From IMG/VR virus record IMGVR_UViG_3300032116_022045: 64,000 bases of DNA; one strand, given 5' to 3'. Shown one piece after another: positions 1 through 64,000 of the stretch. The translations under genes were made by a program, and so were the position numbers. The first letter of the stretch is position 1. Every line of letters starts with the position of its first letter. The notes under the pieces were generated by a model that was given only the letters and a program-made list of their open reading frames with translations, made no database searches and had not been told where the DNA came from. Origin of the DNA: a virus. Its lineage: Duplodnaviria; Caudoviricetes.

Positions 1-1049
1 ACATCGGACGACAAAATGTACTGATGACCTTCTTTTGGTTCTTCCCAAATCCAAATATTTTTTTCGGCACCTAAAGTCCATTTAGGGTCTTGCATATTAT
101 TTTTATATTGTGCTTCAATATATTGCTCTTCAATAACATTACCACCAGAACCTATAAATGATACATCTAATTCTTGAGCAATCATTCTAGCGTCATTATT
201 CATCGCTAGACACATTTCTTCATACCATGGTGAAGTAGGTTTCCAACCTTCACTTATTCTTTTATTATATGATTCAAAAGTAAATTCAACTTCTTTTTCA
301 ATTAATTCATCTTTAAACCATCTTAATTCTCTATTATATCTTAAATCTTCATACCATTTCATTTCAATGATATTAAAATTATTTTTCTTTTGTTTTGCTA
401 AATCATATGTTTTATAATATAATTCATCAAGACCTTTTGGTGTTGATATAAGAATTGCTTTACCACCGCTACCAAGGGCCGTAAGAGCCGCACCAAAGAC
501 TTCTGCACCATTATCTATATACGCAGCTTCATCCATTACAAGATACGTTGGTGTAAAGCCTCTTAATGCGTCTTTTGATGTTGCTACTGCTTTTATACGA
601 CTACCATTTGGTAATTTTATTTCTTTTTTAGAATCAGTTAAAAAAATTGTTTTTTCTTCATTCTTTTTATTACCATAATATTCTGAACCCCAAACCCATC
701 TTGGTAATTGATTAACAAAATCTTTAATTTTAGCTAAAAATTCAAACGCTAATTCTTGTTTATTGGCAATGATTAGAATATTTTCAGGGTTTTCTTCATC
801 TGCAAAACCTGCTTTTATTGATAGATAAGCAGCTGTTGTTGTTGACACCCCAGCTTGTCTTGGCTTTGTAACTAAATTATGTCTATGGTTTTCATAAGCA
901 TATATTATTTCCTTTTGTCTTGGAAACAATTTAAATGGTACATATCCTTCTTGAGTCTTATCAAAAGTTTCCAAATAAGTTTCAATAGCATATGTAGGAT
1001 TAGTTAAACATAAAGCATATTCCTTTAATATTTCTTGTACTGTTAACAT
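1..1049 (-). CDS. terL: Terminase large subunit, T4 gp17-like (N-terminal part; runs off the window)
   Basis: Manual minus-strand translation from the ATG at 1049: MLTVQEILKEYALCLTNPTYAIETYLETFDKTQEGYVPFKLFPRQKE...VTKPRQAGVSTTTAAY (terminase Walker A). Missing from the ORF track because it is truncated. Confidence 0.9.
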   Translation of the reverse strand, partial: MLTVQEILKEYALCLTNPTYAIETYLETFDKTQEGYVPFKLFPRQKEIIYAYENHRHNLVTKPRQAGVSTTTAAYLSIKAGFADEENPENILIIANKQELAFEFLAKIKDFVNQLPRWVWGSEYYGNKKNEEKTIFLTDSKKEIKLPNGSRIKAVATSKDALRGFTPTYLVMDEAAYIDNGAEVFGAALTALGSGGKAILISTPKGLDELYYKTYDLAKQKKNNFNIIEMKWYEDLRYNRELRWFKDELIEKEVEFTFESYNKRISEGWKPTSPWYEEMCLAMNNDARMIAQELDVSFIGSGGNVIEEQYIEAQYKNNMQDPKWTLGAEKNIWIWEEPKEGHQYILSSD

Positions 1050-1059
1050 GTTTATATAA

Positions 1060-1443
1060 TTAAAATGTTGGGTAAGCAGTTAATTCATATCTACCGCTAG
1101 GCATTCTATAAATAGAAATAGCTATATTTCTGTTAAGTTCTTTACCTCTTTTATTCAATATTGGTTCACCATCTTTTAATAAAGATATTGTCGCACTTTT
1201 AGTTGTTTCATATGGAATACCACCAGTGCCAAAATGAGTAAACAATTCATCTTCATTTAATTCATAACCAAGTGCATTAGCCATATCTCTAACCGAATCT
1301 AATGCTTCAGACAATGTTTCATAATAATCATTATTACGTGTGTCAATTTTATTAAAGTTTTTCTTAAAACTTTCTATAATAATTCTTTCTTTTTCAGCTA
1401 AAATAGCCTTTCTTTCTGTTTCTGTTAATATTAGTTTTTTCAT
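1060..1443 (-). CDS. Hypothetical late protein with an N-terminal MKKLILTE-type leader
   Basis: ORF track; co-oriented and tightly packed with terL. Confidence 0.7.
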   Translation of the reverse strand: MKKLILTETERKAILAEKERIIIESFKKNFNKIDTRNNDYYETLSEALDSVRDMANALGYELNEDELFTHFGTGGIPYETTKSATISLLKDGEPILNKRGKELNRNIAISIYRMPSGRYELTAYPTF

Positions 1444-1448
1444 AAAAA

Positions 1449-2618
1449 TTAATTATTTAAAAATAATTCTTCATAAGAATAACCTAAAGATGAACTATTA
1501 TTTTTGTTAGCTTCATTCATAGCTTCATTAAAATCATCTTCTTGTAATTCTGTTTTTATTTTTTTAGATAACTCTTCAATTATCTTTTTACCTTTTTTTG
1601 TATGTGCCATTATTTCACGCATATTAGAATTAAATTCTTCTGTTGGCATACAAACCAAATCAGTATATATTTGGTGTTTTAAATTAAAATCTTCTGGTTT
1701 AATAAGTTTTGTAAATCTATTCCATATAGCTGGTCCTAACCTAATATCCCATGGTTCAGCAGCAGTAAAATCTGCTTTATTAATAACATACTCACCAAGT
1801 TTTTTATCTTTAGGTAATCCATGTGCAGAGATTAATTCCATAACACCTTTAACAAGTTCATGTATTAAAACTGGGAAAACCATTCCTTGTGCATATATAA
1901 CAGCTTTTGGGTTTTTTTTGGTTGGAAATTGAACTCTAACAACACCACTATTTATTGTGTTATCCATTTCAGGTACCACAAAATAAGTATAATCTGATGC
2001 TGACATTAATTTATTATATTTATTTGGTAATCTTGGGTCTAAATCAGATATATCATCATCAGCCATATGATACATATGATTACATTTTCTTGATGCACCT
2101 TCAACCATTGAATTTATAAATCTTCTTTTATAAACTTCTTTTTTTGCTTTTGCCATATCATCATGACTTTCAAACTCTAATTGAACAGCCACAGGTTTTT
2201 TATTTTTTTTAGGTGCTTCTAATGTGATATTTGGTGTTAATTTAGCGTGTATTTCTACCACATTACTATCCATATTAAATTCTTCTCTAATCATTTTCTC
2301 AGCTAATTTCTCAAGAGATTTTCTATGTTTAGATTCTAATTTCATAGTTTCAGTTAATAATGGTGTAATACTTGACATAATTAACTTATCATCAATTTCT
2401 GTCATATCATGTGCTTTTTTACATCTATTAACAACTTCTTTAAAGCGTTCACCAATTATTTTTTCCTCAAATAATGATTCATCAGTTTCTGGAAAAATTT
2501 CATTTAACCCTAATGAATGTTTTCTGCCAACCAATTCTTCTTCAAGTTTTGGATGCATTCTTTCTTTTAAACTTTCAGGATAAACAACATTTTCATTTAA
2601 TATTCTTTTATTCATCAT
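1449..2618 (-). CDS. Conserved-type phage hypothetical protein, probably virion-associated
   Basis: 389-aa ORF in the terminase gene block; no recognisable catalytic motif. Confidence 0.7.
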   Translation of the reverse strand: MMNKRILNENVVYPESLKERMHPKLEEELVGRKHSLGLNEIFPETDESLFEEKIIGERFKEVVNRCKKAHDMTEIDDKLIMSSITPLLTETMKLESKHRKSLEKLAEKMIREEFNMDSNVVEIHAKLTPNITLEAPKKNKKPVAVQLEFESHDDMAKAKKEVYKRRFINSMVEGASRKCNHMYHMADDDISDLDPRLPNKYNKLMSASDYTYFVVPEMDNTINSGVVRVQFPTKKNPKAVIYAQGMVFPVLIHELVKGVMELISAHGLPKDKKLGEYVINKADFTAAEPWDIRLGPAIWNRFTKLIKPEDFNLKHQIYTDLVCMPTEEFNSNMREIMAHTKKGKKIIEELSKKIKTELQEDDFNEAMNEANKNNSSSLGYSYEELFLNN

Positions 2619-3249
2619 TTAAATCTTTAACTTTAATTATTTTATTTTCTTTTTTAGGTTTTTGACCAAATAATCTTTCGTAAACATATTTTTTAAATTC
2701 ACTAAGACCCATATATTTTTCATTTTCTTTCATATTAGCTTTAGCTAATTCTTCAACAGTTCTAAATTTTCTTATTTTACCATTTTCATTTACAATGAAA
2801 TGTTTAAATTCATTTAGATTTAATGAATCAGAACCAGTTTGTTTTTCTTCTTGTTTAATTAATTCACCTTCAATTAAGTCTTTGGCTGGTTTAGCGACAT
2901 TTTCTTCAAAATATTGTACTGGGTATATTTTATTATCACCAGAGTCATCATACTCATCATGACAATAGACACCCATAACAACTTCTTGATTAGGTGTTAC
3001 ACCTCTAACCATTTGATATTGTTTACCAGATATGTTAAATGGTTTAGATATCTCACCAGTACGACTGTCAATGACATTCGATAAATATTTAATAGTTTCT
3101 GGGTCTTTAGGTTCTATTACAGCATCAACTTCATTAATTTTATCAGTAACTACAATATTTACATTATGGTTATCACCAATATCTTGTATGGTCTTTTTTA
3201 AACCATCTGACGTTGTTATAACTGTAGGTTTTTTTTCATTATTCTCCAT
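2608..3249 (-). CDS. Hypothetical protein
   Basis: ORF track; overlaps its neighbours by a few nt (operon-like). Confidence 0.7.
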   Translation of the reverse strand: MENNEKKPTVITTSDGLKKTIQDIGDNHNVNIVVTDKINEVDAVIEPKDPETIKYLSNVIDSRTGEISKPFNISGKQYQMVRGVTPNQEVVMGVYCHDEYDDSGDNKIYPVQYFEENVAKPAKDLIEGELIKQEEKQTGSDSLNLNEFKHFIVNENGKIRKFRTVEELAKANMKENEKYMGLSEFKKYVYERLFGQKPKKENKIIKVKDLNDE

Positions 3250-3646
3250 GGTATTGCTTTTTATAATTAAGTATTAGGTCTTTTTCATAAAGTTTATTTT
3301 CAACATCAATATTTTTTTCACCAAAACTAAATGATAGTCTTTTATCTGGATATGACTCATAAGCATTTATATTTTCCCATGCCATTGCGATTACACCATC
3401 AACAGCATCCCATATAGCAAATGTATCACTATCTTGTATTAAATCAAGTTTAAGTTCTGATTCAAGTTTACCCACTTTTTTTATTAAATTTTCATGTGGT
3501 GGTTCTGGTCTACCAGATGCTGGATACATATCCCAATCTGGACCATCAATATTATCTAATGAATCAGAAAATAAAAATTCATAAAGGTATTGACCTTTAT
3601 AATTTTTACCGACTTTATTAATATAAATCAAATATAAATTTTCCAT
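3239..3646 (-). CDS. Hypothetical protein
   Basis: ORF track; coupled to its neighbours. Confidence 0.7.
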   Translation of the reverse strand: MENLYLIYINKVGKNYKGQYLYEFLFSDSLDNIDGPDWDMYPASGRPEPPHENLIKKVGKLESELKLDLIQDSDTFAIWDAVDGVIAMAWENINAYESYPDKRLSFSFGEKNIDVENKLYEKDLILNYKKQYHGE

Positions 3647-6633
3647 TATTCAATATCTGCCATTGGTAAAAAAGGTTTATTTTCTCTTTTAATATTTAAT
3701 GGTTTTTCAATATTATGTTTTTTACTTTTTTTATCTTTAGAATCCTTATCGTTAGTTTGTTTTGGTCTTTCATCATCGTCATCATCACCAAAGGTTTCAT
3801 TTAATTGTCTTTGAATATAATGTTTATCAAAACCATGCATATCTATTTTATTTTTTAAGAAATGATATACTTCTTCGATGTCATCTTTTGATGTTGCGAT
3901 ATGGTCTAATGCCCAACCATGACCATCTGATAAGACATTATCAACATTTTCAAAATCCATACCTTTCATTTCTGAAACTGCATTATAGATAGTTTTTAAA
4001 TTTTGCCAAAACATATAATTATTTGACATTTCATCTTTATTTGACATAATTTCTTCTAATTTTTGTTTAAAATTTTCCATATTTTCTTTAATACTTTTTT
4101 TACCCCATGATTTACCTTTACCTTTTGTTTTACATGCACTAGGATATGGTCTACATGCTGGATATTTAGCTCTTTTTTCACCTTCTTCTCTACCACAAGG
4201 TTTACATTTTAATCTACCAGTTTCTTTATTTTTTCTACATGTATTACAATCAACCCAGCCTTGTGAACCTTCACCACCTTTTCTAGAAAACCAACCATGA
4301 AGACCTTGTGATTTCTCTTTTGAGAAGTTAGTTTTTTTAGATTCATCTACTTTAATCTTATTTGTTTTGATATAATCATCAATCCATGCTTGTAATTCAT
4401 GTACATCTGGTGCGTATTCTTTACCCTTTTTTCTTGTAATCGAATCATGAGCTTTTTTAATCATTTCTCGACTCAACTTTTCTCTATCTATCTCTTTAGT
4501 TTTATTAATAGTTTTTTTACCTTCAGTAAATAATCTAGGCATTGTTAAGTATTTAATTATATTTTTATAATAAATATTAACATTACTACGCTTATCTTTA
4601 ATTAATTCACCGTTATCGTTTTTTGGTGTTAGATAACCATTAACATAACCAGTTTCAAAATTAAACTTTTTCATTTCAAATTTAACTAATTTAGATGACA
4701 AAACATCGTTTCTATAAGATTCACTTTTATCTTCAAACTTATCTTTTAAACTATTTATTGTTTCTAGCATATCTAAATTAAAATCAACATCATTATTAGC
4801 AAAATAAATTTCTAAAAGGTTAATCGCTTCAAAATGTTTAGCGATTTGAATTATTTTTTCTATTTCATCTAAGTCTTTAATGTCAACTTGTTTCATAATA
4901 TCATCTATGTTATCTTCATTAAAACCACCAATATGATGTATAAACATAATTGCATCATAGTTTTCATCATCATATCTATTTTCTAAACTTGCTTCAAGAC
5001 CATACAAAAAATCACGTCTAAAATCTTTAGCCATATCTGGATAATCAATGTAATTTAAAGCCATAGAAACTGTATAATAACCATCTGAATTTCCATCACC
5101 TTCAAAAGCAGCTCTTACTAAGCTTTCTTTCTGTTCATCTGTAAATTTATTACTATAAAAATTTTCAAAAGTTTCAGTATCACCATTTTCTAATGATGCT
5201 TCACAGATATTAAAATCAAGGTCGTTACCATAAATTTTATTAAAAAATTCATAAACATCATCATTTTCATTCATAAATTCACCAAGTCTTATTGGATAAT
5301 CTTTAGCGTCCATAAATTGAGAATCCTCAAAATGAAATTGATATTTTTCAGAAGGGTCTTGTTTATTTATTAATATGTATAAAGACCCTCTATTATTATA
5401 ACGGTCAAACATGTTATTATAACCAGTTGCTGCTGTACACCATTTTGTACCTTTACCATAATAACAAGAAGCTTCTTCTGTTTTTGGAACAATAATTGTC
5501 CAGTTAGTTAAATTATATTTATCAACGTCTTTTTTAATTTCTTTTTCTATATCTGTTTTTGATTTTAACTCTTCACTATCTGATTTTGATTCTAAATCAA
5601 AAATAAAATCTAATAAAGTTTTTATATTAAATTTATTAATATCTTTTTTATCAGTAGGTAATAGATTTTTAATCTTACTAGTATTAAAAAATTCTAAATC
5701 GTTTTTTATTTTATATAAATCTTCATCTTTAGCTTTTTTCAATAATTCAACATTATCTTTTCTGAATAACCATCTAGTATATTCACCTAATTTATTTTTA
5801 TCTTTATTATATGTTGGGTCTAAATCAATTATTTTATTAAATTTTTCTTTATCTGATTTTTCATCATCTTTATTAAATAAGTTTTTATAGAATTTATTAT
5901 AAGCTTCTTCAGAACTTATTTCATTTATTATGTTCATATTTTCTTCCATTATTTTTTTAATAAATTTTTTTTGCCTTAATTTAATTGTATCTAATGATTC
6001 TTTAATCTTTTTTCTACCTTGACAATGTGCTTTTTGGCTAAACCCTTTTGGGTTACTACAATCAATACTCTTTTTGTATTTCTCTGACCATTTCTCATTA
6101 ATTTGGTCATCAATATTTTCATCAGTTTTATTTCCCCAATTAGCAGCACCAACTTTACGACATTTTACGAGGGCACCTGAACCGTAGGCACTTGGCCAGA
6201 CAGAATATCTACTTTTTACTTTATAATAACAAGCATCTCTTTTTGTTTTTTTCTTTTTCTTTTTACCCTCTTGAATAATTTCAAATATAGCATATTCACC
6301 ATCTTCAAAATCAGTTTCAATAACTTCAACCATTAAATCACCAGAACCTTTAATTACCCTATGAAATGTGTTTTTAGGTATAAAAATTTCTTCATTAACA
6401 TTAAGTTTTTTTGGCAATTCATTATCAAATTGAATCATCCAATCATTGTTTTCTAAAACAATAACAACTCTATCTTTTTTATCTCTATGCCAAGATAATT
6501 CATTTTCATTAACGTCTTTTGAAAATGAACGTCTAATTATATTATTATTTATAGTTTCCTTATAAGGTTTCATATTATTTTTCATTTTTTTCTTGCCATT
6601 TATATGAGATTGAATCATCTTCGATAGGACCAC
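3646..6633 (-). CDS. Large modular protein: cupin-like N-terminal module, small basic Cys-rich modules, an ASCYYGxGTxWCT domain and a DGHGWALDHIATS module
   Basis: 995-aa ORF; modules are shared with ORFs 7049-8407 and 8440-9870; module borders fall at (I/L/V)xE motifs. Confidence 0.75.
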   Translation of the reverse strand: MVLSKMIQSHINGKKKMKNNMKPYKETINNNIIRRSFSKDVNENELSWHRDKKDRVVIVLENNDWMIQFDNELPKKLNVNEEIFIPKNTFHRVIKGSGDLMVEVIETDFEDGEYAIFEIIQEGKKKKKKTKRDACYYKVKSRYSVWPSAYGSGALVKCRKVGAANWGNKTDENIDDQINEKWSEKYKKSIDCSNPKGFSQKAHCQGRKKIKESLDTIKLRQKKFIKKIMEENMNIINEISSEEAYNKFYKNLFNKDDEKSDKEKFNKIIDLDPTYNKDKNKLGEYTRWLFRKDNVELLKKAKDEDLYKIKNDLEFFNTSKIKNLLPTDKKDINKFNIKTLLDFIFDLESKSDSEELKSKTDIEKEIKKDVDKYNLTNWTIIVPKTEEASCYYGKGTKWCTAATGYNNMFDRYNNRGSLYILINKQDPSEKYQFHFEDSQFMDAKDYPIRLGEFMNENDDVYEFFNKIYGNDLDFNICEASLENGDTETFENFYSNKFTDEQKESLVRAAFEGDGNSDGYYTVSMALNYIDYPDMAKDFRRDFLYGLEASLENRYDDENYDAIMFIHHIGGFNEDNIDDIMKQVDIKDLDEIEKIIQIAKHFEAINLLEIYFANNDVDFNLDMLETINSLKDKFEDKSESYRNDVLSSKLVKFEMKKFNFETGYVNGYLTPKNDNGELIKDKRSNVNIYYKNIIKYLTMPRLFTEGKKTINKTKEIDREKLSREMIKKAHDSITRKKGKEYAPDVHELQAWIDDYIKTNKIKVDESKKTNFSKEKSQGLHGWFSRKGGEGSQGWVDCNTCRKNKETGRLKCKPCGREEGEKRAKYPACRPYPSACKTKGKGKSWGKKSIKENMENFKQKLEEIMSNKDEMSNNYMFWQNLKTIYNAVSEMKGMDFENVDNVLSDGHGWALDHIATSKDDIEEVYHFLKNKIDMHGFDKHYIQRQLNETFGDDDDDERPKQTNDKDSKDKKSKKHNIEKPLNIKRENKPFLPMADIE

Positions 6634-7027
6634 CTTTGGCCCATGTTCTACAACTTCTAGCTGAATGACATTTAAAATGATGCATCCAACAATAACCTAA
6701 TCTACCATCTTCATCAGATACTGGACCTGGCATACAATCATCCATTCTTTTAGAGATATCAAAAGCAACACAATTACCACATCTAGATTCCATAGCAGCT
6801 TCAACACTAGTATCCCAATGGTCAGCTATATTTTCCCAAAAATCAGCTGGTTCATCAACATTTAACGGACCATATTTAATGTGTGGTTCATTTATTGCAG
6901 CATCTCTATTTTTAGTGTTTAATTCTAAATCTTGTGTTGCTTTTGGACAATCCATTTCTGGTTTACCTAAAACTTGTCTGTTTTTTCTTTCAATTAATAT
7001 TTTTTTGTTTTTTTCTATTCTTCCCAT
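6575..7027 (-). CDS. Cys/His-rich hypothetical protein (CGNC...YCWMHHFKCHSARSC), possibly metal-binding
   Basis: ORF track; Cys/His pattern. Confidence 0.7.
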   Translation of the reverse strand: MGRIEKNKKILIERKNRQVLGKPEMDCPKATQDLELNTKNRDAAINEPHIKYGPLNVDEPADFWENIADHWDTSVEAAMESRCGNCVAFDISKRMDDCMPGPVSDEDGRLGYCWMHHFKCHSARSCRTWAKGGPIEDDSISYKWQEKNEK

Positions 7028-7048
7028 AATTAATCTTTTTAATAAGTA

Positions 7049-8407
7049 TTACCAGTTTAATCTATCATTTAATATTTCATTAAAATTATCATTATCTATG
7101 TTACCATCAAAACCATATCTAGGGTAATTAAAATCAATTTTACCGTATTTTTCTGAGTAACCAGTAATAAATGATGATGTGTCCATACCATATAATAAAA
7201 TTGGTTCAGGACAAGTTATCTTTAATTTTATCTTATCACCATACTCAACATTTGTACCACCAAAATGATTAATTATATGTTTTGTTATTTGGTCGTAAGC
7301 TTCTTTTTCATCAGCTTGACGTTTAGCGTCAGATAACGCACCATCTATTTCACCAATAAATTCATCAAGTATAGCTTCTTCAAGTTCATCATCATCCATT
7401 TCATTTAAATCATAACCATTTTCTTTAAGTTTTTCCTTAATTAAAGACATATTTTTGTCATTAATATCATCTAAATAATATAACTTGATATCACTTCTAC
7501 TATAATCATAATCAGTATAATTATCATCTAAATCTCTTAAAAACATTGCTGGATTAATGTAGTTTCTATCTTCTTCAAAAGCGTCTTCAAAATCACCCCA
7601 ATCATTAACAACAATGTAACAAGAATCGTTAGCAACTTCTAAATCACTAAATTTAAGTGATTTAACTCTATCTTTTAAAAAATTATTATAAAAATTTCTT
7701 AAACCAGCGTTTTGTTTATTATCGATAAATTCAAATAATTCTATTTCATTATCATCAATATCCATAAATTGACTTGTTTCAAAATGAAACTGATATCTAT
7801 CTTCATAATCACTTTTATTTATATTAATAAATAAAGGACCTGTTTTATCATAATAATCAAATCTATTTGTTTTAGATTTATGTCTATCATCAAAAGATTT
7901 TTCACCCCATGTTGTGCACCATTCAGTACCTCTACCATAATAACATGAGGCATATTCTGTTTCTGGTATAATAACACACCATTTTTCATCCTCATATACT
8001 TTTTTAGCACCATCAATAACAGAACACAAATCAACTTGTTTACCTGATTCATAACTAGAATAATCTAATTTGTTTTTTACGATATTACCGAGTTCACCAA
8101 GAGTTTTAAATTTGTCGTAATCTATGTTTTTAAATTCAGATTGTTTAAATTTATCAAATGTTTGTATGTATTCTGTTGCTCTTTCTAAGTCTTCTAGTTT
8201 TAATTGTTTATTCTTATAAATTTTTAATAACCACTTAGCATAAGGACTTAAAAATTTTGGTTTTGAAAATGGGTCAGCATTAATAATTAAGTCATATTCC
8301 TCTTTTGGAATGTCTTTATAAAACTTAATATAAGCGTCATCGACAGTTATTTCTATCAATAAAGACTTAAGTTTTTTTAATTGTGTTTCCGTTATTTTTA
8401 TTTTCAT
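7049..8407 (-). CDS. Hypothetical late protein with an ASCYYGRGTEWCTT domain
   Basis: Paralogous to the central region of 3646-6633; late-type motif upstream at about 8422. Confidence 0.75.
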   Translation of the reverse strand: MKIKITETQLKKLKSLLIEITVDDAYIKFYKDIPKEEYDLIINADPFSKPKFLSPYAKWLLKIYKNKQLKLEDLERATEYIQTFDKFKQSEFKNIDYDKFKTLGELGNIVKNKLDYSSYESGKQVDLCSVIDGAKKVYEDEKWCVIIPETEYASCYYGRGTEWCTTWGEKSFDDRHKSKTNRFDYYDKTGPLFININKSDYEDRYQFHFETSQFMDIDDNEIELFEFIDNKQNAGLRNFYNNFLKDRVKSLKFSDLEVANDSCYIVVNDWGDFEDAFEEDRNYINPAMFLRDLDDNYTDYDYSRSDIKLYYLDDINDKNMSLIKEKLKENGYDLNEMDDDELEEAILDEFIGEIDGALSDAKRQADEKEAYDQITKHIINHFGGTNVEYGDKIKLKITCPEPILLYGMDTSSFITGYSEKYGKIDFNYPRYGFDGNIDNDNFNEILNDRLNW

Positions 8408-8439
8408 TTTTTTATCTAATTAATAAATATTGTTTTGTA

Positions 8440-9870
8440 TCACCAAAAAGTACCGCCCCCACTCAAACCAAGCAATTTAGAATATCTTGGAAGTCGGCAG
8501 CTCCAGTAACCTGGTGTTGTCTTATCATTTTTACTTTTACAATTATGTCTATCAGCAAATCTTTTTCTAGCTTTTGGGTCTCTTAATTTAACAGCTAAAT
8601 TACCACCACCAGATTTAGCACCAAAAGATACTTTTTTAATATTACCTGATTTTGGGTCTTTAACATAAACATAGAATTTTTTAGAACCACCTCTTTTTGG
8701 TTTGTTTAATTGTACCTTTTTACCTTTATATTCAGCTTCCTTTAATGATTCTTTATTAACTTCTTCAAATATAAAATTCATTTTTAATTTCTGGTTATTG
8801 TATTCGACATACATATTATCAAAATCATTTATAATAAAAGAATCGTTTTCATTTAAAGCAAGTAAATTATTTTTATATAATTTTTTTACTTCAGTCATTA
8901 AATTCATGAATTTTTCTGAACCATATCTAAATACTGATTCACCTAATGCAATACCATTATCTAAATGATATTGTAATTCAGGTGATACTTGAACATTTTT
9001 TGTTAATTGCATTGGTTTTGACCATTCACTATAATCATCATTAATATTACTATCTAAAAAATGATATACTTCTTCAACATCATCAGCAGAAGTTGCGATA
9101 TGGTCTAATGCCCAACCATGACCATCTGATAAAATAGAATCAACTTTATCACAGTCCATAGATAATATTTCTTCTACAGCGTCACATATTGTTTTTAAGT
9201 TAGCCCAAAACATATAGTTATTAGTCTCAATTTCATCGTCATGGTTAACGTTTTGATAATCGTTTGATGGATTATATTCATTACTACCTTTTGGTGCGAA
9301 TATGCTTAGCTTTTTGGGGTTAGATAATAAAAAGTTTTCACTAGATTCATCCACAGTTTCTTCATCACCTTTATTATCAACATTTTCATCAGAATCAATA
9401 TTGCTGTTATCATCAATATTATCATTGCCATCATCGCTAGTATTAGACTGATTAGTGTTTTCATCATTTTTTCCAGATTTTTTTACTTTTTTAATTATAT
9501 CTTTTTGGTCATCAGCATCCATTTCACCAGTATGTGTTGCTGACAATAATGAATTAATAGCAAATTTTTCTAATTCAAAATCTGGTTGACCTTGTTCATC
9601 TGTGTATTGTCTAAGTGATTGACCTAATTTACCAGTTAATTGTTGTATAAATTTCTTTGGGTCTTCTTCTTCATCAGCTTCAACACCAGCGTCAAATGGT
9701 TCTTTTTCAAAAGGCATTTCACCAGAATCAGCATCTGTAGGTTCTGTTGTATTATCTACTGCTTGATTGTCCACTGGTTGATTATCCATTGGTTCGTCCA
9801 TTGGTTGTTCCATTGGTTCATCAGCAGGGATATCAGTAGGTTCACCCATTGGCTGTTCCATTGGTGCCAT
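8440..9870 (-). CDS. Acidic/basic modular protein; probably the C-terminal part of a -1 frameshift fusion with 9942-10844
   Basis: The frame stays open upstream of the ATG as far as the A10 run at 9948-9957 (SLIDKLTEEVKYKLKISSPKPAQPAP). Confidence 0.7.
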   Translation of the reverse strand: MAPMEQPMGEPTDIPADEPMEQPMDEPMDNQPVDNQAVDNTTEPTDADSGEMPFEKEPFDAGVEADEEEDPKKFIQQLTGKLGQSLRQYTDEQGQPDFELEKFAINSLLSATHTGEMDADDQKDIIKKVKKSGKNDENTNQSNTSDDGNDNIDDNSNIDSDENVDNKGDEETVDESSENFLLSNPKKLSIFAPKGSNEYNPSNDYQNVNHDDEIETNNYMFWANLKTICDAVEEILSMDCDKVDSILSDGHGWALDHIATSADDVEEVYHFLDSNINDDYSEWSKPMQLTKNVQVSPELQYHLDNGIALGESVFRYGSEKFMNLMTEVKKLYKNNLLALNENDSFIINDFDNMYVEYNNQKLKMNFIFEEVNKESLKEAEYKGKKVQLNKPKRGGSKKFYVYVKDPKSGNIKKVSFGAKSGGGNLAVKLRDPKARKRFADRHNCKSKNDKTTPGYWSCRLPRYSKLLGLSGGGTFW

Positions 9871-9941
9871 AGGTGCTGGTTGTGCTGGTTTAGGTGAAGA
9901 TATCTTTAATTTATATTTAACTTCTTCAGTTAACTTATCAA

Positions 9942-10844
9942 TTAAACTTTTTTTTTTAATTTAACACCTCTACCTTTTAATATATCAGCTCTAGTAACTT
10001 TACCATCACCAGTTAAATCAGGAAAACTTTTTTTACGTTCATCAATATTTTTAGATGGTTTAATGTATATTCTATATACATTGCTACCTAATGAATCAAT
10101 ATCATTATACTTTTTAAAACCTAAGTCATCTTTACCATCTATATCACCTAACATAAAATTAGCATTACCATGTTCATTTGAAACATCTTGAATAAAAGAA
10201 TCCAATTTTTCAATATCTTCATCAGATAAACCACTATCGTCACCATTTATTAAGGATGACATAGCCCATTCAGGTACTTCATAAGCAATTAAATCATCAT
10301 CTTCACTATCATCATCAATCATGTCATCAATAGCTTGTTCATATTCAGTTAATTCAACTTCATCTATATCATATTCCATCATTGGCATATCTTCTTCAAG
10401 ATTACCATGACCGCTAAAACCATTACTTTTCATTTCTGCAAAACCAGCTGCCATAGGTGTTTCTGATAATAAATTATCATTTTCAAACACATTTATTTCA
10501 CCATCAAAATTATACGCTTCAGCCAAACTTTTGAATTTTAGGTTTAAATGTTTAATTGCCTTTGCGTAAGAAGGATAAGCTTCTTGTTTTTTATTTTGCA
10601 ATCCACCAATATATTTAAAATCTTCAGCAATTAAATTATTTAACTTATTTGCTTTTTTAATATACCATTCATGATTTTCTCTGATAACAGCATAGGCATT
10701 ACCATCAGGTCCTACTTTGGTTAATTCAACAGCATAATTTTTTTTATCTTCATTTATAGAAGAAATACCCATTAATTGTTTTTGACGTTCAAGTATTTCG
10801 TTACCTTTTAAACCAACTGGACTTATGATTAATTGTTTTTTCAT
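9942..10844 (-). CDS. Hypothetical late protein ending in KLKKKV at a poly-A slippery site
   Basis: ORF track. Confidence 0.75.
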   Translation of the reverse strand: MKKQLIISPVGLKGNEILERQKQLMGISSINEDKKNYAVELTKVGPDGNAYAVIRENHEWYIKKANKLNNLIAEDFKYIGGLQNKKQEAYPSYAKAIKHLNLKFKSLAEAYNFDGEINVFENDNLLSETPMAAGFAEMKSNGFSGHGNLEEDMPMMEYDIDEVELTEYEQAIDDMIDDDSEDDDLIAYEVPEWAMSSLINGDDSGLSDEDIEKLDSFIQDVSNEHGNANFMLGDIDGKDDLGFKKYNDIDSLGSNVYRIYIKPSKNIDERKKSFPDLTGDGKVTRADILKGRGVKLKKKV

Positions 10845-10871
10845 ATTTTTTTTTATTTAATTATATTATTT

Positions 10872-11126
10872 TTAATAAACACCACCAATTATATTAGTAC
10901 CTTGATATACATTTTGTTTTTCACCAAGTAAGAAACAACCAGTTCCACCACTAACAGAATTAATCCAAATACTTATATTTGAGGACATACCAACATTTAT
11001 TGTTTGACCATTTATGTTTATTGTACATCCACTATTACCACCATATACTTCACTATATGTATGTGCGGTTAAATTAGCATTTTGTGCTGGTACTATTATA
11101 CTATGTATATCATTTATTTTAGGCAT
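10872..11126 (-). CDS. Small hypothetical protein
   Basis: ORF track; late-type motif upstream at about 11143. Confidence 0.6.
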   Translation of the reverse strand: MPKINDIHSIIVPAQNANLTAHTYSEVYGGNSGCTININGQTINVGMSSNISIWINSVSGGTGCFLLGEKQNVYQGTNIIGGVY

Positions 11127-11164
11127 ATAGAAAATATTTTATAATAAATATATTGATATAAATA

Positions 11165-11192
11165 AAAAAGCACCAAATATTTGGTGCTTTTT
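11165..11192. terminator. Bidirectional intrinsic terminator downstream of thyX
   Basis: AAAAAGCACCAAA-TA-TTTGGTGCTTTTT perfect inverted repeat. Confidence 0.8.
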
Positions 11193-11221
11193 AAAATTTA
11201 ATTTTAATTATATCTTTTATT

Positions 11222-11869
11222 TTACAAATTAAATGCTTTGATTGTTAATTCAAAAGGTTTATTTTCTATGTTTTTAACTAAATCTAACATTTTTTGTGCT
11301 AATTCTCTAACTTCAAGTTGAGCATGTTCACTATTCCTTAATTTTTGGAAATGATAAAACGACCTCCAATTAAACATAACATCCATTGTTATTTGAGAAT
11401 TCATTGTTTTAAAAAATCTTGCACTTTCTTTAGCTCTTTTTCTCCCTAAAATTGGTGTCAATTCTTCTAAACATTTGTGATATAACTCATTACTTTCTTG
11501 AGTAAATTCTTCAAGTCTTTTTAACCAAGTATATGATGTTGTATTCATTTCAGTTTTCCAACCATCATCTTTTGGTAAATATAGGTTATCTTCTTTTAAT
11601 TCTTTATATCTGGCTGATTCACCATTAATACTAACACCAATTCTATGTTTTAATAGATGGATATGTGTTGCTTGGTCAACCGTAACCAAAAAATGTAATG
11701 ATGATTTTTCAAATGGTGTGTGATGACCTTCATTAGCCAACATACTTAATAATTTACCAACTCTATTTAACTTTTCTTCAGTTAAATCTCTTGATGTTGA
11801 TGTCCATGCTGATTGGGCGTGAATAACATCAGACCCATAATAACCTAATAATTCTACTTTATTCTCCAT
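11222..11869 (-). CDS. thyX: Flavin-dependent thymidylate synthase
   Basis: GHHTPFEKS, LKHRIGVSINGESARY (ThyX motif with K in place of the first R) and FQKLRNSEHAQLEVRELA. Confidence 0.92.
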   Translation of the reverse strand: MENKVELLGYYGSDVIHAQSAWTSTSRDLTEEKLNRVGKLLSMLANEGHHTPFEKSSLHFLVTVDQATHIHLLKHRIGVSINGESARYKELKEDNLYLPKDDGWKTEMNTTSYTWLKRLEEFTQESNELYHKCLEELTPILGRKRAKESARFFKTMNSQITMDVMFNWRSFYHFQKLRNSEHAQLEVRELAQKMLDLVKNIENKPFELTIKAFNL

Positions 11870-12554
11870 AATTTATTAATTTTCTATTGTTTTTAATCGT
11901 TTAAAAATATCTCAATAATTTTTTTCATTGCATTTCGGTTGTTTTTATGTAATAAATTATTTTTATACTATTTTTGTCGTAAAATCATTCTTGCGAGCGA
12001 TTCACCAATTACCCCCCAATTGCTTTTGAAAAATTCTTCGCCTTCTGGTGAGTTGTTCCAAAACATAAACCCATCTGTCTTTTCAATATCTTTCATTTTA
12101 TTAACAGAATTTTCAACAGTAATTTCATCAGTTCGAAATTCCAAAAAAACAGCTTTACCAAACTGAATAACTCCGTTATTATCTTTATATGTATATTGAA
12201 CCATACCCATTGGCAACTCCGAAAAAAATAAGTTCTTAAAATAAATCTCTCTTGTTGTCATAATATTTTTTCATTGCATTTTCTTAAGTTCTTCTTTAAT
12301 TCTTCGAATTTCGGTAATTACATCATCACCAAGTTCAATTTTAGACATCAGAATTAAGTCCATAATTTGTGATTCGTAAAGTGCAATTAGCTCTTGTTGT
12401 GATTGTATTACTTTTTCGTTATTCATGATTTTTTATTTTTTTATATTTAAGAATATTAACAAATATACTATTAATAATCGAATTAAACAAAAAAATGTTT
12501 TAGTTGCGTGATATTTTTATCCTAAAATATTGTGGTAATTAAATATACATCAAT

Positions 12555-14487
12555 TAGTTATAAAGATGTATTGCGTATATTCTGTTGTTATAGGTAATAA
12601 AACAAAAATTACGAGTTTTTTATTTCTTCAAACCCATAGTAATGTAAGAACATCAGTGTATGTTCGTCATCATCTAGCATCCTTTCTGTTATTGTTATTA
12701 TTTTACCGTTATGTTCGTTTTTCAAATTACCAATAAACTTCTGCCCTACTTGTAAATAATTAGGTGTAATTTTTGTTTTACTACCTATAACAAATAATTG
12801 GCGTAATGCCTTTAGTTTTTCAATCAAATATTTTCTCATAATATCAACTTTTGTTTTTCAAATTAACTTTTCGTTTGGCACTACGCCAATTATCAACCGT
12901 TATACACAATACTACATTAGTGTTTAAATTATAGTTCCGTGTAAAACTTTAAAATTAATTTTGTGAAATAAAATCTTGACACAATAGATAATCTTGGTTA
13001 TACTCAGATAAGTTATATTTAATATTAATATTATTTTCACAAAATCTTATAAAATTATGAATTATAGGTGTTCCTAATAACTGATTATGTTTTTTTGTGT
13101 AAAAAACAATTATAGGATATAAAACACCCTCAACATCATCGTAAAATTTTTGATTATATTTATTTAACACCAAAAAACAATTTAATAAATTTTTCCCTAA
13201 CACAAGATTATTAGTCAGTTCCAGTTGTTTTTCTGGGGTTAAATTGTCATTAATGAAACCTCTAGTTTTCCACAATTCAATATGTGTGTAATTCATAATT
13301 TTATATTTTAAAGTTAATATTTGTTTTTCAATTAAAGTTTCTACTTAATAAACCGTACTGTGTATAACAAGGTGTATATGTAATTCTTTTTACAAAGATA
13401 CGAATAAATTTTCAGATTTCCAAATAAAAAACTACATATACACCCAACCGTTAGCGGCAATTTAATACCGTATTTTATCATTAACTATACTAACAATCCA
13501 AAAGAACCCAACCAAGCTGAAAGCTGTAAACAGGTAACACATAAACATATTCATTTCGCTTTCAAACATTAAAACAAATCCAACTAATTGAAGGATAAAA
13601 ACTGCCGCTAACATCGCATATACGGCAATAGCGGCTACTGTGCTAATTTTAAACTTTTTCATTATATTTTAGTTTTTGTTGTTAATTAAACTTCTGTGTT
13701 TCAAATCCGCTACTGCGTATATGCCCAACCGTTATGAATAATAAATTTTAAACCCATTCAATCGGTATCAACTTATCACATTTACTATCTTTCACTTCTT
13801 TACAATCATTGTAGTATTCTACGGTAGGAACTACTTTAACAGAACCATCTTCAAATGTGATAATCACTGCTTTGTCCCAATTAGGATGTTTTTCTTTTTT
13901 TAAGATTTTCATATATTTATGTTTAAAATTTACATACTTATAACAAATGATAAACAACATTAAAACGATTGTTTATCATCGGACGTTATATGAAATGTTA
14001 TTTTTGTTCTGAGTTAATTAAAATTAAATACCCAATAAAATAACCCATTTTATCAGAAGATATGACATCATCAATTTTATTTTCCAATTCATTATCTTTC
14101 ATGTAAAATGTTTCAGTGTCCTTGAAATAAAATACAGATAATGATACATTACCATTCATATCCAATAAACATATTTCAAATATTTTACATGAAAGATTTT
14201 CACCCACTTCTTCATTCCCAATTCGTCCATATTTTATTTCATAATCATAGATAATCTTACCTTCTGATATTCTATTATTAATCACACCAGATAAAACACC
14301 ATTAGTATCTTCTGATAATGATTTTGAGTAATTAGTTAATAATTTACCAATATCAAATTTGGTATCCAAGTTTTTAATTTTAAATTTATTCATAATTTAT
14401 ATTTTTAATAGGTAAAACAAAAATAACACATTCATATAACAGATGATAAACAACATTAAAACGATTGTTTATCATCGGACGTTATTC
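12555..14487 (+). mobile_element. Integron-type attC cassette array, part 1 (about 5 cassettes)
   Basis: attC-like hairpins at 12785-12905, 13362-13456, 13606-13737, 13938-13991 and 14434-14487, plus a half site at about 12555-12593; the ends of most cassettes are 10-bp reverse complements. Confidence 0.8.
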
Positions 14488-14508
14488 ATAACTTTCTATT
14501 TTTTATAT

Positions 14509-14940
14509 TTAAGAATATAATAATACACAATATGTTACGTTTAAGTATAATTTAATAATAAGTGGTTCTGTAGTCCCCCAATCCAAAACACCAAAATCAA
14601 CTTTATTGATTGTACCTTTAATTAACCATTCTTCAACTTTATCACCGATAGGAGATAATATAGAAAGATTAACTTCTATTGTTTGGTCATCTAATTTTCT
14701 TAATTCTCTTAGTCCCGTCATCAATGATTGACTCGTTGATGGTACAATTGGGTCGTACATTGAGAAAACCATTTCATCCCATTTATGTCCGCCATTTGTT
14801 ATAATAAAGGTTGGTCTAGTTGTACTTTTTACAACAAATTTTGGAATATTAAATGGTGGTTTAAATTCAACCATAAATCTACTTACAGATTTAGGTTCAA
14901 ATGGCACAAATACTTCTTGATTGGTCTCGTCTTTACTCAT
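14509..14940 (-). CDS. Tail tube (T4 gp19-like) related protein, short orphan copy
   Basis: FEPKSVSRF...WDEMVFSMYDPIVPSTSQ...VEEWLIKG...DFGVLDW, recalled as the gp19-like tube signature. Confidence 0.6.
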   Translation of the reverse strand: MSKDETNQEVFVPFEPKSVSRFMVEFKPPFNIPKFVVKSTTRPTFIITNGGHKWDEMVFSMYDPIVPSTSQSLMTGLRELRKLDDQTIEVNLSILSPIGDKVEEWLIKGTINKVDFGVLDWGTTEPLIIKLYLNVTYCVLLYS

Positions 14941-15200
14941 AACTTTCTATTGTTTTGTAACTATCAAAACATAAATGTACTGTATCTTCATTTATACTTA
15001 ATATCGGGTAACAATGATGTAAAATACCTGATTCACATATTGTTTTGTATTCAATATTTTCTATGTAACTTTCCTTTGATACACCAGACTTACTACGTTT
15101 TTGCCATTTATAAAAGAAGATTACATCTTGTTCTTCGAATAGTCGTATAATAAATTTCATTTCATCATTATATCTTCCTTCAAACCATTTTTCATTAATT

Positions 15201-15782
15201 TTAACTTTCATAAACTTCTATTTTTTCGTTGTTGTATGTTATTGTAATTAGTCGGGTTGGCACATTCCATTCATTATTCATTCGGTATTCAATATCCGAT
15301 GGTAATAAGATTTCACTATCATCAGTATCATTTAATTTTTCTCTACATAAATTCATTCTTTCCTTCAAACTCAACTCTCTTTCCTCAATCTTTAATCCCC
15401 ATTTTTTTGAGAACTCTGAATCGGTTTTGCATTTGTTGATGAACTCTTCTTGTGAATACGGTTTCCATCTACTTTCAATTTCAGGATTCTTCTTAATCCA
15501 ATAATTATCTACTTCATCGTTATGTTTTAGATAGTTCTTATACGCTTCGTCAATAGTCATATCGGCTAACAAAGATTTTATTTTTCTAGCGCACTCAGTT
15601 ACTCTACCATCTACATCAAGTACGGTTGAAGATTCTAACGACCAAAGAAAATCATGTACCGTGGCATATGTTATCTCTCTTTTAATTTGTTTTAACCCAT
15701 CATATAAATGCTCTGCTGGGTCGATATAACTAGATGTACCTAATATAGTAATTACTTCTTTAATTATTTCTTCTTTACTCAT
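15201..15782 (-). CDS. Paralog family member 1 (WGLKIEERELS...RLITITYNNEKIE domain)
   Basis: Shares its C-terminal domain with 15775-16173 and 16437-16808. Confidence 0.75.
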   Translation of the reverse strand: MSKEEIIKEVITILGTSSYIDPAEHLYDGLKQIKREITYATVHDFLWSLESSTVLDVDGRVTECARKIKSLLADMTIDEAYKNYLKHNDEVDNYWIKKNPEIESRWKPYSQEEFINKCKTDSEFSKKWGLKIEERELSLKERMNLCREKLNDTDDSEILLPSDIEYRMNNEWNVPTRLITITYNNEKIEVYES

Positions 15783-16173
15783 AAATTTCTATCGTTTCAT
15801 TATTGTATGTTATTGTGATTAGTCGGGTAGGGGTCGGCTCGTAATAATCATTTTCAAAATCAGGAAGATTATTTTCATTGTATTCCATACCAGTTTCAAA
15901 ATTATTCTTAAACCAAATCTTATATCTTTCTTCCGAACTCAACTCTCTTTCCTCAATCCGCAATCCCCATATTTGAGAGAACTCTGGGTCGGCTTTGCAC
16001 TTTGATAAAAAACCATTTTTATTGTATTGTCTTGCACCTATAGACTTCTCACCAGTTTTCATGTCCATCACTGGAACAGGTTCGAGAAATTTAGGATTGC
16101 TATCAAACATGGTTTGTTGAAGATACTTACGCCAAGACTCATCAATCATCTGATTCATTTTTTCGTTACTCAT
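15775..16173 (-). CDS. Paralog family member 2
   Basis: MSNEKMNQMIDE...WGLRIEERELS...RLITITYNNETIEIYE. Confidence 0.75.
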   Translation of the reverse strand: MSNEKMNQMIDESWRKYLQQTMFDSNPKFLEPVPVMDMKTGEKSIGARQYNKNGFLSKCKADPEFSQIWGLRIEERELSSEERYKIWFKNNFETGMEYNENNLPDFENDYYEPTPTRLITITYNNETIEIYE

Positions 16174-16436
16174 AACTTTCTATTTTTTGATTTTCCCATT
16201 CAGTACCACTATAACCGATTGTTTCCATTTTATCAGTATCTACAAAAACACCCCAACCCCATTCAGATTGATAAAAAACCTCATTATCTTTGAGTTTTTC
16301 GGTCATTAACCAATTTTCATCTAAATCTTCAATTAAACACGTACCATTTTTTGGTACATATTTTATTTCTCGTTTATTAGTTAAAATAAATTTAACTTCC
16401 TCCCCATAACCTTTTAACTTTATTGTATCTGGTAAG

Positions 16437-16808
16437 TTACTCATAACTTTCTATTTTTTCGTTGTTGTACGTTATTGTGATTAGTTTTGCTGGGATGTTA
16501 GATGCATCGAGAACTGATTTTTCTTCTATAATTAACTTATGGTTTCTATCATAAAAATCTCTCTTATTATCACTTTGACTAACCAGAATTTTTGTTCTTT
16601 CTTCTAAACTCAACTCTCGTTCCTCAATCTTTAATCCCCACTTTTCAGAGAACTCAGGGTCTGTTTTAGACCTATAAATGAATGTTCCTTTAGTTTCTTT
16701 TGCCATCCATAAAAGACCTGTACCTTCTAAATGTTTACCCATTTCATATGATTTTTCATAATTCTCATACGCCTCATCAATAATCTGATTCATTTTTTTG
16801 TTATTCAT
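16437..16808 (-). CDS. Paralog family member 3
   Basis: MNNKKMNQIIDE...WGLKIEERELS...KLITITYNNEKIESYE. Confidence 0.75.
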   Translation of the reverse strand: MNNKKMNQIIDEAYENYEKSYEMGKHLEGTGLLWMAKETKGTFIYRSKTDPEFSEKWGLKIEERELSLEERTKILVSQSDNKRDFYDRNHKLIIEEKSVLDASNIPAKLITITYNNEKIESYE

Positions 16809-18282
16809 ATGTAATTTTAGTTACTTGAAATACTTGTTCTAAACCATCGTCTTCACATATATATCCGTTGTACTCGCCTGCATCCCAAACGTTAAATTTA
16901 AAATATAACCCATCTGATTTTCTTTGTACAATGTAATCCCATGAAGGGCCATCTGAATATTCTGAAGTGTTTATCTTGGTTATGTGAGTGTAAGTGTCTC
17001 CATCAATCTCATAACTACTGCCTTGAAAGTAAATACCATCCCACAACTCTAGTTGTTGCTCGGAGTTCATTTCAATTAAAATTCTATCTTTTTTATTCAT
17101 CTTTTTTATTAAATAATTCTTTAAAATTAACTGTTTCTTCTAAAATAATAATATCAATATTCATTTCTTCTTTAGCTTTTTCAATCATGTTGTTTAATAT
17201 TCCTCTAGTCCAAAGGCTACACCCATAACTGTTCTTATGGCATTTATAAACAGAATTAGAATACCCTTTAAAATAATAGAAATCTTCATCGTCTTCAACA
17301 GATACGATTCCACTATTCATTCTCCATACATCTGAAGAAATGTAACCACCATACCAAGTGGCAAAAACTTTATATAAATCTTCGGATATTTTTAATACCA
17401 CCCATTTATCAGGACTATGCATAATTTATTTTTGTAAGGAAATTGAGACTTTGTACTTCAAACGAGAAGAGTTTATATCTGTTTCAATTAACCCAAACAC
17501 GATACTTAAATCTTCTGGATTAATCATTGTTGGGGTAACCATAAATTCTTCTCCTATGTTATCAAGAGAATTTTTAATATTTTCCACTATTGATATTGGT
17601 ATCAATGTTTCAATTTCCATTTCTTCAAAGGTTTCTGGGTTAATGTGTTTTGATTTGTAATTTTTCATATTTGTATAAATTTATTTTTGTTTTGAATATA
17701 TTTCATATGTTTTATTAACAGCATCTTGAACACTTTCCATCCAAGTTTTCAATATTGGCCTAAAATTGAAAATGGACATTTCTGCGTCCCAAATAACTTT
17801 GGGGATTTCGATTTTAATAATTTTTCGGTTTTTCATAATTATTTTATTAGTTTTTGCATAATTCAGTTATTTTATTTTCATTTTCCATAGTATTTAAGTT
17901 TTGTGTTTCAATTTAAAGTAAACGGAATAACCCATCTTTCACAATCTTGTGTCAATCTATTGATGTGTTTATAATTATTCATTTAGTTATAAAGATGTAT
18001 TGCGTATAGCCTGTTGTTATAAAACATTTTTCGATACACCAAGTTCCTTTGATTTTACCAAAAATTCATTTTCATCTTCCAAAGAAATAGTTGAAAATAA
18101 ATGATGTTCCACCAAATATAATGGTGCGTTTGATGTAACTAAATCATTTAATTTAGCTTTATCCCAGAATTTTTCAACTCTTTCTTCTTGTGCTTTTGTT
18201 AATTTTTCCATATAAAACGTTTTATAACAAGGTATATGTGAAATACCTCATAAGGTTTCTACTAATTTTTAAGTTTTGTGTT

Positions 18283-18690
18283 TCAATTTAAAGTAAACGG
18301 AATAACCCATCTTTCACAATCTTGTGGCAATCTATTGATGTGTTTATAATTATTAATATACCCCATCATATTAGCTGAACCAATAGCGTTGGCAGAATGA
18401 ACCATAACCCTTGTTACTGGAGACCCATCCATCCATTTTTCAACTAACCATTTTGTGCAGTCCATACCAGTTTTTTCGGTTATGTTATTGTAATCAATGG
18501 TGTAGTTATTAACCACATTATTATGCCACTCAATCATAGCAGAATCACCTAAATCATGGTCCAAAGATATTAATTCTATATTTTCAAGACCTATTTCAGT
18601 TATTTTTGAAACAAATTCATCGTAGTTTCTAACCACAATCCAATCAGAACCCAATGGAGTTCTAACATCATCTAAATATATTTTTGTCAT
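18283..18690 (-). CDS. Receiver-like domain protein (cyclic-phosphate-processing receiver family)
   Basis: IYLDDVRTP...ISLDHDLG...VMVHSANAIG motif pattern. Confidence 0.65.
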   Translation of the reverse strand: MTKIYLDDVRTPLGSDWIVVRNYDEFVSKITEIGLENIELISLDHDLGDSAMIEWHNNVVNNYTIDYNNITEKTGMDCTKWLVEKWMDGSPVTRVMVHSANAIGSANMMGYINNYKHINRLPQDCERWVIPFTLN

Positions 18691-18983
18691 TTTGTTTTTA
18701 ATGTTTCAATTTCTACTAATAATTCTTTAACATCAAATTTATCCATTTTTTGAAAGTTTTTATATTTTGTTTTAATTGTTGAATTAAAAACAGAACCATT
18801 ACTTTCAGCCAATTCAAAACTATTGTAATCAATAGAATCAACATTATGATATTTGTATTGACCACCATTTTTAAAAATTATTGTTAAATCAAAATTATTT
18901 CTGTCGTACACTGATGCACAAATGTTTGATGAATCATAAATAGCTTTTATAATTCCCTTTTGTTCTTCTTTTTTTAATACCAT
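18687..18983 (-). CDS. KTSC domain protein
   Basis: DSSNICASVYD...LTIIFKNGGQYKYHNV...AESNGSVFN pattern. Confidence 0.7.
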   Translation of the reverse strand: MVLKKEEQKGIIKAIYDSSNICASVYDRNNFDLTIIFKNGGQYKYHNVDSIDYNSFELAESNGSVFNSTIKTKYKNFQKMDKFDVKELLVEIETLKTK

Positions 18984-20908
18984 TTTTATTTATTTATTAC
19001 AAATATACTAATAATATTTTATTTACACAAAAAAATATTTAAATAATAGTTGCGTAATATTTTTATCATAAAACCGTGATATAATTACCTATATATCATT
19101 TAGTTATAAAGATGTATTGCGTATAGCCTGTTGTTATAAACAATAAAAAACCTTAAAGTGGTGGTTCTAAATTATCTTTTATCTTATCATAAGAATCTTT
19201 AATCGCATCTGAAAGTATTTGTTCAATAGGTTTTTTACTATTTATAACAACGGATATATGAAATAAAAAATTAATAGATTCTACAAACTTTCTAATTTCT
19301 TCCTCCGATTTACATTCTCGTTGAACAACACAAAATTCACCTCTTACCACTTTACAAGTTTGGGTTTCTATGTTGTAATAAAGTATTGGTAATCTACAAG
19401 AGTTTCCACATATTTCAGTATCTTCTTCACCTAAAACCCAAACTTGTTTTCCAGAGAATACATCAACTATCTCTTTGAATCCTAAATCTGTTAAATTTTG
19501 TGTTGTTATCATCGTTCTAATTATTAATTTTTTACATTCATATATCCGCAACCGTTATAAAACATAAAATTATAATAACATCAGTAAACAAATTAATGTA
19601 CATACCGTTATTATCATAAGTGCGATTTTTTCAGTCTTATCTATTTTCATAATTTTACGATTTTATAACAAGGTATATGTGAAATACCTCATAAGGTTTC
19701 TACTAATTATTTAAGTTTCGCGGTTAGGTACTTCACATATACCCAACCGTTAGTGGCAATTTTGACGATGTATCTCATCACCGATAGCTTGTAATCTTTT
19801 GACATCTTCTGCATCCCATAAGTAAATTCGGCAGTTAGTTTCTTTTCCATCTTTAATAATTGGTGCAAATCTATCTTTACCCATATCACCGATAGAAAAA
19901 CTGCCACTAACATCGGTTTTGCAAAAAAGCCGTTTTAGTGCTAATTTTAATCTTTTCATTTCTATTGAACTTTTGTTGTTAATTGAACATTTGTTTTTCA
20001 AAATCGGCTTCTTCGCAAAGCCGTAAACGTTAGTGGCAATTTTGCTCACCACGCTTATAAACCATCTCTTTGTTTTCGTCAAAATGTAAGTCATATTCTT
20101 TACAAAAAGACCTAACCATTTTTCTAAATTCGTGATATTCCCAAGTTGTTAAGTCGTGCTTATCAAACAACAACCTCATTTTATACAATAATCCATTAGG
20201 TCTTCTTGTAAATTCATCTTGATAAAAACTGCCACTAACAGCACCTAAATCGCTATTGGCGGTTTCTTCTGTATTCAAATTTTCGTGTTCCATATTATGT
20301 TTATTTAAAATTGATAATTTAGTGTTCCAAATCGCCAACAGCGTTTAGCTGCGGCACGTTATAAGTAATTTTTAGTTACTCCTTATCATATTATCTTCTT
20401 CAAGAAAAAACATTTCCAATGCCGTGTCATATCCTTTACCCTCTTCCACTATCATAATATACTTACCTTCGCCATAAGCTACAGTAGCATTTTTATCAAC
20501 AATGAATTTAATCTTCTTACCTTCATACTTATTATGATAATGTAAGAAAAAACTACTTATAACATCAGATATACCCAATTCGGGGTTATGTGTTTCATTT
20601 GAGTTTTGTTCTTTATCAACCATTTTATTTATTATTTCTTCTTCTCGTTTATTTTACGTTTTTATTTTTTTTATTTTTGGTATGTCGTGAAATATGGTTT
20701 CTTTTCGTATATTATCGGTTATTATCAATGAATTATAATGTAAACTTATATGAACATTATTATATGTAACTGACCTACATTCAAAATCAACTGTTATAGT
20801 TTCATATGACTTGTTAAAAATAGTTTTATCTTCCATATAACAAAAATACTACTATTTATTATAAAAAACAATTGTTAAGATAAAAAAAAATATTGTATAT
20901 TTGTAACT

Positions 20909-23401
20909 ATGAATAGAGAAGTTGAACCAAAAGTTAAAATAATTATCACAAATGCCAGTAAAGAGGCTCTTAATCTTGATGATAATAAGTTAAGGCCAGA
21001 ACATATATTGTTATCTATGTTAAACGATAATAATAATGGATGTACAACAATATTAAAAAAATTAAAAATAGATGTTGATGAATTATATGATAGAATAATT
21101 GATTTTATCAAAAGAAATGATGTCTTACCTAAAATAAAAATTACTAGGCGTACACCACCATTTTCAGATGAAACAAAAAAATTAATTGTTTTATTGGATA
21201 AAGAATGTGAAAAATTAAATGATAATATAATTGATACAACACATATAATGTTAGTATATTTGTCAATGAAATCACCAATAAATGATTTATTAAATGTGCA
21301 CTACTCGCTAGACTATAATAAATTTAAAAACGAAATTATGAGTAATATGAATAATGAAAAAAACAATGTATTTAGTGACGATAATGATAACGACATTGAA
21401 TATCTTAAAAAGAGAAAAGTTGATGATAAATCTAAAACACCTGTTTTAGATAATTTCTGTAAAGATTTATCTAAATCAGCAGAAAAAAATGAACTTGACC
21501 CAGTTATTGGTAGAGAAAAAGAAATTAAAAGAATTTCTCAAGTTTTAAGTAGAAGAAAAAAAAATAACCCAATTTTAATCGGTGAAGCTGGAACTGGTAA
21601 AACAGCAATAGTTGAAGGGTTAGCTCAATTAATAAAAAATAATAACGCACCAAGAACCCTACAAAATAAAAGAATATATAGTTTGGATATGGGGTTGGTT
21701 GTGGCTGGTACTAAATACCGTGGACAATTTGAAGAAAGAATGAAAGCCATTCTTGAGGAATGTAAAGCAAATAAACATATTATATTGTTTATTGATGAAT
21801 TACATACAATAGTTGGTGCTGGAAATACATCTGGGTCATTAGACGCTTCTAATATATTTAAACCAGCGTTAGCTAGAGGTGAAATACAAGTTATTGGGGC
21901 AACAACATTAGATGAATATCGTGAAAATATAGAAAAAGATAGTGCTTTAACAAGAAGATTTCAACAAATTATGGTTGAAGAACCTACTTTGGAAGAAACA
22001 AAAAATATTTTATTTAATATAAAAGAAAAATACGAAAAACATCACAAAGTAATTTATACTAATGAAGCTATTAATGAATGTGTTAAATTAGCCGATAGAT
22101 ATATTACCGATAGAGCAATGCCAGATAAAGCTATTGATATCATGGATGAAGCTGGTGCCTCAACCAATATTACCATAGAAAAACCAGAAAATATTAAACT
22201 ATTAGAAAAAAGAAAACAAGAATTGATGGTGATTAAAAAAGAAGTAGTGTTAAAACAAAAGTATGAAGAAGCAGCTAAACTAAGAGATGAAGAAAAAAAT
22301 ATTATTGAAGAGTTAAATAAAGCTAACGCTATATGGAATGAAACATTAAGTAATGATGCAACTGAAATAACTGTAGATATAATCGCTGAAGTTGTTTCTA
22401 GTATGACTGGAATACCACTAACTAAAATATCAACAAAAGAAGCTGAAAAACTAATAAACTTAGATAAAGAATTATCTAGTAAAGTTATTGGTCAAGATAG
22501 TGCTGTAACTAAAGTAGTTAAAGCAATAAAAAGAAGTCGTGTTGGTATTAAAAATAAAAATAAACCTGTCGCTAGTTTCATTTTTTTAGGAAATAGCGGA
22601 ACGGGAAAAACTTTTTTAGCTAAATTATTGGCTGAAAAAGTTTATGGTGATGAAGATGCGTTGATAAGATTAGATATGTCTGAATATATGGAAAAACATA
22701 ATGTATCTAGACTTATTGGTTCACCTCCAGGATATGTTGGTCATGAACAAGGTGGTCAATTAACAGAAAAAGTTAGAAGAAAACCACATTGCGTTATTTT
22801 ATTTGATGAAATAGAAAAAGCTCACGAAGATATTTTTAATTTACTCCTACAAGTATTAGATGAAGGACAGTTAACTGATGGATTGGGTAGAAAAATTAAT
22901 TTTAAAAACGCATTAATAATCCTAACTTCTAATATCGGTGTTAAAGAAGTAAACTCATTTGGTAAAACTATGGGGTTTGAAACATCTAAATCAATAATTA
23001 ATGAAGAAAATAAAGTACGTTCAATTATTGATAAAGCATTAAAGAAAAAATTTAAACCAGAATTTTTGAATAGAATTGATGAAGCAATTACATTTAATAG
23101 ATTAACAAAAGAAGATATTCAAAAAATAGTCTATTTAGAAATAAATAAACTTGAAGAAAGATTAAAAGAACTAAACTTTAAACTTGAAATAACAAAAGAA
23201 GCAGTAGAATTTTTGGGTGATGAAGGTTATGATGAAAACTATGGTGCCAGACCATTAAATAGAACAATACAATATCATATCGAAGACCAAATCTCAGATG
23301 AAATATTAAATGGTAATATTAAAGATGGTGACACAATACTAATATCTTTTAATAAACAAAAAAAATTAATACAAATAAAAAGTAAAAAAACAAAAAAATG
23401 A
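20909..23401 (+). CDS. clpC: ClpC/ClpA-type AAA+ chaperone (Clp protease ATP-binding subunit)
   Basis: Clp N-domain; two AAA modules (GEAGTGKT/LFIDE and GNSGTGKT/LFDEIEKAH); coiled-coil linker; YGARPL. Confidence 0.95.
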   Translation: MNREVEPKVKIIITNASKEALNLDDNKLRPEHILLSMLNDNNNGCTTILKKLKIDVDELYDRIIDFIKRNDVLPKIKITRRTPPFSDETKKLIVLLDKECEKLNDNIIDTTHIMLVYLSMKSPINDLLNVHYSLDYNKFKNEIMSNMNNEKNNVFSDDNDNDIEYLKKRKVDDKSKTPVLDNFCKDLSKSAEKNELDPVIGREKEIKRISQVLSRRKKNNPILIGEAGTGKTAIVEGLAQLIKNNNAPRTLQNKRIYSLDMGLVVAGTKYRGQFEERMKAILEECKANKHIILFIDELHTIVGAGNTSGSLDASNIFKPALARGEIQVIGATTLDEYRENIEKDSALTRRFQQIMVEEPTLEETKNILFNIKEKYEKHHKVIYTNEAINECVKLADRYITDRAMPDKAIDIMDEAGASTNITIEKPENIKLLEKRKQELMVIKKEVVLKQKYEEAAKLRDEEKNIIEELNKANAIWNETLSNDATEITVDIIAEVVSSMTGIPLTKISTKEAEKLINLDKELSSKVIGQDSAVTKVVKAIKRSRVGIKNKNKPVASFIFLGNSGTGKTFLAKLLAEKVYGDEDALIRLDMSEYMEKHNVSRLIGSPPGYVGHEQGGQLTEKVRRKPHCVILFDEIEKAHEDIFNLLLQVLDEGQLTDGLGRKINFKNALIILTSNIGVKEVNSFGKTMGFETSKSIINEENKVRSIIDKALKKKFKPEFLNRIDEAITFNRLTKEDIQKIVYLEINKLEERLKELNFKLEITKEAVEFLGDEGYDENYGARPLNRTIQYHIEDQISDEILNGNIKDGDTILISFNKQKKLIQIKSKKTKK

Positions 23402-23407
23402 TAAAAT

Positions 23408-23435
23408 AAACCCAGATTATTTCTGGGTTTTTTTT
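23408..23435 (+). terminator. Intrinsic terminator after clpC
   Basis: AAACCCAGA stem with its TCTGGGTTT partner, followed by a T-run. Confidence 0.8.
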
Positions 23436-23456
23436 ATTATAACAATATTTATATGT

Positions 23457-24197
23457 ATGATTGAAAACACCTTAATAAATAAATATGAAGATTATTTGGA
23501 TGGTTTAGATATATATGAAAACAAAAATAGTTTAAGATTATCTAAAATAGTAATAAAACCAGAGTATAGAAATAAAGGTATTGGTAAAGATATTATGCAA
23601 GATTTAATAAATTATGCTGATACAAACAAACAAATAATTAGTTTAACACCATCTTCAGATTTTGGTGGTAATAAAAATAAATTAACACAATTTTATAAAA
23701 AGTTTGGTTTTAAACTTAATAAAGGTTATCACAAAAATTATGAATTTAATGATGCGATGATTAGATACCCTAAATTAAACGAAACAACTAAAAGTAATAT
23801 TAAAACATTATTACGTGAAGCTCTTATTAGAAAAGAAGAATTAGATATTAGAACAATAGCTGATTTTACTAATTTTGCTAAAGAGTTTTTAGGGATAACT
23901 GATGATGTAAAAGTAAAATTAGCCTTTGAAAGAACACCAGAGTTAGCAACTACTGCTTATTATAACACTAATGGTTTTTTGGTTGTATATGCTAAAGATA
24001 GATTGTTGGCTGATATAAAAAAATCGATAGCACACGAACTTACCCACCATTTACAAAATCTTCAAGGAAGATTAAATAACCCTATTAAAGACGGTGAAGA
24101 TGGTAGTCCAATAGAAAATGAAGCTAACGCAAAAGCTGGTGAAATAATTAGAAAATGGGGCAAATTGCACCCAGAGATTTATTATAAAACTCTTTAA
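23457..24197 (+). CDS. GNAT acetyltransferase fused to a second (HELTHH, peptidase-like) module
   Basis: PEYRNKGIGKDIM acetyl-CoA motif and FYKKFGF; internal KTLLRE junction. Confidence 0.7.
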   Translation: MIENTLINKYEDYLDGLDIYENKNSLRLSKIVIKPEYRNKGIGKDIMQDLINYADTNKQIISLTPSSDFGGNKNKLTQFYKKFGFKLNKGYHKNYEFNDAMIRYPKLNETTKSNIKTLLREALIRKEELDIRTIADFTNFAKEFLGITDDVKVKLAFERTPELATTAYYNTNGFLVVYAKDRLLADIKKSIAHELTHHLQNLQGRLNNPIKDGEDGSPIENEANAKAGEIIRKWGKLHPEIYYKTL

Positions 24198-24201
24198 ATA
24201 T

Positions 24202-25222
24202 ATGCCATATAAATATAAAAAAGTTGGTAGTGAATATTGTGTCTATAAAAAAGAAGACAATACTAAAGTAGGTTGTACAAAAAAATCTATTAAAAAATAT
24301 CTTTCCGCTTTACACGCCAATGTTGATGAATCAAATCAAATTAAAGGAGGTAAAGCAGATAACTTATCAATAAAAGATATTGCAAAAAAAATTTAATATA
24401 TCTGTAGATGATATAAAAAAACAATTGGAAAAAGGTATAAGTGTTGAAAAAGAACACACACCTAATGAAGATAAAGCTAAAGAAATTGCTAAAGACCATT
24501 TATCTGAAATTCCAGATTATTATGATAGATTAGTTAAAATGGAAAAAACAGCTAAAAAAAAACATAATTTAAATGAGATTGTTAAAAACAAATTAATAAA
24601 AAATTTAAAAAAAAGAACATTATTTATAAACGAATCTAAATTAAACGGTAAAACAATTATAAATGTTGATATACAACCAGAATATGAAAATTGGGTAAGT
24701 TTTAATCTGAATGAATGGGTTGGTTTTATAAATCAAAATGCTGACGTTAATGATATAGTTTTTCTTTATAACGGTGCGGATACATTAGGGATGATTAACG
24801 AATATTCTTATAAAGAGTGGTTAATAAATTTAGGTATTGATGAAGATGTTATTTATAATGCTACATTTTATGACAAAGGATACGCTTTTTTTAGATATTG
24901 TTTAGATAATTCAATTGATGAAGATAACATTGTTGATTTAATAAAATATATGGTTAAACACAATATTAATGATAGTAGAGACATTGATGAAGACATGTGG
25001 AATAATTATATGGAAGAAACAAATCATGACCAAGAAGATGTTAGAGAATTATTAGAAAACGCTGGTGATATGATAAATATACCAGATTTAATGGATTTCA
25101 TTAAAAAGTATTCAAACATTGTTTTAACTGGTGGTGGGATAAATGAATGTTTAAAAGAAGTAGAAATAGCACTATTAGCTTTAAATAAAGAATTTACTAT
25201 TTTAAATAAATATACTTATTAA
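24202..25222 (+). CDS. Modular protein split by a +1 frameshift at an A8 run (24384-24391)
   Basis: ORFs 24202-24396 and 24380-25222 join as DIAKK|FNISVDDIKKQLEKGISVEKEHT when one A is removed. Confidence 0.55.
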
Positions 25223-25223
25223 T

Positions 25224-26477
25224 ATGAGGTTAATAGAAGAGATTAAAGAAAAATTAAATTTTTATTTAACTGAAAAATTATCAGATATAGGTGAATTACA
25301 TCCAAATGTAAAAAAAAATGAAATACCACCAATATTATTAACTTGGAATGAATATTATAAGTTAGTAAACGAAAATGATAAATCACATCCAAGTTCAGCA
25401 TACAATAGAAGCTATAATAAAAATGATGTTTTTAATTGTGGTAATGGTGAATGTAAAACCATAAAAAATAAAACTGTTGGTAATTTACTATTAAAATTTA
25501 TATTAAAAAAAGAAAAAGCACAATACGCTAAATGGGATGGAGAAAAATACCTTGGAACGTATAGTGAAGATGAATTAATAAAAATAGGTAAAAAACCATA
25601 TATCTATTCAATATATTGTACACATAATAATATTGTTGTTGGTGAAGCGATTGATGAATGGGGTTGTGTTTTAATTTCAGTGGTAAATGAATTTAGAAGT
25701 CTTGGGATTGGTGAAGAATTAATTAAAATGTATAGGAAAATATATCCATATAAACCAAGTGGGGGGTTAACACCATCTGGTTATACACAACTAAGAAAAT
25801 ATTATAACCACATGGTAAAAGAAGCTCAATCAAATGGTGTTTATAGTGATTTAATTAAACGTGGTGAGTTAGATAAAAAAAGATATTATGATATAATTAA
25901 CTCAGTTTCAAAAGAAAAATTTTCAGATATAAAAACAAATAAATTAAAAGATGTTTATGGTAATAATAACGAACCAATATACATTATAGATAATAATATA
26001 GTTATAATATTTGATTCTAAAATAAAGGATTTAAATGATGAATCATTCTCAGATTTTGATGATGATTTTTTAAAAGACTTAATTTATTGTTATATATACG
26101 TTAATGAATTTAATGATTACCCACAAGTTTTTAACTGTTATGGTAATGATAAATACATTAAACAAGGTATTGAAATATTAGCATCTCTAAACAAAGATTA
26201 TGGCGGTTTAGGTGATTATTATTTTAGAAATTTTACTGGTAATGTTAAAACTACATTAGAAGACATTTGGAATGACAATAATAAATACACTATAGAGGTA
26301 ATTAAAGATGGTGGTTATATTAGTAGCATACCATTAACGTTAATTAAACCAAAAAAACCTATAAATAATGTGGTTAAACAACTACAATCTATTTCTAAGT
26401 TATGGTTTAAGAAAAACGATAAATATGATGAATTATATGATAGAATCCATGAATTTGCTTATGGTTTATTAGATTAA
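25224..26477 (+). CDS. Hypothetical protein with a GNAT-like central region
   Basis: EFRSLGIGEEL motif. Confidence 0.6.
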   Translation: MRLIEEIKEKLNFYLTEKLSDIGELHPNVKKNEIPPILLTWNEYYKLVNENDKSHPSSAYNRSYNKNDVFNCGNGECKTIKNKTVGNLLLKFILKKEKAQYAKWDGEKYLGTYSEDELIKIGKKPYIYSIYCTHNNIVVGEAIDEWGCVLISVVNEFRSLGIGEELIKMYRKIYPYKPSGGLTPSGYTQLRKYYNHMVKEAQSNGVYSDLIKRGELDKKRYYDIINSVSKEKFSDIKTNKLKDVYGNNNEPIYIIDNNIVIIFDSKIKDLNDESFSDFDDDFLKDLIYCYIYVNEFNDYPQVFNCYGNDKYIKQGIEILASLNKDYGGLGDYYFRNFTGNVKTTLEDIWNDNNKYTIEVIKDGGYISSIPLTLIKPKKPINNVVKQLQSISKLWFKKNDKYDELYDRIHEFAYGLLD

Positions 26478-26890
26478 TTAAAACCAATATATTCAAAACT
26501 ACCGCATAAACGTTTATTATCGGCATAGTGGTTATTATACACTTTTGTGTGAGTGATATCTACACGAATTTTACGATGTTTACTAGTAGTTTTCCATAAT
26601 AGAGAATTTTCTCTATAGTATATCATTTTAGGATGACTTGTTCTTGAAAAATATCTATGCCCTTGTTCAATGTGTATTTGACCTATAGCGTCAGAAAATC
26701 TAACACCTATACCTAATCCTTGGTATTGTGGTAATACGACTGTCCTATGGCCTCTCCAAGCGTTTTTAAGGTATCCATTAGGTAAAGTTAGTGTAGCACC
26801 AAATGCAACTATATTATCTTCCCAAACACCTATATAACATCTTGAAGCTTTGTTTAAATCACCACTTAAATAATGATGGTCTTTAAACAT
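26474..26890 (-). CDS. GNAT/Mom-like acetyltransferase, C-terminal part of an ABC-ATPase fusion
   Basis: HRTVVLPQYQGLGIG motif; the frame stays open upstream as far as the T9 run. Confidence 0.75.
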   Translation of the reverse strand: MFKDHHYLSGDLNKASRCYIGVWEDNIVAFGATLTLPNGYLKNAWRGHRTVVLPQYQGLGIGVRFSDAIGQIHIEQGHRYFSRTSHPKMIYYRENSLLWKTTSKHRKIRVDITHTKVYNNHYADNKRLCGSFEYIGFN

Positions 26891-27546
26891 ATCCCAAGCT
26901 CTATAGGTTGTGCTGTATATTTGTAATTTAATTTCTGGTCGGGCAAAAAAAAACCGTCTAAAAATTCACCAGTATCTGTATTAATAACCCAATCTGGTTG
27001 TAACCAATCAATAATATCAAAATGACATGTTGATATTACTACATTAGTTATATCACTATTGTTTATATATCTATTTAAAGCCACACTAGCTGCTTTAGCT
27101 ACGTTTCTATCAACAACGCTAGTGTATTCATCAATAACAGTATTTGATTTAAGTTTTCTTGCTAAATCAGCTCTAAACTTTTCACCATTTGATAAAACAT
27201 TATATGGTTTATACCAACTTGGTATTGTATTTAAACCAACAGACATAAGTTTATTTATTGCTTCATCTGGGTTTTCAAAATGTGATATTATTGCTTTTTC
27301 GTTATTCCATTCTGGTATTTCTTCTGAACCAAAATGTTTAAGTAATGTGCTTTTGCCTGTACCTGAACCACCAACAATAACACCAATTTTAAAATTATCT
27401 GGTATTATTGGTTTTTCCCATGGATAAAATTTAGATGTACCATCAAATATACAATCAAATGATTTTTCACTTGCTAAAATAAATTCATCTATAGTAACAG
27501 TTGATATTAATGGTGTTAATGATTTATTTAATTTTGTAACAATCAT
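26866..27546 (-). CDS. ABC-type ATPase (phage ABC/GNAT module)
   Basis: GGSGTGKS Walker A, LSNGEKFR signature, VIDEYTS Walker B. Confidence 0.85.
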   Translation of the reverse strand: MIVTKLNKSLTPLISTVTIDEFILASEKSFDCIFDGTSKFYPWEKPIIPDNFKIGVIVGGSGTGKSTLLKHFGSEEIPEWNNEKAIISHFENPDEAINKLMSVGLNTIPSWYKPYNVLSNGEKFRADLARKLKSNTVIDEYTSVVDRNVAKAASVALNRYINNSDITNVVISTCHFDIIDWLQPDWVINTDTGEFLDGFFLPDQKLNYKYTAQPIELGICLKTIII

Positions 27547-27585
27547 ATTATTTAATATAATTGTTATAAAATTATTTGTAAATGT

Positions 27586-28446
27586 TTAAGATTTAGCTAA
27601 ATTGAATTTTTTCTTTAATGTTATAACAACAGGTATTAAAATATCATGAACAATTTTAATTATGTCAGTAGCGACAAAAGCATAACCAACAAATTCAATA
27701 CCAGTACCGAAACCAATTAATTTTTCTATTATAAACTTAATGTTGTCATTACTAATAAGTGATTGTAAATTTGTTGATAGATTATTAAGCATGGTTTCAA
27801 TACCCTTAATGTTTTTTATTTGCTCTATTAACTTATCTACAGTTAAGTCAAATATCTTAGTTAGTATTTTATCTGATATCCAAGTTAGGGCAACAGCAAA
27901 AAAAAGTTTTGAAATAAAACCAAACCAACCAACATTTTTATTTATTTTTGAAAAAAAATTATTGACTTTATTTAAAATATTTGTAAAAACTTCTTGAAAA
28001 TCAAAATTATTAATTACCGTTTTTACTTTAGTTAAAATTTTATTAACACCATCTTTAATAAATTTTAATTTATCATTTATTCTATCATCAACTTTTTTTA
28101 TTGCTTCCTCCATCAAAGATGGTTCTAAAATTAAATTCTTAAAAAAAATTGCTAAATCTTTTGTGTCCTTTATAGTATCAATAAACGTTAAATAAACTTG
28201 TTTTGCTTTTTGAACAGTTTTACCAACAAAAGATTCAATAGATTTTAATAAATCTTCAATTATTAATTGTCTTTCTATAATTAACTTATTATATGTTCTA
28301 TTATTATTTTCATATAATAAAACATCAATACCTAAAACAGTTTTAATATAAGAATCATCTTTGATTAATTTCAAAGATGATTCCGATAGTTTTTGTTTTT
28401 CATTAATTATATACAACTCTTCTGTTAAGAGTTTTTTAATAACCAT
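27586..28446 (-). CDS. Hypothetical protein with hydrophobic segments and an MVIKKLLTEE leader
   Basis: ORF track. Confidence 0.65.
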   Translation of the reverse strand: MVIKKLLTEELYIINEKQKLSESSLKLIKDDSYIKTVLGIDVLLYENNNRTYNKLIIERQLIIEDLLKSIESFVGKTVQKAKQVYLTFIDTIKDTKDLAIFFKNLILEPSLMEEAIKKVDDRINDKLKFIKDGVNKILTKVKTVINNFDFQEVFTNILNKVNNFFSKINKNVGWFGFISKLFFAVALTWISDKILTKIFDLTVDKLIEQIKNIKGIETMLNNLSTNLQSLISNDNIKFIIEKLIGFGTGIEFVGYAFVATDIIKIVHDILIPVVITLKKKFNLAKS

Positions 28447-28880
28447 ATTTTTTGTTAGATAATATTATTAAAAATTTTAATTTAAGTAGTTTATGCAGTA
28501 GGAGTATTTCTGTTAATTGCTGTTGTAATCTTTGTCTTAAGTTTCATAAACGTTTCATCAGTAAGTCCAATTTGAGACATAATATAACCTATTGCTTTAG
28601 CTTTTTTAGTGTCATCTAACATTGCGATTTGTTCTATAAATGGTTCTGCCTTATTTAAAAACGCTTGCCCACCTAAGTCAGATGTTGATATACCTTTTGC
28701 CTTATCAAGGCCTGTATTAGCAGTTTGTGTACCTGCATTAACACTAGGTTGAGCATTTTCTTTAATCAGTCTATCAATTAGATTAACTAATTCACTTTCT
28801 TTAATTTTTACAACTTTTTTCATATTTTTTTTGTTTTAATTTTATTATTATAACAATAAATATATTAAAGAAAAAAAAAG

Positions 28881-29387
28881 TTATATTATTTTATCTGCAC
28901 AACTTGAGCTAGCTATTGCATCTGGTTTAATTTTAAAATTATAACCCATTCCTAATATATAACCAACAGATTGCTGTAATGCTTTATTCGATTCAAACAT
29001 TGGATTTGGATTAATATCTGCATGTATTTCTAATTTAACTTCATACAAATCTAATAATGTTGATAAATGATAAGCAACTTCTATTGATTTAGAAACTTCA
29101 AAAACCATTCTTTCATTTATTATTTCTTTATCAGATGCTTTAAATTCATGGTTATATGTAGCATAAACCATCATACCACCACGACCAACATTAATCCCAC
29201 CTAGTTCTTCATAAGTTGTTATTAATATAACCGTTGCAAATTTATATTTAAATGGAGATATCTTTTGTGAATCAGTACCTATTGAAACTTTAAACTTATG
29301 ATTTTTATTTAAAATATCATCAAAAAGGTTTTCAAGATAATCAACAATTGATTCTTTAATTTCTATGTTATTTCTAAACCATTTCAT
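28881..29387 (-). CDS. RNase H-like YkuK (DUF458) family protein
   Basis: SIGTDSQ...RMVFEVSKS...EIHADINP...SSCAD motifs. Confidence 0.75.
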   Translation of the reverse strand: MKWFRNNIEIKESIVDYLENLFDDILNKNHKFKVSIGTDSQKISPFKYKFATVILITTYEELGGINVGRGGMMVYATYNHEFKASDKEIINERMVFEVSKSIEVAYHLSTLLDLYEVKLEIHADINPNPMFESNKALQQSVGYILGMGYNFKIKPDAIASSSCADKII

Positions 29388-30170
29388 TAAACCAAATTTA
29401 AATCAAAAATTTTGAAAATAAATCGTTTTCAGAATATTCAATTAACTTATCTTTTAATTGCCAAATAAATGTATCTACGTTTTCTTCTTCCCTATCAATA
29501 AAATCAATTAAAATATCATTTATATTTTCATTTAACTGTAATCTATTGTTTAACTCACTAAGATACTTTCTATTGTGTTTTAACATTAAATTTTTTATTA
29601 TTATTGAATACGTTTCATGTCTTTCTTGCTGGTATTCTTCTTGATGATTTAAAAAAGAAAATTTGTCTTCTCTTTCACTTTTAAACAGATAATCATTAGC
29701 CATAGTAATTACTTAGTTTATTATAAATATTATTCTAAACTAAGTTAAAACTAATGTTATATGAATTTTATTTCAGTGATTTTGATTATCAAGCGAATAA
29801 ATTAATTTTAATTAAAATTTTTTATTTTGTCATATAACCTATCAAGTTCATTAGTTTTGTTATCTATTTTCTCGATAAAAAACAAAATAGCTTCATTAGA
29901 AATATTATCATCCGTTATTAAATATAAAAACTCTTTTAATAATAAATCATTATTTAATTTTACTTTTAACTCGATAACAACTTGATTATAAGTTGCCCAA
30001 ATTTTTTTATCTAAAATAAAATCTGAAGATAATTTTTCAGTTAATTTTTCCTCATATATTTTTTCTAAATATGAAGAAAATTCACCATAATTATCATTTA
30101 AAACAGCCTTTATTTTATTTTTAATATCCATCGTCTCATCAACAATAAATATCAAAAAAAATGTGGTTAA

Positions 30171-30500
30171 TTAACTTAAATAATAATTAATTTTATCAAT
30201 TAAGAAGCTCTCTGGTTTAAAGCCAGTTACAGATTCAACAACCTCTTTATTTTTTATAAAAAGTATTGTTGGAATGCCTCTAACACTATATTGTACCGCT
30301 GTCTTAGAATCTTCATCAACATTTATCTTACAAATAAATACCTTTTCATTATCCTTAAAAACTTCTGATACCTTATCTAAAACAGGACTAATCATTTTAC
30401 ATGGACCACACCATGGTGCAAAAAAATCTAATACAATTAAATCTTTTTCTTTAAAAATCTCATCAAATTGAGAATCACTAATTATTGTTGTCATATACAT
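30171..30500 (-). CDS. trxA: Thioredoxin
   Basis: WCGPC active site; INVDE and RGIPT. Confidence 0.95.
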   Translation of the reverse strand: MYMTTIISDSQFDEIFKEKDLIVLDFFAPWCGPCKMISPVLDKVSEVFKDNEKVFICKINVDEDSKTAVQYSVRGIPTILFIKNKEVVESVTGFKPESFLIDKINYYLS

Positions 30501-30953
30501 TTTTTTATGTTATAATAAATATTATTCTTTATTCAAATCTTTCAAAACATCCGAAATTAATTTATCAAATTTAACAACAGTGTCATAATCAAAACCTCTT
30601 GTGTTTGATAAACTACGTAAATCATTAAGGTCAATCATTGTGTTTTTGTTTTTTGATTTAGGTTCCTTATTTTGAATAACAATCGGACCACTAGGCTTCT
30701 TAATAACTTCACCACTTAATTTCTCATATAATTCTTTAATACCTATATCAAAACCACCACTTTTTAAACCTTTTAATTTTAAAAATATCTTTTGGTCTGA
30801 TGTTAATGTTATCTGTATTTCTCTATCACCAATTAAAACACTCGTTTCACGTGTTACGTCTTTATCTAAACTTGTTGCCATTTTTTTATCTTTTAAACAA
30901 AAATACATAAATTATTTCAATAAAACAAAATATTTATAATAAAATTAAAATTT

Positions 30954-32516
30954 ATGAAATTTTTACTTGATATAATAAAAGAAACTGTAAATAAAACTAC
31001 TAATATAGATGAATTTGAATCATTAGTTAATGAAATTAATTCAGAATTTAGTAAAAACATTAAAATACCTAAAGATGTCTTAACAAGCTTTAAACTTAAA
31101 AAGAAATTTAATGATGATATATGGGAAAAAGATAATATAAAAGAAAATATTAGACTTAAATTACTGAAAATAGCTAAAGACTTTATTAAAGACTTAGAAT
31201 TGCAAAGCGATGTTAAAATAATTGATGTGCTATTTACAGGGTCTCTAGCAAATTTTAATTGGTCCAAATTTTCAGATATTGATTTACATGTAGTCATAGA
31301 TTTTAAAAAAGTTAATACTGATGAAAAAATAGTTAAAAAATTATTTGATGCTAAAAAAAATCTATGGAATAAAGAACATGATATAACTGTTTTTGATTAC
31401 CCAATAGAAATATATATACAAGATAAAAACGAAAGTTTAGCAGCAACAGCTGTATTCTCTTTACTTAAAAATAAATGGTTAAAAAAACCAACAAGAGAAG
31501 ATTTTAAAATACCTAAAAAACCATTACAAGATAAAGTAAATATCTTTATAGAAAAATTAAAAGACATTAATAATGAATATAAAGATAAAAATTATCAAAC
31601 AGTAATAGATAAAGCAGATACATTAAAAAATAAAATTAGAAGAATGAGAAAAGCTGGTTTAGATGAAACTGGTGAATATTCATTAGAAAATATAGTTTTT
31701 AAAGTTTTAAGAAGAACTAATTTTATTGAAGAATTAAATAACCTTAAATCTAAAGCATATGATAACTTAATGACAATTAATGAAGTTAAAGAATTACCAT
31801 ATGACCCAAGACCAGAAATGAGATTACACTCACAAAAAAGATTAAGTGATTACGCTAATAAAGATTTATCTAAAAGAATAAAAGAAAAAATAACTAAAGC
31901 TAAAATAAACGCTAAAAATAGTGGTGATGAACTATATTTCAATAACCCAGAAGATGGTAATGGATTCTATCAAGTAGAATTTAAATTTGATGGTAAGATA
32001 ACAACAAAACACATTAGAGCTAGTGGTGATATGGAACAAAGAGATATTAACTTCCAACCAACAGATGTTGGAACAACAAAACAATTCCAAAATATAGCTT
32101 TATATTGTTTTGTTAAAGCAGGTAAAGAAGTTAATGACAAATATAGTTATCTTACTAGCCCAGCTGAAGATGCCGCAAATAAAGCTATGATAATATTTGA
32201 AGACGATATCCTATTATTTTATGGCGAAGATAGATATGTAGATGATTTAGCACCAAAAATATCCGCTGAAAAAATGACAGATAAAGAAGCACTAAAAAAA
32301 CAACGTAAAGACTTAGAAATAGAACTTGGTAGAAGATTAAAACCATCCGAATGGGAAGAATTTAAAGTTACTGGACAAAAGCCAGAAAAAGAATTTAAAC
32401 CACTTATCTATAATAAAGAAAAATTAAATAGAGATGAACTATCAGCTAAAATTGGTAGACAAGTAACACCAAAAGAATTTGATGAATATAAAAAATATGG
32501 TCAATTACCTAAATAG
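30954..32516 (+). CDS. Pol-beta superfamily nucleotidyltransferase domain protein with a C-terminal extension
   Basis: FTGSLANFNWSKFSDIDLHVV (GS...DxD motif). Confidence 0.8.
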   Translation: MKFLLDIIKETVNKTTNIDEFESLVNEINSEFSKNIKIPKDVLTSFKLKKKFNDDIWEKDNIKENIRLKLLKIAKDFIKDLELQSDVKIIDVLFTGSLANFNWSKFSDIDLHVVIDFKKVNTDEKIVKKLFDAKKNLWNKEHDITVFDYPIEIYIQDKNESLAATAVFSLLKNKWLKKPTREDFKIPKKPLQDKVNIFIEKLKDINNEYKDKNYQTVIDKADTLKNKIRRMRKAGLDETGEYSLENIVFKVLRRTNFIEELNNLKSKAYDNLMTINEVKELPYDPRPEMRLHSQKRLSDYANKDLSKRIKEKITKAKINAKNSGDELYFNNPEDGNGFYQVEFKFDGKITTKHIRASGDMEQRDINFQPTDVGTTKQFQNIALYCFVKAGKEVNDKYSYLTSPAEDAANKAMIIFEDDILLFYGEDRYVDDLAPKISAEKMTDKEALKKQRKDLEIELGRRLKPSEWEEFKVTGQKPEKEFKPLIYNKEKLNRDELSAKIGRQVTPKEFDEYKKYGQLPK

Positions 32517-32774
32517 TCGCTAATACACCTTTAGTAAAATATATTATCTCTATCTTTGAAGATATATTAATTATATCATTTAATATCTTATCTTTAGATA
32601 TATTATGATTATATGAGTAATATATTATCCTCTTTAATACACTAACTGCTGATTTGATATTATTAGAATATATTAAATCAACATAACTTTTAATGTTATT
32701 ATTATAATCTTCTTCACTAAAAGGTTTTTCTACAAAAAAATCTTCCCAAAAATAGTTTTTTTCAACATCCATGT

Positions 32775-33995
32775 TTAAAATAATCCCTCAAAAATTGATT
32801 CAAAAGCGTTTTCTACATTATTTAAAATGTTTTTATCATCTTTTTTATGTTCTTTATTAAATTCTGATAACTTTTTAGTTACCTCATCCGTTAACTCTTT
32901 AGGTGATTGAGCATTAAAACGACCTTTAAATTGAACCATATATAAGTCATTACCATAATAACTTAATTCTAACGTATGACCTTCTATATGGTAGATACCT
33001 GAGTGACCATCATTAACTTTATTTATATAGGTACCAACACAATGTTTCATAATCATACCCTCTTGTAATAATTCTAAATTTGTAGTCAATAAACGATATC
33101 CACTATATTCACTAAATTGAGTGAAAATTTTATTAACATTTAACTTTTGCTCTTTCTCAGATGATAATAAAATATTACTGATTTCTTTAGACCATTGGTT
33201 GTGTTCATTAATTAATCTCTTTTCACTCCATTTACAATTTACTTTACGACCTAATATCTTAGCCATATTACATGTGTCACTAAAATATTCATTGTCTAAA
33301 AATTCTTTAGTTAAACTAGTTATGTTTTCTAAATATCTTAATCTATCTTTAATAAACGTAAAACCAGAATTACCATAAGAATTTAACTTAAAAAATTCAC
33401 TGCTTATTAACTGATTAATAACAGGTAGTGGATATTTAAAATAATGTTTCTTAATATCAGTTAATGTATATAAAGAATTATTTTTAATCGTGTTAAAACT
33501 TAAATTTTGCGTCCATGTGTTCTCACCTAATGTCCTAATCCATGGATACTTTTCAATTAATTTATTTAAAATAACCCCATTATTGGAAAATTGTTTAAGA
33601 AATGTATAGGTTAAATTACGATAAACATTAATGTTGTTATAATAAAACTTACCATTCTTGTACCCAATTGATGATGTTTTAGTCTCTCTAAAATACATTT
33701 TGTTTGTTACCGAGATACCACATTTAACCCTAAAAAAAGCATATTCAAAATTACCACACTCAAACTCAAAATAAACTAATCTATTCTTATAGAATTCTGA
33801 TGGAGTATTGAAATATTTTACCCTAGCCTTATGTTTGTCTTCATTATATAAATCAACTAACTGGTTAACTTTAAACGAATTAAACTCATCTAAAACCTCA
33901 AATTTAACACATTTGGTTTGTTTTTGACCAACCTTGGTTGTGCTAGTTTCCTTTGGATTGACAGTTTCTTTTAGTTTTTTTGATTTCTTATCCAT
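32775..33995 (-). CDS. PcfJ-like domain protein
   Basis: ELLQEGMIMKHCVGTY...HTLEL...QFKGRFN motif. Confidence 0.65.
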   Translation of the reverse strand: MDKKSKKLKETVNPKETSTTKVGQKQTKCVKFEVLDEFNSFKVNQLVDLYNEDKHKARVKYFNTPSEFYKNRLVYFEFECGNFEYAFFRVKCGISVTNKMYFRETKTSSIGYKNGKFYYNNINVYRNLTYTFLKQFSNNGVILNKLIEKYPWIRTLGENTWTQNLSFNTIKNNSLYTLTDIKKHYFKYPLPVINQLISSEFFKLNSYGNSGFTFIKDRLRYLENITSLTKEFLDNEYFSDTCNMAKILGRKVNCKWSEKRLINEHNQWSKEISNILLSSEKEQKLNVNKIFTQFSEYSGYRLLTTNLELLQEGMIMKHCVGTYINKVNDGHSGIYHIEGHTLELSYYGNDLYMVQFKGRFNAQSPKELTDEVTKKLSEFNKEHKKDDKNILNNVENAFESIFEGLF

Positions 33996-34055
33996 ACGTT
34001 ATTTTATAATCTATAATACAAAGTTACTACAAAAACATGAATTAACAAAAAAAAA

Positions 34056-34508
34056 TTAAACGTTAGAGTAATAATTTATATACGACATTAAACATTCATA
34101 CTTTAAATTATTCCATTTGTCTTTATTTATTCTTATGCCCAACTCATTACCTAATTGATACCCAAAATCCCAAGCCTTGAACTCTTCTTCAACACATGAT
34201 ACCAAATAATTAATTGTTTTTTTCATTTTTTTATCGTTATAATACTCAACATCAGCCAAATAAGGTAAATTCTCAGTGAAAATATCCCAATTCGCCCTTA
34301 ACTTACAATGACCTAACTCATGTAATAACAAATATACTTTAATTTCGTAACTTTTACCACTCTCAATCATTATTTTATTAGGCTTACCAATGTCATCAAA
34401 TTTTATATATGAAAAATCGTTATAGTTAATATCTATTTTTTTAACCCCATTGTCTTTCGCATATGTGATTAACTTATGTAACGCACCTTTATAACTATAT
34501 CTTCCCAT
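34056..34508 (-). CDS. Putative HExxH metallopeptidase
   Basis: LLHELGH...EEFKAW. Confidence 0.55.
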   Translation of the reverse strand: MGRYSYKGALHKLITYAKDNGVKKIDINYNDFSYIKFDDIGKPNKIMIESGKSYEIKVYLLLHELGHCKLRANWDIFTENLPYLADVEYYNDKKMKKTINYLVSCVEEEFKAWDFGYQLGNELGIRINKDKWNNLKYECLMSYINYYSNV

Positions 34509-34969
34509 ATAGTTATAAATATCAAAATATTTAAAATTTGTATATTATTGATATCGTATTAATATACCTTCTATTGTTAAACCCACTAATAAAAAAACGA
34601 TTCGTTAAACTTAATCTATTGCTAAAATAAACTTTAAACCGAATATCATATGAAGCAATATCATATATGTTGCCAATTAAAATATCATTTATAACATTAT
34701 TATTAATCCTCGTACTAGCAGTCAATTTTAAAAATTCTGATGGTTTCCACATTAAACTTCTATTACCCCTATTACCAATAACATTGTATTTTAAATTAAT
34801 TTTTTTGTGATTTAATCTATGATAAAAATAATAATCTTTACCTTGGTGTTTCCACTGACCAAAAACTAAATTAATTAAAATAAAAACTATAATACAAATT
34901 TTATTAAACATTATTTACATCTTTTTATTTTAAAATTATATTTATTTTAAAATAAATATAATTTTAAAT

Positions 34970-35371
34970 ATGAATATTAACGAAACAATTAAAAAAGCAA
35001 CAAGTAAATCAGATTTCACAAATATGATTTCTAAAATTAAACATTCTCAATTACAAGCACAAACTTTTCATAGACAAACTAAATTATTCCCAGAACATAT
35101 CGCTTTAGGTGAATATTATGAAACTATTGTAGATATTACTGATGAATTAGTAGAAACTTATCAAGGTAAAAACGGTATCTTAACAAATTATGAATCCTAT
35201 GAACTTGAAAATTACGAAAATTCTCAACAAGTTATTAAATATTTTGAAGAATTAGTGTCAATTGTTTCTAAACTTAGAAAAAATATTACAGAATCGTATA
35301 TACAAAATCAAATAGATAATGTTGAACAACTAATTTATAAAACACTCTATAAATTAAAATATCTTAAATAA
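34970..35371 (+). CDS. Ferritin-like four-helix phage protein (DUF5856-like)
   Basis: FHRQT...EHIALGEYYE...LVETYQG...TLYKLKYLK pattern. Confidence 0.55.
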   Translation: MNINETIKKATSKSDFTNMISKIKHSQLQAQTFHRQTKLFPEHIALGEYYETIVDITDELVETYQGKNGILTNYESYELENYENSQQVIKYFEELVSIVSKLRKNITESYIQNQIDNVEQLIYKTLYKLKYLK

Positions 35372-36052
35372 TTAATTTAATTATATTACCTTTTATTTAT
35401 TGGTATTATGTTTTATAATTAATTCACCAAGAACCTCTAAACGACCAACCTCACGCTGAAAGTCAGTTTGACTCATATCAAAACCTATTTTATCATAAGT
35501 CTCCTTAAACTCTTTCTTAGCCTTATCGATATCAAATTTACCTTCAGAAGCTTTCTTATAATATGGTAACTTAACCTTGAAATGATGCCATGTTAATAAT
35601 GAATAACCACCCTTCTCCTTCGCTGTGTTTGCTATCTTCTCAGCACCACCCTCCCTAGTATTAGCAAAATCCTTAAATGACTCGCTATCATCAAATGTCT
35701 CCCTTAATATTTTTTTTATGTCTATTGTCATATATATAAATATTGGGTTTAATACAAAAAAATAGTATCTTTGAAATTCAAATAAATATTTATCTAATAT
35801 ACTTTATACATATGAGAAAAAATACCTTAATACATGGTAAACAAAAAATAAATTATAAAAGAACTAAAGATGACTATGGTGATGATATATTATTGGTAAA
35901 TCACTATACTAAAAAATATATATTAGATAATAATATAGAAGGTTTAACTGAAATTAATTTCACACACCCAGATAAAAATGTTGACCCAGATGAATATAAT
36001 TGGGTTCTATCAATAAAAATAGATAAAGTAGTAGAAAAATTAAAAAATATTT

Positions 36053-36087
36053 GACTTCTTATAATAAACTTAGTATATTTGTATTAT
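36053..36087 (+). promoter_or_regulatory. Bacteroidota-type promoter for tRNA-Pro; a near-identical promoter lies at about 38021-38057 before tRNA-Met
   Basis: TTGACTTCT...TAGTATATTTGTATTATA in both copies (TAnnTTTG -7 box). Confidence 0.7.
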
Positions 36088-36160
36088 AAGGTAGTAGTTC
36101 AGTTGGTAGAATGCTAGTTTTGGGAACTAGTGGTCGCAAGTTCGAGCCTTGCTTACCTTA
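36088..36160 (+). tRNA. trnP: tRNA-Pro(TGG)
   Basis: Full cloverleaf; anticodon arm CTAGT-TTTGGGA-ACTAG; no encoded CCA. Confidence 0.92.
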
Positions 36161-36281
36161 CTTTTGAATTAAAAAATGGATTCAGCAAATTTTAAAAAAT
36201 TACATTGGACGTAAAAAAAACCATTTTGTTTCAAAAAAAAAAAAATAACTTTTTAATAAAGATAACATATTTATTTGTAAA

Positions 36282-36365
36282 ATGAAAAACTATTCTAACA
36301 TATTTGACTTCGCATTTTTTGCTGGTGAGGAAGATTTAAACCTCATAATGGTCAAGTTTTGTTAA
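36282..36365 (+). CDS. Attenuator leader peptide MKNYSNIFDFAFFAGEEDLNLIMVKFC
   Basis: 27-codon ORF overlapping alternative hairpins upstream of the tRNA Phe/Asp/Glu/Ala cluster. Confidence 0.75.
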   Translation: MKNYSNIFDFAFFAGEEDLNLIMVKFC

Positions 36366-36385
36366 TTTTTATTAAATAATCATAT

Positions 36386-36425
36386 AAAAAACCTTGACCA
36401 TTAAAAAGTCAAGGTTTTTTTATTT
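36386..36425 (+). terminator. Attenuator terminator (3:4 hairpin)
   Basis: AAAAAACCTTGAC-CATTAAAAA-GTCAAGGTTTTTT followed by TATTT, immediately before tRNA-Phe. Confidence 0.85.
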
Positions 36426-36498
36426 GGTATGATAGCTCCAATGGTAGAGCGCAAGTTTGAAGAACTTGGCGTTGGTGGTTCGAATCCACCTCATACCA
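36426..36498 (+). tRNA. trnF: tRNA-Phe(GAA)
   Basis: Cloverleaf; CAAGT-TTGAAGA-ACTTG. Confidence 0.93.
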
Positions 36499-36503
36499 CA
36501 AAA

Positions 36504-36575
36504 GGACTCATGGTCTAAAGGTTATGATACTTGACTGTCTATCAAGTGATTGGGGTTCGATTCCCCATGGGTTCG
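36504..36575 (+). tRNA. trnD: tRNA-Asp(GTC)
   Basis: Cloverleaf; CTTGA-CTGTCTA-TCAAG. Confidence 0.92.
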
Positions 36576-36593
36576 CAAAAAAAAAAATAATAT

Positions 36594-36666
36594 CGCACAT
36601 TCGTCTAGTGGACTAGGACATCTCCCTTTCACGGAGAAGACACGGTTTCGAATACCGTATGTGTGA
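36594..36666 (+). tRNA. trnE: tRNA-Glu(TTC)
   Basis: Cloverleaf; TCTCC-CTTTCAC-GGAGA. Confidence 0.92.
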
Positions 36667-36671
36667 CAAAT

Positions 36672-36745
36672 GGGGGCACATGTTCCAAGGCTGGCGAAAA
36701 TGATTTGCAATCAATTTGTGAAGAGTTCAATTCTCTTTGTCTCCA
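36672..36745 (+). tRNA. trnA: tRNA-Ala(TGC) with an atypical D arm
   Basis: Anticodon loop TTTGCAA; G3:U70 Ala identity pair in GGGGGCA/TGTCTCC. Confidence 0.8.
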
Positions 36746-36809
36746 CTTTTTTTGTTTAGTTGTTTTATTTTATAGTATATTTGTAATATAATTAAAACAG
36801 AATGTTAAT

Positions 36810-37472
36810 ATGGGATATAGAACATATATAGCGTCAATGCCGAAAAGAGAATATAATAAAATAAAATCAATGTCTGAAGAAGAATTGATTGAATTTTATA
36901 ATATAGAAAAAGAAGAAAATGGTTTTTGGTATAAAGGTGTATATGAATTTGGTGAAGAACTTTATGAATTTGGTAAATTTACTGATTTTAATATACCAAA
37001 AAAATTTATTAAACCTTTTTTTAAAAATGAAAAGTTAATGTTAAAATATAACGAGTATGACTTTTTTACAATTAAAAAAGAAGTTCTTGAATTGATAATA
37101 AACCATTATCAAGAAAAAATAAAAAAATATTATAATGAAATGGTTAACCCAATTTTTGGCCTAGATAATTCTGGTAACCAAATAGAATCAAATTTATTAG
37201 ATTCAATTAAAATTAAATATACTCACCCAGATAATGATTATCTGTTTGATTTATCAAACATAACCCAAAAAAAACAAAATGCTTTATATAATATGATTAA
37301 CCATGTTAAACGTATGCAAATAGAATGGGTAGATTTAACACCGTTTGATTTAAATGATGGTAAACAAATAATCACAAATTCTTGGAAATATGAATATGGT
37401 ATATTTGAACTAGTTAGAATATACAAATCTTTTGATTGGAAAAAAAATTTAATGTTCTACTATGGATACTAA
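36810..37472 (+). CDS. Hypothetical protein
   Basis: ORF track; host-type promoter upstream. Confidence 0.75.
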   Translation: MGYRTYIASMPKREYNKIKSMSEEELIEFYNIEKEENGFWYKGVYEFGEELYEFGKFTDFNIPKKFIKPFFKNEKLMLKYNEYDFFTIKKEVLELIINHYQEKIKKYYNEMVNPIFGLDNSGNQIESNLLDSIKIKYTHPDNDYLFDLSNITQKKQNALYNMINHVKRMQIEWVDLTPFDLNDGKQIITNSWKYEYGIFELVRIYKSFDWKKNLMFYYGY

Positions 37473-37530
37473 TATATAACTTATTTAATCAATAAAACTA
37501 TATATTTATATATGAAATCTTAATTTAATT

Positions 37531-38034
37531 ATGAATAAACAAATAATATTAGAAACCATTCGTAAAGAATTTTTAATTAAAGAAAATTCAAAATACGATA
37601 ACTATAAAAAAAATTGGAACTACGCTGGAAATTCTTATACTGACTTAACTATCGAAGAACCACTGAAAATTAAAACATGGACCTTCCCAAATCAAAATGG
37701 CTTCTATTTAGAATTTTTTTTTAATAATACCTTAATAGGTCATTATCACTCATTTTATGACCAAGATGATGGTTTTATGAATGATATGGAAATAAAAGAT
37801 GATTACCAAAATAAAGGTTTCGGCAAAATATTACTTTTGTCAGCAATAGATGTTGGTAATAATTATATGGGCTTCTTCTCATCTGATACTAGATGGTTAG
37901 CACCAAATCAATCTAAAATCTATATCTACCTAAAAAAAGAAAATATAATATCTGATAATGACGAAATTATTGATTATGATAAAGCTAATAAACTAATCTC
38001 AATAATAACTGAAAAAAACTTGACTTCTAAATAA
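37531..38034 (+). CDS. GNAT acetyltransferase with an N-terminal ILE...LIKE leader
   Basis: DDYQNKGFGKILL motif; ATATTTAT late-type motif at about 37500. Confidence 0.7.
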   Translation: MNKQIILETIRKEFLIKENSKYDNYKKNWNYAGNSYTDLTIEEPLKIKTWTFPNQNGFYLEFFFNNTLIGHYHSFYDQDDGFMNDMEIKDDYQNKGFGKILLLSAIDVGNNYMGFFSSDTRWLAPNQSKIYIYLKKENIISDNDEIIDYDKANKLISIITEKNLTSK

Positions 38035-38058
38035 TTATTTAGTATATTTGTATTATAT

Positions 38059-38875
38059 TGCGGAAGAGTGAAACGGATAATCATTCAAGGCTCATACAGT
38101 TTTAAAATACTGAGAAATATTCGAACCAATAATAAAATTTAACTATTAGGTTCGTTTTTATTATTTTCACATATTTATTAATATGGGAAAGTATAATAAA
38201 GAAGAATTAGAAAAATTAATTTTAGAAGAGAATAAGAGTTATTCCGCTATAGGTAGATTGTACAATGTTTCTGGTGGTGCAATTAAAAAAGTTGCTAAGA
38301 AATATGGTATTCCATTACCAAGACGAAGAAAAGTTAATGAAAATGAAGTGTTTAGTCGTAAAGGCTATCGAAGTAACAGTTTAGTTAATAAAGTTAACGA
38401 CACTGAATTCATTTCAATAATAAAAGAGTCTAAACAATGGGTTGATGTGGCAGATAAATTAGGATATAAAAACTATTTATCTAATAACATCAAAGATTCA
38501 ATTAGAAATAGGTGCTCGATGTTAGGTATAGAGCTAAATTTAGTCCAAAGACTAGGTATTTCTGATTTAACAAAAGGTGAACTTTTTAATCATCGTAAGA
38601 ATTGGCAATCAGCAAGGTCGGCAATTCAAAAAGATGCTAGAAAGGTTTATTTCGAATCTAATACAACACCAAGTTGTGCAATCTGTGGTTATTCAAACCA
38701 TGTTGAAGTGGCTCACATTAAATCTGTGTCAGAGTTTAATGTAAGTACACCGATAGTAGTAATAAATTTGTTATCAAATCTCATAGGATTATGCCCTAAC
38801 CATCATTGGGAATATGATAACGGATTCTTGGAATTATAACCTTAGAGATAGTGGGTTCAACTCCCACATCCGCTA
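38059..38875 (+). tRNA. tRNA-Met(CAT), interrupted in the anticodon loop by a 742-nt HNH insertion
   Basis: 5' half 38059-38096 ends CAAGG-CTCATA; 3' half 38839-38875 reads A-CCTTA...GTGGG-TTCAACT-CCCAC-ATCCGCTA. Confidence 0.85.
38183..38839 (+). CDS. HNH homing endonuclease with N-terminal HTH-like repeats
   Basis: CAICGYSNHVEVAHIK...NLIGLCPNHHWEYD. Confidence 0.88.
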   Translation: MGKYNKEELEKLILEENKSYSAIGRLYNVSGGAIKKVAKKYGIPLPRRRKVNENEVFSRKGYRSNSLVNKVNDTEFISIIKESKQWVDVADKLGYKNYLSNNIKDSIRNRCSMLGIELNLVQRLGISDLTKGELFNHRKNWQSARSAIQKDARKVYFESNTTPSCAICGYSNHVEVAHIKSVSEFNVSTPIVVINLLSNLIGLCPNHHWEYDNGFLEL

Positions 38876-39868
38876 CTTTTTTAATATCCCCTTAATTACA
38901 TCAACTTCATTATCACTTACCTCGTAAACACTACTGTTTATATCATCCTCACTTAGTAAGTTGTATTCCCTAATATAATAGTCTTGACCTTTAGATAATA
39001 ACATATCTTCACAACTAGTATACCTATCAAAATCACCACTAATGTTATCTAATACCCTTAAATAACCATCCTTACCATCCAACTTAACGCAATCAATTAT
39101 TACACCATCGTTATTTAATATTATTTTATATATAACACATAAATGTAAAATAATGTCAGAAACATCATTATCACCAATATAATTAATATTACTTATATTA
39201 CGATAACCAAACTTATTAAAACTATCATATAACTCTTTAATGTGTCTCTCTAAACTATAATATTTAGGACTTATCTTATTATTTAATAAATAATCTAATT
39301 GATAACTATCATAATTTATGGCAATACAACTAAGTAATCTACCAGATGTTTTATATTCATTAATATTACTAAATTTAATGTAATAACTATCTTTAATCTT
39401 AATTAAATCATCCCAAATATTAACCATATCTTCTATTTTATCATGACTTTTTTCACCTAATTCATCTTCCTCTTTTAAATATAATACTAATACTGGTATC
39501 TTAGCTTGACCTAAATTACTAGCCGCTATAACCCTATGACGACCCTCTTGCGTCTTCTCAACATAATTTAAATAAGGTATGTCATACTTAATGCCTCTAG
39601 ACATATTATACTCAATCTTGTTAATGTTACCAATCAATAAAGGTTCCTTCTGACTATAAACATCAGTACCTGCTATCTTGGCACACTCCCTGAAATATTC
39701 CTCACCACTCATAAACTTAATCTCACCAACCCAATTATCATACTTCTTAGGTAATCTATTATTTAAACCAAATAATATTGCATCGTAATCTGGTATATTA
39801 CTCCTATCCTTAAAATATCCGTAATCTATACTCTCCCTTAATAACTCTTCGTAAATATTACCTATCAT
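38873..39868 (-). CDS. ParB/Srx-like N-terminal domain protein
   Basis: EGRHRVIAA motif. Confidence 0.55.
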   Translation of the reverse strand: MIGNIYEELLRESIDYGYFKDRSNIPDYDAILFGLNNRLPKKYDNWVGEIKFMSGEEYFRECAKIAGTDVYSQKEPLLIGNINKIEYNMSRGIKYDIPYLNYVEKTQEGRHRVIAASNLGQAKIPVLVLYLKEEDELGEKSHDKIEDMVNIWDDLIKIKDSYYIKFSNINEYKTSGRLLSCIAINYDSYQLDYLLNNKISPKYYSLERHIKELYDSFNKFGYRNISNINYIGDNDVSDIILHLCVIYKIILNNDGVIIDCVKLDGKDGYLRVLDNISGDFDRYTSCEDMLLSKGQDYYIREYNLLSEDDINSSVYEVSDNEVDVIKGILKK

Positions 39869-40407
39869 TATACTATCTTCTCAATATTTCTTATAACACC
39901 ATCACCCCATATACAACCACTAGCAACATCCCATGTGTAATACCACTCAATGGTCCTCCTAGCTTCATAAATATATGGCGCAATCTCAATCCCACCATAA
40001 TCATTAGCAACCTTACCCCAATCTATTTTAGTATATGTATCATAACCAAACTTATATGGTACACCATATTCTTTATCAAATTCCGTTATTTCTTCATAAT
40101 TACGTATTATCAAAATATTTGATTCATTAATATCAATCTTAAATACATTATCAGTTTCCCAATCTGGCATTTCACTTTTTACCCAATCAACCCATGAACT
40201 ACCTATACCATACCATAAACCCCTTGGTTTAAACCTAATCTCTTGCGAACTATTAGGTGTTGGCCTGAATTTAATCTCATCCTCATGTGACATTATTATC
40301 CTAGTATCAGAATATTCAGTAGTTAATTTATTATATACGTCAGAACTAACTTCAGTCATAACCTTATTATATATCTTTCCTATCTTCATATCTCTTTTAA
40401 ATATCAA
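39868..40407 (-). CDS. Hypothetical late protein
   Basis: ORF track; late-type motif at about 40408. Confidence 0.7.
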   Translation of the reverse strand: MIFKRDMKIGKIYNKVMTEVSSDVYNKLTTEYSDTRIIMSHEDEIKFRPTPNSSQEIRFKPRGLWYGIGSSWVDWVKSEMPDWETDNVFKIDINESNILIIRNYEEITEFDKEYGVPYKFGYDTYTKIDWGKVANDYGGIEIAPYIYEARRTIEWYYTWDVASGCIWGDGVIRNIEKIV

Positions 40408-40443
40408 TTATAAATATACAATATTTTTTAAATAACAACACCA

Positions 40444-40575
40444 CCCTAATATTTAAACCCAAAAAATTCTGGAAATTTTTTTTTAAAAAAAGGGACCCTA
40501 ATATTTAAATCCAAAAAATTCTGGAAATTTTTTTTTAAAAAAAGGGACCCTAATATTTAAACCCAAAAAATTCCC
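40444..40575. repeat. About 2.5 tandem copies of a 52-bp repeat
   Basis: Unit CCCTAATATTTAAA(C/T)CCAAAAAATTCTGGAAATTTTTTTTTAAAAAAAGGGA at 40444 and 40496, partial copy at 40548. Confidence 0.9.
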
Positions 40576-40623
40576 CAGAAAAATTTTGCGAATCCTATTG
40601 TACCCCACTTTTAACCTGCACCA

Positions 40624-40670
40624 GGGGGGTATATGTAAGGGGGGTAACGGGAGGGGGGGTATATAGGGGG
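40624..40670 (+). other. Four long G-tracts (potential G-quadruplex)
   Basis: G6 at 40624, G6 at 40639, GGGAG7 at 40649, G5 at 40666. Confidence 0.7.
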
Positions 40671-40846
40671 TACCCCTTATTTATAGCCCCTACATTGCAT
40701 TATCTTTATAGTAGTGGTATCTTCCTATCAAAACTATATCAAAGTCGTTTATATCGCTTTATTTTAAGATATTAATTAATTATCATATGATAGGGTAAAA
40801 AAAAGGTACTGAATATTCAGTACCTTTATTTCGGTTATCGGAATTT

Positions 40847-41407
40847 TTACAATTCCAAAGTTTCACCATTGGTGCGAACTTCGCCTATTGAGGAAATTAC
40901 GTATTGGGTATATTTCCCTGTACGTAATAATTTTCTCAATTCATTTTTAGCAATTGTAATAGGTTTTGAATTTACAATAGGATAATTCCCCTCTTGTAAA
41001 ATTGTCTTATTTTCCCGATACCCGAAAATGTAAATATCCCCTGTTTGATTGTGTACTTTAACGCCCTTAATGATATTAGTATAGGCGTTTATTTGACCTT
41101 CACTTCGATTAAAATCAGGTTTCTCAAAGGATTCAATTAAGGTTTGTTTAGCCTCAATTAATAGAGCCTTAGCCGACTTAAATTCAAATTCATTTGAATC
41201 CAAATCCAAATTTTTAAGAAACTCAATATCTCGTTCCTTAGCCTTAGAATAGGATGCACCAACATTAATTAGGTGATTGGCAATTTCTCCGTACTTATTA
41301 GTGTAAGAACGGATTGAAACGAATGTTACATTTGTTTTACTTGTTGCTTTTTTCAAAGCAATAACCACATCTAATGCGGTTGATTTTGTTGATACTTGCT
41401 GTTCCAT
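40847..41407 (-). CDS. Early hypothetical protein, copy A (paralog of 51438-51998)
   Basis: Long identical peptide stretches shared with 51438-51998. Confidence 0.85.
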   Translation of the reverse strand: MEQQVSTKSTALDVVIALKKATSKTNVTFVSIRSYTNKYGEIANHLINVGASYSKAKERDIEFLKNLDLDSNEFEFKSAKALLIEAKQTLIESFEKPDFNRSEGQINAYTNIIKGVKVHNQTGDIYIFGYRENKTILQEGNYPIVNSKPITIAKNELRKLLRTGKYTQYVISSIGEVRTNGETLEL

Positions 41408-41580
41408 TACTAAAATGTTTAAAAGGTTAAATTAAATTGAACACTACAAAAGTATAGGAAATATCAATACCAATAACATACATAACCACATTTTTATCCA
41501 CATATTTTAATTATTAATTGTGGATAAATAGGGTTAAAAAAATTAGGTATTGTCAATTAATTCCCTTAATATTGCAGTGT

Positions 41581-41637
41581 AATTCAGTTACTGAATTAAG
41601 GGTCGCTGGGAAGCGAGAGAGTGTACTCCATCCTGGC
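41581..41637 (+). ncRNA. Repeated ~55-nt structured RNA, copy 1 of 8
   Basis: Hairpin-AAGGG-hairpin-GAGAGT(A/G)TACTCCA-CCT; promoter upstream. Confidence 0.65.
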
Positions 41638-43278
41638 TTTTATTTTATATATAAAATAAAATTAATACGAGAAATGAAATATATAATACAAGAAATGAAC
41701 TATATAATACGAGAAATGAATAATAAGGTTGATAGAATATACCAACCTTATTATATTTCATAAAGTGAATTATTTAAAAATTGGATTATTTAAGTTTCTT
41801 ATTCTTTTTTATATGCGAAATAACCAATAACAATACAGGCTATTGCTTCAAAAAATCCGACCATAATGATTGAAGGTATTTTACCAACACTAATAACATA
41901 GTGAATGGATAAACCAATAACAATTGAGCCGACAAGGATTAAAAGGACACCAATTATTTTCATGATTACAAAATTAAATTGTGAATTGAATATGCAAATA
42001 TACTAATTAATTTAATACGTGCAACAATTATTTAAAATAAATGTACACATTTGTGTATGCAATTAAATTCATATAATAAGATAAAATAATAAGGTTGATT
42101 AATGTAACCAACCTTATTAATTACCTTATCTTAATTAAGACAGATTTCTAATTTATTTTCTCTCATAAACGCCATAAAAGGGGTTTCCATTTCAAATACC
42201 TTTGAGAAATTGTTATAGGGGATATCATTAAGGAACAATGCCAAATGACCAATAACAACATTAAGATTTGTTTCAGGATTGGCGAAATAAAAGTTTTGTT
42301 CAACCTTATCTTTACAAAACTTAAGGGTTTCAGTTGTTGATGCCCCTTCACCGAATATAGTATCATATTCGACTTTAATTACCCACAACCTTTTTTTGAG
42401 TTGAACTAACTCAAACGAATCAAGATTAATTTTTTCCATTGTTATTTTGTTTTAAGTATTAAACGATAATGCAAATATAAAACAAATAATTGATATAACC
42501 AAATAAAAAAATTATTTTATTGAATGTGCGTAAACATATCCAATGGTTAGTTCATTAATAATGAATCATCACATCTACAAATCAGGCATTCGCACCATTT
42601 ACATCTTTCAACCACACCACCCAAACTACCATCATCTTCGAGTTCCATTGTTAATCTATCCTCCTTATCAATTTCTCGTTGTGATATTCCGTATCCTAAT
42701 ACAATTGGTGTATCATTTTTCATTAACCATAACGCACTTGCAGGTGAAATTCTTGTAGTATTATTTCGTTTTTCGGGTGTAACTGTATTCCAATATCTAT
42801 CCTTGCAAACAGTTCCTTTTTTTGATTTACAAAATGCTTGTTGGTAGTTTGTTTTAACAAATTCAGTTTCACAACTTGGGCATTTACACGTTGAACCAAC
42901 TTTTGCTAATTTCGCATTTTCGTATAATTCTTTAATCTTTGCCATTATTTTTTAATGTGTTAAACGATAATGCAAATATAAAACAAATAATTGATTCCAC
43001 CAAATATTTTAAAAAAAAAAACCCTATCCATTGCAGATAAGGTTTTTTTTCACTTTAACCCAAAAAAAAAATCCAATTAATTATTGCTCGTTGTTTCTGT
43101 AATAATTGGATATGCAAAGATAACAATTATTTTAATACCGCAAACATTTTTTTACATTTTTTTTACATTTTTTTTAATTCATATAATATGATATAATTCA
43201 AATATAATATATTTTAATTTTCGTAATATATTATTCAAATTATGAATTAGTTATTATTCATATTAAAAAATATCATGT

Positions 43279-43333
43279 AGGTTGGAGTATACTCTCTCGC
43301 CTTGTTAGGGCAACCCTTAATCCTTATCAGATT
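43279..43333 (-). ncRNA. Repeated ~55-nt structured RNA, copy 2
   Basis: Same motif; TTTG...TATCTTTAC promoter. Confidence 0.65.
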
Positions 43334-43879
43334 ACATTGTAAAGATACAAGGAATATTTGACACCACCAAATAAAATGTAAAAAAAATAACAGATATTCT
43401 ATTATTTTTTTTAGGTTATTTGGATTAAAAATTAATTAGAATTTAGATAGTTCCCAAATTACTAATCCAATGATTCCGATAACACCGAATGATATTGACA
43501 ATAAGACGATGTTTTTTTCAAGTTTGTTTTCCATTGTTGTTATATTAAAGTGTGTGATTGATTTATTTTTTGAAATAGGCAAAATAACTCATAATGATAC
43601 AAGCAATTAATTCTATGACCCCTATTGACAGGATTACAGGTTCATTAAACCCAAATAGGTATAAATGATTGATTAATACGATTAGTAAATAAACACCTAT
43701 AATTGGTGCTACAATACCGACAGAAGTTAAAATACTTTTAATGTTTTTCATGATGTTGTTTTTTGTTTGACTATACAAAGATAAAACAAATATTTGATAT
43801 ATCCAAATAAAATAAAAAAAACCCCATCTTTTTACAGACAGGGTTTCTCGTTCACAACTTAACCAAAAAAAAAATTAGC

Positions 43880-43967
43880 AGTCAGGACAGGATTCGAACC
43901 TATTAGGAGTTATTGACTATTACCTCCACCGCTCACTCGGTGCGTCTACCAATTCCGCCACCTGACC
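43880..43967 (-). ncRNA. tRNA-framed RNA T1 (88 nt; Leu-like D arm, non-canonical anticodon arm)
   Basis: GGTCAGG-TG-GCGGAATTGGTAGACGC...AGGTTCGAATCCTGT-CCTGACT. Confidence 0.8.
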
Positions 43968-44119
43968 ATTTTATTTACAATACAAAGATAAAACAAATAT
44001 TTGATATATCCAAATAAAAAATAAAAAAAACCCCATCTTTTTACAGACAGGGTTTAACCTTAAAATTATTAAACTTAAAACATAATACAAAGATACAACA
44101 AATATTTGATATAATCAAA

Positions 44120-44896
44120 TTATTTGTTATAAATTTTTAATAGTTTATTAAAAATACCTTCTTCGCTTAAATGAGTTAAGTCAATACCATTTGTTGCTTC
44201 AATTGATAGGTTTTTATACATTTTACTATGTTCATACCTAATACCAATAGTAAGCATAAGACGCATAAACATTTGATTCACTTGTCTTGTAGGGGGTAAA
44301 AATCTGTGAACATCAACAAGGCAATTAAGTAAAAATTCAGCCCTTTCCCTATCTTTTATTACAAAATCACCTTTTTTAACAATTCTAACAGCAGTAGTTC
44401 TACGTTTAACTTGTAGGTAAGCCATTGGGATAACAGACGATTGAATGTGATTTCTGTAAATGTGTTTAATTGAGTTTTGAAGCGTGAAATAATCTTTATT
44501 TCCTGTTTCTTTCCAACTATTGATAAAATCATCGAATGACCATTTTTTCCCTGTGTTATTTGTATCAATCATTAATTGTACAATTTCAGTATCTGTTTTA
44601 CATTCAACAATACGACATTCAATAGGTAAATTAAGGCTTACCATTGCTCTAATTAAATGTTGTCCATCAACAACATACAATTTATTATTAGGTTTTCTAA
44701 CTAATAAAACTTGTCTTGTTTGTCCGTTTCTTTTTACCGATTCAACTAACTCTAAAACAATCTTTTGGTTAATAGGTCTGTTAAAAGGTAAGATTAACAA
44801 TGAAGCATAATCATTAACTCCAATTGTAATTGTCTTGTTTGTTTTTACTTTGTTTTTCATGTTTCTTTTTCCTTTAAGTGTTAAACAATGGGTCAA
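44120..44896 (-). CDS. ParB/Srx-like domain protein
   Basis: LYVVDGQHL motif. Confidence 0.65.
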   Translation of the reverse strand: MTHCLTLKGKRNMKNKVKTNKTITIGVNDYASLLILPFNRPINQKIVLELVESVKRNGQTRQVLLVRKPNNKLYVVDGQHLIRAMVSLNLPIECRIVECKTDTEIVQLMIDTNNTGKKWSFDDFINSWKETGNKDYFTLQNSIKHIYRNHIQSSVIPMAYLQVKRRTTAVRIVKKGDFVIKDRERAEFLLNCLVDVHRFLPPTRQVNQMFMRLMLTIGIRYEHSKMYKNLSIEATNGIDLTHLSEEGIFNKLLKIYNK

Positions 44897-45026
44897 AGTA
44901 ACTACTTTTTATTGAGAAAAACAAATTTTTGTTTAAATTTTTTTAAAAAAAATTAAATAAAAAAAAACCCCATCTTTTTACAGATAGGGTTTCTCGTTCA
45001 CAACTTAACCAAAAAAAAAAATTAGC

Positions 45027-45125
45027 AGTCAGGACAGGATTCGAACCTGTGGTAGTTAGATATTGATATCACCCTATCATCTAACCACTTCTTAGGTGAA
45101 GCAGATACCATTCCGCCACCTGACT
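45027..45125 (-). ncRNA. tRNA-framed RNA T2 (99 nt)
   Basis: Same acceptor and T arm; long variable hairpin GGTTAGAT/ATCTAACT. Confidence 0.8.
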
Positions 45126-45136
45126 ATTTTAATAAC

Positions 45137-45245
45137 TTGGACGTGCTACCCATTACACCAACCTTGGGATTCGAACCCATATCTTCGGTACAACCGACGC
45201 ATTACCCATTATGCTATCACCGAGAATCGAACTCGGACTTTCCAT
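45137..45245 (-). ncRNA. Double-elbow tRNA-like RNA (T arm, D arm, anticodon-like arm, T arm, D arm; no acceptor stem)
   Basis: See findings. Confidence 0.65.
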
Positions 45246-45249
45246 TCGT

Positions 45250-45323
45250 AGTCAGGACAGGATTCGAACCTGTAAATGAATCAGACTAATGCAGACTCTG
45301 CGATACCATTACGCCACCTGACC
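45250..45323 (-). ncRNA. tRNA-framed RNA T4 (74 nt)
   Basis: Same acceptor and T arm; irregular anticodon arm. Confidence 0.8.
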
Positions 45324-46429
45324 ATTTTATTTACAATACAAAGATACAACAAAGTTTTGATATATCCAAATAAAAAATAAAAAAAACCCCATCTTTTTAC
45401 AGACAGGGTTTCTCGTTCACAACTTAACACTAAAACAAAAACAAACAGAAATTATCTTTTATAGGCAACATAACCCATAGTAAAACACCCAATTGATTCA
45501 ACAAGACCAACCAACAAAAGTAAAGGTAACTCAAGACCAAACAACATAATATGATGAATTAATAACACCATAATAAATGTTCCAACAAACATTAAAAGAA
45601 CCCCAATTTTTTTCATAACATTTTTTTATTTACACTACAAAGATACAACAAAGTTTTGATATATACAAATAAAATTTAAAAAAACCCCATCTTTTTTTGA
45701 CAGGGTTTTTTTCTCTCTCGTTTTATATTTCTTTTGCTAATTTAATATAATCAGCAACTTCATCAGCAGAGCAATAACCTTTAACCAAATCATTACCAAA
45801 GTCATAAAATTCACCATTAGGTAAGATTATTGCTATTTCAGCATCAGACGATTCAACCATTGTTTTACCATTAGAAAAATCATAACCATCAGGATGATTA
45901 TCGTAATTATCACAATAATTACGATACCCGAATTGAACTGAAATTGTGCAACCATTTTCAAAAGTCATTTGAAAACCTTTGTTTTGTGTAATTCTGAACA
46001 TTGACATACTTTAAATTGTTTAAGTGTTTAACGATACCACAAAGATATAACAAAGTTTTGATATATCCAAATAAAATTTTTAATTTTTTTTTCACCAAGT
46101 CATTAATGCGTATGGATTGTAGTTTTGATAACGCAGTTCATTAAAAAGTGTATTAAACACATTTTTGCTAACTTTAAATGTTGTTGTGTTTTTTGTTGAT
46201 TCTTCAAACTTCAATTTTTTGTTCGGAATCATTGACTGAATCAAATCTTCGTTTTGTTTTGCGATTAGAACTATCATGTTATTTTAATTAAGTTTTTAAC
46301 GATATGACAAAGATACATAATTTATTAATACCACCGACATAAACCACCATATTTTTTTTTAACTTTTTTTTTAAAAAAATATCCTAATTAATTTTTTTAT
46401 TCCAATTATTCCTTGTATCTTTACAATGT

Positions 46430-46484
46430 AATCCAATAGGGGATTAAGGGTCGCTTGAAAAAGTGAGAGAGTATACTCCAACCT
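46430..46484 (+). ncRNA. Repeated ~55-nt structured RNA, copy 3
   Basis: Same motif. Confidence 0.65.
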
Positions 46485-46565
46485 ACATAATGTTTTTTTA
46501 TATAAAAAATAATAAAATTGAATAGATTAATCAGATTAACCTATTCAATTTCATTATATGAAATA

Positions 46566-47012
46566 TTATTTACTTCTACAAATAGGCCCTAAACCAATTT
46601 CGATACTATTTGCATCAGTTAATTTTTTGCCACAAACAAGGCAAGACCCTGTATGAAAAACCTCAATTGAATTATCCAACAAATTAAAGTTTTTCTTTTG
46701 AACATTATCTAAAGTCCATGCAATTGCTTTTGCCGAAGCGGAATCAATAATTTGTCCTTTATTGATTATTTTGCCATGCGAGAAAAAACCTAATCTAATG
46801 TAATTTTGATACTCGGTTTCAACCTTAACATGAGTGTACCAATTCCCTTTAAATAAAGAACGGCTAATTTTATAGGTATAGTCCTTACCTGTCCTAAGTG
46901 ATTTAATGGTAAATTCAGAACCATGGTTATTAGCCTCACGATTAATAACCTCAAATAACGAAGCGGATGAAATTTTGTGTGCCATATTGTTTTTGTTAAT
47001 TTGTGAACACAA
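46566..47012 (-). CDS. DUF6011-like Zn-finger protein
   Basis: CLVCGKKLTDANSIEIGLGPIC. Confidence 0.65.
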   Translation of the reverse strand: MCSQINKNNMAHKISSASLFEVINREANNHGSEFTIKSLRTGKDYTYKISRSLFKGNWYTHVKVETEYQNYIRLGFFSHGKIINKGQIIDSASAKAIAWTLDNVQKKNFNLLDNSIEVFHTGSCLVCGKKLTDANSIEIGLGPICRSK

Positions 47013-47089
47013 AGATATATAAACTAATTTAATTAAACAAGCATTTTGTAAAAAAAATTAATTAATTTTTGTTAAAAAAAATATCATGT

Positions 47090-47144
47090 AGCGTGGAGTA
47101 TACTCTCTCGCCTTGTTAGGGCAACCCTTAATCCTTATCAGATT
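47090..47144 (-). ncRNA. Repeated ~55-nt structured RNA, copy 4
   Basis: Same motif. Confidence 0.65.
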
Positions 47145-48052
47145 ACATTGTAAAGATACAAGGAATAATTGACACCACCAAATAAAATGTAAAAAAAAAC
47201 CCATCTTTTTACAGACAGGTTTTTTTGAATGGAATTATATTTTATAGTACAAAGATACTACAAATAATTGACACTACCAAATAAAATGTAAAAAAAAACC
47301 CATCTTTTTACAGACAGGTTTTTTCGTTCACAACTTAACCAAAACAAAAACTTAATTAAAAATCATCTTCATTAAAATCGTCATCATCTTCATAGTTATC
47401 ATCATAGAAATAACCTTGAAATTCGCATGATTCACAACCTGTTTCATCATACACCCAATTTTCAGGTTTCTCAACCAAATTAGGGTATTTTACACCTTTT
47501 GTACCATCACCATTCGGATTATCTTTAAAGGCGATATTAATACCTTTACTTCTCACTTCATCGGTATATTCTTCACCTTGTAAGGTTGATGTAACACCAT
47601 TCATTTCAGCGAGTAATTCATAATAATCCTTACCACCAAATACACCACAACCATCATATTCGGTTTCCACCCATTGATTACCTTTATCATCTAACATAAC
47701 CACCTTAAAAGGTTGTCTGTTTGAGTGAATGTTTGGGATACTTTTATTAGTATCCATTGTTTTCCAACTGAAAAATCCCATAACTTTAATTTTTTTTAAG
47801 TGTTTAACGATACCACAAAGATAAAACAAAATTTTGATTCTACCAAATAATTTTACAAAAAAAGTAAAATAATTTGTATCACCCTTAAAGCAATTGCAAC
47901 GATACCAATAAAGACCGCCACAAAAAAGATACCATCCTGAATTTTCTGTTCCATATTGTTTTTAATTAAATTGTGAATACAAAGATATATAAACTAATTT
48001 AATTAAACAAGCATTTTGTAAAAAAAATTAATTATAAAAAAAAATATAATAT

Positions 48053-48108
48053 AGGTTGGAGTATACTCTCTCGCCTTGTTAGGGCAACCCTTAATCCCTT
48101 ATTGGATT
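48053..48108 (-). ncRNA. Repeated ~55-nt structured RNA, copy 5
   Basis: Same motif. Confidence 0.65.
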
Positions 48109-48932
48109 ACATTGTAAAGATACAAGGAATAATTGACACTACCAAATAAAATGTAAAAAAAACCCATCTTTTTACAGACAGGTTTTTTCGTTCACAACTT
48201 AACCAAAAAACAAAAATTTTACTATTGAAATTCTATTTCAAAATCCTCCACAATTTCTTTTTGTTCATCTGTTAAAGGTTCATCTGAAATAAATTCAATG
48301 TAATACCTTGTGTAAGGGACACCCATTAAAAATTCTTCAACAGATAAATTAAATTCTTGTTTATCCCTTGCCATTATTGTTGTACCAATATGCTCTGAAC
48401 TATTTTTGTCAAAAGCAAATAACTGAACTTTAACCATGATTATTTTTTTTTAAGTGTTTAACGATACCACAAAGATACTACAAAGTTTTGATATATCCAA
48501 ATGTTTTCATTCTATATCACCTTGAATTTTTTGATAAATGTTAGCAAGGTTTAAGATATCCTGTAAACAATCAATTGATAATTCTTCATAAGTGAAAAAA
48601 TCAACAGACCTTTCATTTTCATCACCATTTAAATATAAATAACCATTAACACCATTTAACATAAATTTTTCACCAAGCATGATAGCAGAACCAAGCTCTC
48701 CAATTATAGGTGATGATTCACTTTCAACATCAAATGTTGTAAACATACCAAATTCATCAATAATATTTTTTATTGCTGAAATGATTTCATTTTTTTCTTG
48801 ATTGGTTTCCATTTTAATTATTTTTTTTAAGTGTTTAACGATACCACAAAGATAAAACAAAGTTTTGATTCTACCAAATAAAAATTAAAAAAACCCTAAC
48901 TTTTTTTTGATAGGGTTTTTTTAATTAACTTA

Positions 48933-49697
48933 TTACTTCAACCGCTTTATTATTATTAGAGCCATTGAGCAGGTATCATGATATTCAAATATTTCTTCTA
49001 TTGAATAATTGAACCCACAAACTTTTGAGAAAAATGTTTTAAAAGCGTGTATTGTTTCAATATCATTTTCATTCTTAATTAACCTTTTCATTTCACCATA
49101 AACCTTAGATGATTGACCAAGTTTATTAATTCGCTTTGATAAGGTTATTGCAACAATACCACCAACTTGCACGATATTAGCCTGAAACATACTTTTCATA
49201 TCTTCAACGATAGTACCCAATTGACAACAATAATCTAAAATAAGATGATTGTATTTGTCTTCATGTGCTGTTTCTAATTCATATCCAATATCACCCAACA
49301 TTGGATATATTGGTAATTTATGTTTTTGGATAGTTTTAAACATTTTCCAATAAACCTTTTCATCCCTTTCATATCCGATAAAACTAAATTTCTTTCCAAT
49401 TTCGGATAATATTTGCTTTTCAATATTACATTTTGAAAAGGGTAAGGATAATATTTTTCCTGAATTAAGACCGCTTTTGTAAATGTGTTTAATAATGATA
49501 TTTCTTGCTTTTTGCTTACCATTCCCATTTTCATTATTAAATGCCCCTACACTCTTTTTAATTCCTTTTTTCTTACGATAAGCAATTAAATTTGCTGATG
49601 CCCTTTGTTTGCTAAGCCCAAATTGTTTAACCAATTTTGAATTTGTCGCATAAGGATTGTTTTTAATCCATTCTTGAATTTCTTGTTTTGTTACCAT
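48933..49697 (-). CDS. Possible SAM-dependent methyltransferase-fold protein with an N-terminal HTH-like segment
   Basis: ILSLP...FIGYERD...LILDYC pattern; weak. Confidence 0.35.
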   Translation of the reverse strand: MVTKQEIQEWIKNNPYATNSKLVKQFGLSKQRASANLIAYRKKKGIKKSVGAFNNENGNGKQKARNIIIKHIYKSGLNSGKILSLPFSKCNIEKQILSEIGKKFSFIGYERDEKVYWKMFKTIQKHKLPIYPMLGDIGYELETAHEDKYNHLILDYCCQLGTIVEDMKSMFQANIVQVGGIVAITLSKRINKLGQSSKVYGEMKRLIKNENDIETIHAFKTFFSKVCGFNYSIEEIFEYHDTCSMALIIIKRLK

Positions 49698-49854
49698 TGT
49701 GTTAAATTGTTTAATTGTAAAACGATATGCAAAGATAGGACTTATTTTGATACCACCAACAAAAAACCAAAATTATTTTTAATTAATTTTAACTTTTTTT
49801 TCTTGCAATTGTCAATAATTGGTTATACTTTTGTAATGACATTTTTTAATCACT

Positions 49855-50034
49855 ATGGAATTAAATAAAGCAGTTGAAATCTTAATGCACAACCACCGAT
49901 TCAAATTGGGTAAAACAAGTGAACAAAATTTCACACCTCAAGAAATTAATCGTGCAATGAATGTATTAAGCCACTATAACGAAACACAACGGAGATTGAA
50001 TACCTACGAGAAAAAAAATCTTAATTGTGGATAA
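49855..50034 (+). CDS. 59-aa protein MELNKAVEILMHNHRFKLG..., against the orientation of the region
   Basis: Manual translation; TACTTTTG -7 box upstream. Confidence 0.5.
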   Translation: MELNKAVEILMHNHRFKLGKTSEQNFTPQEINRAMNVLSHYNETQRRLNTYEKKNLNCG

Positions 50035-50098
50035 ATAAATTCAAAATTTATCCTAATTAATTTTTTTATTCCGATTATTCCTTGTATCTTTACAATGT

Positions 50099-50152
50099 AA
50101 TCTGATAAGGATTAAGGGTCGCTTGAAAAAGTGAGAGAGTATACTCCAACCT
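50099..50152 (+). ncRNA. Repeated ~55-nt structured RNA, copy 6
   Basis: Same motif. Confidence 0.65.
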
Positions 50153-50634
50153 GGCTTTTATTTTTTTATATAAAAAATAATTATTTCATAAATTGAATTA
50201 TTTAATTTATTAATTAATACGAAAAATGAATAATAAGGTTGATAGAATATCTACCAACCTTATTATTTTTTAATTTGATTATTTACGTTTTGTAAATATA
50301 TCAAATGTAGCAGTTATACCAATAAAATATTTATCAATATCAATTGAATCACCGCCACAACCACAATCGCACCCTAATTTAATTTCGTACTTTTTAATGT
50401 ACTTAATTAAATCAATTCCGCTAATAATATCATCTAACGGAATTTCAGTAAAGGTTGAATAAATTTCTAACCTCTTTTTAATCGTTTTGTTTTTCAGGTA
50501 GTTTGTCATAATGTTATTTTAATTAAGTGTTGAACGATGATGCAAAGATATGTATTATTTCAATACCCCCGACATAAATTAAAAAAAAAACCCTATCTTT
50601 TTTTGATAGGGTTTCCAACCAATTAACCCACTAT

Positions 50635-51102
50635 TTAATACCTCTCTTTAAATTCAAGCAATATCTTATTTTCCCAACTTTTATGTGCTTGACATCTACA
50701 CGCCCTTTTTACCTCTTTTAATTTAATCCTTGCCTTTTCGTATGTTTCACCACAACCGCCACAAACCGCAAAGTATTTTAATTTAGGCGTATTAACTTTA
50801 TCTGAATCATAACATCTCTCAGGTTTTGCACCTATCTTAATACAAACCAATTTCCACTGATAACCATGATGGGCTTTAAACCCTGCAATAGCATGGGCAA
50901 TTTCATGTAGGATTGTATCTTTGACTATTTCAAGGTCATTTAAACGAGTTAAATGCTTTGACAATTGAATAGACTTGTTTCCATAGGAACAAACGCCAAA
51001 CGCCCTTAAATGATTGTTAAATTCAAAACGCCAACCCAATTCCCAAATACCATGTTGTTTCATTAAAGAAACCGCCAAATTTTCTGCAACTGATAATTCC
51101 AT
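50635..51102 (-). CDS. SprT-like zinc metalloprotease
   Basis: DTILHEIAHA...HHGYQWK...IGAKPERC; C-terminal CxxC. Confidence 0.85.
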   Translation of the reverse strand: MELSVAENLAVSLMKQHGIWELGWRFEFNNHLRAFGVCSYGNKSIQLSKHLTRLNDLEIVKDTILHEIAHAIAGFKAHHGYQWKLVCIKIGAKPERCYDSDKVNTPKLKYFAVCGGCGETYEKARIKLKEVKRACRCQAHKSWENKILLEFKERY

Positions 51103-51238
51103 AATGTTTATTTTAATTAAGTGTTAAACGATAAGGCAAATATAGGGAATATATTAATACCACCGACATAAAATTAAAAAAATATTTTTTTTCTTAATTG
51201 TTTGGAATTGTCAAATATTGGTTGTAATTTTACAATGT

Positions 51239-51291
51239 AATCTGATAAGGATTAAGGGTCGCTGACAAAGTGAGAGAGTATACTCCAACCT
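51239..51291 (+). ncRNA. Repeated ~55-nt structured RNA, copy 7
   Basis: Same motif. Confidence 0.65.
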
Positions 51292-51437
51292 GGCTTTTAT
51301 TTTTTTTATATATAAAATTAATACGAAAAATGAATTATTTAATTATATTAATAATACGAAAAATGGAATATATTAAAATAAAATAATAAGGTTGATAGAA
51401 TATTCCATCAACCTTATTATTTCAGATTCCGTACTAT

Positions 51438-51998
51438 TTAAAGTTCCAAAGTTTCACCATTGGCACGAATTTCCCCAACATTATCTAATACATATTGGGT
51501 ATATTTCGATGTCCGTAGTAACTTACGAATTTCATCCTTTGCAATTGTCAAAGGTCTTGACTTAACCACAGGATAAACACCATCCTGTAAAATAGTCTTG
51601 TTTTGGCGATAACCATAAACATAAACCTTTCCAGATTCATTATGAACCTTAACACCATCTACAATGGCTGTATAAGCCTCAATTTGCCCTTGGCTACGAT
51701 TCTCATTAGGATTCTCAAAAGATTCAATTAAGGCTTGTTTAGCCTCAATTAACAGAGCCTTAGCCGACTTAAATTCAAATTCATTTGAATCCAAATCTAA
51801 ATGTTTCAAAAACTCAATATCTCTTTCCTTAGCCTTAGAATAGGATGCACCAACGTTAATAAGGTGATTGGCAATTTCACCATATTTGTTAGTGTACTTA
51901 CGGATTGAAACAAATGTTACATTTGTTTTACTTGTTGCCTTTTTCAAGGCTACAACCACATCTAATGCGGTTGATTTTGTTACTTGCGTACTTTCCAT
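51438..51998 (-). CDS. Early hypothetical protein, copy B
   Basis: Paralog of 40847-41407. Confidence 0.85.
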   Translation of the reverse strand: MESTQVTKSTALDVVVALKKATSKTNVTFVSIRKYTNKYGEIANHLINVGASYSKAKERDIEFLKHLDLDSNEFEFKSAKALLIEAKQALIESFENPNENRSQGQIEAYTAIVDGVKVHNESGKVYVYGYRQNKTILQDGVYPVVKSRPLTIAKDEIRKLLRTSKYTQYVLDNVGEIRANGETLEL

Positions 51999-52200
51999 AA
52001 ATGAATTAGTTAAGAGTGAAATTTAATAGTACAAAGATATAGGTTATTTCAATACCACCGACAAACAAAACCACATTTTTATCCACATATTTATCCACAA
52101 TTAATCATAAGAATATGTTAATAAGTGTGTTGATAAATAGGTTAAAAATTTATCTTAATTAATTTTTTTATTCCAATTATTCCTGGTATCTTTACAATGT

Positions 52201-52255
52201 AATCTGATAAGGATTAAGGGTTGCCCTGACAAGGCGAGAGAGTGTACTCCAACCT
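52201..52255 (+). ncRNA. Repeated ~55-nt structured RNA, copy 8
   Basis: Same motif. Confidence 0.65.
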
Positions 52256-52600
52256 GGCTTTTATTTTTTTTATATAAAAAAATAATACGGATTTTGAATT
52301 ATTTATATTTTAAATAATACAATTATTGAAATATATATTTCGTAAATTGAATTATATAATTATTGTATATTATAGTATATTAAATTATTTCAATAATTAA
52401 AATATATATTTCGTAAATTGAATTATCTATTTATTGTATATTAATAATTTTAAATAATTTTTATATTTTAAATTATATCCAATATGTAATATTTTATTTA
52501 TTGAAGTATTTACTTTATATATTTTATATGTTATATATATTATATATTAATATACATTATAATAATTAATATATACACAATTGTGTATAATATATTAACT

Positions 52601-52970
52601 TAAATTAAGATAATCACCAATATCAATAAACTAAGTTAATACTAATTGCCAGAATCATCATAAACCCTATTTTTAGCCTGTCTGTTAAACTTTAATCGTA
52701 AAATGATATGTAGATATGGAATTAATAAAATAATTCAATACAAGGCAAAAAAAAGGGAATTGTTACATTCCCTTTTTAATTTAATTAAGATAATTACCAA
52801 CATCAAAAAACTAACTTAATACTAATTCCCAGAATCACCATAAACCCTATTTTTAGCCTGTCTGTTAAACTTGAATTGTAAAATGATAGATAGATACGGA
52901 AATAATAAGATAATTCAATACAAGGCAAAAAAAAAGGGAATTGTTACATTCCCTTTTTTAATTTAATTAA
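52601..52970. repeat. Two tandem ~180-bp repeats, each with a terminator hairpin
   Basis: Period 180 (52601 and 52781); AAAAAAGGGAAT-TGTTAC-ATTCCCTTTTT in both. Confidence 0.85.
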
Positions 52971-52978
52971 ACCTAAGT

Positions 52979-53899
52979 TTAATTTGTGGCGAAAATTAAT
53001 TCATGTGCCTTGGCGTTCATTTCACTTGCTGAAGCATAAAGTAATTTTTCAATGTTACCCTTTGCAAGTTCATGAGTAGTATATCGAGTAATACCCTGTA
53101 ATAGGCTGAAAGCATTATTACCTGTATTTTGCATCTCAATAGCAATTGAGTTATTTACAGAATCTAAGATATTACGGGAACGAGTGGTAAGGTCTGAATA
53201 AGCCTTAACATCATACCCTGTAAGTTTAGTTAAAAACTTATCAATATCGGATTGAGTAATTTGCTTTAAGGTAGCATCATTCAAACAATTAACATAATTT
53301 TCAGTCATTGAAATAACTTTGAAAATTTCATCTGTGAATGTCATCACCTTTGCTTGGTTTTTTGTTGTATTTTTCATAGAAATAGCAACATCCTTTTGCC
53401 AATTTTTTGCACCATTGGTGCACCATAGGCGAAGAGCATAGAACCCTAATGAAATTTTTGTCATACCATCAAATCCTGTACGAAATTCCAAAGCGGTTTC
53501 AAGGGTATCACCTACCATAGGAGTTTTAATTTCATATTTTTTCAAAGGTAATCTGAAAACAACCTTACCACCACCATAGTATTCATGATATGTTAATTTA
53601 TTCAAATCAACATCAGCATTTGAACTAAGGACTGAATGTTCAATTGCATCTAAAAACAATTGAAGATTCATTGGTTCAAATACATCCCCAACGATACCTA
53701 ACGCATCACCACCCGTATTTTTGTAAATACCGAATGATTTAGGTGAATTAAATCCCTCCATACCTGTATGAAGTTGGATTTTTTTAGCGGTTAATACCTG
53801 ACTTTTCAGGTTATTAATGTGGTTTCCGCTTGACTGAATGTTAGTTAAAATGTCCATGTGTTTATTTTGATTAGAGTTAAACATGGCACAAAGATACAA
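52979..53899 (-). CDS. DUF932/DUF945-family phage protein
   Basis: LGIVGDVFEPMN...GFDGMTKIS...LRLWCTNG...GNNAFSLLQGITRYTTH. Confidence 0.75.
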   Translation of the reverse strand: MYLCAMFNSNQNKHMDILTNIQSSGNHINNLKSQVLTAKKIQLHTGMEGFNSPKSFGIYKNTGGDALGIVGDVFEPMNLQLFLDAIEHSVLSSNADVDLNKLTYHEYYGGGKVVFRLPLKKYEIKTPMVGDTLETALEFRTGFDGMTKISLGFYALRLWCTNGAKNWQKDVAISMKNTTKNQAKVMTFTDEIFKVISMTENYVNCLNDATLKQITQSDIDKFLTKLTGYDVKAYSDLTTRSRNILDSVNNSIAIEMQNTGNNAFSLLQGITRYTTHELAKGNIEKLLYASASEMNAKAHELIFATN

Positions 53900-53986
53900 C
53901 CATTTTTTTAATTAGCAATACCCTAACAAACTTTTTTTTAATTAATTTAGAAATTTAGAATCATTCTAAATAAAAAGACCCTTTAC

Positions 53987-54066
53987 TATATATATATATA
54001 TATATATATAATAAAGGGAATCTACCAGCATGAATCTACCAGCATGAATCTACCAGCATGAATCTA
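53987..54066. repeat. (TA)n microsatellite followed by 3.5 copies of the 14-mer GAATCTACCAGCAT
   Basis: Read directly from the sequence. Confidence 0.9.
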
Positions 54067-54593
54067 ATTGTTTTTTAATTAAAATAAAATAACCTGAATC
54101 GACTTAATTTAAATAAGTTAATTCAGGTTAGATTAAAGATATGAAAGTTAATTAATACTATTTTGTTTTTAATGGTAAATCTTCCCATGATTTAATTAGC
54201 ATTTTTTCTCCGTTTATTCTAGGATATAGTGAGCATGATTCCATACCAACACCAATTATTATTTTATCTAAATCTATATTAGTAAGATTAGGATAATCTA
54301 AATCTTTAATTTTACCTTCATTGTTAATAAGTAAAACAATTAATTGAAGTTTATAAAGCTCTAGTGTTTCTTTTAGTTTTTTATTTTCTTCAATTAGTTC
54401 ATTTAATTCCTTTGCAAAATCTTTAATATTCATATTTTTTTCTTTAAGTTATTACAAAGGTAAGAAAAGATTTTTTAATCTGCAAAGGTTATTTTAATTA
54501 TTTTTTCAAGTTAATTAAAATAAATGTACACATTTGTGTACTAAAAAAAAGGTAGGTTATTAGCCTACCTTTTTATTTTAATTAGATTATTTG

Positions 54594-55313
54594 TTAATCA
54601 TTCATGATAACAAATCCATTCTTAAGTGCATTCTTGTTTATTATTGAAGCACCTTTATTTGTTGCTTTTTTGTACTTTAAACCAACAACAACACCACTAC
54701 CATCATTAAATCTAAGGTCATTTTCGTCACCATTAATTACTTTAAATCCTTTGTAGGTTTTTGGTAGTTTATTAAATACATAGGCAACATTAAATCCTTT
54801 TTTAAGTAATTTTTCAGCCAGTTTATCATTTGTTTCATCTCTTGAGAAAGTTAAATGATAATTTTTTGGTAAGACCTTTGTAAATCTTTTATGATTTTTT
54901 GTGTAGTCATAAAACTGAATATTCGGAAATAATTCAAATATTGTTTTATCATCAAAGATTTTAACATTTTCAAAAGGAATATCAGAAGTTCCGTTTAATC
55001 TAACTACAGGAATCATATTATCTTTTTTACCTGAAATTTCCAATAATTCAGAATAAAGTTTAAACATGAAAGCCTTTCTGTTAGTTAAAAATAACTCAGT
55101 TCGGTTAATCCTACCTTGTTGAATTTTGGTAAACATACCTCCCATACCTGAAAAGAATAAACAAGCCTCGGAACAACCTTTTGAAGCGTTTGGGCAAAGA
55201 TTTTTACCTTTGGAATTGTTTTTGTAAGGGGAAAGATACATAATATATGTACGATAACCCTTTTTTTCGCCTTTGATAGTTTTGGCATTGTTTGTTGAAA
55301 GCAAATTACTCAT
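54594..55313 (-). CDS. GP88-family protein (Cys-cluster, radical-SAM-like)
   Basis: CPNASKGCSEACL...RLNGTSDI...QFYDYTK...YHLTFS...GDENDLRF. Confidence 0.75.
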   Translation of the reverse strand: MSNLLSTNNAKTIKGEKKGYRTYIMYLSPYKNNSKGKNLCPNASKGCSEACLFFSGMGGMFTKIQQGRINRTELFLTNRKAFMFKLYSELLEISGKKDNMIPVVRLNGTSDIPFENVKIFDDKTIFELFPNIQFYDYTKNHKRFTKVLPKNYHLTFSRDETNDKLAEKLLKKGFNVAYVFNKLPKTYKGFKVINGDENDLRFNDGSGVVVGLKYKKATNKGASIINKNALKNGFVIMND

Positions 55314-55369
55314 AATGTTTTTTTTTGTTTAATTGTTAAACGACACCACAAAGATAAAACAAAATTTAA

Positions 55370-55996
55370 TTATTTCCAAACAAAACCTGAAAATTCTTTT
55401 TTGCCAAAATGTTTTTTAAAACATATTGAAATAAATTCAACGTGTGATGTCCCCATATCAATATTTTCTATTACCTTAACTCTCTTATTATTTTCATAAT
55501 AACCTATTCTACCACTCATATAATTACGACACTTAGATTGAGTTATCCACTCCTGTTTAACAAAAAATTGAGCAAATGCCCCATTTTTTTTATCGTTTTT
55601 GTAGGTTGTAATATCTGTAATAAAACTATCCCAAAATAACCAAATACCATCTCTTTTACCATTATTAAAAGAGCCTTTAACCGCTATCCCATCAGGGTTT
55701 AATAATGATGTTACACCACGTGTATATTCAAAAAAATCACCACATAAACGACCATTAACCCAATTAGTTTTTTGTCTTAATTGATTATGATGAGTGTATT
55801 CTATCCATTCACCATGTTTTTTACCATTTTCGTAAGTACCCTCTAAAATGGTTGAAATTGTTTTATAGAAATGGTAATTTTCATTAATAATATGGGGAAC
55901 ATATCTCCATTCACCATGTTTTTTACCATTTAAAAAATCACCAAAACCAATAACATTAATTGTTTCTCCATGTGTTTTAAGTTTTTCAATAACCAT
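55370..55996 (-). CDS. MORN-repeat (YwqK-like) protein, divergent
   Basis: GKKHGEW repeats. Confidence 0.7.
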   Translation of the reverse strand: MVIEKLKTHGETINVIGFGDFLNGKKHGEWRYVPHIINENYHFYKTISTILEGTYENGKKHGEWIEYTHHNQLRQKTNWVNGRLCGDFFEYTRGVTSLLNPDGIAVKGSFNNGKRDGIWLFWDSFITDITTYKNDKKNGAFAQFFVKQEWITQSKCRNYMSGRIGYYENNKRVKVIENIDMGTSHVEFISICFKKHFGKKEFSGFVWK

Positions 55997-56120
55997 AATT
56001 AATTTTGTTAATTGTTAAACGATGTCACAAAGATAAAACAAATAATTTATATCTCCAAATAAATTTATAAAAAAAACCCTATCCGTTGCAGATAAGGTTT
56101 TTTTCCTCTTTCGTTTTAAT

Positions 56121-57528
56121 TTATTCTTTTATTCTTAACTTATCCACATCAATACCTAACTTACTTGCAATATCACTTAAAGTTAATTCAATTAACTTTG
56201 GTTCATCAGGATTATAATCAACTTGCTTTCCCATGTCATAATAACCTTTAGACCATAATTGACCATTATCATAATATTCTTCCCATGAACCATGTTTTTT
56301 ACCATTAACGTAGTTACCTTTATAAGATAATTGACCATTAGAATAATAGGATTCACATGAACCATGTCTGTAACCATTTACATAGTTTCCTTTAAAACAT
56401 AATTTACCATTAGACCAATAGTCTTCACAATAACCATGTCTTTGACCATTAACATAGTTCCCTTTAAAATATAATTGACTATTATCATGATAGCCTTCCC
56501 AATAACCATGTCGTTCACCTTTTTCATTATAAAGGTTAATTAAATTTTCTTTTCTGATTTCTGAAGTGTTCATTTCTTTTTTTTTTGTTTATGATGCAAA
56601 GATATAACAAATAATTTAATCTACCAAATTATTTTTTATTCCTTTATTCTTAACTTATCCACATCAATACCTAACTTACTCGCTATTTCATTTAAACTTA
56701 ATTCAATTACCTTTGGTTCATCAGGATTATAATCAACTTGCTTACCCATGTCATAATAAGCTTTATACCATAATTGACCATCAGAAGAATAGGATTCCCA
56801 ATAACCATGTTCATTACCATCTACATAGTTACCTTTATAAAATAATTTACCATTAGACCAATAGTCTTCCCAATAACCATGTCGTTTATCATTAACATAG
56901 TTTCCTTTACACAATAATTGACCATTATCAAAATAGGATTCCCAATAACCATGTAGTTTACCATCAACATAGTTTCCTTTATACCTTAATTGACCATTAG
57001 ACCAATATACTTCCCATAAACCATGTCTTTCACCTTTTTCGTTATAAAGGTTAATTAAATTTTCTTTTCTGATTTCTGAAGTGTTCATTTTTCTTTTTGT
57101 TTATGATACAAAGATAAAACAAAGTTTTGATTCTACCAAATTATTTTTTATTCTTTTATTCTTAACTTATCCACATCAACACCTAACTTACTTGCAATAT
57201 CACTTAAAGTTAATTCAATTAACTTTGGTTCATCAGGATTATAATCAACTTGCTTACCCATGTCATAATAACCTTTATAACATAATTGACCATTATACCA
57301 ATAGTCTTCCCAATAACCATGTTCTTTACCATTAACATAGTTTACTTTATACCATAATTTACCATTAGAATAATATCTTTCCCAATAACCATGTCTTTGA
57401 CCATTAACAAAGTTTCCTTTATAACATAATTGACCATTAGACCAATAGTCTTCCCAATAACCATGTCGTTCACCTTTTTCGTTATAAAGGTTAATTAAAT
57501 TTTCTTTTCTGATTTCTGATGTATTCAT
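56121..57528 (-). CDS. Three MORN-repeat paralogs (56121-56573, 56636-57088, 57148-57528; 4, 4 and 3 repeats)
   Basis: Shared MNTSEIRKENLINLYNEKG N-cap, 24-aa repeats and conserved C-cap. Confidence 0.88.
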
Positions 57529-58196
57529 TTTTCTTTTTGTTTATGATGCAAAGATATAATAAAGTTTTGATATATTCAAAATATTATTTTAATTTTGCCA
57601 ACCATGCTGAATCATTAGTTGTTGCTATTGAAAATAATTCATGTATTTGCTCTTGGGTCATATCTTTTAATCTAAGTTCACCATAACTTTTTAGATATGA
57701 ATCTAAGTTATCATCTTTCCATTCAAGAAGATAATGTCTAATTCTACTTGGTAGTGTTTGGAAATATGTTTGTTGATTTTCCATTTTAATTAATTTGGTT
57801 TATTTCAAGACCTTGTGTTTGATTAATTAAATTTAAATTATCAAAATCTGTTTCGGTTAGATTATATCCATCGAATTCATTTGATGCTTTAATTGCTTTT
57901 TGTTTTTCATCAAAGGCACCTATCAGGTTATATGAATTTTTTGAGTGGTGTTCATCTGTGCTGAATAGGATGTAAATATATTTGTTCATTTTGGTTTAAT
58001 TAAAATGATGTACACATTTGTGTATGTTTTCTGTTGTAGATTTTCTTTGATGGTTTTGTTTTTGTAACCATTTTTCTACGAATAATTTGAGTAATATGTC
58101 TATCGGTCAAACCTTGTTTCCAATCATGTTTCGTTTTCATAATGCAAAGATAAAACAAATATTTGATACCACCAAATAAATTTTAATTTTTTTTGT

Positions 58197-58337
58197 TGTC
58201 AGGACAGGATTCGAACCTGTATGAATTTCTTACATTACCAGCCTATAACGAGTAATTATTCTGCCGTTTCCAAGAGTATTTCTCTATAGTTAAGAACTCT
58301 TTTAACATCAGCGTCTGCTCAATTCCGCCACCTGACT
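58197..58337 (-). ncRNA. tRNA-framed RNA T5 (141 nt)
   Basis: Same frame with a long insert in place of the anticodon/variable arms. Confidence 0.8.
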
Positions 58338-58341
58338 AGGT

Positions 58342-58476
58342 TTAGTTCTTAAATATCGAAATTAGCAAAGAGATTATCTCTAGCCATCCAATTACGCCAA
58401 AGAATATGTAAGGCAATCTGAAATCATCCCATGCTGGTTTCTTGAATAAAAAAATAACTTTTAGAGCTTCTGCCAT
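58342..58476 (-). CDS. 44-aa membrane peptide (MAEALKVIFLFKKPAW...) between tRNA-framed RNAs
   Basis: Manual translation; hydrophobic C-terminal half. Confidence 0.45.
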   Translation of the reverse strand: MAEALKVIFLFKKPAWDDFRLPYIFFGVIGWLEIISLLISIFKN

Positions 58477-58490
58477 AATTTGTTTTTAGT

Positions 58491-58561
58491 AGTCAGGACA
58501 GGATTCGAACCTGTGCATTCATTGATATCATCTCATTGCTCTACCACTGAGCTACCTGACT
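58491..58561 (-). ncRNA. tRNA-framed RNA T6 (71 nt; defective anticodon stem)
   Basis: AGTCAGG-TA-GCTCAGTGGTAGAGC...ACAGGTTCGAATCCTGT-CCTGACT. Confidence 0.8.
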
Positions 58562-58565
58562 GATT

Positions 58566-58655
58566 GAGGATGAGAAGTCCTCCGTGTTGTAGAAGATTAC
58601 ACATCTATTCTTCTCTTTGCATTCCAGTTTCATTCCTTTCTCAAGGGAACAACAC
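58566..58655 (-). ncRNA. Companion structured RNA K1 (kissing-loop candidate)
   Basis: GTGTTG/CAACAC; TTCC-CTTGAGAAA-GGAA; GAGGA-CTTCTCA-TCCTC. Confidence 0.65.
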
Positions 58656-58659
58656 AAGT

Positions 58660-58786
58660 AGTCAGGACAGGATTCGAACCTGTATAAAAGACAAGCAGTT
58701 AGCCCTCACGATTGTAAGAGGGTTAGGGATTATGTCTATTCCCACATTTAACATACCACTGCGTATACCAATTCCGCCACCTGACT
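58660..58786 (-). ncRNA. tRNA-framed RNA T7 (127 nt)
   Basis: Same frame; the insert has two hairpins. Confidence 0.8.
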
Positions 58787-58790
58787 ATTT

Positions 58791-58872
58791 GAGGATGAGA
58801 AGTCCTCTGTGTTGTAGGGTTTCCTCCATTTGCCCTATATGGTATTAAATTCCTTTCTCAAGGGAACAACAC
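58791..58872 (-). ncRNA. Companion structured RNA K2
   Basis: Same ends as K1, different middle. Confidence 0.65.
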
Positions 58873-58906
58873 ATTTCTCAACCATCCACCTGATGAATGA
58901 TTGATA

Positions 58907-59296
58907 TTACTTTTTATCTAAGTCAAAATAATACTCATCTTCTTCTTGCCTATACCACGCACCCGTACACGCATCAACAATCAAACTCGGTAAGCCAAAA
59001 AAGTTTACATAAGGCACAAAACACATCCCGATATTGCCAATCAAATACCCTGGACGAATCTGTCTTTGCGTCTTAATTTGAGCATTCTCATACCCTTCCG
59101 CCTTGACAATGATAGTGTTACGCTTCTTTACAGGAACTTCAGCAGTACAACTTCCCTCTCCTACCTTGTTCCCATTCACATAAACTTTAGCATGGTCAGG
59201 TTTTACATTGATAGTTACTTCCTGCTTCATGCTTGAAGTAATTGTGGCACAGCTTGTTAATAAAGCTAATGCAATAATAGCAAAAATACTTTTCAT
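58907..59296 (-). CDS. PEGA-domain lipoprotein
   Basis: Lipobox LLTSC; VKPDHAKVYVNG and VKAEGY. Confidence 0.75.
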   Translation of the reverse strand: MKSIFAIIALALLTSCATITSSMKQEVTINVKPDHAKVYVNGNKVGEGSCTAEVPVKKRNTIIVKAEGYENAQIKTQRQIRPGYLIGNIGMCFVPYVNFFGLPSLIVDACTGAWYRQEEDEYYFDLDKK

Positions 59297-59603
59297 TTTT
59301 TGTTTTAATTAAAGTGTTAATACTGATTAGCATCGGGTTTTTAAAACCTCAATTTCTTTTTGAATTCTTGTAACTTCAGAATCCGTGAGTTTTACTCTAC
59401 TATCTGTACTTTTACCAGAATCATCTTTAATAGATACTCTTTTAAATCCAGATTGTAACTGATTTTCTAAACGCTCGATTACTCTTTTGCGTCTTGCCTG
59501 TGCAGGCTTTGTCATTGAATGATTTACTCCATTATGTTTTCTCATAACTTTATAGTAATAAAAATTGTTTCTACACTTCTAGGTAGTAGAATTCACCTAT
59601 AGC

Positions 59604-59722
59604 AGTCAGAACAGGATTCGAACCTGTAGTGTAGGGAGTGGAGACCTTCCAACTTTATTATTATAACCTCCACATTCTGTTTTTTTGTTGCCCCATAGCG
59701 TCTACCATTCCGCCACCTGACT
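59604..59722 (-). ncRNA. tRNA-framed RNA T8 (119 nt)
   Basis: Same frame with one G:U variant. Confidence 0.8.
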
Positions 59723-59725
59723 ATT

Positions 59726-59874
59726 TTGTTCCTTATTCTCTTACCACTTTATATCGGAACAAACCTGCTTATCTATCAAAGTGTACTCCAAATACTGACA
59801 CCTGCTTTAGTGGGTGTACCATATACGAATATGACTCCTCTCTGAACAATACGATTTTCTCAAGGGTACAGGTT
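59726..59874 (-). ncRNA. Companion structured RNA K3 (divergent, enlarged)
   Basis: AACCTG/CAGGTT; TACC-CTTGAGAAA...GGTA; directly follows a promoter. Confidence 0.5.
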
Positions 59875-60207
59875 GTTATTTAATTACATAACAAAGATAC
59901 AAATTGTTTTTGAAATAAACAAATTTAAACCTCAATTATTTGACAATAATCAGCCAAATCTACCAAAGGTATTCTACCATAATCTCTTGAAGAATAATAC
60001 CCTTGTTCCTCATAGCGTTTTTTCCATGTTTCAAATGATTCAAACGCTTTTTTTCTTGATGGATATGTTTCATTAAATGAAATTGTGAAACCATCAGGAC
60101 TTAATACATTGTACTTTTTTCGTGCCATTTCCTTTATGTTTTAAATGATGATACAAAGATAAAACAAAGTTTTGATTCTACCAAATTATTTTTTCATTCT
60201 TTTATCC

Positions 60208-61146
60208 TTAACTTATCCACATATTAGCAATATCAGTTAAAGTTAATTCAACTATCTTTGGTTCATCAGGATTATAATCTACTTTCTTACCCATGTCATA
60301 ATAACCTTTAGAACATAATTGACCATTACCCCAATAGGATTCCCATGAACCATGTTCTTTACCATTAACATAGTTTCCTTTATAAGATAATTTACCCGTA
60401 TCATGATATTGTTCCCAATAACCATGTCTGTTATCATTAACATAGTTTCCTTTAGAACTTAATACACCATTAGAAAAATATTCTTCCCAATAACCATGTC
60501 TTTTACCATTAACATAGTTTCCTTTAAACATTAATTGACCATTATTCCAATAGTATTCCCAATAACCATGTTCATTACCATTAACATAGTTTCCTTTAGA
60601 ACTTAATTGACCATTAGAATAATACCATTCCCAATAACCATGTCTGTTATCATTAACAAAGTTTCCTTTACGCCATAATTGACCATTAGGATAATAGTCT
60701 TCCCAATAACCATGTCGTTCACCTTTCTCATTATAAAGGTTAATTAAATTCTCTTTTCTGATTTCTGAAGTGTTCATTTTTCTTTTTGTTTATGATGCAA
60801 AGATATAATAAAGTTTTGATTCTACCAAATTATTTTTTTATTCCTTTAGCCTTAACTTATCCACATCAATCCCTAACTTATTAGCAATATCAGTTAAAGT
60901 TAATTCAATTATCTTTGGTTCATCAGGATTATAATCAACCTGTTCGCCCATGTCATAATAGCATTTATAATATAATTCACCATTAGAAAAATAGAATTCC
61001 CAATAACCATGTAGTTTACCATCAACATAGTTTCCTTTATACCTTAATTGACCATTATTCCAATAGGCTTCCCAATAACCATGTCGTTTACCTTTTTCAT
61101 TATAAAGGTTAATTAAATTCTCTTTTCTGATTTCTGAAGTGTTCAT
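60208..61146 (-). CDS. Two MORN-repeat paralogs (60208-60777 with 6 repeats and a frameshifted C-cap; 60838-61146 with 2 repeats)
   Basis: Same caps; 13-nt deletion (AAGTTAGGGATTG relative to the siblings) in the first. Confidence 0.88.
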
Positions 61147-61275
61147 TTCTTTTTTTCTTTAATGTGTTAAACAATGATACAAAGATATAACAAAGTTTTG
61201 ATTCTACCAAATATTTTTAAAAAAAACCCTATCTTTTTTCAAAGATAAGGCTTCCAACTATGATAGACAAAATTT

Positions 61276-61920
61276 TTAATCTACATCATAGCCTATGAAA
61301 TAATTATCGTTAATTAATAAATAATAATAACCATTACCACAATTCCTAAACTCTTTTGCAAAATACCCTCTAAAATCCCCTTTATCGTCTTTTACAAAAG
61401 AAACTGACCCATCATATCCATTATAATCAAATCGACCTGTGGTGAAGTTATTTTGCTCTTTAATAGCCTGTTTAATTAATTCTTTATAATTGAAACTGAA
61501 TTTCTTTGAAATTGATTCAATACTAACCAAATCACCTGTTATTTTACAACCTGTGGTAATACCATATTGATAAGGTGTTTTCTTACCATCTGCAACCCAT
61601 TCATCAAATGTTTTTGGTAAAGCAATACAATCACGAATAAAATCATTTGTAAAACTCGCTTTTAATGCTTCTTTCCTAAACTTTGAAATAAGTTTAAATG
61701 TTTTTTCATCAATACTCTTTTCAGGTCTTTTCTTAGGTTCAATTAACCTTTCAATTTCACTTTCATGCAAACTCCAACCATACTTTCTACTACCTTTCTT
61801 AAATTGACAAAGAAAACCATTTGTTGAAAAAAATATCCTAACCTTTTCACCATTAGTTAAAATAGCCTCCCTAATCTGACGATTATTAATACCATCACGT
61901 TGTTCTTTACTTAATTCCAT
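61276..61920 (-). CDS. Early hypothetical protein
   Basis: ORF track; own promoter and terminator. Confidence 0.75.
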   Translation of the reverse strand: MELSKEQRDGINNRQIREAILTNGEKVRIFFSTNGFLCQFKKGSRKYGWSLHESEIERLIEPKKRPEKSIDEKTFKLISKFRKEALKASFTNDFIRDCIALPKTFDEWVADGKKTPYQYGITTGCKITGDLVSIESISKKFSFNYKELIKQAIKEQNNFTTGRFDYNGYDGSVSFVKDDKGDFRGYFAKEFRNCGNGYYYLLINDNYFIGYDVD

Positions 61921-61992
61921 GTTTCTTTTCCTTTAATGTGTTAAACGATAAGGCAAAGATAAAACAACTATTTGACACTACCAAATATTTTT

Positions 61993-62959
61993 TTATTCCT
62001 TTATCCTTAACTTATCCACATCAATTCCCAACTTATTAGCAATGTCAGTTAAAGTTAATTCAATTACCTTTGGTTCATCAGGATTATAATCAACCTGTTC
62101 GCCCATGTCATAATATCCTTTATAACATAATTTACCATTAGAAAAATAGTCTTCCCAATAACCATGTTCTTTACCATTAACAAAGTTTCCTTTATAACAT
62201 AATTGACCATTAGAATAATATCTTTCCCAATAACCATGTTTATTACCATTAACAAAGTTTCCTTTATAACATAATTGACCATTAGACCAATAGTCTTCCC
62301 AATAACCATGTTCTTTACCATTAACATAGTTTCCTTTATCACATAATTGACCATTAGAAAAATAGTATTCCCATGAACCATGTCTTTGACCATTAACATA
62401 GTTTCCTTTATAACATAATTGACCATTATCATGATAGAGTTCCCAATAACCATGTCTGTTACCTTTATCATTATAAAGGTTAATTAAATTTTCTTTTCTG
62501 ATTTCTGAAGTGTTCATTTCTCTTTTTTGTTTATAATACAAAGGTAAAACAAATAATTTAATCTACCAAATTATTTTTTTATTCTTTTATCCTTAACTTA
62601 TCCAAATCAATCCCTAACTTATTAGCAATATCACTTAAAGTTAATTCAATTACCTTTGGTTCATCAGGATTATAATCAACTCGTTTCCCCATGTCATAAT
62701 ATCCTTTATAATATAAAGGACCATTATAATAATAGGATTCCCAATAACCATGTCTTTGACCATTAACATAGTTTCCTTTATATGATAATTCACCATTACC
62801 CCAATAGTATTCCCAATAACCATGTTCATTACCATTAACATAGTTTCCTTTATACCATAATTGACCATTAGACCAATAGGATTCCCAATAACCATGTCTT
62901 TCACCTTTTTCGTTATAAAGGTTAATTAAATTTTCTCGTTTGATTTCTGAAGTGTTCAT
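61993..62959 (-). CDS. Two MORN-repeat paralogs (61993-62541 with 5 repeats; 62579-62959 with 3 repeats)
   Basis: Same caps and repeats. Confidence 0.88.
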
Positions 62960-63532
62960 TTCTTTCTTTTTAATTGGTTAAAAAATATGTACACATTTGT
63001 GTGCATTTATTTAATTAAAATAAGTTTATCACGAAGTAACCCCATATGCCTTGAAACATATTTATCCCAAATAATAATGAATTCCTCATTTTGTTCTATT
63101 GAAAAATATTCCTCAATCTCTTTATATTCACAAGATTTTTTAAGGTAATTAATGTGTTCTGTTACATCCGAAACAACTCTAACTATTTTAACATCTGTTA
63201 CTTCAATAACATAGTTATAATTAAATTTTCTTATGACACCATTTATGGTGTTAAATTGCCATAAACCATTTAACGCTTGTTCTTTAATTATTTGTGGTTT
63301 ACAATAAATAACTGATGTATGATTAGTATTTGTTGAAATAACAACTTTAATACCATCAAATGATTCAACTTTAATAATCTTTGATGGTGAACAACTCAAA
63401 CCAATTTCAATCTTTTTCATTTCTTTTTTCCTTTAATGTGTTAAACAATGATGCAAAGATATAACAAATATTTTATTCTACCAAATTATTTTAAAAAAAA
63501 CCCCTAAATTAATAGGGGTTTTTTTATTTTAA

Positions 63533-63979
63533 TTAAGAAACAATTTCTTCAAATTGTTTTTCAAAATCATGAATATTCCCTGAAAATAAAATTTCATTGT
63601 TTTCTTCAAATCCTGTTCTTATACACTCAAAAATTATTTCTTTTGAATCAAAATCAACAATTATGTTATATTCATAGTCTTGCCAACAATCAACATCATT
63701 AATGGATTGAATATATATTCCTCCTGAACCTGTCTTAAAATGTGCAACAAGTTGTGCTGACAAACAACCTGCACCATTAAAAACTTTTCTTGTTTCATTA
63801 ACTGAAATACCATTAACAACAATACCATCTTTTAAGAAATTAACCAAATCCATACCCATACCACTTGGATAACCATCATATTGACGATACATTGTTAATA
63901 ATTTCTTTGAAACTTTTTCGTCTTTTTCTGAATCAAAATAAGTTTCAAAAACGTGTGTTAAACTGCGTGTTCCCATTTT
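63533..63979 (-). CDS. Early hypothetical protein (MGTRSLTHV...YRQYDGYPSGMG)
   Basis: ORF track; likely start at MGTRS. Confidence 0.7.
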   Translation of the reverse strand, partial: KMGTRSLTHVFETYFDSEKDEKVSKKLLTMYRQYDGYPSGMGMDLVNFLKDGIVVNGISVNETRKVFNGAGCLSAQLVAHFKTGSGGIYIQSINDVDCWQDYEYNIIVDFDSKEIIFECIRTGFEENNEILFSGNIHDFEKQFEEIVS

Positions 63980-64000
63980 CTTTTTTTTTATGTTAAACAA

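Follow-up and report, generated by a model that had tools for sequence, protein, structure and literature searches.

A large phage RNA family whose constant tRNA frame carries exchangeable inserts instead of an anticodon arm

Seven tRNA-framed elements in a jumbo phage

The window analysed here, a 64-kb stretch of a lake-water jumbo phage, contains exactly seven tRNA-framed elements, all on the minus strand. The 3' frame (GGTTCGAATCCTGTYCTGAC) is present in seven exact copies, on this strand only, compared with none expected from 100 shuffles of the window. The 5' frame RGTCAGGTRGC also occurs exactly seven times, each copy matched with one 3' frame, where chance alone would give none. Run with filters off, a covariance model trained on family members recovered the same seven elements and nothing further in the 64 kb. 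Each has an acceptor stem of the form (A/G)GTCAGG/CCTGAC(T/A) and a T arm reading ACAGG-TTCGAAT-CCTGT (in element 3 the T stem is ATAGG/CCTGT, with one U-G pair), confirming the claim of a preliminary description that seven minus-strand elements have these parts in common. That description had placed the start coordinates at position 72 of each element; measured to the discriminator, the elements are 72–142 nt long. Each is followed by C74 and then A or T. The further observations of the preliminary description, that none of the seven encodes CCA, that six of seven have a Leu-type D arm (the exception, at 58561–58490, being of class-I type) and that the elements lie away from the true tRNA cluster (36088–36745, plus strand), also hold.

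Element 1 (45249–45323, 75 nt, discriminator A) carries a short imperfect hairpin as cargo and scores 67.6 bits with model R1 and 46.2 bits with the Rfam tRNA model. Element 2 (45026–45125, 100 nt, discriminator G) has a variable-arm hairpin of ~35 nt and an anticodon-like hairpin of four pairs plus U-U, with the loop CTAAGAA (U33, anticodon AAG, A37). Element 3 (43879–43967, 89 nt, discriminator G) carries two hairpins, one of 4 bp closing a 6-nt loop and the other in the variable arm, and scores 33.1 bits with the Rfam tRNA model. The cargo of element 4 (59603–59722, 120 nt, discriminator G, 3' frame CCTGTTCTGACT) is the sole cargo of the window with homologues elsewhere, in the relatives L163 (100%) and L230 (97%); at the position of element 5 (58659–58786, 128 nt, discriminator A), the same two relatives carry other cargos. 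Element 6 (58490–58561, 72 nt, discriminator A) has the exceptional D arm (TAGCTCAGTGGTAGAGC), and element 7 (58196–58337, 142 nt, discriminator A, with an A1-A72 mismatch) starts 4 nt past the stop codon of a 44-codon open reading frame (ORF) and has the longest cargo of the seven, ~90 nt.

Promoters, terminators and neighbouring RNA modules

Promoters of the Bacteroidota type (TTTG-N-TAnnTTTG; 39 sites found compared with 6.2 expected) lie upstream of the elements on the minus strand. One (45339–45370), 15 nt upstream of element 1, heads a unit composed of element 1, a spacer RNA, element 2 and an intrinsic terminator (44962–44995). A second (43983–44014) lies 15 nt upstream of element 3, which is followed by another intrinsic terminator (43816–43849). 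The third (59892–59923) heads an operon that opens with a leader and element 4; two ORFs come next, then a module before element 5, another before element 6, and finally an ORF and element 7. Elements 5–7 (58786–58659, 58561–58490 and 58337–58196) have no promoter of their own, so that one promoter is common to four of the seven elements and to protein genes. The proposal that the elements are transcribed from early host-type promoters is thus upheld for the motif, but just three promoters are present for seven elements, and 'early' is read from the motif.

The spacer RNA (45126–45248), predicted to be co-transcribed with elements 1 and 2, contains a T arm, D arm, hairpin, T arm and D arm in succession; a homologue with the same context is present in L215, and compensatory changes affect four of the helices. 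Two further RNA modules with constant ends and a variable middle adjoin the tRNA-framed elements; these modules, the spacer and both terminators are all on the minus strand. A leader module (58789–58872) with GTGTTGT...ACAACAC and a hairpin with the loop TTCTCA ends 2 nt before element 5, and a second copy with a different middle (58564–58655) lies between elements 5 and 6. The leader RNA before element 4 (59723–59885) has ends that are conserved at eight other phage loci, several of which lack its 73-nt middle.

Elements 4–7 alternate within their operon with two leader modules and three small ORFs, and many loci have arrays of element, module and element at joints of 3–8 nt; both features are consistent with a role in processing. 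The elements could be mainly punctuation and stabilisers, the tRNA shape recruiting RNase P and RNase Z to polycistronic early transcripts to cut free the adjacent modules and mRNAs, in the manner of mascRNA or of tRNA punctuation in mitochondria, with the cargo incidental. However, the units of elements 1–3 contain no ORF, and a minimal element of 54–70 nt would suffice for this purpose, whereas the cargo alone has a median length of ~50 nt.

A constant frame across phages

The same frame was found in at least 120 IMG/VR contigs. The collected family comprises 337 distinct elements from 254 loci with ~170 unrelated inserts; it was gathered with an exact 22-mer, so conservation of the 3' frame is partly by construction. 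By these counts the phage RNA family is very large, and we found no published description of it in the literature. Among 185,579 species genomes, the frame occurred in 23 contigs of metagenome-assembled genomes and in no isolate, indicating that it is phage-specific.

An exact acceptor stem is present in 246 of the 337 elements, and its variants are mostly G-U or compensated double changes (AGTTAGG/CCTAACT, AGCAAGG/CCTTGCT); T stem variants include GCAGG/CCTGC, AGAGG/CCTCT and ACAAG/CTTGT. Such G-U or compensated substitutions are an RNA-level signature. The tRNA-Leu core is also kept at positions outside the search selection (U8 96%, A14 87%, A15, G18G19 and U48 85%), including the A15-U48 pairing, and the nearest relatives of the family's D arm are bona fide tRNA-Leu genes of the same loci. 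Collectively, these patterns indicate a genuine frame on which selection acts at the RNA level. The near-invariance of the stem sequence goes beyond structure, however, and the real constraint may be a sequence-specific partner or DNA-level homogenisation.

The flanks of the elements resemble those of true tRNAs, with U at −1 in 81% and C at 74 in 97%; the canonical tRNAs of the same phages have these bases in 146 of 208 and 192 of 208 cases, respectively. U(−1) is the base preferred by bacterial RNase P. This match in flanks fits cleavage by RNase P and RNase Z and is also what the punctuation explanation would predict.

The frame includes the whole bacterial LeuRS identity set (A73, U8-A14, A15-U48, G18-U55 and G19-C56), with A73 in 150 of 172 members, and leucylation can proceed without an anticodon arm (PMC2377443). 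The elements might therefore be chargeable tRNA-Leu mimics that receive CCA, are leucylated and act via LeuRS, EF-Tu, the ribosome or aminoacyl-tRNA-dependent enzymes. We regard this as distinctly unlikely: three of the seven window elements have G73, and A73G lowers leucylation 143-fold in the Aquifex system (PMC2377443); element 6 has a non-Leu D arm; and cargo diversity would be left without explanation.

Cargos are conserved and exchanged as units

The cargo, 18–144 nt long (median ~50 nt), takes the place of positions 26–47 and in some members enters the D loop. Cargos fold better than their shuffles (mean z −0.59, n = 169, p ~1e-11), although covariation within them is thin, with one compensated pair in the largest cluster (seven members). 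Homologous cargos are 80–100% identical, whereas identity across their 80-nt flanks does not rise above the random level (55–60%), and in 60 of 96 same-cargo pairs neither flank is common to both. Conversely, at one orthologous locus in seven contigs, the upstream flanks are 87–94% identical and the cargos fall into five unrelated types. These comparisons indicate that cargo is selected or transferred as a unit rather than drifting. The punctuation explanation would predict drift of an incidental cargo, and we consider it improbable.

In comparisons of the window locus with its relatives, homology ends exactly at frame edges. L230 is 98.4% identical to the window from 59626 to 58760, with a break at the frame/cargo junction of element 5; it also has an additional ORF and an additional element, the T arm of which forms the other breakpoint. 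In L163, element 4 is joined directly to the module, followed by a cargo otherwise found in the unrelated L102. The inserts thus act as cassettes that pass between phages.

Breakpoints within frames would also be expected if the elements had no RNA function and the frames served only as sites of DNA-level recombination or of homing for selfish cassettes. Genes for GIY-YIG and T5orf172 endonucleases occur near elements at ~10 loci each, and homing endonucleases cluster with phage tRNA genes (PMC13096335). Nonetheless, the G-U or compensated stem substitutions, the kept tertiary core and the tRNA-type flanks argue against a purely DNA-level role. The other version of a lack of RNA function, decaying tRNA pseudogenes, was to be recognized by frames decaying as fast as the inserts. 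Instead, the frame clearly persists across hundreds of elements with unrelated inserts, and such intactness alongside wholly different cargo argues that the elements are not pseudogenes. We therefore hold either version to be very unlikely.

The elements are not decoders

ARAGORN called 37 of 192 frame matches as tRNAs, with scattered, often impossible anticodons, some of 2 or 4 nt, and the smallest family members, which have loops of 3–4 nt or no arm, cannot decode. Within the window, it called 45323–45249 as 'Cys-GCA' and 58561–58490 as 'Ser-TGA', both with mismatched stems and with loops lacking R37 or U33 (U33 in the latter). A canonical anticodon arm had been reported as absent from all elements; this is correct for six, but the wording is slightly too strong because element 2 (45125–45026) keeps a near-canonical hairpin. 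The canonical-format loop and class II architecture of element 2, together with the five window elements above the Rfam tRNA threshold, are what might be seen in unusual functional tRNAs with introns or oversized variable arms. Given that a usable anticodon arm is missing from six of the seven and that the inserts are below group I intron size, we consider such decoding extremely unlikely. The comparative evidence across the family instead bears out the initial reading of a constant tRNA frame displaying variable RNA, and indicates that the elements are not decoders.

Candidate functions of the cargo

We found no antisense match of at least 15 nt to the cargos in 1.28 Mb of loci, window included. 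The proposed check of the inserts against Bacteroidota genomes gave no match in 401 genomes, and thus neither an antisense target nor host-derived sequence; the earlier interpretation stands for the non-decoding frame but gained no antisense target. Rfam searches identified no family apart from tRNA, and no protein family occurred within ~7 kb of the elements at more than 17 of 144 loci. Only 1 of 14 large contigs encodes a CCA-adding enzyme, and the elements appear to rely on host factors.

Another possibility is that the elements are decoys or competitive inhibitors of tRNA-targeting nucleases such as Septu/PtuAB, PARIS, PrrC/RloC-like, Schlafen-like or Cas12a3-like enzymes, which would dock on the constant tRNA body and then fail to cleave, or be trapped by, the abnormal lower half. 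The tRNA body is retained in full, several copies are found per phage under strong promoters or within tRNA arrays, and the elements are hypervariable among near-identical phages, as is typical of counter-defence loci. One known defence, Septu, cleaves tRNA-Tyr, a class II tRNA, in its variable loop (PMC13096335), and the frame here is also class II. However, a decoy should copy the attacked host tRNA, and the frame had no host tRNA match. Most cargos are unlike anticodon or variable arms, which weakens the idea of anticodon-nuclease decoys in particular, and the number of unrelated cargos (~170) greatly exceeds what the known tRNA nucleases would require. A role as decoys or inhibitors of such nucleases is therefore unlikely.

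The reading we favour, which holds about half of our confidence, is that the seven elements are non-decoding RNA genes derived from class II tRNA-Leu, with tRNA-like maturation and an exchangeable, probably trans-acting cargo. A constant chassis, formed by the acceptor/T minihelix and the D-loop/T-loop elbow, would make each RNA a substrate for host maturation, in which RNase P would form the 5' end and RNase Z or exonucleases the 3' end before the CCA-adding enzyme acts, and probably also stabilises it. The functional cargo would be the RNA that stands in for the anticodon and variable arms or, occasionally, lies in the D loop. Recombination in identical frame sequences of 25–27 nt could exchange cargo between phages and loci, giving each phage its own cargo set. 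In the most likely scenario the cargos target factors of the host or of rival phages in trans, serving as decoys, aptamers or short-seed antisense RNAs, and probably constitute a diversifying, arms-race type of anti-host repertoire.

Comparison with known systems

The closest relatives are class II bacterial and phage tRNA-Leu (RF00005), with which the elements share a 7-bp acceptor stem, Leu-type D arm, canonical T arm, U8/A14/A15-U48/G18G19, mostly A73, and gene flanks like those of the true tRNAs of these phages. They differ in that most lack an anticodon arm and carry unrelated cargo from position 26 to 47, and in that their acceptor and T stems are nearly sequence-invariant across very different phages. 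Phage T4 species 1 (rnaC) and species 2 (rnaD) are likewise non-decoding stable RNAs, from a phage tRNA cluster, and rnaC ends in a T arm and terminal stem. They are not homologous: the family model picked up the T arm alone in rnaC (14 bits) and had no match in rnaD. They also have no D arm and form no swappable-cargo family.

tmRNA also has a tRNA-like acceptor/T domain and a large functional insert in place of the anticodon arm, but it has G3-U70 alanine identity, pseudoknots, a tag ORF and no D stem. The elements have U-A at pair 3-70 and a full D arm, and the Rfam tmRNA model did not match them. In P1/P7 C4 antisense RNA, gammaherpesvirus tRNA-miRNA hybrids and mascRNA, a tRNA-like fold recruits RNase P or RNase Z to yield a small functional RNA. 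There, the tRNA-like part is adjacent to the functional RNA or is no more than a loose mimic of the fold, whereas here the cargo is inside a complete tRNA frame, without an Rfam match to those RNAs. In YrlA and other bacterial Y RNAs, which are also non-decoding, a T arm/D arm elbow serves as a module, but in permuted order and with a link to Ro60; the YrlA model weakly matched the spacer at 45126–45248 only (26 bits compared with a threshold of 69).

The engineered 'tRNA scaffold' (Ponchon and Dardel; see PMC3753655) has the same layout, an RNA of interest replacing the anticodon arm, with tRNA-like processing and protection. It is a laboratory construct, whereas the elements are natural and widespread, and some carry cargo in the D loop as well.

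The frame of the seven elements

Exactly seven copies of the 3′ frame GGTTCGAATCCTGTYCTGAC are present in the window, all on the minus strand, together with exactly seven copies of the 5′ frame RGTCAGGTRGC, also on the minus strand and each correctly paired with a 3′ frame (0.00 and 0.41 copies, respectively, are expected from shuffling). A covariance model of the frame, run over the whole window with filters off, matched these seven elements and found no further copies. These results bear out the preliminary description, which had proposed seven minus-strand elements with a common acceptor and T frame. Read from the 5′ base to the discriminator, elements 1-7 lie at 45323-45249, 45125-45026, 43967-43879, 59722-59603, 58786-58659, 58561-58490 and 58337-58196, with lengths of 75, 100, 89, 120, 128, 72 and 142 nt by sequence reading. 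As also described, six of the seven share a D arm, TGGCG(G/T)AAT(T)GGTA..CGC, the exception being element 6 (58561-58490) with a class-I D arm, and none encodes CCA, the base directly 3′ of every element (7 of 7) being C.

The cloverleaf frame emerged in unconstrained folding of the shorter elements. Five of the seven scored above the threshold of the Rfam tRNA model (RF00005), and a sixth reached 33.1 bits in a local search. Running ARAGORN had been proposed as a check, and on the minus strand of the window it made three odd calls: one of undetermined type with a 2-nt anticodon, one Cys-GCA and one Ser-TGA. Four ordinary tRNAs were called by ARAGORN on the plus strand at 36088-36667, and a borderline fifth (29.4 bits) lies at 36674-36745.

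Relation to decoding tRNAs and tRNA-Leu

The elements have several features of tRNAs, including a 7-bp acceptor stem, a D arm with G18G19 and a T arm with a T-psi-C-type loop. The canonical 5-bp anticodon stem with a 7-nt loop (U33, R37) is absent from six of them. The earlier claim that none has a canonical anticodon arm thus holds for these six but not for element 2 (45125-45026), a borderline case in which an anticodon-like hairpin of four pairs and a U-U, with the canonical-format loop CTAAGAA, precedes a variable-arm hairpin some 35 nt long. Element 2 is the only one of the seven with a Leu-type triplet (AAG) and could conceivably be an aberrant tRNA-Leu(AAG). Across the family, ARAGORN called 37 of 192 members as tRNAs, with scattered anticodons that were sometimes 2 or 4 nt long. 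Decoding-tRNA identity is excluded for at least six of the seven elements. Intron-bearing tRNAs were also ruled out because minimal family members have no anticodon arm to restore.

The class II tRNA-Leu D arm and tertiary core (U8-A14, A15-U48 and G18G19) are present, again with the exception of the class-I D arm of element 6. In bacteria, the identity set of LeuRS consists of core tertiary pairs and A73, with the anticodon arm being dispensable (PMC2377443). A rival explanation is that the elements are leucylated mimics, and the discriminator is A in 150 of 172 family members and in four of the seven elements; this explanation is weakened by the other three in the window, which have G73. A few family members (in L040, L062, L115 and other phage loci collected for comparison) have a plausible Leu anticodon loop, and a loop CTTAAGT on an extended stem occurs in L073, L082 and L115. 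Members with a Leu anticodon loop may be intermediates between real phage tRNA-Leu and the anticodon-less chassis.

Distribution of the family

We searched IMG/VR with an exact 22-mer covering the T arm and the acceptor 3′ strand, and found it in at least 120 contigs. Among the matches listed, contigs carried up to eight frame copies within 3.4 kb, and 150 of 166 matches had the 5′ strand at most 260 nt away, with lengths of 54-182 nt. Fuzzy matching over the collected loci brought the count to at least 337 different elements, spread over 254 loci. In near-complete phage genomes (113-271 kb) there are one to five copies each. The inserts (cargos) that replace the anticodon arm were almost all distinct: 168 elements fell into 143 clusters, and the 208 cargos of a later set fell into 169.

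Among 185,579 species genomes, the frame was found in only 23 MAG contigs, mostly of freshwater Bacteroidota (Chitinophagia, Flavobacterium and Saprospiraceae), and in no isolate genome. This distribution rules out that the frame is a host tRNA or an attachment site. The phage collection searched contained no close annotated relative of the window phage.

Frame conservation and maturation signals

Positions that were free of search selection are strongly kept, including U8 (96%), A14 (87%) and U48 (85%), as well as A15 and G18G19; these form the tertiary pairs of the tRNA core. Of all isotypes, the D arm most resembles that of the bona fide tRNA-Leu genes found at the same loci. Most variation in the acceptor and T stems takes the form of G-U intermediates or of double changes that compensate each other, and, pair 1-72 apart, mismatches are rare. 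In sequence comparison, this pattern is what selection on an RNA helix leaves behind. Such RNA-type substitution in the stems weakens the alternative that the identical frames are DNA-only recombination sites. Pseudogenes are excluded by the evidence. Some family members have a class-I D arm and others carry cargo inside the D loop, so the truly invariant part is the acceptor/T minihelix with the elbow, the region that RNase P, RNase Z and the CCA-adding enzyme recognise.

In 81% of elements a U immediately precedes the 5′ end, and in 97% a C follows the discriminator; next come A or T and then A. We found the same pattern in 208 canonical tRNAs from the same loci: 146 have U(-1), 192 have C74, and CCA is encoded in essentially none. 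Because the flank pattern is identical, the elements carry the maturation signals of the phages' real tRNAs. The canonical tRNA genes of the window phage and related contigs share an unusual 3′ convention, with C74 then A or T rather than CCA (192 of 208). Of 14 large contigs, only one encodes a CCA-adding enzyme, and maturation would therefore fall to enzymes of the host. A rival explanation for elements with such signals is that they are pure processing punctuation. A scan of metagenome contigs for the frame with CCA returned 88 contigs in which all matches were internal; encoded CCA occurs there about as often as chance predicts, which is uninformative on RNA ends. In RNA runs, at most 17% of the sequence words of 58196-58790 were present, a word share that by itself has no bearing on expression.

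Transcription units and neighbouring genes

The Bacteroidota promoter form TTTG-N17-21-TAnnTTTG occurs at 39 sites in the window compared with 6.2 expected, almost exclusively on the minus strand and ahead of small genes at 42-64 kb. The host-type promoter that had been proposed is supported as a motif; the elements would, as also proposed, be transcribed early. A stereotyped promoter of about 32 nt, TTTGG(T/A)..A(A/T)TCAAA...TTTGTT.TATCTTTG, precedes nearly every small gene on the minus strand at 42000-64000. Elements 1 and 3 each have a promoter copy that ends 15 nt upstream, and strong terminators lie 3′ of elements 2 and 3. A repeated terminator module, GAGAAACCCTRTCTGTAAAAAGATGGGGTTTT, is found on the minus strand at 45381-45414, 44962-44995, 44028-44055 and 43816-43849. 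Exactly between elements 2 and 3, a gene of the ParB-like nuclease or partition family (44120-44896, minus strand; PHROG 12305, E 4e-17) forms its own promoter-terminator unit. Elements 4-7 have one promoter, at 59892-59923, in common with three ORFs of 72, 129 and 44 codons, the second of which encodes a PEGA-domain protein.

At least five MORN_2-repeat paralogues are encoded on the minus strand (56121-56573, 56636-57088, 57148-57528, 60208-60777 and 61993-62541), and the small MORN_2 genes within 55370-62541 each have their own copy of the stereotyped promoter. The neighbouring proteins, which include the ParB-like nuclease, MORN_2 repeat proteins and SprT-like, DUF932 and GP88 proteins, were uninformative about the RNA.

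Companion RNAs with constant ends

Three RNAs beside the elements suggest that constant ends around a variable middle are a general habit of the non-coding RNAs of these phages. A leader module is present in two copies on the minus strand (58872-58789 and 58655-58564) and comprises GTGTTGT, TCCCTTGAGAAAGGA, a variable middle of 30-80 nt, ACAACAC and a hairpin (G/A)AGG..TTCTCA..CCT(C/T); a tRNA-framed element or a real tRNA starts 2-8 nt after the module. An exact 22-mer of the module was found in at least 120 viral contigs and in none of 401 Bacteroidota genomes, and the module corresponds to no Rfam family. The hairpin stem covaries (GAGG/CCTC versus AAGG/CCTT), and the loops TTGAGAA and TTCTCA are complementary. 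An alternative form of the module continues differently, with a phage tmRNA gene downstream in L168 and L194; these tmRNAs of related freshwater contigs lie at 2254-2658 and 1142-1462, respectively.

The leader RNA before element 4 (59723-59885, minus strand) has the ends CCTGTACCCTTGAGAAAATCG... and ...AAGCAGGTT..GGTAAGAGAATAA, which are conserved in eight other loci (L014, L058, L062, L086, L169, L233, L247 and L320). Its 73-nt middle is optional, being missing from several of these eight, and the leader is thus the third RNA here whose ends are constant and whose middle can vary or be absent. The spacer between elements 1 and 2 (45126-45248, minus strand) is co-transcribed and consists of a T arm, D arm, mini-hairpin, T arm and D arm, and its middle part scores 33.6 bits as a tRNA that lacks the acceptor stem. 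A homologue in L215, likewise located between two frames, is 76% identical and differs by compensatory changes in four helices; a pattern scan for the spacer matched two viral contigs only. Another freshwater phage contig with such modules, L189, contains a GOLLD RNA fragment at 1-145 (129.6 bits) that is broken off by the contig end.

Cargo exchange at the constant frames

Where two elements have homologous cargo (32 pairs), the cargos were mostly 80-100% identical (range 0.41-1.00), and the 80-nt flanks on each side aligned at 55-60%, the level of unrelated AT-rich DNA. For 60 of 96 same-cargo pairs in different loci, neither flank was in common. One orthologous locus, with the same two genes on either side, was found in seven contigs (L025, L055, L073, L082, L102, L111 and L115); the flanks are 87-94% identical upstream and mostly 80-94% identical downstream, and a single frame holds five unrelated cargos. 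Locus L230 is 98.4% identical to the window over 59626-58760, the homology ending where the 5′ frame of element 5 gives way to its cargo; from there on L230 carries a different cargo. Upstream, L230 has an additional small ORF and an additional tRNA-framed element, and homology restarts within the T arm of that element. In L163, element 4 (99% identical) is joined straight to the leader module without the two ORFs, and the next element carries the cargo of the unrelated L102. These breaks in homology at the window locus show that breakpoints coincide with the constant frames.

Compared with shuffled sequence, cargos had a modest folding advantage (mean z -0.59, n = 169), and covariation inside cargo clusters was sparse. 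Rfam searches of the window and 30 loci at permissive thresholds returned no cargo match apart from tRNA, the rest being sub-threshold noise; outside the elements, tRNA, tmRNA and GOLLD were found in some of the 30 loci. No motif was common to the cargos beyond occasional T-loop hairpins. The suggestion that the inserts have antisense or host targets found no support: there were no antisense matches between cargos and no cargo matches outside other elements in 1.28 Mb of collected loci, and cargo 7 with the whole of 58196-59900 gave chance-level matches only, plus the generic D arm of element 6, in 401 Bacteroidota genomes. No linked protein partner emerged, the maximum for any family being 17 of 144 loci (DUF932); the other leading neighbouring families were terminase, and GIY-YIG and T5orf172 endonucleases (about 10 loci each).

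A possible RNA display system

Collectively, sequence comparisons support a chassis derived from tRNA-Leu that would be matured like a tRNA and would carry exchangeable, selected cargo. A diversifying conflict function for the cargo is inferred because an orthologous locus is hypervariable in near-identical phages, the cargo pool is common, genomes carry several different copies and the promoters are strong. A rival explanation is that the elements are decoys for tRNA-cleaving defences, and a nuclease that cuts the variable loop of class II tRNAs is known (PMC13096335). Returning to the chassis with exchangeable cargo, we tentatively propose, as a scenario more doubtful than probable, that freshwater Bacteroidota phages possess a natural plug-and-play RNA display built on the tRNA-Leu chassis and at least two other constant-ended scaffolds. 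The short identical frames would act as recombination connectors, and structured cargos from a common pool would be shuffled between phages as a hypervariable RNA counter-defence repertoire.

To our knowledge, carrying other RNAs on a tRNA fold is so far known only from the bench. If the elements are made and matured as predicted, phages use this fold as a general carrier, and the elements, at least several hundred in number, would form a large and unexplored reservoir of small structured RNAs shaped by selection in phage-host conflict. The family also matters for annotation, as tRNA finders label some members Cys, Ser, Leu and so on, which inflates phage tRNA counts, and mislabelled members can suggest spurious codon-usage or recoding effects. 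Constant ends with a swappable middle provide a concrete, testable case of very short homology arms organising phage genome mosaicism.

Comparison with known systems

We found no published description of a tRNA-framed family in the literature, searched by sequence and by concept. The features that define the class are all present: the acceptor/D/T frame is constant, the anticodon arm is replaced by unrelated cargo, paralogues are numerous and cargo is exchanged at the frames. tmRNA has a G3-U70 pair, no D stem and a tag ORF with pseudoknots, whereas the elements have U-A at 3-70 and a D stem, and the window contains no Rfam tmRNA match. The T4 stable RNAs rnaC and rnaD are not homologous to the elements, as R1, the covariance model of the frame, scored 14 bits on the T arm of rnaC only and nothing on rnaD. 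YrlA (RF02553), in which a T arm, hairpin and D arm lie inside a Ro-binding stem, reached 26.1 bits compared with a gathering score of 69, solely over the spacer at 45168-45267. The closest natural relative of the elements is tRNA-Leu, and in design they come nearest to the engineered tRNA scaffold; rnaC and rnaD, tmRNA and RNase P-matured phage RNAs are the closest functional analogues. The proposed shuffled RNA repertoire would be the RNA counterpart of anti-defence protein islands.
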